39,123 bases of DNA, taken from NCBI GenBank assembly GCA_017539325.1, contig JAFYHD010000115.1, positions 1-39,123 of the forward strand. The letters are read 5' to 3'. Position numbers and translations under genes: made by a program. The notes under the pieces are model-generated. The model saw only the letters and a list, made by a program, of their open reading frames with translations, was not told where the DNA came from and did no database searches. This document shows, in pieces, positions 1 to 39,123 of this stretch; position 1 is the first letter of the stretch; the number at the start of each line of letters is the position of its first letter. This stretch comes from a bacterium. GTDB taxonomy: Bacteria; Auribacterota; UBA3054.

Positions 1-30
1 AAAAGGCTTCCCTTGCGGGAAGCCTTTTTT
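1..30. terminator. Bidirectional intrinsic terminator-like hairpin
   Basis: aaaaggcttccc-ttgc-gggaagcctttttt: perfect stem flanked by A and T tracts. Confidence 0.75.
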
Positions 31-109
31 ATCGAGCCGAACCCGCGGTCATCGGATTTATCTTGCTAATCGCTCTGGCTTTACAAAGAAAAGCGAAATG
101 AGGCCGCAT

Positions 110-144
110 AAAAAAAGACTTCCCTCACGGGAAGTCTTTTTTTT
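110..144. terminator. Bidirectional intrinsic terminator-like hairpin, related to the one at 1-30
   Basis: aaaaaaagacttccc-tcac-gggaagtctttttttt. Confidence 0.75.
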
Positions 145-155
145 GGGGGTGCCCC

Positions 156-184
156 TTGATTTTGTATAATTGTTCTGATAAAAT
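156..184 (+). promoter_or_regulatory. Sigma70-type promoter with extended -10
   Basis: TTGATT (156-161), 17-nt spacer, TG at 176-177, TAAAAT (179-184). Confidence 0.6.
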
Positions 185-190
185 GTTACC

Positions 191-362
191 GATTCAAAAT
201 TAAAATGTATATTTGATTTTGGAGGCCGTCACTTTTTTCAAGTTTGGCATCAAATATATTCCCCCCCATGTCTCGGTTGGACTTTCTCTACTTATCTCAG
301 TGCATCCTTAAACCGGGACAAATCCCCCCGACAGGAGGCGAAAGCCTCCTGTCTCTTTTTTT
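191..362 (+). ncRNA. Candidate small RNA of about 170 nt
   Basis: Lies between the promoter at 156-184 and a plus-oriented terminator at 330-362; internal stem tgtctcggtt (269-278)/aaccgggaca (311-320); C-runs on both sides of that stem; no convincing translated ORF. Confidence 0.4.
330..362 (+). terminator. Rho-independent terminator
   Basis: gacaggaggc-gaaa-gcctcctgtc followed by tc and a T7 run; the U-tract is only on the plus strand. Confidence 0.75.
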
Positions 363-373
363 AAGCCGGAAGC

Positions 374-910
374 TTAATAGTTTTCCGCTCTGAGCTTGAA
401 GTAAGACTGCGGATGCGCGCAGACCGGGCAGACTTCCGGAGCCTTCTTGCCGAAATGCAGATGACCGCAGTTGGCGCATTCCCAGACCATGTCGCCGTCC
501 TTGGAGAAGACCAAGCCGTCTTTAACGTTGGTCAAGAGCTTGCGATAGCGTTCCTCGTGGGCTTTCTCAACGGCCGCGACGCCGTCGAAGAGCTTGGCGA
601 TGGCTTCGAAGCCCACTTCCCTCGCTTCCTTGGCGAAAGTGGCGTACATGTCGGTCCACTCGAAGTTTTCGCCGTCCGCGGCGGCTTCAAGGTTCTCGGC
701 CGTGGAGCCGATGCCGCCGTTCAGGAGCTTAAACCAGAGCTTGGCGTGCTCTTTTTCGTTCTCGGCGGTTTCGAGGAAGATCTTGGCGATCTGTTCATAG
801 CCGTCCTTTTTCGCTTTGGAGGCGAAATAGGTGTACTTGTTGCGGGCCTGGGATTCGCCCGCGAAAGCGGTCTGAAGATTGGCTTCAGTTTTGGTGCCTT
901 TGAGGTTCAT
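374..910 (-). CDS. rbr: Rubrerythrin
   Basis: [16 protein letters not shown] and EKAH diiron ExxH motifs, C-terminal rubredoxin-like CxxC...CxxC (WECANCG, CPVC); GGAG RBS. Confidence 0.95.
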
Positions 911-951
911 AATTTCTCCTTTTTAAGTTTTAGGTAGTAGGTAAAAATATC

Positions 952-1566
952 TTAGGCTTCCACAAGCTCGAAATCCGCCGCGCCGTGCTTGCACAGCGGG
1001 CAGATGAAGTCGGGAGGCAGATTCTCGCCCTCGTAAACGTAGCCGCAGATCTTGCAGCGCCAGACTTTTTTCGAGCCCTTCGGCTGCTCCGGTTTCGGCT
1101 TGACGTTCGCGTGATAATAAGCGTAGCTCATAGGATCGTTCTCGGAGAGATTTCCGCTCTCCTCGACCAAACCTATGAACAAAAGATGCGTTCCCAGGTC
1201 GATGACTTGTTTTACGCTGCAGCTTACGTAGGCGCAGACGTTCTTTTTCAGGTAGACTACGCCGTTTTTCGCCCTTGCTGTCTCGATGCCCTCAAACTTG
1301 TCGACGTCCTTGCTGCTCTGGAAGCCGAAATTCTTGATCAGGTCGAAATTGGCCGTCACATCAAGCATGCTGACGGTAAAGACGCCGCTCTTCTCGATCG
1401 ATCCGGCGGTGTAGTTCATTTTGTTGACCGTAAGAGAGATCATGGTCGGCGTGACGGTCACTTGGCAGGCGGTGTTGACAATACAGCCGACGTCGCGGCC
1501 GGATCCGTCTTTCGTCGCGGCCACGAAGAGTCCGTAGGTTATCTTGGCAAGGGGGTCTAACGGCAT
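952..1566 (-). CDS. Flavin reductase-like protein with C-terminal rubredoxin domain (high-molecular-weight rubredoxin type)
   Basis: ITYGLF, GCIVNT, DLGTHLLFIG flavin reductase-like motifs; WRCKICGYVYEG...CPLC rubredoxin; ATG at 1566 follows GAGGTG and is preferred over GTG at 1572. Confidence 0.88.
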   Translation of the reverse strand: MPLDPLAKITYGLFVAATKDGSGRDVGCIVNTACQVTVTPTMISLTVNKMNYTAGSIEKSGVFTVSMLDVTANFDLIKNFGFQSSKDVDKFEGIETARAKNGVVYLKKNVCAYVSCSVKQVIDLGTHLLFIGLVEESGNLSENDPMSYAYYHANVKPKPEQPKGSKKVWRCKICGYVYEGENLPPDFICPLCKHGAADFELVEA

Positions 1567-1573
1567 AAGCACC

Positions 1574-1939
1574 TCAATTTTTAGCCTGGCACTTCGGGCA
1601 GGTGAAATAGACTTTCAGTTCGTAACCGTCCACGCGCGTGGCCAGCTTCGCCTCTAAGGCCTCTTTGCTCTGGAGGGGCGGTACGTCATAGACCTTGCCG
1701 CAAACGGTGCAGACAAGGTGGTCGTGGGGCTCCACAAAGCCATCGTAGCGGTCGGGAGCGTCCTCCATAGGTATCCTACGGACCTTTTTCTCGTCGCAGA
1801 GCGCCTTGAGGTTGCGGTAGACTGTACCCAGAGCCAGAGCCGGCATTCTCTGCCTGGCTCTCAAAAGGATCTCGTCAGCGGTCGGATGGAACCTCTGGGC
1901 GCGCAATACTCCAAGTATGACTTCTTTCTGTCTGCTCAT
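1574..1939 (-). CDS. Fur-family transcriptional regulator, PerR-like
   Basis: HPTADE, GTVYRNL, RYDG, HDHLVCxxC and C-terminal CxxC; first gene of the rubrerythrin operon. Confidence 0.9.
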   Translation of the reverse strand: MSRQKEVILGVLRAQRFHPTADEILLRARQRMPALALGTVYRNLKALCDEKKVRRIPMEDAPDRYDGFVEPHDHLVCTVCGKVYDVPPLQSKEALEAKLATRVDGYELKVYFTCPKCQAKN

Positions 1940-1948
1940 AAAAAAGTA

Positions 1949-1995
1949 GGAATGATTATCACTTTCATTATAAGCTATGACAGGAATAAAGTCAA
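1949..1995 (-). promoter_or_regulatory. Sigma70 promoter of the Fur/PerR operon with a Fur/Per-box-like operator
   Basis: Minus strand TTGACT (1995-1990), 17 nt, TATAAT (1972-1967); gtGATAATCATTcc just downstream resembles the Fur-box core. Confidence 0.75.
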
Positions 1996-2006
1996 GGCTT
2001 CGCCCC

Positions 2007-5000
2007 CTATTTGGTGAAGATCTCGACCTCCGCCACGTGGCCGGCCGGATTGTCCGTGTTCTTGTCGATCCTGATCATGACGTAGCGGGCCTTGACCGGC
2101 TCCACGGTGATCTCGTCGCCGTCCTTGACAGCTAAGCAGTCGTCCTTGCCGCCGATCTCAGTCCAGGAGTGCAGGTCAGGCGAAACCAGGTAGCGGTAGC
2201 TGTAGCGGCGCTGGCCGTCGTGGAAGAAATAGGCGTGCAGCCTGAAGAATTCCGTCTCCTCGCCGAGGTCGATTATCGCCCACTGCGGATGAGGCGCGCC
2301 GCCGCTCCACATGGAGGTGGCGCAGTCCGTGTCGCCGTCGACCAGCTGCGATTCCGTCGGGTTTTCCGAAGGCGAGGTGAAGACCGGACAGTTGTAGGCG
2401 AGGTTGCCGACCTTGCCGGGCATCCTCGGGATGCCCTGGTGCCAGCAGTCTCTCTCCCCTAGCAGCGTGCATTCGTAGATGCGGTTGACTTTGCCCTCGA
2501 AAGTGACTCTTACTTTCTTGATCTGCGTCTGCTTGAAAGTGCAGACGAAAAGTTTTCCGTGGATGGGAAGCTCGGGCGCGGCGGAATCGCCCACCAGCAT
2601 TTCCTCGCCGTCCGCCTTGGTGACGTATATCTTGGCTTTGGCTTCGGCGATGTTGTTGCCGAAGAGCTTCACGCAGTAGGCCTGCGTCGGTTCGTCAAGA
2701 TTGCATTCGAACCAGGGCTCCTTGTCATCGGAAGCGGGACGCCAGAACTTCGGCGTGTTGTCGTTGGCGATGCCGTCGTTGATGGCCCTATAGTCGCATT
2801 TTTCATCCGTAGAGGAAGCGAGTATCGGCAGGAAGGTCATCAAGCCTTCCAGGCTCTTCAGCTGCTGGTCCCTGATCTGGCGCTCATCGAAATTCTGGAG
2901 GCTCTTTTCCGGGAAGCATTCCCAGAGCGGCGTGAAGGCGTTTTCCTTTCTCCAGCTGTCGAAGTGTTTGGCGTATTCCTTTATGAAGCGCTTGACGGTC
3001 GTGTTGTAAGTCTCGACAGGCTTGGGAGAACGCTTGAAATCCATCACTACCTCGCGGGCGGAAAGCGGGATCTCGACATAGTTGTCAGACCCTATGGCGG
3101 CGGGCTTCCCGTCAACGGAAACGCTGGCCCTCAGGGCGAAGTACGGGACCTTGATGAAAACTTTCCTCGGCTTGCCCCAGACGCCGCCCTCCTGGTCGAT
3201 CTTGAGGTCGACCTTCAGTCCTTCGGGGGTTCCCTTGGCGACAAGGTCGACGTTGCCGAACTGCGTGTTGAAGCGCCTGGCCACGATCTCTTTTCCCGGC
3301 AGCGTCCAGGCGGGCGCCACGGCGGACATTAGGTAAAGGTTGCTGACTTCGTCTTCCCTGACCAGCATGTTGCGGATAAGCGAAACGTACTTCACGTGTC
3401 CCCAGCCGTGAGGCGTGAAGTTCCCGCCGAAGTCGCGGTTGCTCCAGGGGTCTAAGCAGAATTCAAAGAAGGCGTGAGTCGAGGAGGTGTGCAAAAGGAC
3501 GCCGTAGAGGTCCTTGATCACGTTCTCGTCGCGGCCGAGGTAAAGGTCGGCCATGGAGGCTTTCATCGTGTTGTAGTGATGAAGGCAGTTGCAGCCAAGC
3601 GCGTTGAACATGATGAGCCCTTCGTCGCTCCAGTCGACTTCCCTTATGTAGTCGATAGTTTTCTTGACGCGCTCGTCATGGCTTCCCATGACGAACGTCG
3701 GATAGCTCGCCTCCATGTTGCCCCAGTGCGCGCCGCTCTTTCCGGTGTCGATGCCGGGAGGAATGAAGCCGTTGGTCGCGATGGCAACGTTGACATGGTA
3801 CATCATGTTGGAGATGAAATTGTCGGCGTAGGCGCGGTACTTTTTCGATTCCTCTTCCTGTCCCAGCTCCTTGGCGCAGGAGGCCATCATCTCAAAGGCT
3901 TTGGCGTTGTAGAAATTGTGCGCCGTGTAGTGGCCGGTGATGCCCTCGTTGTCGTAGGGGCCCATGGCCGGCATCAATTTCAGAGGATCGTTTTCTATGA
4001 TGTTCGTGACGTAGTTGAAGTTCTTGACGAGGCGCGGCCACATCCTGTCGAGGTAATCCCTGTCCTTCGTCTTGTAGTACCACATGAGAATGGCGTAGGG
4101 GCCGATGTTTTCCTGGTCGTTGAAGAAGCGGCCGTCGTCGTGCTGCGTCTTCTCGTAATAGGTGGCGACCTTTTTGCCTTCCTCGGGGAAGCCCGCGAAG
4201 AGCCAGGACCAGCTGAAATACATGGAGTCCCTGGGGAAGAAGCCGGTGTACTGCATTTCGTTGACGCCCTGGGAATAGTAGCCGTTGCCCTCGTCGTCAC
4301 GGGCTATGGCCATGTTGATAAGGCTGGTCCAGAAAGTGGCCTGGACTTTTTCCTCGGGGATCTTGAGGTCAACGGCCCTGAGAAGCAGCTGGTCCCAGTC
4401 TTCCTTGACTTCCCTTAATTTCCGATCGAAGGCTTCCGGATCCTTCATGAGGTTCAGCATGGTGCCGACCGCCGCCCAGTTCGTGGGAGCGTTGGGCATA
4501 AGGAAGACGAGGCTCTTGCTCTCGCCCGGCTTGAGGTCTACGGAATAGTCGGCGATGCAGACCGGAGTGGTCTCGGTCACGGCGTACTGCGAGCCTTTGA
4601 ACGTTCCCTCGTAGGGATGGTCTATGGTGGCGGAGATCTTTCTGGAAGGATCCTGCGGATAAACGGCCAGGATCTCGTCGTTGCGCAGAACGGCGTCGCC
4701 TCTCAGCTCGTAAGTCGATTCGCGCTGGAACGCGTAGTTTCTGCTGGCTTCTATGCGCGGCGTCACGCCTTTGTGGCGCAAGCCGGTTGCGATATACGCG
4801 ACGCCGTCGCTGGTGGAGACGTTCTCCATCGTCACTTTCGTGAAGGCGTACAGCGGGCTTCTCGGGACTCCGCGCTCAATATTGAAGGCGAACATCTTGA
4901 AGGAGTACTTTATCCCCATCTTCTCCATCGAATAGTTGACGATGGGATAGATGTTGTCTTCCAAATAGCGGTTGCGGTTCTGGACGAGATCGAGCTTCGG

Positions 5001-5219
5001 GCCGTACATGAACATCAGTTCCGCCGCCCTGTTGTAAAGGTACCCTTCCGCCGTGACCATGAAGCCTTTGGGAGAGTCCATGGTGCCCAGCTGGTCCGTG
5101 GGCCTGCTGTAATAGCAGAAAGGTTTCTCGATGTCGATCTCGGGCGAGACCATCGGGTGAGCGAGGGCAAAGGAGGCCGTAAGCAAGGCAAGGGCTGCGA
5201 GTATTGAAGCGGATCTCAT
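2007..5219 (-). CDS. Large secreted protein, putative (alpha/alpha)6 glycoside hydrolase-like, with C-terminal discoidin/CBM32-like domains (paralog A)
   Basis: Signal peptide; central helical region (FFPRD, GPYDNEG, HWGN, PHGW); discoidin motifs LVDGD...W...PQWAIIDLG...ARYVMI...EVEIF. Confidence 0.65.
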   Translation of the reverse strand: MRSASILAALALLTASFALAHPMVSPEIDIEKPFCYYSRPTDQLGTMDSPKGFMVTAEGYLYNRAAELMFMYGPKLDLVQNRNRYLEDNIYPIVNYSMEKMGIKYSFKMFAFNIERGVPRSPLYAFTKVTMENVSTSDGVAYIATGLRHKGVTPRIEASRNYAFQRESTYELRGDAVLRNDEILAVYPQDPSRKISATIDHPYEGTFKGSQYAVTETTPVCIADYSVDLKPGESKSLVFLMPNAPTNWAAVGTMLNLMKDPEAFDRKLREVKEDWDQLLLRAVDLKIPEEKVQATFWTSLINMAIARDDEGNGYYSQGVNEMQYTGFFPRDSMYFSWSWLFAGFPEEGKKVATYYEKTQHDDGRFFNDQENIGPYAILMWYYKTKDRDYLDRMWPRLVKNFNYVTNIIENDPLKLMPAMGPYDNEGITGHYTAHNFYNAKAFEMMASCAKELGQEEESKKYRAYADNFISNMMYHVNVAIATNGFIPPGIDTGKSGAHWGNMEASYPTFVMGSHDERVKKTIDYIREVDWSDEGLIMFNALGCNCLHHYNTMKASMADLYLGRDENVIKDLYGVLLHTSSTHAFFEFCLDPWSNRDFGGNFTPHGWGHVKYVSLIRNMLVREDEVSNLYLMSAVAPAWTLPGKEIVARRFNTQFGNVDLVAKGTPEGLKVDLKIDQEGGVWGKPRKVFIKVPYFALRASVSVDGKPAAIGSDNYVEIPLSAREVVMDFKRSPKPVETYNTTVKRFIKEYAKHFDSWRKENAFTPLWECFPEKSLQNFDERQIRDQQLKSLEGLMTFLPILASSTDEKCDYRAINDGIANDNTPKFWRPASDDKEPWFECNLDEPTQAYCVKLFGNNIAEAKAKIYVTKADGEEMLVGDSAAPELPIHGKLFVCTFKQTQIKKVRVTFEGKVNRIYECTLLGERDCWHQGIPRMPGKVGNLAYNCPVFTSPSENPTESQLVDGDTDCATSMWSGGAPHPQWAIIDLGEETEFFRLHAYFFHDGQRRYSYRYLVSPDLHSWTEIGGKDDCLAVKDGDEITVEPVKARYVMIRIDKNTDNPAGHVAEVEIFTK

Positions 5220-5266
5220 TTCGTTTCCATTAACGGGAATGTTACATTAAAATAAAATTAGTGGTT

Positions 5267-5295
5267 ATTATATCAAAAAGTGGTATCACGTTCAA
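5267..5295 (-). promoter_or_regulatory. Sigma70 promoter with extended -10 for paralog A
   Basis: Minus strand TTGAAC (5295-5290), 17 nt ending in TGa, TATAAT (5272-5267). Confidence 0.65.
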
Positions 5296-5318
5296 GGAAT
5301 TTTTTGGCGTCTTTAAAC

Positions 5319-5346
5319 AAAAAAAGGCCCTCCCGAAGGAGGGCCT
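5319..5346 (-). terminator. Rho-independent terminator after paralog B
   Basis: Minus strand aggccctcc-ttcg-ggagggcct followed by a T-tract. Confidence 0.85.
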
Positions 5347-5358
5347 GAAAATATTCGC

Positions 5359-8300
5359 TCAATACACTTCGATCTCGGCGGCGTGGCCGCCTTCGTTGAC
5401 CGTGTTCTTCTCGATGACGAGCATGACGTAGCGGGCGCTCTCCTTTGCGAAATTGGTATCGCCGCCTTCCTTGCAGTAGTTGCTGCAGAGGTCGTCCATT
5501 CTCCCGACTTCCTTCCAGTCGGAGAGATCTTTCGAGATCCAGCAGGAGTAGCCGTAGTGGCGGTGGTCGTGGGAGTAGAGGTAGGTCTTGATCTTGGAGA
5601 TCTCCTCAGCCTTGCCGAGGTCTATTATGGCCCACTGCGGATGCGGCGGCGCGCCGCTCCAGTAGTTGGGCTCGCTCGTTGTCTCGCCGTCCACCAGGAA
5701 GGTCCCGACGTAGCCTTTTTCGTGCGGAGAGGTGAATACCGGGCGCCCGTAGGCCAAGTTTCCGCCCTTCTTGTCCCCTCTCAGGCCGCCTCTTTGCCAA
5801 ATGTCGGAGGGAGAAAGCAGCTGGCATTCCGAAACGGTGAAGCCGCCGCCCTCGAAAACGACCTTGACCTTTTTCACCATGGTGTCCGGGAAGAGGCAGA
5901 CGTAGAGGTCGCTCCTCACGGGGATGGCGGTCTTTTCGGTGGATCCGACCAAAACTTCCTCGTCGTCCTCGTTCACGACGAAAACCTTCACGGCGGGCTT
6001 GTCAAGGCCGCGGCCGAAGATCCTCACGCAGCCGGCCAGAGCCGCCGATTTCAGTTCGCACTCGATGCTGGAAGTTTCCTCGCCGGGCGCCGGACGCCAG
6101 GCCCTAGCCTGGTTGGCGTCGGTGATGCCGTCGTTGACGGTCTTAGGTTCGGTGCCGTTGGCGCTGGAGGAGGCGGTGACGGGCTGGAAGGTCATGATGC
6201 CTTCCTTTTCTTTCATAGAGGCGTTCTTCTGCTGGCGTCTGGGCATCTTCTCCAATTCCTTTTCCGGGAAGCATTCCCAATTCGCTTCCGTCAGGTGCTC
6301 TTTCTTCCATTCGGCGAAGCGCCTGGCGTATTCCTTGATGTACCAATCGACTGTGCTCGCGTAATCCTGGTACGGCCCTTCCGGACGATCGAAGGTCAGA
6401 ACCACTTCCTTCACGTCAAGGGGCACTTCCACCTGTCCGTCGGCGATCTCGGCGGGTCTGCCATCCACCGTTGCCTTGGCGTTCAAGGCGTAATACGGAA
6501 CCTTGACGAAAACATTATTGGGCTTGCCCCAAACGCCGCCGTTCTGCTCGATGGCAATGTTTATCTTCATGCCTTCCTCGGTGCCCTTGACGACAAGGTC
6601 GACGTTGCCGAAGAGCGTCAGGAAGCGCTTGGCTGTGATCTCCTTTCCGGGCAGCGTCCAGGTGGGCGCGGTGGCGGAGAGAAGGAAGAGATTGGTGTTC
6701 TCGTCTTCCCTGACCATCATGCTCCTAACGAGTGAGAGGTACTTCACGGCGCCCCAGCCGTGGGGAGTGACGTTGTGCAGGAAGTCCCTGTTCTGCCAGG
6801 GATTCAGGCAGAACTCAAAGAGCGCGTGGGTTGAGGAAGTGTGCAGGAGAACTCCGTAAAGGTCTTTGACGACGTTCTCGTCGCGGCCCATGTAAAGGTC
6901 CGCCATAGAAGCCTTCATGGTGTTGTAGTGGTGCAGGCAGTCCCAGCCAAGGGCGCGGAACATGATGAGCCCTTCGTCGCTCCAGTCGTTCTTCCTTATG
7001 TGGTCGATGGTCTTTCTGACGCGCTCGTCTTTTGATCCGAAAATGAAGGTCGGATAACTCGTCTCCATGTTGCCCCAGTGCGCGCCGTTCGTCCCGGTGT
7101 CGATGCCCGGCGTGATGTAGCCGTATTGGTCGACCAAGCCGTTGAGTCGGCCGACGAGGTTGGAGTAGAAGTTCTCGTAGTAAGCGAGGTAATTTTTCGA
7201 ATCCTCTTCCAAGCCGAGGTCTTTCGCGGCGGAAGAAAGGTATCTGAAAGCTTTGGCGTTGTAAAAATTGTGGGCGGTGTAGTGGCCGGTGATGCCCTCG
7301 TTGTCGTAGGGGCCCATCTTCGGCATAAGCTTCAAGGGATCATTGGCGATGATGTTGGTCGTGTAGGTATAGTTCTTCATCAGAACAGGCCACATCTCCT
7401 TGAGATAATCCAGATCCTTGGTCTTCTGGTACCACATAAGGATGGCGTAAGAGCAGATGTTCTCCTGGTCGATGTAGAAGCTGCCGTTCTCCAGCTGATA
7501 GCGCTTGTACTGATCGACGACTTTTCTCCCCTCGTCCGGCATGCCGGCGTAGTACCAGGCCCAGGTGAAGTACATCATGTCGCGGGGCACGAACATGTAG
7601 TACTGCATTTCGTTGACGCCCTGGTAATATGTGCCGTCGCCCTGGTCGTCCCTTGAAATGGCCATGTTCATGAGGCTGGTGTAGAAAGCGTTCTCCACTT
7701 TCTTCTCCGGTAGCCTCAGTTCAACGGCCTTATTCAGCAGCTTGTCCCAGTCTTCCTTGGCTTCCGCGAGCTTTTTGTCGAAGACCGCGGGATCGAGGTA
7801 GGCTTCCAGTTCGCTGATCTCGTCAGGGGAAGTCGGCATATTGGGATAGAGTATTACCACGCTCTTGCTCTCTTTGGGAGCAAGGCTGATCTCATAGCGG
7901 GCGGGACACCAAGGGGTGGTCTCCAGGACCGCCTCCTCGTAGCCGCGGAAAGCGCCTTTGTAGATAGTGTCGATGGTGGCGGTGACGTGTCTTTCGGGAA
8001 CATCCTGGTAGAGCGCGATCACTTCGTCGTCCCTAAGCGCGGCGTTGCCCCTGAACTCGTAGAGGGAGCCTCTGCTGAAAGGATAAGCGGAGTTAATGTC
8101 TATACGCCTGGTCGAACCTTTGTAGCGCGTGCCGACGCCGAAATAAGCCGTGTTGTCGCTGTCGGTAACGTTCTCCATAGTCACTTTGACGAAGCAGTAG
8201 AGCGGGCTTCTGGGGACGCCGCGTTCTTTCGTGAAGGCGAACATCTTGAAAGTGTATTTCACGCCAAGCTTCGTCAGATCATAGCTCATGATGGGATACT

Positions 8301-8574
8301 TGTCGTCCTCGAAAACTCTGTTGCGGTTGTGCGTCGGCAAGTACTCCGGCCCGTACATGAACATCAGTTCCGAAGACCTGTTGTAGAGGTAGCCTTCCGC
8401 GGTCACCATGAAGGCGTACGGCGCGTCCCAGACGCCCAGCTGGTCGGTCGGGCGGCTGTAGTAGCAGAAGGGCTTGGCCTCGTCTATTTCGGGCGACGCC
8501 ATGGGGAAAACGGGGACGGCCAGGGACGGAACGGAAGCAAGCAGGAGCGCTAAAACGAGCGGATATTTTTTCAT
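5359..8574 (-). CDS. Large secreted glycoside hydrolase-like protein with discoidin/CBM32-like domains (paralog B)
   Basis: Colinear with 2007..5219; identical blocks such as KPFCYYSRPTDQLG, GPYDNEGITGHYTAHNFYNAKAF, LHHYNTMKASMADLY and PHPQWAIIDLG. Confidence 0.65.
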   Translation of the reverse strand: MKKYPLVLALLLASVPSLAVPVFPMASPEIDEAKPFCYYSRPTDQLGVWDAPYAFMVTAEGYLYNRSSELMFMYGPEYLPTHNRNRVFEDDKYPIMSYDLTKLGVKYTFKMFAFTKERGVPRSPLYCFVKVTMENVTDSDNTAYFGVGTRYKGSTRRIDINSAYPFSRGSLYEFRGNAALRDDEVIALYQDVPERHVTATIDTIYKGAFRGYEEAVLETTPWCPARYEISLAPKESKSVVILYPNMPTSPDEISELEAYLDPAVFDKKLAEAKEDWDKLLNKAVELRLPEKKVENAFYTSLMNMAISRDDQGDGTYYQGVNEMQYYMFVPRDMMYFTWAWYYAGMPDEGRKVVDQYKRYQLENGSFYIDQENICSYAILMWYQKTKDLDYLKEMWPVLMKNYTYTTNIIANDPLKLMPKMGPYDNEGITGHYTAHNFYNAKAFRYLSSAAKDLGLEEDSKNYLAYYENFYSNLVGRLNGLVDQYGYITPGIDTGTNGAHWGNMETSYPTFIFGSKDERVRKTIDHIRKNDWSDEGLIMFRALGWDCLHHYNTMKASMADLYMGRDENVVKDLYGVLLHTSSTHALFEFCLNPWQNRDFLHNVTPHGWGAVKYLSLVRSMMVREDENTNLFLLSATAPTWTLPGKEITAKRFLTLFGNVDLVVKGTEEGMKINIAIEQNGGVWGKPNNVFVKVPYYALNAKATVDGRPAEIADGQVEVPLDVKEVVLTFDRPEGPYQDYASTVDWYIKEYARRFAEWKKEHLTEANWECFPEKELEKMPRRQQKNASMKEKEGIMTFQPVTASSSANGTEPKTVNDGITDANQARAWRPAPGEETSSIECELKSAALAGCVRIFGRGLDKPAVKVFVVNEDDEEVLVGSTEKTAIPVRSDLYVCLFPDTMVKKVKVVFEGGGFTVSECQLLSPSDIWQRGGLRGDKKGGNLAYGRPVFTSPHEKGYVGTFLVDGETTSEPNYWSGAPPHPQWAIIDLGKAEEISKIKTYLYSHDHRHYGYSCWISKDLSDWKEVGRMDDLCSNYCKEGGDTNFAKESARYVMLVIEKNTVNEGGHAAEIEVY

Positions 8575-8587
8575 TAGTCCTTAAGGT

Positions 8588-9631
8588 TTATTTTGTTGCT
8601 TGTAATTTTTCTTTGGCGGCGTTCATGACCATCTCGACTGTCACGGCTTTCATGCAGCGATGGTCGCTTTCGCAGACTCTCCGGCAGCGCTTATGGCAGT
8701 CGTGCTCTCCCCTCAGAAGAACGTTGTTGGAGCCTATGGGCGCAGTCCTCAGCCAGTTGGTGGGCCCGAAGATTGCGACGACGGGAGTTTTCACGACGGC
8801 GCCGAGGTGCATGGTGCCGGTGTCGTTTGTAATGAGGAGTGTTGCCTTTTCCAAAAGAGCCGCCAGTTCAAAGAGCGTCGTCTGGCCGGAAAGGTCATGG
8901 CACCAGGAAGCGGCGCCCTCATCCCTTCCGCCGATCTTTTCAGCCACGTCGCGACAGACCGCTGCGTCGGACTTTCCGCCGACCAAATAGCAGTCAGCTC
9001 CCGTTTCCTTGCGAAGTTTCAGGGCAGTTTCGGCGTAGTTTTCCGGCAGCCAGCATTTGGCAGTGCCGTAGCTGGCGCCCGGGCAGAGGACAAAATAATT
9101 TTCCCTCAACCTGGCGGCGTATTCCTTCGCTTCCTCGGGAATCTTGATATCAGCATCCAGGGTGTGGTCGACCGTATGGTGCACCAGTTTCTCGACGAGA
9201 TAAAGCTGGCAGTGCGGCTGCTGCTCGCCGTCCAGGTGATGCGGGAAAGGCACCTTGCGGTTCAATAGCATGCCCCGCATATAGGTGGCCCAGCCCATCC
9301 TTCTTCTTATGCGCGCCAAATATGGCACGAGCGCGGCGTCGAAGGAATTGGGAATGATGAGGCAAAGGTCGAAGTTCATTTTCTTCAATTCTTTCCCCAG
9401 GTCCCAGCGGTCGTCAAGTCCCATTATCCCTTTCCTTATCTCGAAGGGAATGACTTCGTCAACGTAAGGGCACATCTTCCAGAGATCGGCGACCGACTTC
9501 TTGGCCAGAACGGAAATATGGGCGTTGGGGCGGAACCTTCTAAGCTCCCTCATGGCCGGCATCGCGAGCACGCAGTCGCTGAGCCAGTTCGGAGACCTAA
9601 CGAGGAGTTTATAGGGAGAGAAATCCGCCAT
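8588..9631 (-). CDS. waaF: Lipopolysaccharide heptosyltransferase II-like (GT9)
   Basis: RSPNWLSD (usually PNWxGD), CPGASYGTAKCW, NDTGTMH, VVAIFGPT. Confidence 0.85.
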   Translation of the reverse strand: MADFSPYKLLVRSPNWLSDCVLAMPAMRELRRFRPNAHISVLAKKSVADLWKMCPYVDEVIPFEIRKGIMGLDDRWDLGKELKKMNFDLCLIIPNSFDAALVPYLARIRRRMGWATYMRGMLLNRKVPFPHHLDGEQQPHCQLYLVEKLVHHTVDHTLDADIKIPEEAKEYAARLRENYFVLCPGASYGTAKCWLPENYAETALKLRKETGADCYLVGGKSDAAVCRDVAEKIGGRDEGAASWCHDLSGQTTLFELAALLEKATLLITNDTGTMHLGAVVKTPVVAIFGPTNWLRTAPIGSNNVLLRGEHDCHKRCRRVCESDHRCMKAVTVEMVMNAAKEKLQATK

Positions 9632-11421
9632 TATTTCTCCTTGATCTCAGGATGGAGTTTCGTGTAGCTCCTGCGCCACTTGCGGTGGGCCCAGAGGTAG
9701 TATTCCGGCGCTCTTCTTACTTCCCGCTCAAGGCAGGACATCGCTCTCTGCGTCGCTTCCCTGATGTCTTTTTCGGCGTCGTCCGTTTCCGCTACAAAGA
9801 AGGGTTCGTAAATGTAAGCCTGGAAATGGTGATTGGGCAGTTCCCGGCAGAAGGCCGGAACGATCGGGCAGTGCGTCATCCTGGCCAGGGCCGCCGCGGC
9901 GTTAGTCGTGGAGCAGACTCTGCCCATAAAGATGGTAGGCACGCCGCCTTTGCCGGCGTACTGGTCGGCCACGAGGCCGACTTCGCCTCCCCTTCTCAAA
10001 GTTTTGATCAAGGGGCGGATCGCTTCCTTCTTGTTGACGAGCTTAAGGCCCACCGCCTCCCTTTTCCTGGCGATGTCCCTGTAGACAAGCTTGTTCCTGA
10101 AAGGCCTGCCCACCGCGGTGAAATCGCCGCCCAAAAGCGTGCTGGTCCAGCTCTGGCTTTCCCAGTTGCCGTAATGCGCCGTGAAGTAAACTATCCCGCC
10201 CGGCCCCATCGTGTGCGCCTTGGCGACTCTGTCGTAGTGCATGGACTCGAAGCCGCTGGGCACGCGCTTAAGCAGGCGCGGCATGATAAGGACGCCGACG
10301 GCCACGCGCGCAAGGTTCCTGAAGCTGGCCTTGGCGATGCTCCTCACTTCCTTGTCGCTCTTCTCCGGGAAAGCGTGCCTTATGTTGTCTATCGCAATGG
10401 CGCGCTTTTTCAAGCCGAGATAATAGCTGGCGTTGCCAAAAAAGTCAGCCATCTTATAGCAGGAGTCAATGCTCATTTTCGAGCAAAGATATTTCAGGAA
10501 GAGATAGACCGAGTATCCGATAAGCCCGACGACGTAGGCCGTCTCGATAATGACTATGATCCAGCCGAGGACGCCGGTGGCCACGAACTTTTCGCCTAAG
10601 AGCCACTGCATACCCGTCGCGGCGGCGGCTTCCTTGTCATACGGCCAGATGCGGCCGGTAATTTTGATGGTGAAGACCCAGCCGAAGTGGGTGGCGATGG
10701 CCGGCCACAAGCATCCTGTCTTCATGGTGAGGCCGCAGAGCATGAGAGAGCAGATGAAAAGCCCTATGAAGCCAGGTATGATCACCTGCCAATCGCAAAG
10801 AGGCTTCATGAAGAGCGCCATGTGATAGAATCCCGCCAGCGGGTCGGTGCCAACGAAATTGGCCTGGGCGACCTTGATGCTCTTCAGAAAATGATCGAGG
10901 CTGAAGATGTGCAATGAAGCGAAGATCAACGATGTGAACAAGGCGGAGTATATGCTCCTGAAACGCGTCTTGAAAGACGAGAACAAAAGTCCGCGGAAGA
11001 TCGTCTCCTCCATCAAGGCCACGACAAAGGAGGAAAGAAGCGCGACGGCGCCCTTGGAAAGAATGTAGCTCCAAGACCTCGCTTGGTAATGCCTGAAGCC
11101 CGCGAAATACTGGATGACGGTCATCAGGGCGATCGTTAGGATGGCAACAAGGAACCAGCTTCCGAACTCGTTCTTGATATGCTGGCGCTTGTAATAGATC
11201 TTGTACGGTATCTCTATTCCCAGCTTCTTCCAGAAAGCGAGGAAAACCAGGACCTCGGAAACAAGGAAGACCCTGTTGAAGATCTTGCGGAAAATATAAT
11301 CCTTGGTAATGTCCAGCTGGCTCGTCACCCTGAAGACCCAGGGTGCCGCGACCATCGCGATAAGAAGGCCGAGGAGCGCCAGAAGGGCGACCAGTTTTAT
11401 GTTAACTTTTTTCTCTGCCAT
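9631..11421 (-). CDS. Fusion of CPBP (CAAX/Abi) intramembrane glutamic protease domain and LpxL/HtrB-family lipid A acyltransferase
   Basis: N-half multi-TM with EETIFRG, FASLH and HFGWV; C-half with NIRHAFPE, TAHYGNWE, LVADQ and YLWAHRKWR; one continuous ORF. Confidence 0.8.
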   Translation of the reverse strand: MAEKKVNIKLVALLALLGLLIAMVAAPWVFRVTSQLDITKDYIFRKIFNRVFLVSEVLVFLAFWKKLGIEIPYKIYYKRQHIKNEFGSWFLVAILTIALMTVIQYFAGFRHYQARSWSYILSKGAVALLSSFVVALMEETIFRGLLFSSFKTRFRSIYSALFTSLIFASLHIFSLDHFLKSIKVAQANFVGTDPLAGFYHMALFMKPLCDWQVIIPGFIGLFICSLMLCGLTMKTGCLWPAIATHFGWVFTIKITGRIWPYDKEAAAATGMQWLLGEKFVATGVLGWIIVIIETAYVVGLIGYSVYLFLKYLCSKMSIDSCYKMADFFGNASYYLGLKKRAIAIDNIRHAFPEKSDKEVRSIAKASFRNLARVAVGVLIMPRLLKRVPSGFESMHYDRVAKAHTMGPGGIVYFTAHYGNWESQSWTSTLLGGDFTAVGRPFRNKLVYRDIARKREAVGLKLVNKKEAIRPLIKTLRRGGEVGLVADQYAGKGGVPTIFMGRVCSTTNAAAALARMTHCPIVPAFCRELPNHHFQAYIYEPFFVAETDDAEKDIREATQRAMSCLEREVRRAPEYYLWAHRKWRRSYTKLHPEIKEK

Positions 11422-12701
11422 TACTTCTCAGCTTTCTCTTCCTTTTCCTTCTCCGCTTTCTCTTCCTTCAGTTCGTCGATGCGTTTTCCTAGCTCGACTT
11501 CGGAAGCGGTGTTGAAGCCTTCCATAACGTAGCGGACTACGCCGGCCTTGTCGATTATGAAGGTCTTGGGAATGTTGTCGATGTCGTAAGTCTTGACCAG
11601 GGAGCGGTCGGGGTCGGAGTAGATGATGGTGTCCAAGCCTCTCTGGAAAGCCAGCAAAGTTTTCATGTCCTGCTGGTCGGAGACGTTGACGAACTGCACG
11701 CCCGTCCCGGCGTATTTGGAATGCAGCTTGTCGATCACGGCCATGTATTCGCGGCAAAGCTGGCTCCAGCTCGCGAAGAAGGTAAGAACGATGACGCCCT
11801 TGGCGCCGGGCTTGATTATCTTGTCTTTGCCGGAAAGGTAGTTGACCTTGATGTCGGGCGCCTTCTTGCCCAGCAGCGCGTGCCTGACGTACATGCTGGG
11901 CAGCTCCTGCAGGATGTCGAGGTTCGACAAAAACACTCCCTGCGGCGGCGTGTAATAAAAAAGCTTGTTGTCGACATAGGTGTTGACGAGAGCGCGCTTC
12001 AGGGTCATCATCGAAAGCAGGTTCCCGTAAAGGTTGTAGCGCTTGAACTCTTTTATTATGCCGTCGTTGCTGATCTTCATGCTGACTCTATCCGGGACAA
12101 AGTTGGAAAAGCCCTGGGGGCCCATGGCAGAAGCCTGTTTCGCTATGCCTTTCAGCATGTCGGAGTCGTGCCTGATATTTCCCTCGAACTCCCAGCCGTC
12201 GGACGCTTTCTTCACCTTCGTGAAAATGTAGTTGTAGCGCAGCCCTTCGTAGGAGTTGGTCTTCGCCGGGGTGATCAAAAACGGTGTCGCGCGCTCCATG
12301 AAGGACAGGAAGATGTCGCCCATAGACGCGAGCGTCCAGAAAGAAACCGCGACGGTTTTGCCGCTTGGGGAAATGGAAACTTCCCAGCCGTTGGTGCCGT
12401 TCGAGACCGTCAGTTCGTGCGAGCGGGTTATGCCGTCCATGGCGTGCGTCCACACTTCACTGCGGAAGCGGTAAGGCGGCTCCTGGATGATGCTGCCGGA
12501 CTGAAAGACGTCGCCCTGCATGGAGTGGACCATCGACGTGTAGGCAAGGTCAAGGCACTCAAGCGAAGCCAGTCTCTCTGAGATCTCATAAAAAGCCTTC
12601 GCCACCGGCTCCTTTTCCCCGAAGAGGTTGGAGCTTTCATTTTGGGCGGCGAAAAGTGCGGAGGCGCATACAAAAACTAAAAACAATATTCTCATGCTCA
12701 T
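11421..12701 (-). CDS. Exported LolA-like domain fused to a TlpA/redoxin-type thioredoxin fold
   Basis: Signal peptide; PYRFRSE, VSNG and LFYYTPPQG LolA-like features; GKKAPD, FFASWSQLC and IPKTFIIDKAGVVR. Confidence 0.65.
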   Translation of the reverse strand: MSMRILFLVFVCASALFAAQNESSNLFGEKEPVAKAFYEISERLASLECLDLAYTSMVHSMQGDVFQSGSIIQEPPYRFRSEVWTHAMDGITRSHELTVSNGTNGWEVSISPSGKTVAVSFWTLASMGDIFLSFMERATPFLITPAKTNSYEGLRYNYIFTKVKKASDGWEFEGNIRHDSDMLKGIAKQASAMGPQGFSNFVPDRVSMKISNDGIIKEFKRYNLYGNLLSMMTLKRALVNTYVDNKLFYYTPPQGVFLSNLDILQELPSMYVRHALLGKKAPDIKVNYLSGKDKIIKPGAKGVIVLTFFASWSQLCREYMAVIDKLHSKYAGTGVQFVNVSDQQDMKTLLAFQRGLDTIIYSDPDRSLVKTYDIDNIPKTFIIDKAGVVRYVMEGFNTASEVELGKRIDELKEEKAEKEKEEKAEK

Positions 12702-13747
12702 TCTTCCATAAAGGGCGAAGCGTATCTGATACGCCAGGAGGTTTCCGGCAGCTTTATTTCAGGCTTCAATCCGCCGAAAGTTGAAAAGGCTTTCTTCAGC
12801 ATGTCGACCACTCCTTCCTCATCCTCGTACTCGACGAGCTCGTAATCGACAAGGCCGAGTTCCTTGAAAGTTTCCTTCACTTCGTCCATGTAGCCGATCT
12901 TATCGGTCAGGCCGTTTTCCAGCGACTGCTTGGCGGTGTAGATCCTGCCGTCGGCAAGCTCCCTAACCTTTTCCACGGGCATGCGGCGCCCCTCGGCGAT
13001 AACGTTGACGAACTGGTCGTACAGTTCGTTTATGGTCGCCTGCACGACGTTGGAGACGGATTCCGAGACGCCCTTCATGGGATTGAGCATGTCTTTCATT
13101 GGTCCGGAGGTGAAGCTCACGCTCTTCACGCCGAGCTTTTCCGCGGCTTCCTGGAAATTTACGCCCTGCATCATGACGCCGATGGAGCCGGTTATCGTCG
13201 TCGGGGTGATGACGATCTTGTCGGCGTGCGCGGAGACGTAGTAGCCGCCGGAGGCGGCCACGCCCCGCATATAGGAGACAACGCAGCGGTTGGTGGAAGA
13301 GGAACGGAACTTTTTCACTTCCTGGTCGATGAAGTCGCAGGCGGTAATTTCGCCGCCCGGGCTGTCCACCACCAAAAGCAAGCCTTTGACGTCCTTGTCT
13401 TCCCTGGCGTGCCTGATGTCGTCTATGATGACGTCGGCCGTGCCTTCGTTCTTGCCCCAGAAGGAGCTTTTGTTCTCGCTGAAAGAAATGGCGCCTTTAA
13501 CTTCGATCTTGACGACCTTGTTCTTGGAAGTGTCGGAAGTTACGATCTCCTCTTCCCCGCAGGTTACCTCAAAGCGGCCCAAGAACCTGTCTATGGTGGA
13601 CGAGAGGGCCAGGAACGAGAGCGCGAGGACAACAAGTCCAACGCAGATTATGAAGGCTCCCAGCAGCCCCGAGCAGCCGCAGCCGCTGCTGAAGCGGCCG
13701 CGAGGGCTGGGGCTCGAAGGAGCGTCGGGAATGTTGTACTGATCCAT
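12698..13747 (-). CDS. sppA: Signal peptide peptidase SppA (S49, short form)
   Basis: DSPGG, AASGGYY, TITGSIGV, KDM and ADGRIYTA motifs; N-terminal TM anchor. Confidence 0.92.
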   Translation of the reverse strand: MDQYNIPDAPSSPSPRGRFSSGCGCSGLLGAFIICVGLVVLALSFLALSSTIDRFLGRFEVTCGEEEIVTSDTSKNKVVKIEVKGAISFSENKSSFWGKNEGTADVIIDDIRHAREDKDVKGLLLVVDSPGGEITACDFIDQEVKKFRSSSTNRCVVSYMRGVAASGGYYVSAHADKIVITPTTITGSIGVMMQGVNFQEAAEKLGVKSVSFTSGPMKDMLNPMKGVSESVSNVVQATINELYDQFVNVIAEGRRMPVEKVRELADGRIYTAKQSLENGLTDKIGYMDEVKETFKELGLVDYELVEYEDEEGVVDMLKKAFSTFGGLKPEIKLPETSWRIRYASPFMEE

Positions 13748-14934
13748 TATTTACTGACGAGTTCGTAGGTTTCCAAAGCGATCATGAGCTCTTCGTTGGT
13801 CGGGATGACCCAGACGGGGATCTTGGAAGAAGGCGCGGACACGCATCCCGCAAAGCCTCTTTCCCTGTTCTTCTCACCCAGTTCGAGCCCGAGCCCGGCG
13901 AGGTTGCCGCAGACCCATTCCCTCATCTCCGCGGAATTCTCGCCGATGCCGGCCGTGAAGACGATGGCGTCGGTCTTGGGAAGCAGCGAAACGTAGGAGC
14001 CCACGTACTTGGCGATGGAGTAAGCCGTCATCTCCAGAACGAGCTTGGCCTGCGCGTTGCCTCCTTCGGCGGCGCCTTCCACGTCGCGCATGTCGCTGGA
14101 GACTTCGGAAACGCCCAAGAATCCGCTTTGCTTGTTCAATATCTTGTTGACTTCCGCCGGGGCGATGCCGAGGTTCTCGATCATGTAGAGGACGATGGCG
14201 GGGTCGATGTCGCCGCTTCTGGTGCCCATAACGACGCCGGCCAGGGGCGTAAGGCCCATGGAGGTGTCGACGCACTTGCCGCCCTTGACGCAGGTGATGG
14301 AGGAGCCGTTGCCAAGGTGGCAGACGACGATGTTCACCTCGTCCAGCGGTTTGCCGCTCATCTCAGCGTAGGCTCTGGTCACGAACTTGTGGCTCGTGCC
14401 GTGGAAGCCGTAGCGCCTGATGCCGTTTTCCTTGTAGAACTTGTAAGGCAGGGCGTACTGGAAGGCCTTGGGCGGCATGGTCTGATGGAAAGCCGTGTCG
14501 AAGACCGCGACGTTGGGCACGCCCGGGGCGGCTTTCTGGCAAGCCACGATGCCGGCCATGTTGGCGGGGTTGTGCAAGGGAGCGAGTTTGCCGCATTCCT
14601 CGATGCACTTCAAAACCGAGTCGTCGATGACCGCGGAGGAGAAGAATTTCTCGCCGCCATGGACCACTCTGTGGCCGAAGGCGTCGATCTTCTGCCCTTC
14701 TTTCAGGACGTCTTTCTTGAGAGCTTCTATTACGTAGGAGACCGCTTCCGTATGGTCGGAGGCTTTGATGGGCGAAGACGGAAGCTTCGTTTCGCCATAC
14801 GACATCTTGAACATGGCGTCGCCGCCCAAACCGATCCTTTCCACCAGGCCTTTGGCGGCCACGGTGCGTTCGGGAAGCGAGATAAGCTGGAATTTAAGAC
14901 TGGAACTGCCGCAGTTGATGACAAGAATAAACAT
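13747..14934 (-). CDS. ackA: Acetate kinase
   Basis: LVINCGSSSLK, GHRVVHGG, APLHNP, FDTAFH, YGFHGTSH, FTAGIGEN, PTNEELMIA. Confidence 0.97.
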   Translation of the reverse strand: MFILVINCGSSSLKFQLISLPERTVAAKGLVERIGLGGDAMFKMSYGETKLPSSPIKASDHTEAVSYVIEALKKDVLKEGQKIDAFGHRVVHGGEKFFSSAVIDDSVLKCIEECGKLAPLHNPANMAGIVACQKAAPGVPNVAVFDTAFHQTMPPKAFQYALPYKFYKENGIRRYGFHGTSHKFVTRAYAEMSGKPLDEVNIVVCHLGNGSSITCVKGGKCVDTSMGLTPLAGVVMGTRSGDIDPAIVLYMIENLGIAPAEVNKILNKQSGFLGVSEVSSDMRDVEGAAEGGNAQAKLVLEMTAYSIAKYVGSYVSLLPKTDAIVFTAGIGENSAEMREWVCGNLAGLGLELGEKNRERGFAGCVSAPSSKIPVWVIPTNEELMIALETYELVSK

Positions 14935-14943
14935 TTTCGCTCC

Positions 14944-15549
14944 TTAGAATTTTTTCCATTCGTAAGTTTTGCCGTTGCTGACTTCCACCCAGATGCCTTT
15001 GGCCTTGGCGGCGTAGACGGCGGCGTAAGTCTTCTGGATCTCGGCGACCGTGCTATTCTGGTTTTTGGCTTCCTCTTCGTAGAAAGCCTTTCTGGCGGCG
15101 TTCAGCTTCTTGACGGCTTCCTGGACGGCGGCGGCGACCTTAGGATCGCATTTTTCGGGTTTGCCGACGTAAGTGACGTATCCGTCCTTGTTCTCGCCAA
15201 CGTAGCCGGTCTTCATGTATTTGGTATAAGTCTCGCCGAAGAGCTTCTTCATTTCCTGATAAGCCTGGGACTTTTGCTCGGCGGCTTCGCAGCTGGAGAT
15301 GGAGAGGGCGGCGACCATGCGTTCCATCACTCTCACGAAAGCGGAATCCGGCTCCGGTTCCGGCTCGTCGTCCAAGCCGGCGTAGAGGTCGTCGACCACT
15401 TCCTCGGCGTGCTGATAGATGTGGATGTTGATCTCGGCGTTGATGGCGATGGGTTTCTCCGCATCACCGGTGATCTTGACTTCCGGGGTGCAGGCCAAAA
15501 GGACCGCTAAGCTAATGGCGGCGCAAACGAAGATGGCGAGGTTTTTCAT
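14944..15549 (-). CDS. Lipoprotein: YnbE-like N-terminus fused to a YdbL (DUF1318) domain
   Basis: Start re-called at ATG 15549 (MKNLAIF, AAGGA upstream); lipobox LLAC; CTPEVKI..EKPIAINAEINI resembles YnbE; GYVGENKDGYV and N.AR...Y resemble YdbL. Confidence 0.72.
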   Translation of the reverse strand: MKNLAIFVCAAISLAVLLACTPEVKITGDAEKPIAINAEINIHIYQHAEEVVDDLYAGLDDEPEPEPDSAFVRVMERMVAALSISSCEAAEQKSQAYQEMKKLFGETYTKYMKTGYVGENKDGYVTYVGKPEKCDPKVAAAVQEAVKKLNAARKAFYEEEAKNQNSTVAEIQKTYAAVYAAKAKGIWVEVSNGKTYEWKKF

Positions 15550-15720
15550 AATGTTTCCTTGGTTTAAGTTTAAGTTATCTATTAATTTTACCAAAAAAGG
15601 AAGGAGTTTTTGGGCCCGTCCTAAACCGCACAGCGGAAAACACTTTAAAAAATGCCCCAAAAAAACATGCCGTTTTAATATAATGATATAAAACCGAATA
15701 ATAACCAACCGGAGAAACAC

Positions 15721-18700
15721 ATGAAACGTTTATTCCTTCTCCTCGCGGCAGCCGCTTCCGTAGCTGCCATGAGTCTCATGGCCGATGAGGAAGTCATCTG
15801 GTCCGAGGATTTCAGCACCTTTGCCGCCGGCGACCTTATGTCCGCCCACAGCAACGAATGGGCCACCACGGGTCCCCATTACATCGTCGACGACAACGGC
15901 AACAAATGCGTCAGGTTCTACGCCCCCGACGGCGAAAGCTTAAAGGGCCTGAGCTTCATCAAGGTCCCCGACACCACCCCCTACTGCGGGCGCTACTACA
16001 TCCGCTTCTCCTGCAAGCTGAAACTTTTCAAAGAATCCCAGGTCATGCACGGTTTCCGCACTCCTGAGGATTACTTCATGTTCGACATGATCAACAAGCA
16101 CGGCGACGGCTACGGCGTCGACTGCGACCGTTCCTACGGGTCTCTGCTCTTCACCGACGGCCGCTTCCCGCACGACGAGTGGGCCGAATACAGCTTCCTT
16201 ATGGAGATCACCCCGAGCGCCTATCGTCTTAAAAACATGGTGGTGAACGGCGTCACCAACGACTTCGACATAGCCGTTAAGACCAGCGGCAGCGGCTCAA
16301 TCGGCAGCCGGCTCTTCTTCGGCGGCTGGGGCAACCCCGATTTCTATCTCGACGACTTCAAGCTGACCAAAGTTCTCAAGGAAGGCGAACCCGTCACTTC
16401 GGCCGTGGTCAACGGCAACCTGGACCTCGACACCGACGAGACCACCATCACCGTCGTCAACAAGGGCGGCGGCTCCTTCAACTACAAAGCCACCATCGCC
16501 GAGGGCTACGGCTTCGCTTCCCTTGAAAACGCGGAAGGCACCTGCGAAGGCTCCGCCACCGTCAAATTCAAAGTCGACCGCGACGCCATGGCCAGCCAGT
16601 ACTACCACGTCCCCGTCACCGTTAACGGCGGCGAAGCCGGCTCCGTCACGGTCTACGTCGGCGTGGCCAGCGGCCTTGTGCTTATGAACTGCGACTTCGA
16701 ATGCTACGAGGAAGGATTGCGACTCCCCGACCAGGACACCCTCTGGCAGAGCAACGGCCCGCACTATGTCATGACCGACGAAGGCAGCAAGTGCATGCGC
16801 TTCTACGCCGAGGAAGGACAGTCCCTCTACAACATCACCTACAACTCCATCCCGGACACCACGCCGTATACGACCAACTACTACGTGAAGTTCTCCTGCC
16901 GCATGAAAGTCATAGAGGAATCCCAGGTCATGCACGGCATCAGGAACTACTTCATGTTCGACGCCATCAACAAGCTCGGCAACGCCTACGTAGTGGACTG
17001 CCACCGCTTCTACGTCACCGAGATGAAACTGACCACGGGCTACTTCCCGAACGGCAAATGGACCGACTACAGCTTCGTTATGGACGTCACCCCGGGCTCC
17101 TACCGCCTGAGATCCATGACCATCAACGGCGTGACCGACGACTTCAACCTCCCCAAGGGTGAGGAATCCGGCCAGGGCTCCATCGGCAACGCCGTCTACT
17201 TCGGCGGCTGGGGCGCCCCCGACATCTACATCGACGACATCCAGATCGAGCTGGTCGAGAAAGAAGCCAAGCCGGAACTGGACGTTGAATTCAACGGCAA
17301 CATCGGCCTCGAGGAGAACGAAGCCATCATCACCATCATTAACCGCGGCGGCGGCACGCTCAACTACAACGTGACCTTGGGCGACGACTACGCCTGGGCC
17401 AGTTTGGAAGGCGCGGAAGGCTCCTGCCAGGGCACCGCTGAAGTCAAGCTCGTCCTAAACCGCGAGGAAATGGGCGAGGAATACTACCGCGGCACCATCC
17501 ATGTTGACGGCGGCGAAGCCGGAAGCGAGGACATCAATTTCGGCGTGGCCAGCGGGCACGTCCTCTACGGCAACGACTTTGAAATGTACACGGTCGGATT
17601 GCCCATAGTCGCCCAGGACGGCGCCTGGACGGGCAACGAAGCGAACCTTATCGAAACGGACACTTCCCAGTACCTCCGTCTGACGGAATACACCCTCAAC
17701 ATGTCGGTCCCCGACACCACTCCCTACGCCAACAAATACCTGCTCCGCTTCAACTGCCGCGCCAAAGCCAACAGCTTCGACGCCCAGATCTGCCACGGCT
17801 TCAAGAACGGCTTCATGATCGACGCCATCGACAAATTCGGCGACGGCCATTACGTCGTCGACCTCAACCGTATGAACGGCTCCTTCATGCAGCTGACCAG
17901 CGGCAGCTTCCCCCAGGGCGAATGGTGCGACTACGGCTTCCTTCTCGACCTCAGGACCGGCGTCGTCGCCATGAAGTCCATCTGGATCAACGGCGTGACC
18001 AACGACTTCGACCAGGCCGCCCAGAACCAGGACGGCATGAAGCTAGGCGACTTCAACATCTACGGCTGGGGCTTGCCCGATTTCTGCATCGACGACATGG
18101 AGATCACCCTTGTCGACCGCTCCGCCTACCCCGATCCCGTTTTGCCCTCCTGCGTCCCGGTCTCTTACCGCGACTCCTATGAGGCAACGGTCATCAACAA
18201 CGGCGGCGGCTCCGCCAAGACGACCGTCACGGTCCTCGACTACACCGACTTCGTGACCGTCACCAAGCCCGCCGGCAATCTTGTCACCACCGAGAAACTG
18301 ACCTTCAACGTCTCAAGGGAAGGCCTCCAGGACGGCTTCTTCTACGCCCGCTACCGCTACGCCTACGAAGGCATCGACAGCGAGATCACAGGCGCCGTGA
18401 CAGGGCTTGTCTCGTTCGCGGTCGGCGGCTGGTACTACGGCACCGACTTCCAGCCCCCCTACTTCCGCGAAGGCTCCCTGAACGGGCAGTCCGGCTGGAG
18501 CAGCAGCGAGGAGATCGTTATAGAAAAGATCAACGGCGAATCCTGCCTTACCTTCACGGACAAATCCACCGCTTTCCTTGCCGCCTCCGTCCCGAACCAG
18601 GCCTCCTTCACCCTGCAGGGCCGCGTCCTTACGGAAACCACCGAAGAGAGCGCTTACATAAGGATCGGCACGATCGACAGCTGGGGATACCGTCCCATTT

Positions 18701-19110
18701 ACCTGGTCAAGGACAACAACACCTCGACCATCAACATCTGCTACGTGAACGACGAAAACGAGCTGCAGCCCATGGTTCAGAAGCCCCTCTCCGAAGACTG
18801 GGTCGACTTTAGTTTCACCATGAACACCGACGTTAACGTCGCAATGATAACCGAAGCCTCGCTAGGCGATGAGACAAAGGAAGTCGAAATTCCGCTCGAT
18901 CCCGAATACGACTGGACGGCCATCGACCAGTTCTCCTTCGCCGCCTACGCCTTTGACAACGACAGCTCCTTATCCCAGGCTGTCGCCGCCGACGGGGCTC
19001 AGACCGGATTGCACATCGCCAGGCTGATCATCCATGATCCCGCGGTGCCCGAACCGGCCATCGCTCTCTTCCTGCTCGCTCTGGGAGCCCTCTTCCTTAG
19101 ACGCAAGTAA
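15721..19110 (+). CDS. Repetitive surface protein with PEP-CTERM sorting signal
   Basis: Signal peptide; about 293-aa repeats (beta-sandwich plus Ig/BACON-like linker); C-terminus VPEP + hydrophobic stretch + RRK; GGAG RBS. Confidence 0.85.
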   Translation: MKRLFLLLAAAASVAAMSLMADEEVIWSEDFSTFAAGDLMSAHSNEWATTGPHYIVDDNGNKCVRFYAPDGESLKGLSFIKVPDTTPYCGRYYIRFSCKLKLFKESQVMHGFRTPEDYFMFDMINKHGDGYGVDCDRSYGSLLFTDGRFPHDEWAEYSFLMEITPSAYRLKNMVVNGVTNDFDIAVKTSGSGSIGSRLFFGGWGNPDFYLDDFKLTKVLKEGEPVTSAVVNGNLDLDTDETTITVVNKGGGSFNYKATIAEGYGFASLENAEGTCEGSATVKFKVDRDAMASQYYHVPVTVNGGEAGSVTVYVGVASGLVLMNCDFECYEEGLRLPDQDTLWQSNGPHYVMTDEGSKCMRFYAEEGQSLYNITYNSIPDTTPYTTNYYVKFSCRMKVIEESQVMHGIRNYFMFDAINKLGNAYVVDCHRFYVTEMKLTTGYFPNGKWTDYSFVMDVTPGSYRLRSMTINGVTDDFNLPKGEESGQGSIGNAVYFGGWGAPDIYIDDIQIELVEKEAKPELDVEFNGNIGLEENEAIITIINRGGGTLNYNVTLGDDYAWASLEGAEGSCQGTAEVKLVLNREEMGEEYYRGTIHVDGGEAGSEDINFGVASGHVLYGNDFEMYTVGLPIVAQDGAWTGNEANLIETDTSQYLRLTEYTLNMSVPDTTPYANKYLLRFNCRAKANSFDAQICHGFKNGFMIDAIDKFGDGHYVVDLNRMNGSFMQLTSGSFPQGEWCDYGFLLDLRTGVVAMKSIWINGVTNDFDQAAQNQDGMKLGDFNIYGWGLPDFCIDDMEITLVDRSAYPDPVLPSCVPVSYRDSYEATVINNGGGSAKTTVTVLDYTDFVTVTKPAGNLVTTEKLTFNVSREGLQDGFFYARYRYAYEGIDSEITGAVTGLVSFAVGGWYYGTDFQPPYFREGSLNGQSGWSSSEEIVIEKINGESCLTFTDKSTAFLAASVPNQASFTLQGRVLTETTEESAYIRIGTIDSWGYRPIYLVKDNNTSTINICYVNDENELQPMVQKPLSEDWVDFSFTMNTDVNVAMITEASLGDETKEVEIPLDPEYDWTAIDQFSFAAYAFDNDSSLSQAVAADGAQTGLHIARLIIHDPAVPEPAIALFLLALGALFLRRK
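15787..19040 (+). repeat. Intragenic tandem repeats with about 880-bp period
   Basis: Units start near 15787, 16675, 17557 and 18427; shared motifs PDTTPY, ESQVMHG, NGVTxDF, GGWGxPD, NxGGG and GGEAGS...GVASG. Confidence 0.8.
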
Positions 19111-19128
19111 GCGAAAAAAGCGAACAAC

Positions 19129-19161
19129 AAAAAAAGCGGCCCCAAACGGGGCCGCTTTTTT
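19129..19161. terminator. Bidirectional terminator between convergent genes
   Basis: aaaaaagcggcccc-aaac-ggggccgctttttt. Confidence 0.9.
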
Positions 19162-19168
19162 ATTTTTG

Positions 19169-20125
19169 TCAGGCTTTCAATATTTCCCAGTAGCCTGTTT
19201 TGTTGGAGCCTATGCGCTTGATCTTCGCCTCCAAGGAAAGCTTATTAAGAGCTCTCTGCACAGTCCTGACCGTCTTCTTAATTTTCAATGACAACTGCAT
19301 CCTGGTTTGCTTTGGATCGTCTCTTAAAAGCTTATAGACCTCGGCTTCCGTGGACGGTTTCTTAACCTTGACGCTTGTCAAAACGTCCCTGTAAAACAGG
19401 AAGGAAAAGCCTCCGTATTTAGAGGAGAAGTCTGTTCTTTTACCTTCCTTCTCACAGATCGCGTAAACCTTCCTGAAGCCGCTTCCAAAGGCCTCCACAT
19501 CCTTACTCTTGTAAAGCGTTTGTAATATCACCCTGTTCCTGGGCATCGACTTCAGCTGCTTTTTGGCGAACATTTCCGGCGTGTATTTTTCCGGGAATTC
19601 GCCAGGGTTGTATATTTCTACCCTGGTGGGCGTAATGACTATCTCGTTTTCGCTTTCACCCCGGTAATCGGCGTGAGCGAAGGAATTCACGATTATTTCC
19701 CTCACGGCCTCCACAGGTATCTCCGGCACTTCGACCCTGGAGGTGTCCTTCCCCATGCGCACGCTCCAATTGATGTGTTCCTTGATGTAGGAAAAACCCT
19801 TTTCCATAAGGTTGTAAATATTATCCTCCAGCCGCTCCTTGTTTGAGAAAATTACTCTTAGATCTGTAACATATACAGCAACGTTTAAAGCTATTGGCTT
19901 CCTATTGGAAAAAAGATAGTATCCAGCTTTGGTTAATTTCTTTTCCCTGTATAACCCAAGATCTTCCAACAATAACTCTTCGTCATACACAGACATTTGA
20001 TTCATGCGGCCACAAGATACCGCCCTAAAATAGAAAGCTTTTAGAGCATTGCCGTCAATTGCCTCAATGCCATATTCTGTTAGAGTATTTTCCCAATTGT
20101 CATTCATATTCTCACGCAAAAACAT
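19169..20125 (-). CDS. ATP-binding/RecG-C-terminal-like (HATPase_c_4) protein with C-terminal HTH; probably 5'-truncated
   Basis: AVREIIVNSFAHADY, IYNPG, PRN and EAFGSG motifs; TVRTVQRAL...RIGSNKTGYWEI tail; in-frame stops just upstream; AT-richer than host. Confidence 0.7.
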   Translation of the reverse strand: MFLRENMNDNWENTLTEYGIEAIDGNALKAFYFRAVSCGRMNQMSVYDEELLLEDLGLYREKKLTKAGYYLFSNRKPIALNVAVYVTDLRVIFSNKERLEDNIYNLMEKGFSYIKEHINWSVRMGKDTSRVEVPEIPVEAVREIIVNSFAHADYRGESENEIVITPTRVEIYNPGEFPEKYTPEMFAKKQLKSMPRNRVILQTLYKSKDVEAFGSGFRKVYAICEKEGKRTDFSSKYGGFSFLFYRDVLTSVKVKKPSTEAEVYKLLRDDPKQTRMQLSLKIKKTVRTVQRALNKLSLEAKIKRIGSNKTGYWEILKA

Positions 20126-20172
20126 GTTTGGTTGATATTACTAGATTTCATCATGAAAAGCAAAAGAGTAGA

Positions 20173-20247
20173 ATGCTATTAAATTTAATAGCATATTTAT
20201 AGCGACATTTTATAGTGACATTATTCCCTAATTATGTCACTATAAAA
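20173..20247. promoter_or_regulatory. Cluster of palindrome and repeated motifs, putative operator array
   Basis: Perfect 22-bp palindrome at 20173-20194; TTTATAG(C/T)GACAT at 20196-20208 and 20209-20221; inverted copy at 20234-20247. Confidence 0.55.
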
Positions 20248-20254
20248 CCCAAAT

Positions 20255-20282
20255 AAAAAAGCCCCGGCGTAAGCCGGGGCTT
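20255..20282 (-). terminator. Rho-independent terminator after the SASA gene
   Basis: Plus strand aagccccggc-gtaa-gccggggctt preceded by an A-tract (U-tract on minus). Confidence 0.85.
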
Positions 20283-20304
20283 CTTAAATAAGCGCAAGCA
20301 AAAC

Positions 20305-22449
20305 TTACTTCACGAGGATCGTCAGCCTGCGCACTTTGAATTTGGCAGCGTTGGCCTGGAAGGTGTAGTCCGGATTCTTGCCGGAATTGTTGCCGATGCC
20401 GATATCGCAGGTCACGCCCGGCGTGTTGAAATCGTTGTAGGCCATGACGGTCGACTGATTCGCGGCGTCGTGGATCTGCATTGATCCGTAGTGCCCGTCT
20501 TCCGGCAGCGGCTTATCGTTGAAGTCGTAGTCGTCGTTTGAGCCGCCGATGTCGGGGAATTTCGTAGTAGAGGTGTAGTTGCCTTCCCAGAACTCGATGA
20601 AGCCGCCCTCGGAATCCGTCACTTCCTTAACACCCGGAACGTTGGAACGCACCGTCAGGTTCCCCACTTTCTGCTGCACGACTACGTTGGTGTAAATGGG
20701 AACGCCCAACAAAGTGAGATCGATGACCGGCGTATCCATAATGGCGACGCCCCACATCACCTGGTCTCTCTTGTTCACCAGTTCCATAACGTAGGCCGCC
20801 TTCTTGGGAGCGGACGTAAGCGACCTAAGCTTGTTAACAGAGTAGTTCTCCTCCGTGAACTTTCCCTTGGCCGGCAGATCGGACTGCAGAACGACTTTGA
20901 AGCCCGCCAGTTCAGGAATCTTGAGAGCGTCGCCAAGCTTCGCCTCGTCCTTTAAGACCACGCCGTTGTCCACCTCAAATGGCGGGACCGGCAGTCCGGA
21001 GACGCCGCTGTAAAGCGAGCCGAAGAACGGCGCGGTCGCCAGATACCTTATGCTCCTGGGTTTCGGTACGTCAGCGGAAGCGACTATGAGCTTCTCCCCT
21101 TTCAGACGTCCGTGGTGACGGTCTTCTTCGTTCTTTACTTCCGCCGGGAAATACCTTCCATCGTCGCCGGCCACTTCGAAGCCTTTGGGCTTGGAGTTGT
21201 CGTCGGTGTAATAGTACCAGGTGTTGGTCTCCTGGAAGGTCAGGATAAACGCTCCGTCCTTGATCTCATAATCTGTAAGATAAGGCGCTTCTGAAACGAT
21301 GCCCGGAAAGCCGTAAACATCCTTCAGAGCGTGCAGCGCCAGTCTGCGCGCCACCATCTCTTTCTTGTTGGGATGTATGTCGTGCATATTGCCCACGTCG
21401 CAGGTCGGAACGAAGGCCGCGTTCTTCTCCTCGCGGGCAAATTTGGCCTGCGCCAGCTCCAGTTCATAGAAGCTCTGCCAGTAGGGCGCCAGCTGCACGA
21501 AATACAGTTTGAAATCGGGATTCTTGAATTCCTTCGCCCAGCCGTCATAGAGAGCGTGCATCTTGTCGCAGTAGATCTCCGCTTCTCCAGCGTTATTGCA
21601 GCCCTGATACCAGATGAAGCCTCTTGAAGCGAAAGGCACGAAAGGCGCCACCATGCCGTTCCACAACACCGTCGGCTGCTGCATGTACCAGGAGATCACG
21701 CCTCTGGCCATGCTCGGATCCCACTTGTTGGTCACCGGGTACTCCGCGGTCTCACGAAGCTCCGGATGATTCTCATATCCCGACCTCGGCGTCCAGGCGT
21801 CGATGTTGGTGCCGCCCCAGCTGGCGTCTATCACGCCGATTGGCACGCGAAGGCTAGAAAACAGCTGCAGCGCGTAATAAAATCCCACCGCCGACAGCGA
21901 CCTTTCATTTTTGTTCGCTTCTTTGTGCTTTTCGAATTCTTCCGGCGTAAACAGGTACCAGGTCGCCGGTATGAAAGACCTAGGATAAGCGTCATGTCCC
22001 CTGTTGACCTTTATGAAGCGCAAATAAGGGTTCCTCGTCATCGCCAAAACCAGCTTTCCCGCAGCGTCCCTGAACCGAGGATCTTGATCCCATACGGGGC
22101 ATTCCATGTTGCTCTGCCCTGAAGCGAACCACACTTCGCCCACCAACACGTCTTCGACAGTTAAGGTGTCTCCGCCTTTCTCGCTGACCGTCATAGTCCG
22201 GCTTTCAAAGGAAGCCTCCATAGGCTCGAGCTGAACAGACCAGTCACCGTTCTCGTCCGCCTTCCCGGTGACCTTCTGCCCGGCGAACGACACAGTTACC
22301 TCACTTCCAGGCGTTGCCTTGCCCCACACCGGGACCGCGACTTCACGCTGCAAGACCGCGTGATTGCAGAAAGGCGTGGCCAGCTTAAGCTCAGCCAAAC
22401 AAGGCACTGCCAGCAGCGCAACAAAGAACAACACAAAACATTTTTTCAT
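20305..22449 (-). CDS. Secreted sialate O-acetylesterase (SASA/SGNH family) with extra C-terminal domain
   Basis: Start re-called at MKKCFV (22449); GEVWFASGQSNM, WGGT, WYQGCNN, VQLA and DIHP motifs. Confidence 0.85.
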   Translation of the reverse strand: MKKCFVLFFVALLAVPCLAELKLATPFCNHAVLQREVAVPVWGKATPGSEVTVSFAGQKVTGKADENGDWSVQLEPMEASFESRTMTVSEKGGDTLTVEDVLVGEVWFASGQSNMECPVWDQDPRFRDAAGKLVLAMTRNPYLRFIKVNRGHDAYPRSFIPATWYLFTPEEFEKHKEANKNERSLSAVGFYYALQLFSSLRVPIGVIDASWGGTNIDAWTPRSGYENHPELRETAEYPVTNKWDPSMARGVISWYMQQPTVLWNGMVAPFVPFASRGFIWYQGCNNAGEAEIYCDKMHALYDGWAKEFKNPDFKLYFVQLAPYWQSFYELELAQAKFAREEKNAAFVPTCDVGNMHDIHPNKKEMVARRLALHALKDVYGFPGIVSEAPYLTDYEIKDGAFILTFQETNTWYYYTDDNSKPKGFEVAGDDGRYFPAEVKNEEDRHHGRLKGEKLIVASADVPKPRSIRYLATAPFFGSLYSGVSGLPVPPFEVDNGVVLKDEAKLGDALKIPELAGFKVVLQSDLPAKGKFTEENYSVNKLRSLTSAPKKAAYVMELVNKRDQVMWGVAIMDTPVIDLTLLGVPIYTNVVVQQKVGNLTVRSNVPGVKEVTDSEGGFIEFWEGNYTSTTKFPDIGGSNDDYDFNDKPLPEDGHYGSMQIHDAANQSTVMAYNDFNTPGVTCDIGIGNNSGKNPDYTFQANAAKFKVRRLTILVK

Positions 22450-22561
22450 ACCAATTTCCTCTTGGGTGAAGTTTAAATAACCAACCATATTTTATCACTA
22501 CTTCCCCCAAAATCCTATACCAAAATAAAACAGCTTCACCTTCAAAAAGTCTCGTGTTTTC

Positions 22562-22592
22562 AGTTATCTTCAGCAGCTTGCTGAAGATAACT
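22562..22592. repeat. Perfect 14-bp inverted repeat
   Basis: agttatcttcagca-gct-tgctgaagataact. Confidence 0.7.
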
Positions 22593-22752
22593 TGCTTTTA
22601 GTTTATATTGCGCTATTATAATAAGTTAACTTAAACAGAGGTGCAAATTTAATTAATTTTTCAAACATTTTTGCTGTCGCTTTTGTATCGCACAACCATC
22701 AAAAAACGATTAAATTTTTTTAAAACCCTCACTAACAAATAAACAAATAAAG

Positions 22753-22777
22753 AAAAAGCCCAGCGAATGCCAGGCTT
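22753..22777 (-). terminator. Terminator after the island membrane ORF
   Basis: Minus strand aagcctggc-attc-gctgggctt (two G-U pairs) followed by T residues. Confidence 0.6.
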
Positions 22778-22806
22778 AATTATGAAGAAAAGAAGAACCA
22801 ATTTTT

Positions 22807-23202
22807 TTATGAATTGTCGTGATTTGTATTCTCATGATCCGCATCATTACGAGTGATGTTTTCTTGAGATTGTTCCCTTTTTTTACAGCAAATTACTCCA
22901 ACACTTTTTACTGCAAAATAAGTTGCAACGCTCATACCAAGAATAACACATATAGCATAGTTTAATCTCCCTCTTTTTGTGTAAAATGGGAAAACATATG
23001 TTGGGTAATATGATTCCTGTGATTTTCCCAAAGAAAAAGATTTTTGGGTGTGTGAATCATATATTGATTTTGCTTGCGTTACTCGAACCAAATAAATGCC
23101 AGGATTATTTGCAAGATTTATGCTAACAGTGCATAAAAACGAGCACAATACCGAGGTAATAACAACTGCCGAACAAATAATAAAGAGATTTTTTATTTTC
23201 AT
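22807..23202 (-). CDS. Hypothetical membrane protein with two hydrophobic segments
   Basis: GAGAGGGG RBS; hydrophobic N-terminus and YAICVILGMSVATYFAV segment; AT-rich. Confidence 0.55.
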   Translation of the reverse strand: MKIKNLFIICSAVVITSVLCSFLCTVSINLANNPGIYLVRVTQAKSIYDSHTQKSFSLGKSQESYYPTYVFPFYTKRGRLNYAICVILGMSVATYFAVKSVGVICCKKREQSQENITRNDADHENTNHDNS

Positions 23203-23260
23203 AGTTCCCCTCTCACATTATAATTAGTTATATTTTCATTATGGTTAAAAACAATTGATT

Positions 23261-25048
23261 TTATTGCTCATTTTCCTCATATAATGGCGATTCCTCTGCA
23301 ACCATTAGTGCATCAAACTGTGTATTACAATACCCACTATTTGCCTCAATAGGGCAAACAATTTTACCACCATAGGCATATTCGGAAACAATATTATTAA
23401 TTTTTACTTTCCACTCTGGCGCTGTCAAATTACGTCTTGAATCTGAGCATGCCAAAATCAAATCTATAAGAATCTTTGGTGAAATGTTGCCGCTTTCAAA
23501 CATTTGTCTGAATAAAAGATTAAATTGGTTCAATGTCAATGGCACTATTCGAAGATCAATACGCGTGTCATCTTTAAGATACCATATGCCCGTCTTAAAA
23601 GTCTCTGCCGTATTTGTATCAATAGAATTTGCAACAAATAAACCATATACCGGTTTATCATACGCCTCAATTAAATCAGCCACATGACGGCGAACTGGTT
23701 CACCCTCCATAGCTTCCTGACGTGAACTACTTGACAATGTAACTTCTCCGCAAATAACGCAATCATCAAATTCAGCAACAAGATCAGCCTTGCCACCCCC
23801 AGCTGTGTTAACTGGGAAAAAGTCTTGATCAATATTGAATGACCGAACTTGATATGGTTTATTTGCCAAATGATCAATAGCAAGAAACGATCGCCAAATA
23901 ACCCATTCTAAATATGCAGCAGCCTCATCTTTAGGAACAACAATTTCACTACCGTCATCATAGGTCTTGCTACCACCCCTATGCATGACAAGCTCCATAT
24001 AATCAGTTATTTCTTCCCACTTGTTACGTTGCTCATCCGCATATTTGATTTCATTGTTTATATCCAAAAGGCTCTGAAGGCTCATTCTAGCATTATTTAT
24101 ATCGGCCACAGTATCCAATTTGTATTGAGAAATATCATAGATAATTCCTCTGCTCTTCAGTAAAGTGGTCAAACTAATAAGTGCATCACGAGCACCTTCA
24201 ATGCTATCTGTTGGCAAAGGCGGAATGTTGTAAAGCAAACGAAGACGTTCCAACAAAGTTTGATTCGAAAATTGTTCAGATGCTAGTGTTACCGCTAAGG
24301 AATGATGTTCTGGAACAATTGCAATTCCACGTCCTTTCCTTTGAAATATACCAGATGCACGAAGATACCTTATATTCATATCTCCATACTCTTTGTAATT
24401 CTCAGCCTTATAACCATATCCCTGCTTAATTTTAGCCTCAGCATATGCTTTACGATCGAAAATTTTCTTAGCAGAAGATTTTTCCTTTTGCTCGCGCAGA
24501 GCAAGAAGATTTGACACAATAAGTTCAACCCGTGCCGTTGGGTCTGATGTCTGTATAAAAATTGCAAATTCGTTAAAATTAACAGAAGCAGAGCCTGTCC
24601 GCCTCTCCACTTCCAAAAGCACTTTCAACGTCCATCTGAGAGGTGAGAAAAAGTTGCCATCCCCTGCCTCAAACATGTGAACAGACATAGCCCTTAAAAA
24701 GCACTCTTGCACAGCAGAAAATGTATCGGCACTAATAAGCGCCTTCCCCAAAGGCGTTATACTGTCTGCATCGCCAATATTCTCTTGATTAAAACCCCAA
24801 TTGTTTTTAACTTGTGCAACCGTATAACCAAAAATATTCCATGCGAACCGCCACTTTCTGCCATATGTGCCATCAGGATCATTTTTGTTGCTGAGAATGC
24901 CTTCTTTTGCAAGATAATTGCCTAATTCTATTTCTTTTTCTCGGGAACGTATATTCCCAATCAATGTAGATCGCGAATAAGCTTTCAAGCCATCCTGAAT
25001 TCTTAATGGGTTTCTAACTCCCGTGTTCGACAAGCGCCAAATATCCAT
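23261..25048 (-). CDS. AlwI-family Type IIS restriction endonuclease
   Basis: NTGVRNPLRI N-terminus; YLEW, AGGGKADL...EVTL, QEAMEGEPVRRH as in the AlwI/Nt.BspD6I family; adjacent to an MTase. Confidence 0.85.
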   Translation of the reverse strand: MDIWRLSNTGVRNPLRIQDGLKAYSRSTLIGNIRSREKEIELGNYLAKEGILSNKNDPDGTYGRKWRFAWNIFGYTVAQVKNNWGFNQENIGDADSITPLGKALISADTFSAVQECFLRAMSVHMFEAGDGNFFSPLRWTLKVLLEVERRTGSASVNFNEFAIFIQTSDPTARVELIVSNLLALREQKEKSSAKKIFDRKAYAEAKIKQGYGYKAENYKEYGDMNIRYLRASGIFQRKGRGIAIVPEHHSLAVTLASEQFSNQTLLERLRLLYNIPPLPTDSIEGARDALISLTTLLKSRGIIYDISQYKLDTVADINNARMSLQSLLDINNEIKYADEQRNKWEEITDYMELVMHRGGSKTYDDGSEIVVPKDEAAAYLEWVIWRSFLAIDHLANKPYQVRSFNIDQDFFPVNTAGGGKADLVAEFDDCVICGEVTLSSSSRQEAMEGEPVRRHVADLIEAYDKPVYGLFVANSIDTNTAETFKTGIWYLKDDTRIDLRIVPLTLNQFNLLFRQMFESGNISPKILIDLILACSDSRRNLTAPEWKVKINNIVSEYAYGGKIVCPIEANSGYCNTQFDALMVAEESPLYEENEQ

Positions 25049-25051
25049 TTT

Positions 25052-26965
25052 TTACTTTCTCCGAATGTGAACATCGTCATAACCGACAAAAAGAAATTCC
25101 TGCACTCGATTCCTATGTGAAACTGCTCCATTTTGATTGCCAAACGAATACGTATAATCAATAGGAACTACTTCAACATGCTGCTTATACTTTGACATAA
25201 TTGCAACCATCTCATCTTGTGATGGTAAGCTATTCGATGAATAAGATACAATTAACACACATTTTGCGTATTTCTTAAAAAGGGCATCAAATGCAGTTGC
25301 CGCTCCGTCTTTAGTTGAAAAAGGGGTGGGATAATTCTTGATTTTTTTTGTCTGTGTGTTCTCCTGAATTTCAACCCCTTCCCAATTCCTTGCAAGGCCT
25401 TCAACAAAATGATATCTACGCACATATTCATTATCTGAAAAAGGTGAATAGTATGGAGGATCGATATAGACGAGGTCGCCCTTTGAACGTAGTTCAAAAA
25501 CATCACCACAGACAGCACGATTTTTCTTTCCATTGCTAAAGACAGCTGCATTTACAACAGCCACATTATCAAGAAATTGCTGCCTAAACGAAAGTTTCAA
25601 ATCTTTTCTACCATCATCATACTTCCCAAGACCTACGTATGTGAACAAACCCCTGGGCCTTTTTTTCATGCATGCACGTATAAGAGCTGACATAGCTATT
25701 GCCCGTTTTAAAGGATTTGTCATACGACTAATATTTCCACGTACAATATCAATAAAATCGTTTTCTTCGTCAGTAAAATATAAATTCCTAAATGTTTTAG
25801 AGACAAAATGGTTTATTTTTCCCTTTTTGACCATGAGTTCCAGTGCTTCCGCCTCTGACAAACGAATGCTATTATTCTCAATCATAGCCTTACTGAAAGT
25901 ATATGACATATGCATATAATCATTGCTAGTCACACGCAAGCCATGTGATTTCAGCATATAGCCAACAATTCCGGACCCTGAAAACAAATCTATAGCAGAA
26001 TTAAATTCAAAACGCTGTGCTTGTGCCCAAATTTCATCAAGTAATTTTCTTTTTGAGCCCATGAAACGTGTTGGCGGGTACTTGGTAATCTGTGCAGAAG
26101 CGTTTCCGGTAGAAGGCACCGAAAAAGGTGTTATGGATACAATTACATCTTCACCATTACGTGTGTCAACTTTACTTGAAATATACCGCTTGGTCTGTAT
26201 TACCTTTATTGGGTATTTCCCATACAATTCCTTAACAAGTTGAGCATTTGAATTTGTCAAAATCATGCTAACGCCATTTAATCGTAGAGTATCTACTAAT
26301 TCTGCAAGTTCGCGTTGATCTTTTTCATAAAACTGCTCTTTAGTATAACGTTTAAAATCAGCATACTCAGATATAGGAACATATGGTGGGTCTAGAAAAA
26401 CAAAATCTCCAGACCTGGCATATTTCATCAAAACTTGCTTATAATCTTCGCATAGAATAGTCGCATTAGCAAGTATTGATGATGCTGCACGTAATCCATC
26501 AGCATCACAAATATTCGGATTCTTATAGCGTCCAAAAGGACAATTAAACTCACCTTTTCGATTAACACGGTATAGACCATTAAAACATGTTTTATTCAGA
26601 TAAATCGTTCTCGCAGCAGCTTCAGCTGATGGCAAGGTTGTCCAATCTTGATTTCTGACATTGTAAAACATCTCTGATGTGTTTTCATAAGAACGAAGAT
26701 AATCAATAACTTCTTCAACGTTCTGAGACACCTGAACATAGCAATTGATAAGTTCTGGATTGCTATCTGCAATAACAGCTTTTTTAGGTTTGATAGCAAA
26801 GAAAAGCGCTCCGCCACCGAAAAATGGCTCTATATAAGTATTATATTTCCCTGGTATCATAGGAATAATATCATCAAGCAATTGGGATTTTCCACCCGCC
26901 CATTTTAAAATCGGCTTTACCCGGTTATATATAATATCCTCTACAGATAATTTTTCATCAGACAT
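25052..26965 (-). CDS. Fused double N6-adenine DNA methyltransferase (two Dam/D12-class domains)
   Basis: Domain 1: KWAGGK, EPFFGGG, FNGLYRVN, DPPY; domain 2: RFMGSK, DLFSGSG, DPPY. Confidence 0.92.
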   Translation of the reverse strand: MSDEKLSVEDIIYNRVKPILKWAGGKSQLLDDIIPMIPGKYNTYIEPFFGGGALFFAIKPKKAVIADSNPELINCYVQVSQNVEEVIDYLRSYENTSEMFYNVRNQDWTTLPSAEAAARTIYLNKTCFNGLYRVNRKGEFNCPFGRYKNPNICDADGLRAASSILANATILCEDYKQVLMKYARSGDFVFLDPPYVPISEYADFKRYTKEQFYEKDQRELAELVDTLRLNGVSMILTNSNAQLVKELYGKYPIKVIQTKRYISSKVDTRNGEDVIVSITPFSVPSTGNASAQITKYPPTRFMGSKRKLLDEIWAQAQRFEFNSAIDLFSGSGIVGYMLKSHGLRVTSNDYMHMSYTFSKAMIENNSIRLSEAEALELMVKKGKINHFVSKTFRNLYFTDEENDFIDIVRGNISRMTNPLKRAIAMSALIRACMKKRPRGLFTYVGLGKYDDGRKDLKLSFRQQFLDNVAVVNAAVFSNGKKNRAVCGDVFELRSKGDLVYIDPPYYSPFSDNEYVRRYHFVEGLARNWEGVEIQENTQTKKIKNYPTPFSTKDGAATAFDALFKKYAKCVLIVSYSSNSLPSQDEMVAIMSKYKQHVEVVPIDYTYSFGNQNGAVSHRNRVQEFLFVGYDDVHIRRK

Positions 26966-26971
26966 AAACTT

Positions 26972-27160
26972 TTACCTTTTACCGTTTTTCATTTTAATCT
27001 GCTTATTTGCTTCCCTTTCATCGAAAAACATAGACACAATTCGTTCAAACGCCATTGTCTTTGTTTGCCCAACTTCATCACAATAAGCATTAAATTTTCG
27101 CATCAAGTCAGCATCGACCTTCATGTGGAGTGATATATAGTCTTTTCTTTGCCTTGCCAT
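26972..27160 (-). CDS. Small ribbon-helix-helix-like regulator heading the R-M operon
   Basis: 62 aa, basic; alternating strand ISLHMKVD followed by two predicted helices joined at GQTK; AGGAAG RBS. Confidence 0.6.
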   Translation of the reverse strand: MARQRKDYISLHMKVDADLMRKFNAYCDEVGQTKTMAFERIVSMFFDEREANKQIKMKNGKR

Positions 27161-27210
27161 AACTTGCTTCCTAATTCGTATGAAAAAAATGTTATATCTA
27201 GTAGTTCATT

Positions 27211-27239
27211 AGTGTACACCTTTGGACACAAAAAGTCAA
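27211..27239 (-). promoter_or_regulatory. R-M operon promoter with overlapping inverted repeat
   Basis: Minus strand TTGACT (27239-27234), 17 nt, TACACT (27216-27211); GTGTACA-cctt-TGGACAC at 27212-27229. Confidence 0.6.
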
Positions 27240-27342
27240 TTCTTTTGGGCTATAATAAAGCCCCAAAAATGTTGTCACTAAAATAATTTTGATCTAATAG
27301 AATCTAACAATGTCTGTAATATTTATTTAAAATCATTTTAAC

Positions 27343-27369
27343 AAAAAGTCCTAGCGGGTGCTAGGCTTT
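27343..27369 (-). terminator. Terminator after the Fic gene
   Basis: Minus strand cctagc-accc-gctagg followed by acttttt. Confidence 0.65.
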
Positions 27370-27407
27370 ATTGTCATAAAATTGCGACTTTTGGGATGGG
27401 TTTGTGG

Positions 27408-28277
27408 TTAGGGTTCTTCGTAGTAGTAGGAGTAATCTATTCCCTTCATGAACATCTCACGGTCGTTAATTTTTGAGGTGAGAGCGTCTCGGAGGAGTTT
27501 CTTGATTTGAGTGCTATCAGTGACACTCTGGCGCATTGCGTCGAGGTAGTATCGTTTGTCGATTTTGCTCCAATCGACGCAGCGTTTGAGCGACCGCTTC
27601 AGCATGAGGTCGAGCCAGATGCGCGTGGCGCGACCGTTGCCTTCCATAAATGGGTGTGCAATGTTCATTTCGATGTACTTGTCGGCAATTTCGTCAAATG
27701 TCGTTTCCGGCATTCTCTCGATTACTGGAAGCGTCGCAGCAAAGTTTTGCGCATTGGCGAATGTGAACCCGTCTTTAGAGATGTTCAAGGTTCGTATTTG
27801 CCCGGCGAAGTCATAAAGTCCTCCGAAGAGATAGGCGTGGATCTGCTGGAGACACTTCACCGTCCCCGGTTCGAGACCGGCCAAAATGCCGCTTTCAAAA
27901 AGGGCATACGCCTTTTTCTTGCTCTGTCCATCGATGGTGCTGTCGGAGTAGAGGAACCAGTCTAGGAAGGCAGTAGCGCGGTCGTTGGGTATCTTTTTGG
28001 CAAGTGCGATGACGCCATCAGAATCTAGAACATCGCTCAACCTGCGTTTGCCATCGGGAGCCACCAATTTCAACTGGGTAGTGGCACTAACCAGTTGGTC
28101 ATTTTCGCGCCTCAACTTCGCCTTTAGCCACTTCCAATAGTTCCTGGTCTTGGCGTAATCGACTTCCTGATTGATGGCTGCTATGACATCCAAAGCAGAG
28201 AACCACCATTTCGTCGCTTCGTCGTCCCAGACGGCGCGCACCTCACAATCGTTGAAAAAGCGGATCGAAAGTTTCAT
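27408..28277 (-). CDS. fic: Fic-family protein adenylyltransferase with N-terminal Bro-N-like domain
   Basis: HPFMEGNGRATR signature; C-terminal GIDYSYYYEE similar to the class III inhibitory helix; N-terminal VRAVWD..KWWFS..DV...RNYW. Confidence 0.88.
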   Translation of the reverse strand: MKLSIRFFNDCEVRAVWDDEATKWWFSALDVIAAINQEVDYAKTRNYWKWLKAKLRRENDQLVSATTQLKLVAPDGKRRLSDVLDSDGVIALAKKIPNDRATAFLDWFLYSDSTIDGQSKKKAYALFESGILAGLEPGTVKCLQQIHAYLFGGLYDFAGQIRTLNISKDGFTFANAQNFAATLPVIERMPETTFDEIADKYIEMNIAHPFMEGNGRATRIWLDLMLKRSLKRCVDWSKIDKRYYLDAMRQSVTDSTQIKKLLRDALTSKINDREMFMKGIDYSYYYEEP

Positions 28278-28307
28278 TGCAGATTTCCTTGCGGCTCGGT
28301 CTATTTT

Positions 28308-29798
28308 TTAATTCGTTTCGTTGATTATTTCGAAGGGAGGAAGCGGGAGGTTGGAGTCTTCCGAGAAGATGGAGCCTTCGTAGGGGGGCTGGGCAAGGTA
28401 GCGGAGGCTCTTTGGGTTTTTGACTTCCGGGGAGGAGACGATGAGCTGGGTGCCTTTTAATTGACTGTCGTTATGAGTTTCGTTCAGGAGTTTGGCGGGA
28501 TGGAATTCTCCGTCCGCTCCAGCGATCTCGAAGCCTTTGGGTTCGGAGCGGTCGTCGTTGTAGTAGTACCAGTTGTGGTTGTCGAAACTAAGGATGAACT
28601 TGTCGCCTTCGATGATGTATTTCGTGAGCTTCGGGCTGTCCGCTATGATGTCCGAGCGGCCGTAGTCGTTTCTGAGGGCGTGTAGGGCCAGTCTTCGGGC
28701 GACGATCTCTTTTTTGTTGGGATGGACGTCGTAGAAGTTGCCGATGTCGGCGGTGGAGACAAAGGCGGCGTTCTTTTCCTGCTCAGCGAACTTGTGCTGG
28801 GCGAGGCGGAGCCTGTAGTACTGATCGTCGAAGGGGGCGAGCTCAACGAAGTAGATCTTGAGATTCGGATTCTGGAATTCCTTCTTCCAGCCGTCGTAGA
28901 GGGCCTGCATCTTGTCGGCGTAGATCTCGTGCTCGAAGCTGTTCTGGCAGCCCTGGTACCAGATCATGCCTCTGGCGGCGTAGGGCGCGAAGGGATTGAC
29001 CATGGCGTTCCAAAGAACGGTGGGCTGTTCATGGAACCAGGTAATGGCGCCAAGGGCCATGCTTTGGTCCCATTTGTTGGTGACGGGATACTCGGCGAAG
29101 GCTTTGAGCGTCGGGTGATTCTCGTAGCCGGAACGGGGCGTCCAGGCGTCGATGTTGGTGCCGCCCCAGCTGGCGTCGATTATGCCGATGGGGATCTCCA
29201 AGCTGGCGTAGAGCTGCAGGGCGTAGTAGAAAGCGATGGCGGAGATGGTCTTCTTGTCGGGACTCTGATCGTGGCATTCCGTAATAGCTTCCCCGGTGAA
29301 GGGACGCCACTGGCAGTTGATGTCTTTTTGGGGTTGGACGTTCCAGGCCCTGTGGGGCTTGATGAAGCGGATGTAGTTGTTTTGAGTGATAGTGAGCATC
29401 ATCTTGCCGTAAGCGTCGCGGTAACGCACGCCGTCGTCCCACAGGGGGCACTCCATGTTGCTCTGTCCGGATGCCAGCCAGACTTCGCCGACGAGGATGT
29501 CGTTCGCTTCTTTTTTTTCATCGGAATCGAAGGATCTGACAAGCAGCGTCCTCGGCTCTTTGGAAGCGTGCATGGGCGCGAGGGTGGCTTTCCAATTGCC
29601 GTTGTAGTCGGCTTCGGCCTTGGCTATCTGTTCGGCGAAAGTTATTTCAAGGCGTTCCTTCACGTTGGCGGTGCCCCAGATGGTGACGGGCATTTCGCGC
29701 TGGAGAACGGCGTGGTCTTTGAAGGGCGTGCCGAGCTTGATCTCGGCTGAGGCTTGGAAGGCCAAAACGATGGTTAGAAAAAATAATGCTTTCTTCAT
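28308..29798 (-). CDS. Secreted sialate O-acetylesterase (SASA/SGNH family), paralog of 20305..22449
   Basis: Signal peptide; GEVWLASGQSNM, WGGTNIDAWTPRSGYENHP, WYQGCQN and DVHP. Confidence 0.85.
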   Translation of the reverse strand: MKKALFFLTIVLAFQASAEIKLGTPFKDHAVLQREMPVTIWGTANVKERLEITFAEQIAKAEADYNGNWKATLAPMHASKEPRTLLVRSFDSDEKKEANDILVGEVWLASGQSNMECPLWDDGVRYRDAYGKMMLTITQNNYIRFIKPHRAWNVQPQKDINCQWRPFTGEAITECHDQSPDKKTISAIAFYYALQLYASLEIPIGIIDASWGGTNIDAWTPRSGYENHPTLKAFAEYPVTNKWDQSMALGAITWFHEQPTVLWNAMVNPFAPYAARGMIWYQGCQNSFEHEIYADKMQALYDGWKKEFQNPNLKIYFVELAPFDDQYYRLRLAQHKFAEQEKNAAFVSTADIGNFYDVHPNKKEIVARRLALHALRNDYGRSDIIADSPKLTKYIIEGDKFILSFDNHNWYYYNDDRSEPKGFEIAGADGEFHPAKLLNETHNDSQLKGTQLIVSSPEVKNPKSLRYLAQPPYEGSIFSEDSNLPLPPFEIINETN

Positions 29799-29801
29799 TT
29801 T

Positions 29802-31874
29802 TTATTCCTTTTTGTTTTTCGGGCAGTCGGGGCATTGGATCTCGGTTTCCTCTTCGCTTTTGGGAGCCGGCTTGACGTTCCTGATGTCGGTGAGGCCTTC
29901 AACGAGCTTGCCGTCCGGCTTGGGGAAGAACCTGACCAGCTGGGTGGCGTGGCTGGGAACTTCGCAGGAGTAGTTCTTAGAGAAGATGCCGATGTCCTGC
30001 TGGCGCCAGAGGTCCCTGGCGAGCCAATGGCCTTCCAGGCCAAGGCTCTTCATGTCGGCGACAATGGTAATTTTGGGAGGTCGCTTGGATTTGTTGAAGA
30101 AGGCCATGACGATGGAGCCGTCGGACATGGGCTTGGCCCAGATCTCGCTCATATCGTCTTCCTTGATCCTGGCGGCCTGGGCGCCCAGTTCGTCCTGGTT
30201 CACTTCGATGACTTCGTCGTTGGTAAGAAGGGAGAGGGTGAATTCGTCAAGGTCGGTGAGGTCACAGCCGATGAGGAGAGGAGAGCAGAGGATGGCCCAC
30301 ATGGACATGTGGGTGTACTGCTCATTCTGAGTCAGTCTGGTGGGATGGAGGGCGCCCCAGCCGACTTTGCCTACAATCAGCATGTCGGGGTCGTTCCAGC
30401 CGTCCGGTCCGGCGTAGATCCACAGGGGGACCTGCTGCTGCAGGATCCCGAACATGCTGTCATATGTGTCGGTAATGTCGCCGGTGGTGCGCCAGCAGCT
30501 TCCATTTACTTCGTTGCCCCACTTGGAGACATCGCCCCAGCCGTACTGGCAGAGAGAAAAGAGGATGTCGCGGTTCTGGGATTTCAATGCCTTGCCCATC
30601 TGAGTGTAGGGCTTGGTCCAGTAAACTTTCCCTTCGCCTGTTGCTACTCTGGAATAAGAGCACCAGTCGTATTTGAGATAGTCGTAGCCCCAATCGGCGT
30701 AAGTCTTGGCGTCCTGTTCCTCATGCTCCCAGCTGCCGACGCAGCAGCCGCAGGTCTCGGGACCGGGAGAGGAATAGAGGCCGATGCGCAGACCCAAGGA
30801 GTGGACGTAGTCGGCAAGGCCTTTCATGTCGGGGAAGCGCTTGTTGGTGGCGATCGTGCCGTCCGGGAGTCTCTCCGGGCCCATCAAAGTAGCGTCGTGC
30901 TTTTCCCTCGGGCGGTTCTGCCAGAAGTCGTCGATGTTGATGTAGTTCCAGCCGTGGTCTGCCAGGCCGGACTTTACCATGGCTTCCGCGGCCTTTTCGA
31001 TATCTTTTTGGGAGACCTTGCCGGCGAAGCAGTTCCAGCTGTTCCAGCCCATGGGAGGTGTGAGGGCGATCTTGTCCCCCACCGTCAGTTTCAGAGTCCT
31101 TTGGGTTTCGCCCAGGGCGTTCTTGGCCTTGAAGGTGATGATGTAGTCGCCGGCGGTCTTGACGCTGCCGGTGAGGATACCAGTCTTTTTATCGAAGCTC
31201 GTGCCTTCGGGAAGATTCTCAGCCGAGAATTCCATGGGGCGGTCGCCGGAAACGGGCAGGCGGTAGATGATCGGGTGGTCAGGTCCCACGCCGAAAACTT
31301 TCGGGCCGTTGATGCGCGGCGTTTTCGGGATCTTGGGGCTTAGGATGCCGAGCTGCTCGGAACTTCTTACCATGGGTTCTATCACGGCTCCGTCTTCCGC
31401 GATGAAGACCGCCTTACACCAGTCGGCGTGGTCGCACTCCTCGCCGTCGATCTTGTCTATCTCGAGCTCGACTTTTTTCGCACCCTTGAGGTCGGCCTTC
31501 AAAAGGGCCGGGCCGCGGTTGCCGGCTTTGTCGCCAAGCTCCGGAGTTTCCGCCACCAGCTTATCGTCGGCGTAAACTCTGAAGATGACGGAAGCGCCTT
31601 CCTCGGCCTCGTCGTCGATGCCCACCACCGCTCCGAAGGCGACGGTCTTGCCGTCAAGTTTGTAAAGCGCCTCGCCGGGGGAATGCGAGCCAACGCCTCT
31701 TTCATAGACCTTGCCGGCTATTTTCAGAGGATTGCCGTCCACGCTGCGGTTTCTGGCGGCGGTCTTCCAATTCTGCCTGATGTGGTCAAGCGGCATCGAA
31801 TCGAGCCAGATGTTGGTTACTGCCAAAGCGTCGAGCGCGGCGAAAAGGCAAAGTGCGAGGCAAAGTTTCTTCAT
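29802..31874 (-). CDS. GH27 alpha-galactosidase with NPCBM/NEW2 and putative Ig domains
   Basis: TPPMGWNSWN, YINIDDFW, YLKYDWC (nucleophile), WRTTGDI (acid/base), WNDPDML; N-terminal RSVDGNPL..GVGSH..VGIDD..HADW. Confidence 0.92.
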   Translation of the reverse strand: MKKLCLALCLFAALDALAVTNIWLDSMPLDHIRQNWKTAARNRSVDGNPLKIAGKVYERGVGSHSPGEALYKLDGKTVAFGAVVGIDDEAEEGASVIFRVYADDKLVAETPELGDKAGNRGPALLKADLKGAKKVELEIDKIDGEECDHADWCKAVFIAEDGAVIEPMVRSSEQLGILSPKIPKTPRINGPKVFGVGPDHPIIYRLPVSGDRPMEFSAENLPEGTSFDKKTGILTGSVKTAGDYIITFKAKNALGETQRTLKLTVGDKIALTPPMGWNSWNCFAGKVSQKDIEKAAEAMVKSGLADHGWNYINIDDFWQNRPREKHDATLMGPERLPDGTIATNKRFPDMKGLADYVHSLGLRIGLYSSPGPETCGCCVGSWEHEEQDAKTYADWGYDYLKYDWCSYSRVATGEGKVYWTKPYTQMGKALKSQNRDILFSLCQYGWGDVSKWGNEVNGSCWRTTGDITDTYDSMFGILQQQVPLWIYAGPDGWNDPDMLIVGKVGWGALHPTRLTQNEQYTHMSMWAILCSPLLIGCDLTDLDEFTLSLLTNDEVIEVNQDELGAQAARIKEDDMSEIWAKPMSDGSIVMAFFNKSKRPPKITIVADMKSLGLEGHWLARDLWRQQDIGIFSKNYSCEVPSHATQLVRFFPKPDGKLVEGLTDIRNVKPAPKSEEETEIQCPDCPKNKKE

Positions 31875-31884
31875 TTGTTTCTCC

Positions 31885-33648
31885 TTATTTGTTGAAGCCT
31901 TTCTGGTTCATGAATTCCCAGATGCGGTCCATAAAATTGTAACTGCCGGTGCCGGGCGCGGCTTTGGCCTGGAAGCAGTGGTTTCTCGTGGCGAAGGTGT
32001 GAAGTTCGGACTGGATGCCCATGCGGCGCATCTGCTCCCAGACTTTCACGGAGTTCATGGCGCTCCAGCCGTCCGAATCACCGTGCAGGAAAAGCACGGG
32101 AGGCGTGGCGCGGTCGAAGGCGAATTCCTTTACGATCCTGACGTCGTCGCCGTTGCCGTCGCCGTTGTTGTTCCTGTCGATCTGGTCGGTCACGCAGTAG
32201 GCCGGGTAGATCGCCACGCCCCACTGGACGCTGCAGAAACAGTTGTCGATGTCGTCGATGGGCCAGTAGGCGTGGGAGAGGGAGTTCAGGGCGCCCATTA
32301 AGGTAAGGTGTCCGCCGGCGGAACAGCCCATGATGCCGATCATATTGGGATCGAGTCCGTATTCCGGGGCTTTCTTCCTGACTATCCTGATAGCGCGCTG
32401 CAGATCCTGCCAGGCGGAAATGTGTTTGGCAAAGGGCGGCAGCGGCCTGGGCTCGCGGTGCTTCAGGGTGACCACCGTCATGCCCTTCTCGTTGAGATAG
32501 CGTCTCACCGGCGCGGCCTCGAAGCCGTCTGGGTCGTTGCCGTAATAGCCGCCGCCGGAATAGACGATCTGGATGGACTTGGTCTTCAGTTCCTTGGGGA
32601 AGTGCCATTCGATATAGGGTCTTACGGTCTGGTTCGTCTGGACGTCAGGCATTCTGCCCTCCGGCCAGATCTCTTCTTTCTTGTAATCTCCCCTAGCGTC
32701 GTCTTTGGCGAAGCGGTCCATAAGTTTTTCTTCCTTGCCCAAGCGTCCGTCGAAATTCATCTGGCGCAGGAATTCCTCTGCGCGGTCGAACCAGGTGTCG
32801 TAGGGCGCGCCTTCGCAGGCCTTCGTCCCCCACTTGCCCATGAAGCCGTGGCTGCGGTCGGCAAAGAGGTGGAGTTCCGCGGGGATCTTCATTTTTCTAA
32901 GCTGGCGGTAGATCTCCGTGGAGCCGTTGGGGGAATAGAGGTCCGTGCCGCCGTGGAAAAGGCACAAGGGACAGCTCTTGGCGTCGAATTTGAAGGCTTT
33001 CGTTAGTTGGACGTCTATGGAGTTGCCATCCCTCTCGTTCGGGCCAGTGAGGCCGTCTGAGAGCGCGTAGGCGGTGTAGATGGGTATGGCCCAGTTGATA
33101 TGGCAGGATATTTCGTCCAGCTCGTCGACGGGTTCATAGGCTTTCGTCTGGCTGCTGACGGCGAGCATGACCGTCAGGTGCGCGCCGGCGGAAAAACCCA
33201 GGGCGCCGATATTGTCGGGAGAGTAGCCTCTCTTCTTCGCTTCGCTCCTGACGATCCTGACGGCGCGCTGGCCGTCCTCCCAGGCTGTCTGGTAGATGGG
33301 AAGTCCCTTGGGACGCGGCACGCGGTAAGCGAGGTTGACGCACTGGAAGCCCAGTTCCGTCATGCGTTCCGCTATGGCGTCGACCCAGGGCATGTCGCAG
33401 CGGCATTCGTAGGCGCCGCCGGAAATCAAAATGAGGCATCCCTTGGCGGGGTTGGCTTTCTTGGGCGCGGCGTACCACTCGAGTCTGGGCGTCTCGCTTT
33501 GGACCTGATGCTCCTGAAGGTCGGGCGTCTTCCCTTCCGGCCAGAGGGGCGTCGTTTCGCAATCACTTGGGAGAGCGAAGATCGTTCCGGCGAAAATCAG
33601 GATCAGCAGAAGGAAAGCGAAGGGATGATCTTTGGGAACGATATTCAT
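31885..33648 (-). CDS. Secreted tandem double alpha/beta-hydrolase (carbohydrate esterase-like)
   Basis: Two domains, each with an SGG(A/G)Y oxyanion loop, GxSAG (GFSAG, GCSAG), HG..D and a C-terminal His (SHGF, NHCF). Confidence 0.85.
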   Translation of the reverse strand: MNIVPKDHPFAFLLLILIFAGTIFALPSDCETTPLWPEGKTPDLQEHQVQSETPRLEWYAAPKKANPAKGCLILISGGAYECRCDMPWVDAIAERMTELGFQCVNLAYRVPRPKGLPIYQTAWEDGQRAVRIVRSEAKKRGYSPDNIGALGFSAGAHLTVMLAVSSQTKAYEPVDELDEISCHINWAIPIYTAYALSDGLTGPNERDGNSIDVQLTKAFKFDAKSCPLCLFHGGTDLYSPNGSTEIYRQLRKMKIPAELHLFADRSHGFMGKWGTKACEGAPYDTWFDRAEEFLRQMNFDGRLGKEEKLMDRFAKDDARGDYKKEEIWPEGRMPDVQTNQTVRPYIEWHFPKELKTKSIQIVYSGGGYYGNDPDGFEAAPVRRYLNEKGMTVVTLKHREPRPLPPFAKHISAWQDLQRAIRIVRKKAPEYGLDPNMIGIMGCSAGGHLTLMGALNSLSHAYWPIDDIDNCFCSVQWGVAIYPAYCVTDQIDRNNNGDGNGDDVRIVKEFAFDRATPPVLFLHGDSDGWSAMNSVKVWEQMRRMGIQSELHTFATRNHCFQAKAAPGTGSYNFMDRIWEFMNQKGFNK

Positions 33649-33659
33649 TTTGACCTCTC

Positions 33660-36600
33660 TTAGAAAAGTGAAAGCTGGGTGTCAGGTTCCGGTTCTGGTT
33701 CCGCTTTGGGTTCCTCGGGAGGAGGAGGCGTGGGAGCGTTCTCCTGGACCTTCGGCTCTGGTTTGGGTGTCAGCGTGTTGGGCTTCACGTAGGTCTCGGC
33801 TTCCGGAGCCTTTTCTTCTTGCTTGGGAGCGGGGCTGGAGAACATGGAGAAGAAATCCGTCTGGCTGGATTCCGGCATGTCGCCCAGGAGTCCGTCTTTG
33901 TTCATGGCCGCCAGAAGCGTGCTGTTGCAGCCCACCAGGCGCTGGAATTCCTCCTGGTTGGAGAAGGTGCCGACTTCCTCCCTGGCCTTGACGATGCTGG
34001 CGGCCACGGCCTCGCTCAAACCCGGGATCGAGTTAAGAGGCGGCAGGATCTTGCCGTCCTTAATAAGGCACTTGGTGGGATGGGACTTGTAGATGTCCAA
34101 AGGCATCATCTCGAAACCGCGGGCGTACATTTCCTGGGCCAGTTCGAGAATTTCTATGGAAGCCTGGTCGTTGGCAGTGGCGTCCTTGCCTTTGTTTCTG
34201 AGAGAGTAGAGCTCCTGGCGGACGGCCTTCAGGCCTTTGGAGACAAGGGTGGAATTCAGGTGGTCGCGCTTGATGGAGAAATAGGTGGCGTAGAAAGCCA
34301 AGGGGTAATGCACCTTGCAGTAGGCGATCCTGGCGGCGTTCAGAACGTAAGCCACGGCGTGCGCCTTCGGGAACATGTATTTGATCTTCTTGCAGGAATC
34401 CACGTACCAGTCCGGAACCTTGACCTTGCCCATGGCCTCCTCGTCCTCGGGCTTCAAGCCTTTGCCTTTACGAACGCTCTCCATGATCTTGAAGGCGTGG
34501 AAGGGCTCCATGCCCCTGCCCTTAAGGTAGAGCATGATGTCATCTCGGGTGCAGATGACGTCGCTGAGCGTGAGCTTCAGGTTGGTGATGAGGGACTGGG
34601 CGTTGTCGAGCCAGACGTTGGTGCCGTGGGAAAGACCGGATATCCTAATGAGATCCTCGATGTTTTTCGGCTTGGCGTCCATGAGCATGCCGCGGACAAA
34701 ATTCGTGCCGAATTCCGGAATGCCCAGCGTTCCCGTATTGCTGTCGATGTCCTCGGGCTTGACCCCCAGGGCCTCAACGGACGTGAAGAGGCTCAGCATG
34801 GCGGGATCGTTCAGCTCCAGCTTCGTCACGTCGAAGCCGAGGTAGTCGCTTAGAAGCTTGATCTGTGTCGGCACATCGTGTCCCAAGATATCCAGCTTCA
34901 GAAGCTGCGATTCCATCTTGTGGTAATCGAAGTGCGTGATCTTGTTCTGGGCGTCCTTTTTGTCAGCGGGATACTGCACAGGGCAGAAGTCCGTGATCAA
35001 TTCGCCCTTCGGAAGAATGATCATGCCGCCCGGATGCTGGCCGGTGGTCCTCTTCACGCCCACCAGCTGGAAGATGACGTACTCCTTCATGGCAGCGGGC
35101 ATTTTCAGTCCGGTCTCGTCAAGGTATTTCATAACGAAGCCGTAGGCCGTCTTGCTCTGCAAGGTCGCGATGGTGCCGGCGCGGTAGACGTTCTCGATGC
35201 CGAAGAGTTTTTCCGTGTAGCGGTGAGCCTGGCTCTGATACTCGCCCGCGAAGTTAAGGTCGATATCCGGCGTCTTGTCGCCTTTGTAGCCCACGAAGGT
35301 CTCGAAGGGAATGTCGAAGCCGAAGCGCCCCATGGTTTCCCCGCAGACCGGGCACTTTCTGTCAGGCAGGTCGATGCCGATAGTTTGGGTTATGCCGTTT
35401 AGGGGCGTCGCCCTGGGCTCGCCCTCGTCGTCGTAGCCCACGAATTCCGTCTTGTGGCACTTCGGGCAGACGTAGTGGGCCGGCAGGCTGTTCACTTCCG
35501 TAATACCGCTCAAAAACGCCACAAAGCTAGAACCCACGCTGCCTCTGGAGCCAACGATATAACCGTCGGACAAAGATTTCTGCACCAGCATCTGGGCCAG
35601 CATGTAAAGGTCGGCGTAGTGGTTCTCGATGATGGAGCCGATCTCGCGCTCAAGCCTCATCAGCGGGATCTTGTGGGGATTTTCGCCATAGACCGCGTGC
35701 AGCTTTCCGTAGCATAGGTCGCGTAGACGCTGCTCCGCGTTCTCCACTTTCGGAGGATGGAAGCCGTCGGGAATAGGCTGGAGATCTTCCAGCGATTCCG
35801 CGATCTTTTTCGTGTTCGTGATGACGATCTCTTTGGCTTTCTCCTCGCCAAGATAGCTGAATTCCTCCAGCATTTTGTCGGTGGAGCGGAAATACAGAGG
35901 CGCCTCGGTCTCATCGTCGTAGCCCTGGCCAACCTGCAGGATCTTCCTGGCCAGCGCGTCCTTTTCCTCGAGGATATGCACGTCGCAGGTGGCGCAGACC
36001 GGTTTTCCGTACTTCTCGCCCAGCTCGACTATTTTCTTGTTCAGCCTGACAAGGTCGTCGTTGCTCTTTATTTTCGGATACTCGACCTTGCTTTTCAAGA
36101 AGACGTTGTTGCCCAGCGGCTGGATCTCGAAATAATCGTAAAGATTCTGCGCCTCAGCGAAACGCTTGTCGAACTCCTCGGAGGATATCTGCCCGGCGTC
36201 TTCCTTCAGCACAAGGTTGAAAAGCTCGCCCGCCACGCAGGCGCCGCCTATGACCAAGCCTTCCCTGTACTGCTCGAGAATATCCTTGGGGATAAGCGGA
36301 TGGGAGTAGAAATATTCCGTGTGGGAGACTGATACAAGATCGTAAATGTTGTGCAACCCTTTCCTGTTCTTGGCGTAGAGAATGATGTGATAGGTGTTGG
36401 CCTTGATGTCGGAGGCGTCCTGCTTGCTGAGCCCTCCGGAATTCTTGCTCTCAAGGCGTTTTTTGAGTTCCTCGGAAGGAATGTTGACAAGGTATCCTTC
36501 CACGCCGAACAAAAGTCTTATGCCTAATTTCTTGGCCTGCTTGTAGGCGTCGGGATAGATGTGCACGTTGCCGTGATCGGTGACGCCCACCGCAGGATGT

Positions 36601-37679
36601 CCCCAGAACTTCGCCCGGGCTATCAGGTCGTTCACTTCCGTCAGGGCATCCATGGCGCTCATCTTCGTGTGGGCATGCAGCTCCACGCGGTGTTCAGCGC
36701 TCTTTTCAGGCGGAGTGGGATCGTCCGCGCGCAAAATCGTCTCCGCCCTCAGGAAAAGCTCGCCGCTTCTCTGGTCAGTATCCAATGAGCCTAAAACTTT
36801 CAGCCACTCCCCTTCCTTGATCTCGCCCACGAAGATCTTCTCCTGGCTGCCCCACTTGGGCATCTTGAAGATCTTGACGGCAACCGCGTTCTCACCGTCG
36901 GAAAGGAAGGCGGTGTTGGGCCGACGCTCACTCTCCTCGTTGGCGTAGGAGAAAACTTTCCCTTCCACGAGGACTTTCTGTCTGCCGCCTTCTTTTCCGT
37001 AAAGGTCGCGCATCGCCGTTATCGTAAACTTTGAGGGAATGGCGCCGGAGCCGTAAACGATCTTTTCTGCCTCTTCTTTCTGCTTGGCCAGTTTCGCGGC
37101 AATTTCCGCCTCTTCTTTTTCCTTCTCCTGGTCGTGCTCGCTGCTGAAGTCGCCGGGCACGATCTTGACTTTGCCGGCGAAGCCCAGGCAGACGCCCAGC
37201 AGTTCCGTCAGCTTCGCGTCCACAAGAGCGCCAACGGCCTCCTTGGCCGTCAGTTCCCCGTCCACTTCCAAAAGAATGTCGCCGCCGTCTTCCAAGACGT
37301 GGTGCTGCTCTATAAGCGCAGCCTTGTGCCCGCACATGGCGAAGGCGTAATTTAAGATCTCCTTGAAGTGCACCCGGAAGAACTCCAGGGGCGAGGGCGC
37401 GCTCCCATTCTCGTACAGGGGAATTAACAAAATTTTTGGCCGGCCCTCCTCGGGCAGATTGTCGAGCATCTTTCTAAGGCTCTGCTCCAGGGCCAGGACC
37501 AGTTCCGCCCAGCTCTTGTCCTCGGGCAAAGCGGTCAAAGGCAGTTCCAACTCCCAAATATGCGTGTCGTCGTCGATGCCCAAACGCAAGTCGCCGGGCT
37601 TAAGGAAAGAAGTGGCGGAGCCCTTTAATGGCAGGCTTCCGAAAAGGTCAGAGGGGCTGATAAACAGATACGACTTCAT
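33660..37679 (-). CDS. polC: DNA polymerase III PolC-type, lacking the inserted 3'-5' exonuclease domain
   Basis: OB domain before the PHP domain (RVELHAHTKMS); GSRGSVGSS; Zn finger CPKC..CPVC; PDIDLNF; KRTTGQHPGG; KLDILGH; YMFPKAHA; C-terminal QLSLF. Confidence 0.95.
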   Translation of the reverse strand: MKSYLFISPSDLFGSLPLKGSATSFLKPGDLRLGIDDDTHIWELELPLTALPEDKSWAELVLALEQSLRKMLDNLPEEGRPKILLIPLYENGSAPSPLEFFRVHFKEILNYAFAMCGHKAALIEQHHVLEDGGDILLEVDGELTAKEAVGALVDAKLTELLGVCLGFAGKVKIVPGDFSSEHDQEKEKEEAEIAAKLAKQKEEAEKIVYGSGAIPSKFTITAMRDLYGKEGGRQKVLVEGKVFSYANEESERRPNTAFLSDGENAVAVKIFKMPKWGSQEKIFVGEIKEGEWLKVLGSLDTDQRSGELFLRAETILRADDPTPPEKSAEHRVELHAHTKMSAMDALTEVNDLIARAKFWGHPAVGVTDHGNVHIYPDAYKQAKKLGIRLLFGVEGYLVNIPSEELKKRLESKNSGGLSKQDASDIKANTYHIILYAKNRKGLHNIYDLVSVSHTEYFYSHPLIPKDILEQYREGLVIGGACVAGELFNLVLKEDAGQISSEEFDKRFAEAQNLYDYFEIQPLGNNVFLKSKVEYPKIKSNDDLVRLNKKIVELGEKYGKPVCATCDVHILEEKDALARKILQVGQGYDDETEAPLYFRSTDKMLEEFSYLGEEKAKEIVITNTKKIAESLEDLQPIPDGFHPPKVENAEQRLRDLCYGKLHAVYGENPHKIPLMRLEREIGSIIENHYADLYMLAQMLVQKSLSDGYIVGSRGSVGSSFVAFLSGITEVNSLPAHYVCPKCHKTEFVGYDDEGEPRATPLNGITQTIGIDLPDRKCPVCGETMGRFGFDIPFETFVGYKGDKTPDIDLNFAGEYQSQAHRYTEKLFGIENVYRAGTIATLQSKTAYGFVMKYLDETGLKMPAAMKEYVIFQLVGVKRTTGQHPGGMIILPKGELITDFCPVQYPADKKDAQNKITHFDYHKMESQLLKLDILGHDVPTQIKLLSDYLGFDVTKLELNDPAMLSLFTSVEALGVKPEDIDSNTGTLGIPEFGTNFVRGMLMDAKPKNIEDLIRISGLSHGTNVWLDNAQSLITNLKLTLSDVICTRDDIMLYLKGRGMEPFHAFKIMESVRKGKGLKPEDEEAMGKVKVPDWYVDSCKKIKYMFPKAHAVAYVLNAARIAYCKVHYPLAFYATYFSIKRDHLNSTLVSKGLKAVRQELYSLRNKGKDATANDQASIEILELAQEMYARGFEMMPLDIYKSHPTKCLIKDGKILPPLNSIPGLSEAVAASIVKAREEVGTFSNQEEFQRLVGCNSTLLAAMNKDGLLGDMPESSQTDFFSMFSSPAPKQEEKAPEAETYVKPNTLTPKPEPKVQENAPTPPPPEEPKAEPEPEPDTQLSLF

Positions 37680-37687
37680 CTCTACCC

Positions 37688-38356
37688 TTATTCGCCAAGT
37701 TTCATGAATTCAGGGTGGATGTAATTCTCGTCGCACTTCATTGTGTAGGTCACTTTGCCTTTGGAAGTGATCTTGACGTTGTGGGAGACGCCCACTTCCT
37801 TGAATTTGCTCACGAAATTCTTGCCTTTCTTCTCGAGGAAGTAGTCAGCCTCGAAAAGGTAGTCGCTCGGGTAGCTATGATCCAGAAGCTGGAGGCCGTA
37901 GCCCTCGTCGAATTTAGAGGTGTCGACATTCTTGAAGGTGCCTGAGCATTTTATGGAGGAGGAATAGCAGTTGACGCATTCCACCAGCTTGCTTTCCAGA
38001 TCCTTAGTAGCGCAGTCCCTTATGGCCAATTTCAAGGGATAGGTGCTGATTTCGTTGAATTTCAATTTCCCGTTCTTTTCTTTCCAGGAAATGTCAAAGA
38101 GATTGTCTTTTTTCCCGAAATCGAAAGACTTGAAAGGCACGTTCACATAGGCGTTCCTGGATACGGTGCCGTAATACTTGAAGACTATGAAAGAGTACCT
38201 GCCCCTATCGTCGCCGTCGAGTTCCTTGATGGTCTCCGCGGAAAAGGTTCCCGTAAGCTTGATGGATGTGGTCCCCTTGAACTCGCTGCCGAAGGTCTCG
38301 GCGAAAGCCTGGGCGCTCAAAAGGAGAGCGGCAAACAAAAGCAAATACTTTTTCAT
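37688..38356 (-). CDS. Hypothetical secreted protein (paralog 1 of array)
   Basis: Signal peptide MKKYLLLFAALLLSAQAFA; AETF.S.FKG.T.IKL.GT, SIKCSG.F.NVD and TSKGK shared with 38372..39007. Confidence 0.7.
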   Translation of the reverse strand: MKKYLLLFAALLLSAQAFAETFGSEFKGTTSIKLTGTFSAETIKELDGDDRGRYSFIVFKYYGTVSRNAYVNVPFKSFDFGKKDNLFDISWKEKNGKLKFNEISTYPLKLAIRDCATKDLESKLVECVNCYSSSIKCSGTFKNVDTSKFDEGYGLQLLDHSYPSDYLFEADYFLEKKGKNFVSKFKEVGVSHNVKITSKGKVTYTMKCDENYIHPEFMKLGE

Positions 38357-38371
38357 AGTCTTCAATATTTT

Positions 38372-39007
38372 TTATAACGCGTTGGTGAATTCCGGCCTGA
38401 CGTATCTTTCGTCGCAGCTGAAGGAGAAAGTGGCCTTGCCCTTGGAGGTGACCTTGATGGTGAACTTGATGCCGTTATTGGCGCCCTTCAGGGCCAGGTT
38501 CTTGCCTACCTTCTCCAGCGCGAACTTCCTGTAGAGGAAATCCTCCTTGTTGGAGAATTCCGTGATCTGAAGCAGGTAAGCGTTCAGCAGCGGATGATCC
38601 ACGTTGGTAAAGCTGCCGGAACACTTGATGCTCGTCTTGGAGGGAGCCTCCTGCTCCAGGGTGCCCTCATCGCTCACCACCCCGATCCAGAGCAGGTCCA
38701 TGTAGCTGGTCTTGTACTGGAACTTCTTGTTCTTCAGGGTGTACTTGATGTTTTCCCCCATGCTTTCGGAAGTGTAAACGCCGGGCTTGGTCTCCGAGAC
38801 GGGCAGCGCCGAGGAGATACCGCCATGACGCTTCAATACGACGAAATTGTAGTTCGCCGGATCGTCCAGCATATGCTGGAGCTCGTCCGTTATGGTGCCG
38901 CTGAGCTTTATGGTCGTCTTGCCTTTGAAGACGCTGTCGAAAGTTTCGGCGGAGCATTCAAGGGTAAAAAGCGCCGCGAAAGCTAATAAGAAAAGCGTTT
39001 TTTTCAT
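38372..39007 (-). CDS. Hypothetical secreted protein (paralog 2 of array)
   Basis: Signal peptide; colinear similarity to 37688..38356. Confidence 0.7.
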   Translation of the reverse strand: MKKTLFLLAFAALFTLECSAETFDSVFKGKTTIKLSGTITDELQHMLDDPANYNFVVLKRHGGISSALPVSETKPGVYTSESMGENIKYTLKNKKFQYKTSYMDLLWIGVVSDEGTLEQEAPSKTSIKCSGSFTNVDHPLLNAYLLQITEFSNKEDFLYRKFALEKVGKNLALKGANNGIKFTIKVTSKGKATFSFSCDERYVRPEFTNAL

Positions 39008-39123
39008 TCTTCGTCATCATCTCCCGGGTCAGGGGGAGCAGGTTCGTATTCGTAGTCTATTCTCGGCTCGACGTATTCTCCTCCGAGTTTAAAAGAGGCT
39101 GAGATATTGCCTTTCGATTTGAT
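39004..39123 (-). CDS. 3' end of a probable third paralog, cut by the window edge
   Basis: Open frame IKSKGNISASFKLGGEYVEPRIDYEYEPAPPDPGDDDEE*; SKG...YV.P matches the paralog C-termini; its TGA overlaps the ATG of 38372..39007. Confidence 0.6.
   Translation of the reverse strand: MKSKGNISASFKLGGEYVEPRIDYEYEPAPPDPGDDDEE

Follow-up and report, generated by a model that had tools for sequence, protein, structure and literature searches.

Lipid A assembly is among the best-mapped bacterial pathways, and nearly all work on it has been done in Proteobacteria. CPBP proteins, for their part, usually carry HxxxN/D as their third motif, and the active site of their relative Rce1 faces the cytoplasm; to our knowledge, every CPBP enzyme with characterised catalysis is a peptidase, and we know of no lipid substrate for the superfamily. 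In this work, we describe a single gene that joins a CPBP domain to an LpxL-type acyltransferase, found in a window of 39,123 nucleotides (the whole stretch of DNA that was analysed), and evaluate what the two halves may do together.

The acyltransferases LpxL and LpxM (for example A. baumannii LpxM, PDB 5KN7) share with the C-terminal half of this protein their fold, a His-x4-Glu dyad and a lipid A/core gene neighbourhood. Whereas they are stand-alone proteins of about 300 residues with their own N-terminal membrane helix, the fusion has an eight-helix CPBP domain in front of the acyltransferase. The Rce1/CPBP glutamic intramembrane endopeptidases (M. maripaludis Rce1, PDB 4CAD) share with the N-terminal half the Pfam model, the eight-helix fold and the motifs EExxxR and FxxxH. 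They differ from it in motif 3, which is HxxxV/I here and not HxxxN/D, and in context, as the genes considered here lie in lipid A clusters and a protein substrate, prenylated or otherwise, is not evident.

CPBP-fold proteins that partner envelope enzymes have also been described. In SagB–SpdC (PDB 6U0O), which provides the best structural match to the N-terminal domain, a CPBP-fold protein is likewise paired with a membrane-anchored envelope enzyme, but that enzyme is a glycosidase and the two proteins are separate; SpdC is reported to be without key catalytic residues (PMC7387801). In LnsA–LnsB of S. aureus, as two reports have it (PMC13559823; PMC7387801), a CPBP-family protein is likewise the obligatory partner of an acyltransferase that acts on a membrane-anchored, lipid-bearing substrate. 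As described there, LnsA is an extracellularly acting NlpC/P60 enzyme whose donor is phosphatidylglycerol, unlike the LpxL half of the fusion, and lnsA and lnsB are neither contiguous nor fused, with divergent and nonessential CPBP motifs in LnsB. Another LpxL fusion, to an ELM1/KdoT-like glycosyltransferase, occurs right after lpxK in both of the loci checked in our phylum sample (G026 and G034), and its partner family is tied to the same lipid intermediate; that partner is a soluble GT-B type enzyme fused C-terminally, whereas the CPBP partner is a polytopic membrane domain at the N terminus.

A single reading frame spans both domains

The fusion gene belongs to the following set of genes:

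13747..14934, minus strand: acetate kinase gene, first in a run of overlapping same-strand genes
12698..13747, minus strand: SppA-like S49 peptidase gene, overlapping its same-strand neighbours
11421..12701, minus strand: thioredoxin-fold (TlpA/ResA-like) gene, upstream of the fusion (profile matches), whose stop overlaps the fusion start by one base
9631..11421, minus strand: CPBP–LpxL fusion ORF of 596 amino acids, with an ATG start and a stop codon at 9631–9633
8588..9631, minus strand: GT9 heptosyltransferase II-like (waaF-like) gene, downstream of the fusion (Pfam PF01075; TIGR02195, 207 bits against a cut-off of 134.6)

That the fusion overlaps the waaF-like gene by one base, as the preliminary description had reported, can be read directly in the sequence TAATG, formed by the fusion stop and the start of the next gene. 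The same description had considered a sequencing error at the join, where the assembled contigs instead support one genuine frame: the ORF is bridged by contigs from three independent DNA runs (X2 record 4, covering 9400–11700; X3 record 6, 9976–11139; X9 record 16, 10446–10764) and from one RNA library (X15 record 1, 10250–10729, with 0 differences), and no insertions or deletions are listed in the bridging contigs from 9746 to 11366. An assembly error or frameshift that had joined two genes is thus refuted, and has a negligible probability in our view, by these contigs together with the presence of both domains in 28 of 29 homologous clusters from several sources and of a single open frame in 12 further genomes from the genus and order. 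The 596-residue ORF is real, and it is one conserved gene.

Both modules retain their catalytic residues

The N-terminal half contains the following features:

10531..11421, minus strand: CPBP/Rce1-like eight-helix membrane domain, residues 1–297 (Pfam PF02517; structural alignment; AF2 helices)
10993..11010, minus strand: CPBP motif 1, EETIFR, residues 138–143 (E138, E139 and R143), invariant in alignments A1, A2, A3 and A6
10909..10923, minus strand: CPBP motif 2, FASLH, residues 167–171, with H171 invariant
10675..10689, minus strand: variant CPBP motif 3, HFGWV, residues 245–249, with H245 invariant and V249 where Asn/Asp is usual

Residues 126–250 match the Rce1-like model PF02517 (E 8.8e-14; 52 bits against a cut-off of 22.4), and in Rce1 chain 4cad_C the EELGWR stretch is aligned with motif 1 and WSLWH with motif 2. 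At the structural level (VIA-align), the best match is SpdC (6u0o_A; Z 14.6, 217 of 248 residues aligned, model residues 1–300), followed by Rce1 (4cad_L; Z 11.4, 223 of 253 residues aligned, model residues 6–303), and the next helical matches do not exceed Z 5. The half thus has the profile score, the first two motifs and the eight-helix fold of a CPBP protein, but not the HxxxN/D form of motif 3. The fourth position after H245, Val in this protein, is Val or Ile across the CPBP subfamily and always hydrophobic (consensus GLHAGWVF), and the active site is non-canonical because this replacement of Asn/Asp extends throughout the family. The catalytic Glu, Arg and His residues, which the preliminary description had said would count against its idea if unconserved and dispensable, have not decayed: E138, E139, R143, H171 and H245 stay the same down to about 20% identity, and belong to the only 6–9 columns that never vary in three alignments (26, 28 and 56 sequences, with 20–42% identity). 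On this conservation, the best reading is that the CPBP module is catalytically competent.

The C-terminal half contains these features:

9634..10524, minus strand: LpxL/LpxM-type acyltransferase domain, residues 300–596 (Pfam PF03279; Foldseek; VIA-align)
10159..10176, minus strand: catalytic motif HYGNWE, residues 416–421 (H416 and E421, the HX4E dyad), invariant in alignments A1 and A7
9961..9966, minus strand: conserved DQ, D486 and Q487 (acyltransferase-domain alignments)

Here, residues 304–584 match Lip_A_acyltrans (PF03279; E 1.4e-39, 136.5 bits against a cut-off of 22.3) and cover positions 17–295 of the 295 in the profile. Across 12 fused proteins (A1), neither H416 nor E421 varies, the equivalent columns are likewise invariant in 37 LpxL sequences (A7), and WAHRKW (residues 577–582) is invariant in the 12 fused homologues; with these, every motif named in the preliminary description (EExxxR, FxxxH, HFGWV, HYGNWE, DQ and WxHxxW) is present where it had been placed. 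The fold agrees with the acyltransferases LpxM (5kn7; Z 27.6, rmsd 5.3, 272 residues aligned, model residues 285–596) and PatA (5f2t_A; Z 26.8, rmsd 2.5), and Foldseek matches the fusion model to 5knk with an E value of 1.3e-11. Whereas Pfam score, His-x4-Asp/Glu dyad, fold and lipid A/core neighbourhood are those of an LpxL/LpxM protein, the protein stays below the NCBIfam equivalog cut-offs for LpxL (the best is NF006270, with 163.6 bits against 248), so that the acceptor lipid is taken from genomic context.

AF2 models the whole chain confidently as one body (pLDDT 94.0, pTM 0.89), with a break of only two residues between the modules, from a helix at 284–297 to the next at 300–315. As the LpxM alignment begins at model residue 285, the last CPBP helix stands at the place of the LpxM N-terminal membrane helix. 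Across 28 members of the family, Lys+Arg amount to 0.18–0.29 per residue in the loops that follow TM2, TM4, TM6 and TM8, compared to 0.07–0.15 in the other loops, a positive-inside pattern that would turn EExxxR, H245 and the C terminus, and hence the LpxL domain, toward the cytoplasm. We infer from these charges that both the active site of the CPBP module and the LpxL domain lie on the cytoplasmic side, the orientation also known for Rce1.

The fusion is confined to one order and split pairs are older

The expectation that the fusion is conserved in a clade was borne out. Both Pfam domains occur in 28 of 29 homologous protein clusters with identities from 97% down to 38%, and the only exception is a 341-residue record labelled partial by its source. 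Of eight genomes in the same genus, seven have the fusion, five of them as a whole and two (G005 and G008) as two pieces; of nine genomes in the same order, six have a match that spans both halves and a seventh, G014, has it in two contig-end pieces. It is retained down to 35–41% identity across this one order, and the fused sequences (13 rows) form a single clade with an SH-aLRT of 100. Relatives of the organism that carries it occur in runs labelled as ruminant gut metagenomes.

None of the 23 other phylum-level genomes has a match that spans both halves. A stand-alone homologue of the N-terminal half is encoded in 13 of them, and none that covers at least 200 residues was found in the other ten. 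Separate genes in close relatives, which the preliminary description had regarded as fatal to a functional link, are therefore a feature of distant relatives only, while the genus and order keep the fusion. As the split halves are often adjacent in the distant genomes, the functional link is strengthened and not weakened: the fusion therefore records an existing two-protein partnership, older than itself, because related lineages encode both proteins by adjacent genes inside lipid A clusters.

Gene neighbourhoods point to lipid A assembly

A common gene order in distant relatives is lpxK–(lpxA)–CPBP–lpxL–heptosyltransferase, and anammox bacteria have CPBP–lpxD–lpxI. Among the 13 phylum-level genomes with a homologue of the N-terminal half, a same-strand LpxL gene lies within 3 kb of it in five and lpxK within 3 kb in six. 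At the fused loci, lpxK is upstream in L009 and L012 and a GT9 gene is downstream in L009–L011 and L013; lptFG are also among the conserved neighbours of the CPBP gene in several lineages.

At a larger scale, 32 of 80 public loci of the CPBP subfamily have a same-strand lpxK, lpxL or lpxD-type gene no more than 6 kb away, including 18 from Planctomycetota, mostly labelled Brocadiaceae, with CPBP–lpxD–lpxI (Pfam check on L048). The linkage to lipid A is not universal, with none of six marker genes within 6 kb in 36 of the 80 loci, and the CPBP gene has unrelated neighbours at the loci from Binatia and Omnitrophota and at most of those from Gammaproteobacteria. The genome that encodes our fusion also has lpxK, lpxI, waaA and a second, ordinary stand-alone lpxL.

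Possible roles of the CPBP module

We favour, tentatively, a reading of the fusion as a two-module inner-membrane enzyme of late lipid A acylation, with a CPBP module that acts on the lipid intermediate of LpxL. The C-terminal module would be an acyl-carrier-dependent acyltransferase of the LpxL/LpxM type that works with its intact His-x4-Glu dyad at the cytoplasmic face of the membrane, and the N-terminal module a CPBP/Rce1-type domain of eight helices that would use its retained Glu-Glu-Arg and two His active-site residues. The latter most likely shares with LpxL a lipid-anchored intermediate of the cytoplasmic leaflet, Kdo2-lipid IVA or a near relative, which it would capture in a membrane-open cavity; there it would probably carry out a hydrolytic step on the lipid or an attached group, before or after acyl transfer, and would not be a cutter of sorting signals on exported proteins. 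Physical cooperation between the modules, the nature of the substrate and any hydrolytic chemistry are what we infer here. In a more specific form, which we hold to be doubtful, the subfamily would be the first of the Rce1 superfamily with a glycolipid substrate, a hydrolase that edits a lipid A precursor in the cytoplasmic leaflet by removing an acyl chain or head-group substituent and passes the product on to the LpxL tethered to it, which would re-acylate it. Against a catalytic reading stand SpdC and LnsB, the known CPBP-fold partners of envelope enzymes, in which the motif residues are not used; the CPBP half may alternatively be a membrane sensor that regulates acylation.

The same invariant Glu, Arg and His residues would equally suit a true intramembrane peptidase that acts on a protein of the LPS pathway (an LpxL partner protein, LpxK, WaaA or an Lpt component) and ties late acylation to regulated proteolysis or to quality control, much as FtsH/LapB act on LpxC in E. 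coli. Myxosortase is reportedly a CPBP-type peptidase. Peptidase activity is what characterised catalytic CPBPs have, as the entry title of 4cad states for Rce1; the gene adjoins lpxK and lpxL, or lptFG, in several lineages, and the active site would be on the same, cytoplasmic, side as the enzymes of the LPS pathway. However, we found neither a candidate substrate nor a conserved cleavage motif, and a single rigid modelled unit (pTM 0.89) would, as a weak point, better suit cooperation on one substrate. We also know of no precedent for a protease fused to an enzyme of the pathway that it regulates, and we regard this role as possible but somewhat unlikely. A non-catalytic membrane scaffold that docks LpxL at the right depth and presents the lipid, like SpdC with SagB and LnsB with LnsA, is in our estimate unlikely. 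It would be consistent with SpdC in the SagB–SpdC complex as the best structural match (6u0o_A, Z 14.6, 217 residues) and with the last CPBP helix in the position of the LpxM N-terminal helix (alignment from residue 285), as well as with LnsB, a CPBP-family protein that is reported to be needed with LnsA for lipoprotein N-acylation in vitro although its motif residues are nonessential (PMC13559823; PMC7387801). Yet whereas the motifs of the known scaffolds are decayed or dispensable, five residues are here invariant in 56 sequences down to 20% identity, so that the fusion shares with these partners the pairing with an envelope enzyme, in covalent form, but not the decay. Nor does the hydropathy of the N-terminal helix support the idea that CPBP replaced a lost LpxL anchor, as the best 19-residue values in 11 split CPBP-linked LpxLs (0.89–2.01) overlap those of 16 unlinked paralogues (0.70–2.58).

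The preliminary description had also linked the fusion to C-terminal protein sorting, as a cleave-and-acylate enzyme whose CPBP half removes a C-terminal signal of the PEP-CTERM or MYXO-CTERM-like kind and whose LpxL half lipidates the new end. The genome does encode an exosortase and six PEP-CTERM matches, one of them at 19042–19107 in the window, and the fusion has a weak similarity to CPBP models of the Mrt type, which belong to the same superfamily (MrtS, E 1e-7; MrtC, E 7.7e-5). It falls, however, far below all of their curated cut-offs (MrtS, 32.3 against 130; MrtC, 22.5 against 195; Mrt_core, 18.9 against 100; MrtJ, 17.1 against 75), TIGR03008, the model of the exosortase-associated CAAX protease, gives no match to the window protein at E values up to 0.01, and seven split relatives are all below every curated cut-off for sortase-type CPBPs. 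The exosortase is a separate enzyme already assigned to PEP-CTERM; it was found in 33 of 41 relatives and not found in eight, including two that are 95–96% complete and carry lpxK–lpxA–CPBP–lpxL (G027 and G035). The CPBP gene has lipid A genes and not sorting-signal proteins as its neighbours, and neither neighbourhoods nor co-occurrence connect it with a sorting system. Cleavage of sorting signals takes place at the outer face of the membrane, whereas the active site and the acyl-carrier-dependent domain would both be cytoplasmic. The sorting link is thus not supported, and such a function appears very improbable to us.

Implications

A literature search found no paper that combines a CPBP or CAAX term with lpxL, and none among 20 listed papers that combines such a term with any lpx term. 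In several deep lineages, a CPBP protein with intact active-site residues accompanies lpxK, lpxL, lpxD and lpxI, and in one order it is part of LpxL, which suggests an accessory step or factor beyond the textbook lipid A pathway. With both modules in one polypeptide, the fusion provides a direct experimental handle on this partnership, and the outcome would broaden the roles presumed for CPBP/Rce1-type proteins. Because relatives of the fusion organism appear in ruminant gut metagenome runs, the structure of their lipid A may also bear on host–microbe signalling. If the CPBP subfamily does edit a glycolipid, the fused protein would be a self-contained machine for lipid A remodelling and would represent a step so far missing from lipid A biosynthesis in the PVC group, Auribacterota and anammox bacteria.

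Architecture and genomic setting of the CPBP–LpxL fusion

Both domains of the fusion belong to known families. In the encoded protein, residues 126-250 match the Rce1-like/CPBP family of Pfam (PF02517, E 8.8e-14) and residues 304-584 its lipid A acyltransferase family (PF03279, E 1.4e-39), each well over its curated cut-off. Public annotation of the protein is either CPBP metalloprotease or lauroyltransferase. All motifs named in the preliminary description are found where it located them:

9631..11421, minus strand: CPBP–LpxL fusion open reading frame, 596 codons, uninterrupted, ATG start
Residues 138-143: CPBP motif EETIFR
Residues 167-171: CPBP motif FASLH
Residues 245-249: CPBP motif HFGWV
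Residues 416-421: acyltransferase motif HYGNWE
Residues 486-487: acyltransferase DQ
Residues 577-582: acyltransferase motif WAHRKW

The gene lies in an overlapping same-strand run of acetate kinase, an S49 SppA-like peptidase, a thioredoxin-fold gene, the fusion and a heptosyltransferase. As described earlier, its stop and the first codon of the GT9 heptosyltransferase II-like gene downstream share one base (TAATG), and the thioredoxin-fold gene upstream is joined to it by the same kind of one-base overlap. The thioredoxin-fold (TlpA/ResA-like) protein (11421-12701, minus strand) has its redox domain confined to residues ~278-400, with no Pfam match in the first ~270 residues and a Lys/Glu-rich repeat at the end.

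The join is genuine rather than a sequencing error, as contigs from independent public runs cross the domain boundary near 10520-10530 with no insertion or deletion. These include a contig of 4329 bases from run X2 that covers the entire fusion gene, record 6 of run X3 (9976-11139), record 16 of run X9 (10446-10764) and an RNA-library contig from run X15 that covers 10250-10729 with no differences, which marks presence in the library and is not proof of transcription.

The fusion is conserved in one clade

Both Pfam domains occur in 28 of the 29 homologous clusters (97% to 38% identity) drawn from a large protein collection, the single exception being a 341-residue record marked partial by its source; one homologous cluster is labelled Victivallaceae by its source. 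A search of 41 genomes found the fusion conserved in a clade, being present in seven of the eight other genomes of the same genus and across the order. Within the genus it is whole in five (G001, G003, G004, G006 and G007), split into two pieces inside one open frame in G005 and into two contig-end pieces in G008, while G002 (83% complete) yielded the paralogue only. Across the same order, six of nine genomes have a single match spanning both halves at 35-41% identity, G014 carries the fusion as two contig-end pieces, and G016 and G017 (74% and 64% complete) gave weak C-half matches only. None of the remaining 23 phylum-level genomes has a match across both halves, and 13 of them carry a stand-alone homologue that covers most of the N-half. 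When 98 distinct CPBP domains are placed in a maximum-likelihood tree, the 13 fused rows group together as a single clade (SH-aLRT 100), a result consistent with one fusion event.

Residues E138, E139, R143, H171, H245, H416, E421, D486 and Q487 are invariant in an alignment of 12 fused proteins. Six to nine columns are invariant in CPBP-domain alignments of 26, 28 and 56 sequences that reach down to ~20% identity, and the five CPBP positions just listed are among them; part of this invariance reflects the way in which homologues were found, and the contrast with the remaining sequence is strong. The CPBP catalytic residues are conserved; the preliminary description had named their non-conservation, together with dispensability, as counting against its reading. 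When a family profile is aligned with Rce1 of Methanococcus (chain 4cad_C, E 0.0012), EExxxR and FxxxH fall on the matching stretches of that enzyme, which are reported to hold its catalytic Glu and His. CPBP motif 3 usually has Asn or Asp four positions after its His. The departure from this pattern noted earlier for HFGWV extends to the whole family, which has Val or Ile at that position throughout.

Stand-alone relatives recur in lipid A neighbourhoods

Among the fused genes of the order, lpxK precedes the fusion at loci L009 and L012, and a GT9 gene lies downstream at L009, L010, L011 and L013. Lipid A genes likewise neighbour CPBP genes among the annotated loci of the 13 phylum-level genomes with a stand-alone N-half homologue.

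Gene order at CPBP genes, by genome
G023, G032, G040: lpxK-CPBP-lpxL
G035: lpxK-lpxA-CPBP-lpxL-GT9-GT4
G027: lpxK-lpxA-CPBP, then one opposite-strand gene, then lpxL
G019, G022, G031: CPBP gene divergent from lptF-lptG
G018: CPBP gene adjoining lpxK

We extended the survey with a subfamily scan for the signature HAG[WC]VFxIK, with one genome per species, which gave 162 confirmed relatives; 80 loci were kept, six of them places already among the phylum-sample loci, and annotated for six marker genes with HMMs built from those phylum-sample loci. The CPBP gene adjoins lpxK and/or lpxL at 12 of the 80, and at two further loci lpxL lies 1.6 and 4.6 kb away. A hexapeptide acyltransferase gene lies directly downstream at another 18 loci, all from Planctomycetota and most with the label Brocadiaceae; at the one checked by Pfam (L048) this is lpxD, followed by lpxI. 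Ten loci are of the Verrucomicrobiia type with a ComFC-like gene downstream, two have a candidate marker match on the opposite strand, and 36 have none of the six marker genes. Linkage between CPBP and lipid A genes appears in no fewer than four clades of the CPBP tree that are separate and well supported, the relatives not being independent. Binatia, Omnitrophota and most Gammaproteobacteria loci have unrelated genes as CPBP neighbours.

Several of these settings have features of their own. At the Binatia-type loci L058 (4303-5946) and L061 (4099-5946), a gene for an AMP-binding acyl-AMP/CoA ligase lies directly upstream of CPBP on the same strand, so that a lipid-related neighbour also occurs in a setting other than lipid A. 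The ComFC-like gene, whose product combines a double zinc ribbon with a phosphoribosyltransferase domain, regularly follows the stand-alone CPBP gene in genomes of the Verrucomicrobiia type (L020-L022, L024, L026 and L027; L055, L071, L083, L090, L092, L094, L098, L099, L104 and L105), and three of these CPBP loci are divergent from lptF-lptG. An Omnitrophota subfamily member of 576 residues (L080:5944-7674) has a C-terminal extension of ~300 residues without a Pfam family, and several family representatives are similar to it (P0042, P0072, P0074, P0094, P0155, P0164 and P0173).

Genomes G026 and G034, in which the search of 41 genomes found no homologue of the CPBP half, have, after lpxK, a gene of ~640 codons whose product joins LpxL (PF03279) with an ELM1/KdoT-like domain (PF06258; L123:333-2264 and L124:332-2254, respectively). 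The LpxL downstream of lpxK seems prone to fusion with other enzymes that act on the same lipid.

Predicted structure and membrane sidedness

AlphaFold2, with a 101-row alignment, models the whole 596-residue chain with a mean pLDDT of 94.0 and a pTM of 0.89, the latter suggesting a defined mutual arrangement of the two domains. For the natural split pair at locus L017, a complex predicted from the CPBP and LpxL alignments (A6 and A7) scored 0.00 in two runs made without controls, a figure that carries no weight for or against a complex.

Structural matches to the model (VIA-align; Foldseek agrees)
LpxM (5kn7): Z 27.6, model 285-596
PatA: Z 26.8
SpdC of the SagB–SpdC complex: Z 14.6, model 1-300
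Rce1: Z 11.4, model 6-303

In the model, the CPBP domain's eighth helix (284-297) is separated by only two residues from helix 300-315 of the acyltransferase. As the LpxM alignment starts at residue 285, the last CPBP helix occupies the place of LpxM's N-terminal membrane helix. A role for CPBP as stand-in for a membrane anchor that LpxL has lost is nevertheless unsupported, because the hydropathy of the N-terminal helix in 11 split CPBP-linked LpxLs (0.89-2.01) overlaps that in 16 unlinked paralogues (0.70-2.58).

In an analysis of 28 family members, Lys and Arg are enriched in the loops that follow helices 2, 4 and 6 and in the tail beyond helix 8. These stretches have 0.18-0.29 Lys and Arg per residue, with a net charge of +1.3 to +3.4, compared with 0.07-0.15 per residue in the other CPBP loops. 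By the positive-inside rule we infer a cytoplasmic C-terminus and therefore a cytoplasmic LpxL domain. EExxxR lies just ahead of cytoplasmic loop 4-5 and H245 just past cytoplasmic loop 6-7, so that both would lie within the membrane's cytoplasmic half.

Other features of the window

A low-GC island at 22500-27400 (36-44% GC against ~55% elsewhere) looks like a horizontally acquired restriction–modification unit. It and its flank hold:

23261-25048, minus strand: AlwI-type restriction endonuclease gene, in the island
25052-26965, minus strand: D12-class N6-adenine DNA methyltransferase gene, two matched stretches, in the island
27408-28277: Fic-domain gene

Two tandem minus-strand genes (2007-5219 and 5359-8574) of ~1070 codons each encode a C-terminal F5/8 type C (discoidin) carbohydrate-binding domain, and the first ~940 residues of each product have no Pfam match.

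Proposed function

In addition to lpxK, lpxI and waaA, the window genome has a second lpxL of the ordinary kind, whose product has its own strong hydrophobic anchor (hydropathy 2.58). The pathway is therefore otherwise standard, with the fusion as one of its two late acyltransferases. CPBP as a substitute for the UDP-diacylglucosamine hydrolase LpxH is ruled out, because LpxI is present in the genome, as well as beside CPBP in Brocadia; LpxH itself (TIGR01854) was not found in the window genome (90.65% complete).

The preliminary description proposed, as one example, that the fusion might anchor C-terminally sorted proteins. An exosortase and six PEP-CTERM matches are indeed present in the window genome. 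One of the matches ends a 1129-codon open reading frame in the window (15721-19110, plus strand; signal at 19042-19107) for which Pfam gives no domain match at E up to 1e-6. The exosortase is, however, a separate gene on another contig, and although one was found in 33 of the 41 relatives, none was found in G027 or G035, both 95-96% complete and carriers of lpxK, lpxA, CPBP and lpxL. Against the NCBIfam models, the fusion protein scores 32.3 bits for MrtS (cut-off 130), 22.5 for MrtC (cut-off 195) and 18.9 for Mrt_core (cut-off 100), with no TIGR03008 match; seven split relatives likewise fall under every Mrt-type cut-off, and no curated model there claims the subfamily for any of these eight proteins. 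Together with the lipid A neighbourhoods of CPBP genes and the inferred cytoplasmic sidedness of the protein, this makes a sorting role very improbable. The exosortase domain of the window genome (contig C127, 7045-7860), like that of the same genus and order, lies in an open frame of ~640-780 codons, against ~280-300 codons for the majority of the sample's other families, which suggests an extended or fused form in this group.

Other CPBP-fold proteins are known as partners of envelope enzymes, as the N-terminal domain here would be. N-acylation of lipoproteins in vitro is reported to need LnsB as well as the acyltransferase LnsA, with the CPBP motif residues of LnsB nonessential (PMC13559823), and SpdC is described as lacking key catalytic residues (PMC7387801). 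A pure scaffold on this pattern ranks third among our readings and is rather unlikely for the fusion, in which, unlike LnsB and SpdC, the motif residues are invariant. That difference favours an active module. Such a module could be a protease acting on proteins of the pathway, a reading that we rank second and consider unlikely, if less so than a scaffold. Our tentative first choice, somewhat short of an even chance, is that the active CPBP module handles the same lipid-anchored intermediate as LpxL.

A search of literature open without subscription, bioRxiv supplements aside, returned no paper with both CPBP and LpxL or both CAAX and lpxL, and none among those listed for a broader search that joins a CAAX or CPBP term to an lpx term. 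The CPBP–LpxL architecture, and above all the recurrent linkage of CPBP and lipid A genes behind it, appear undescribed. In the proposed mechanism, the fusion would be a late acyltransferase permanently tethered to a CPBP partner that was formerly its operon neighbour, and that partner would keep an active site of the hydrolase type on the membrane face where the acyltransferase also lies.
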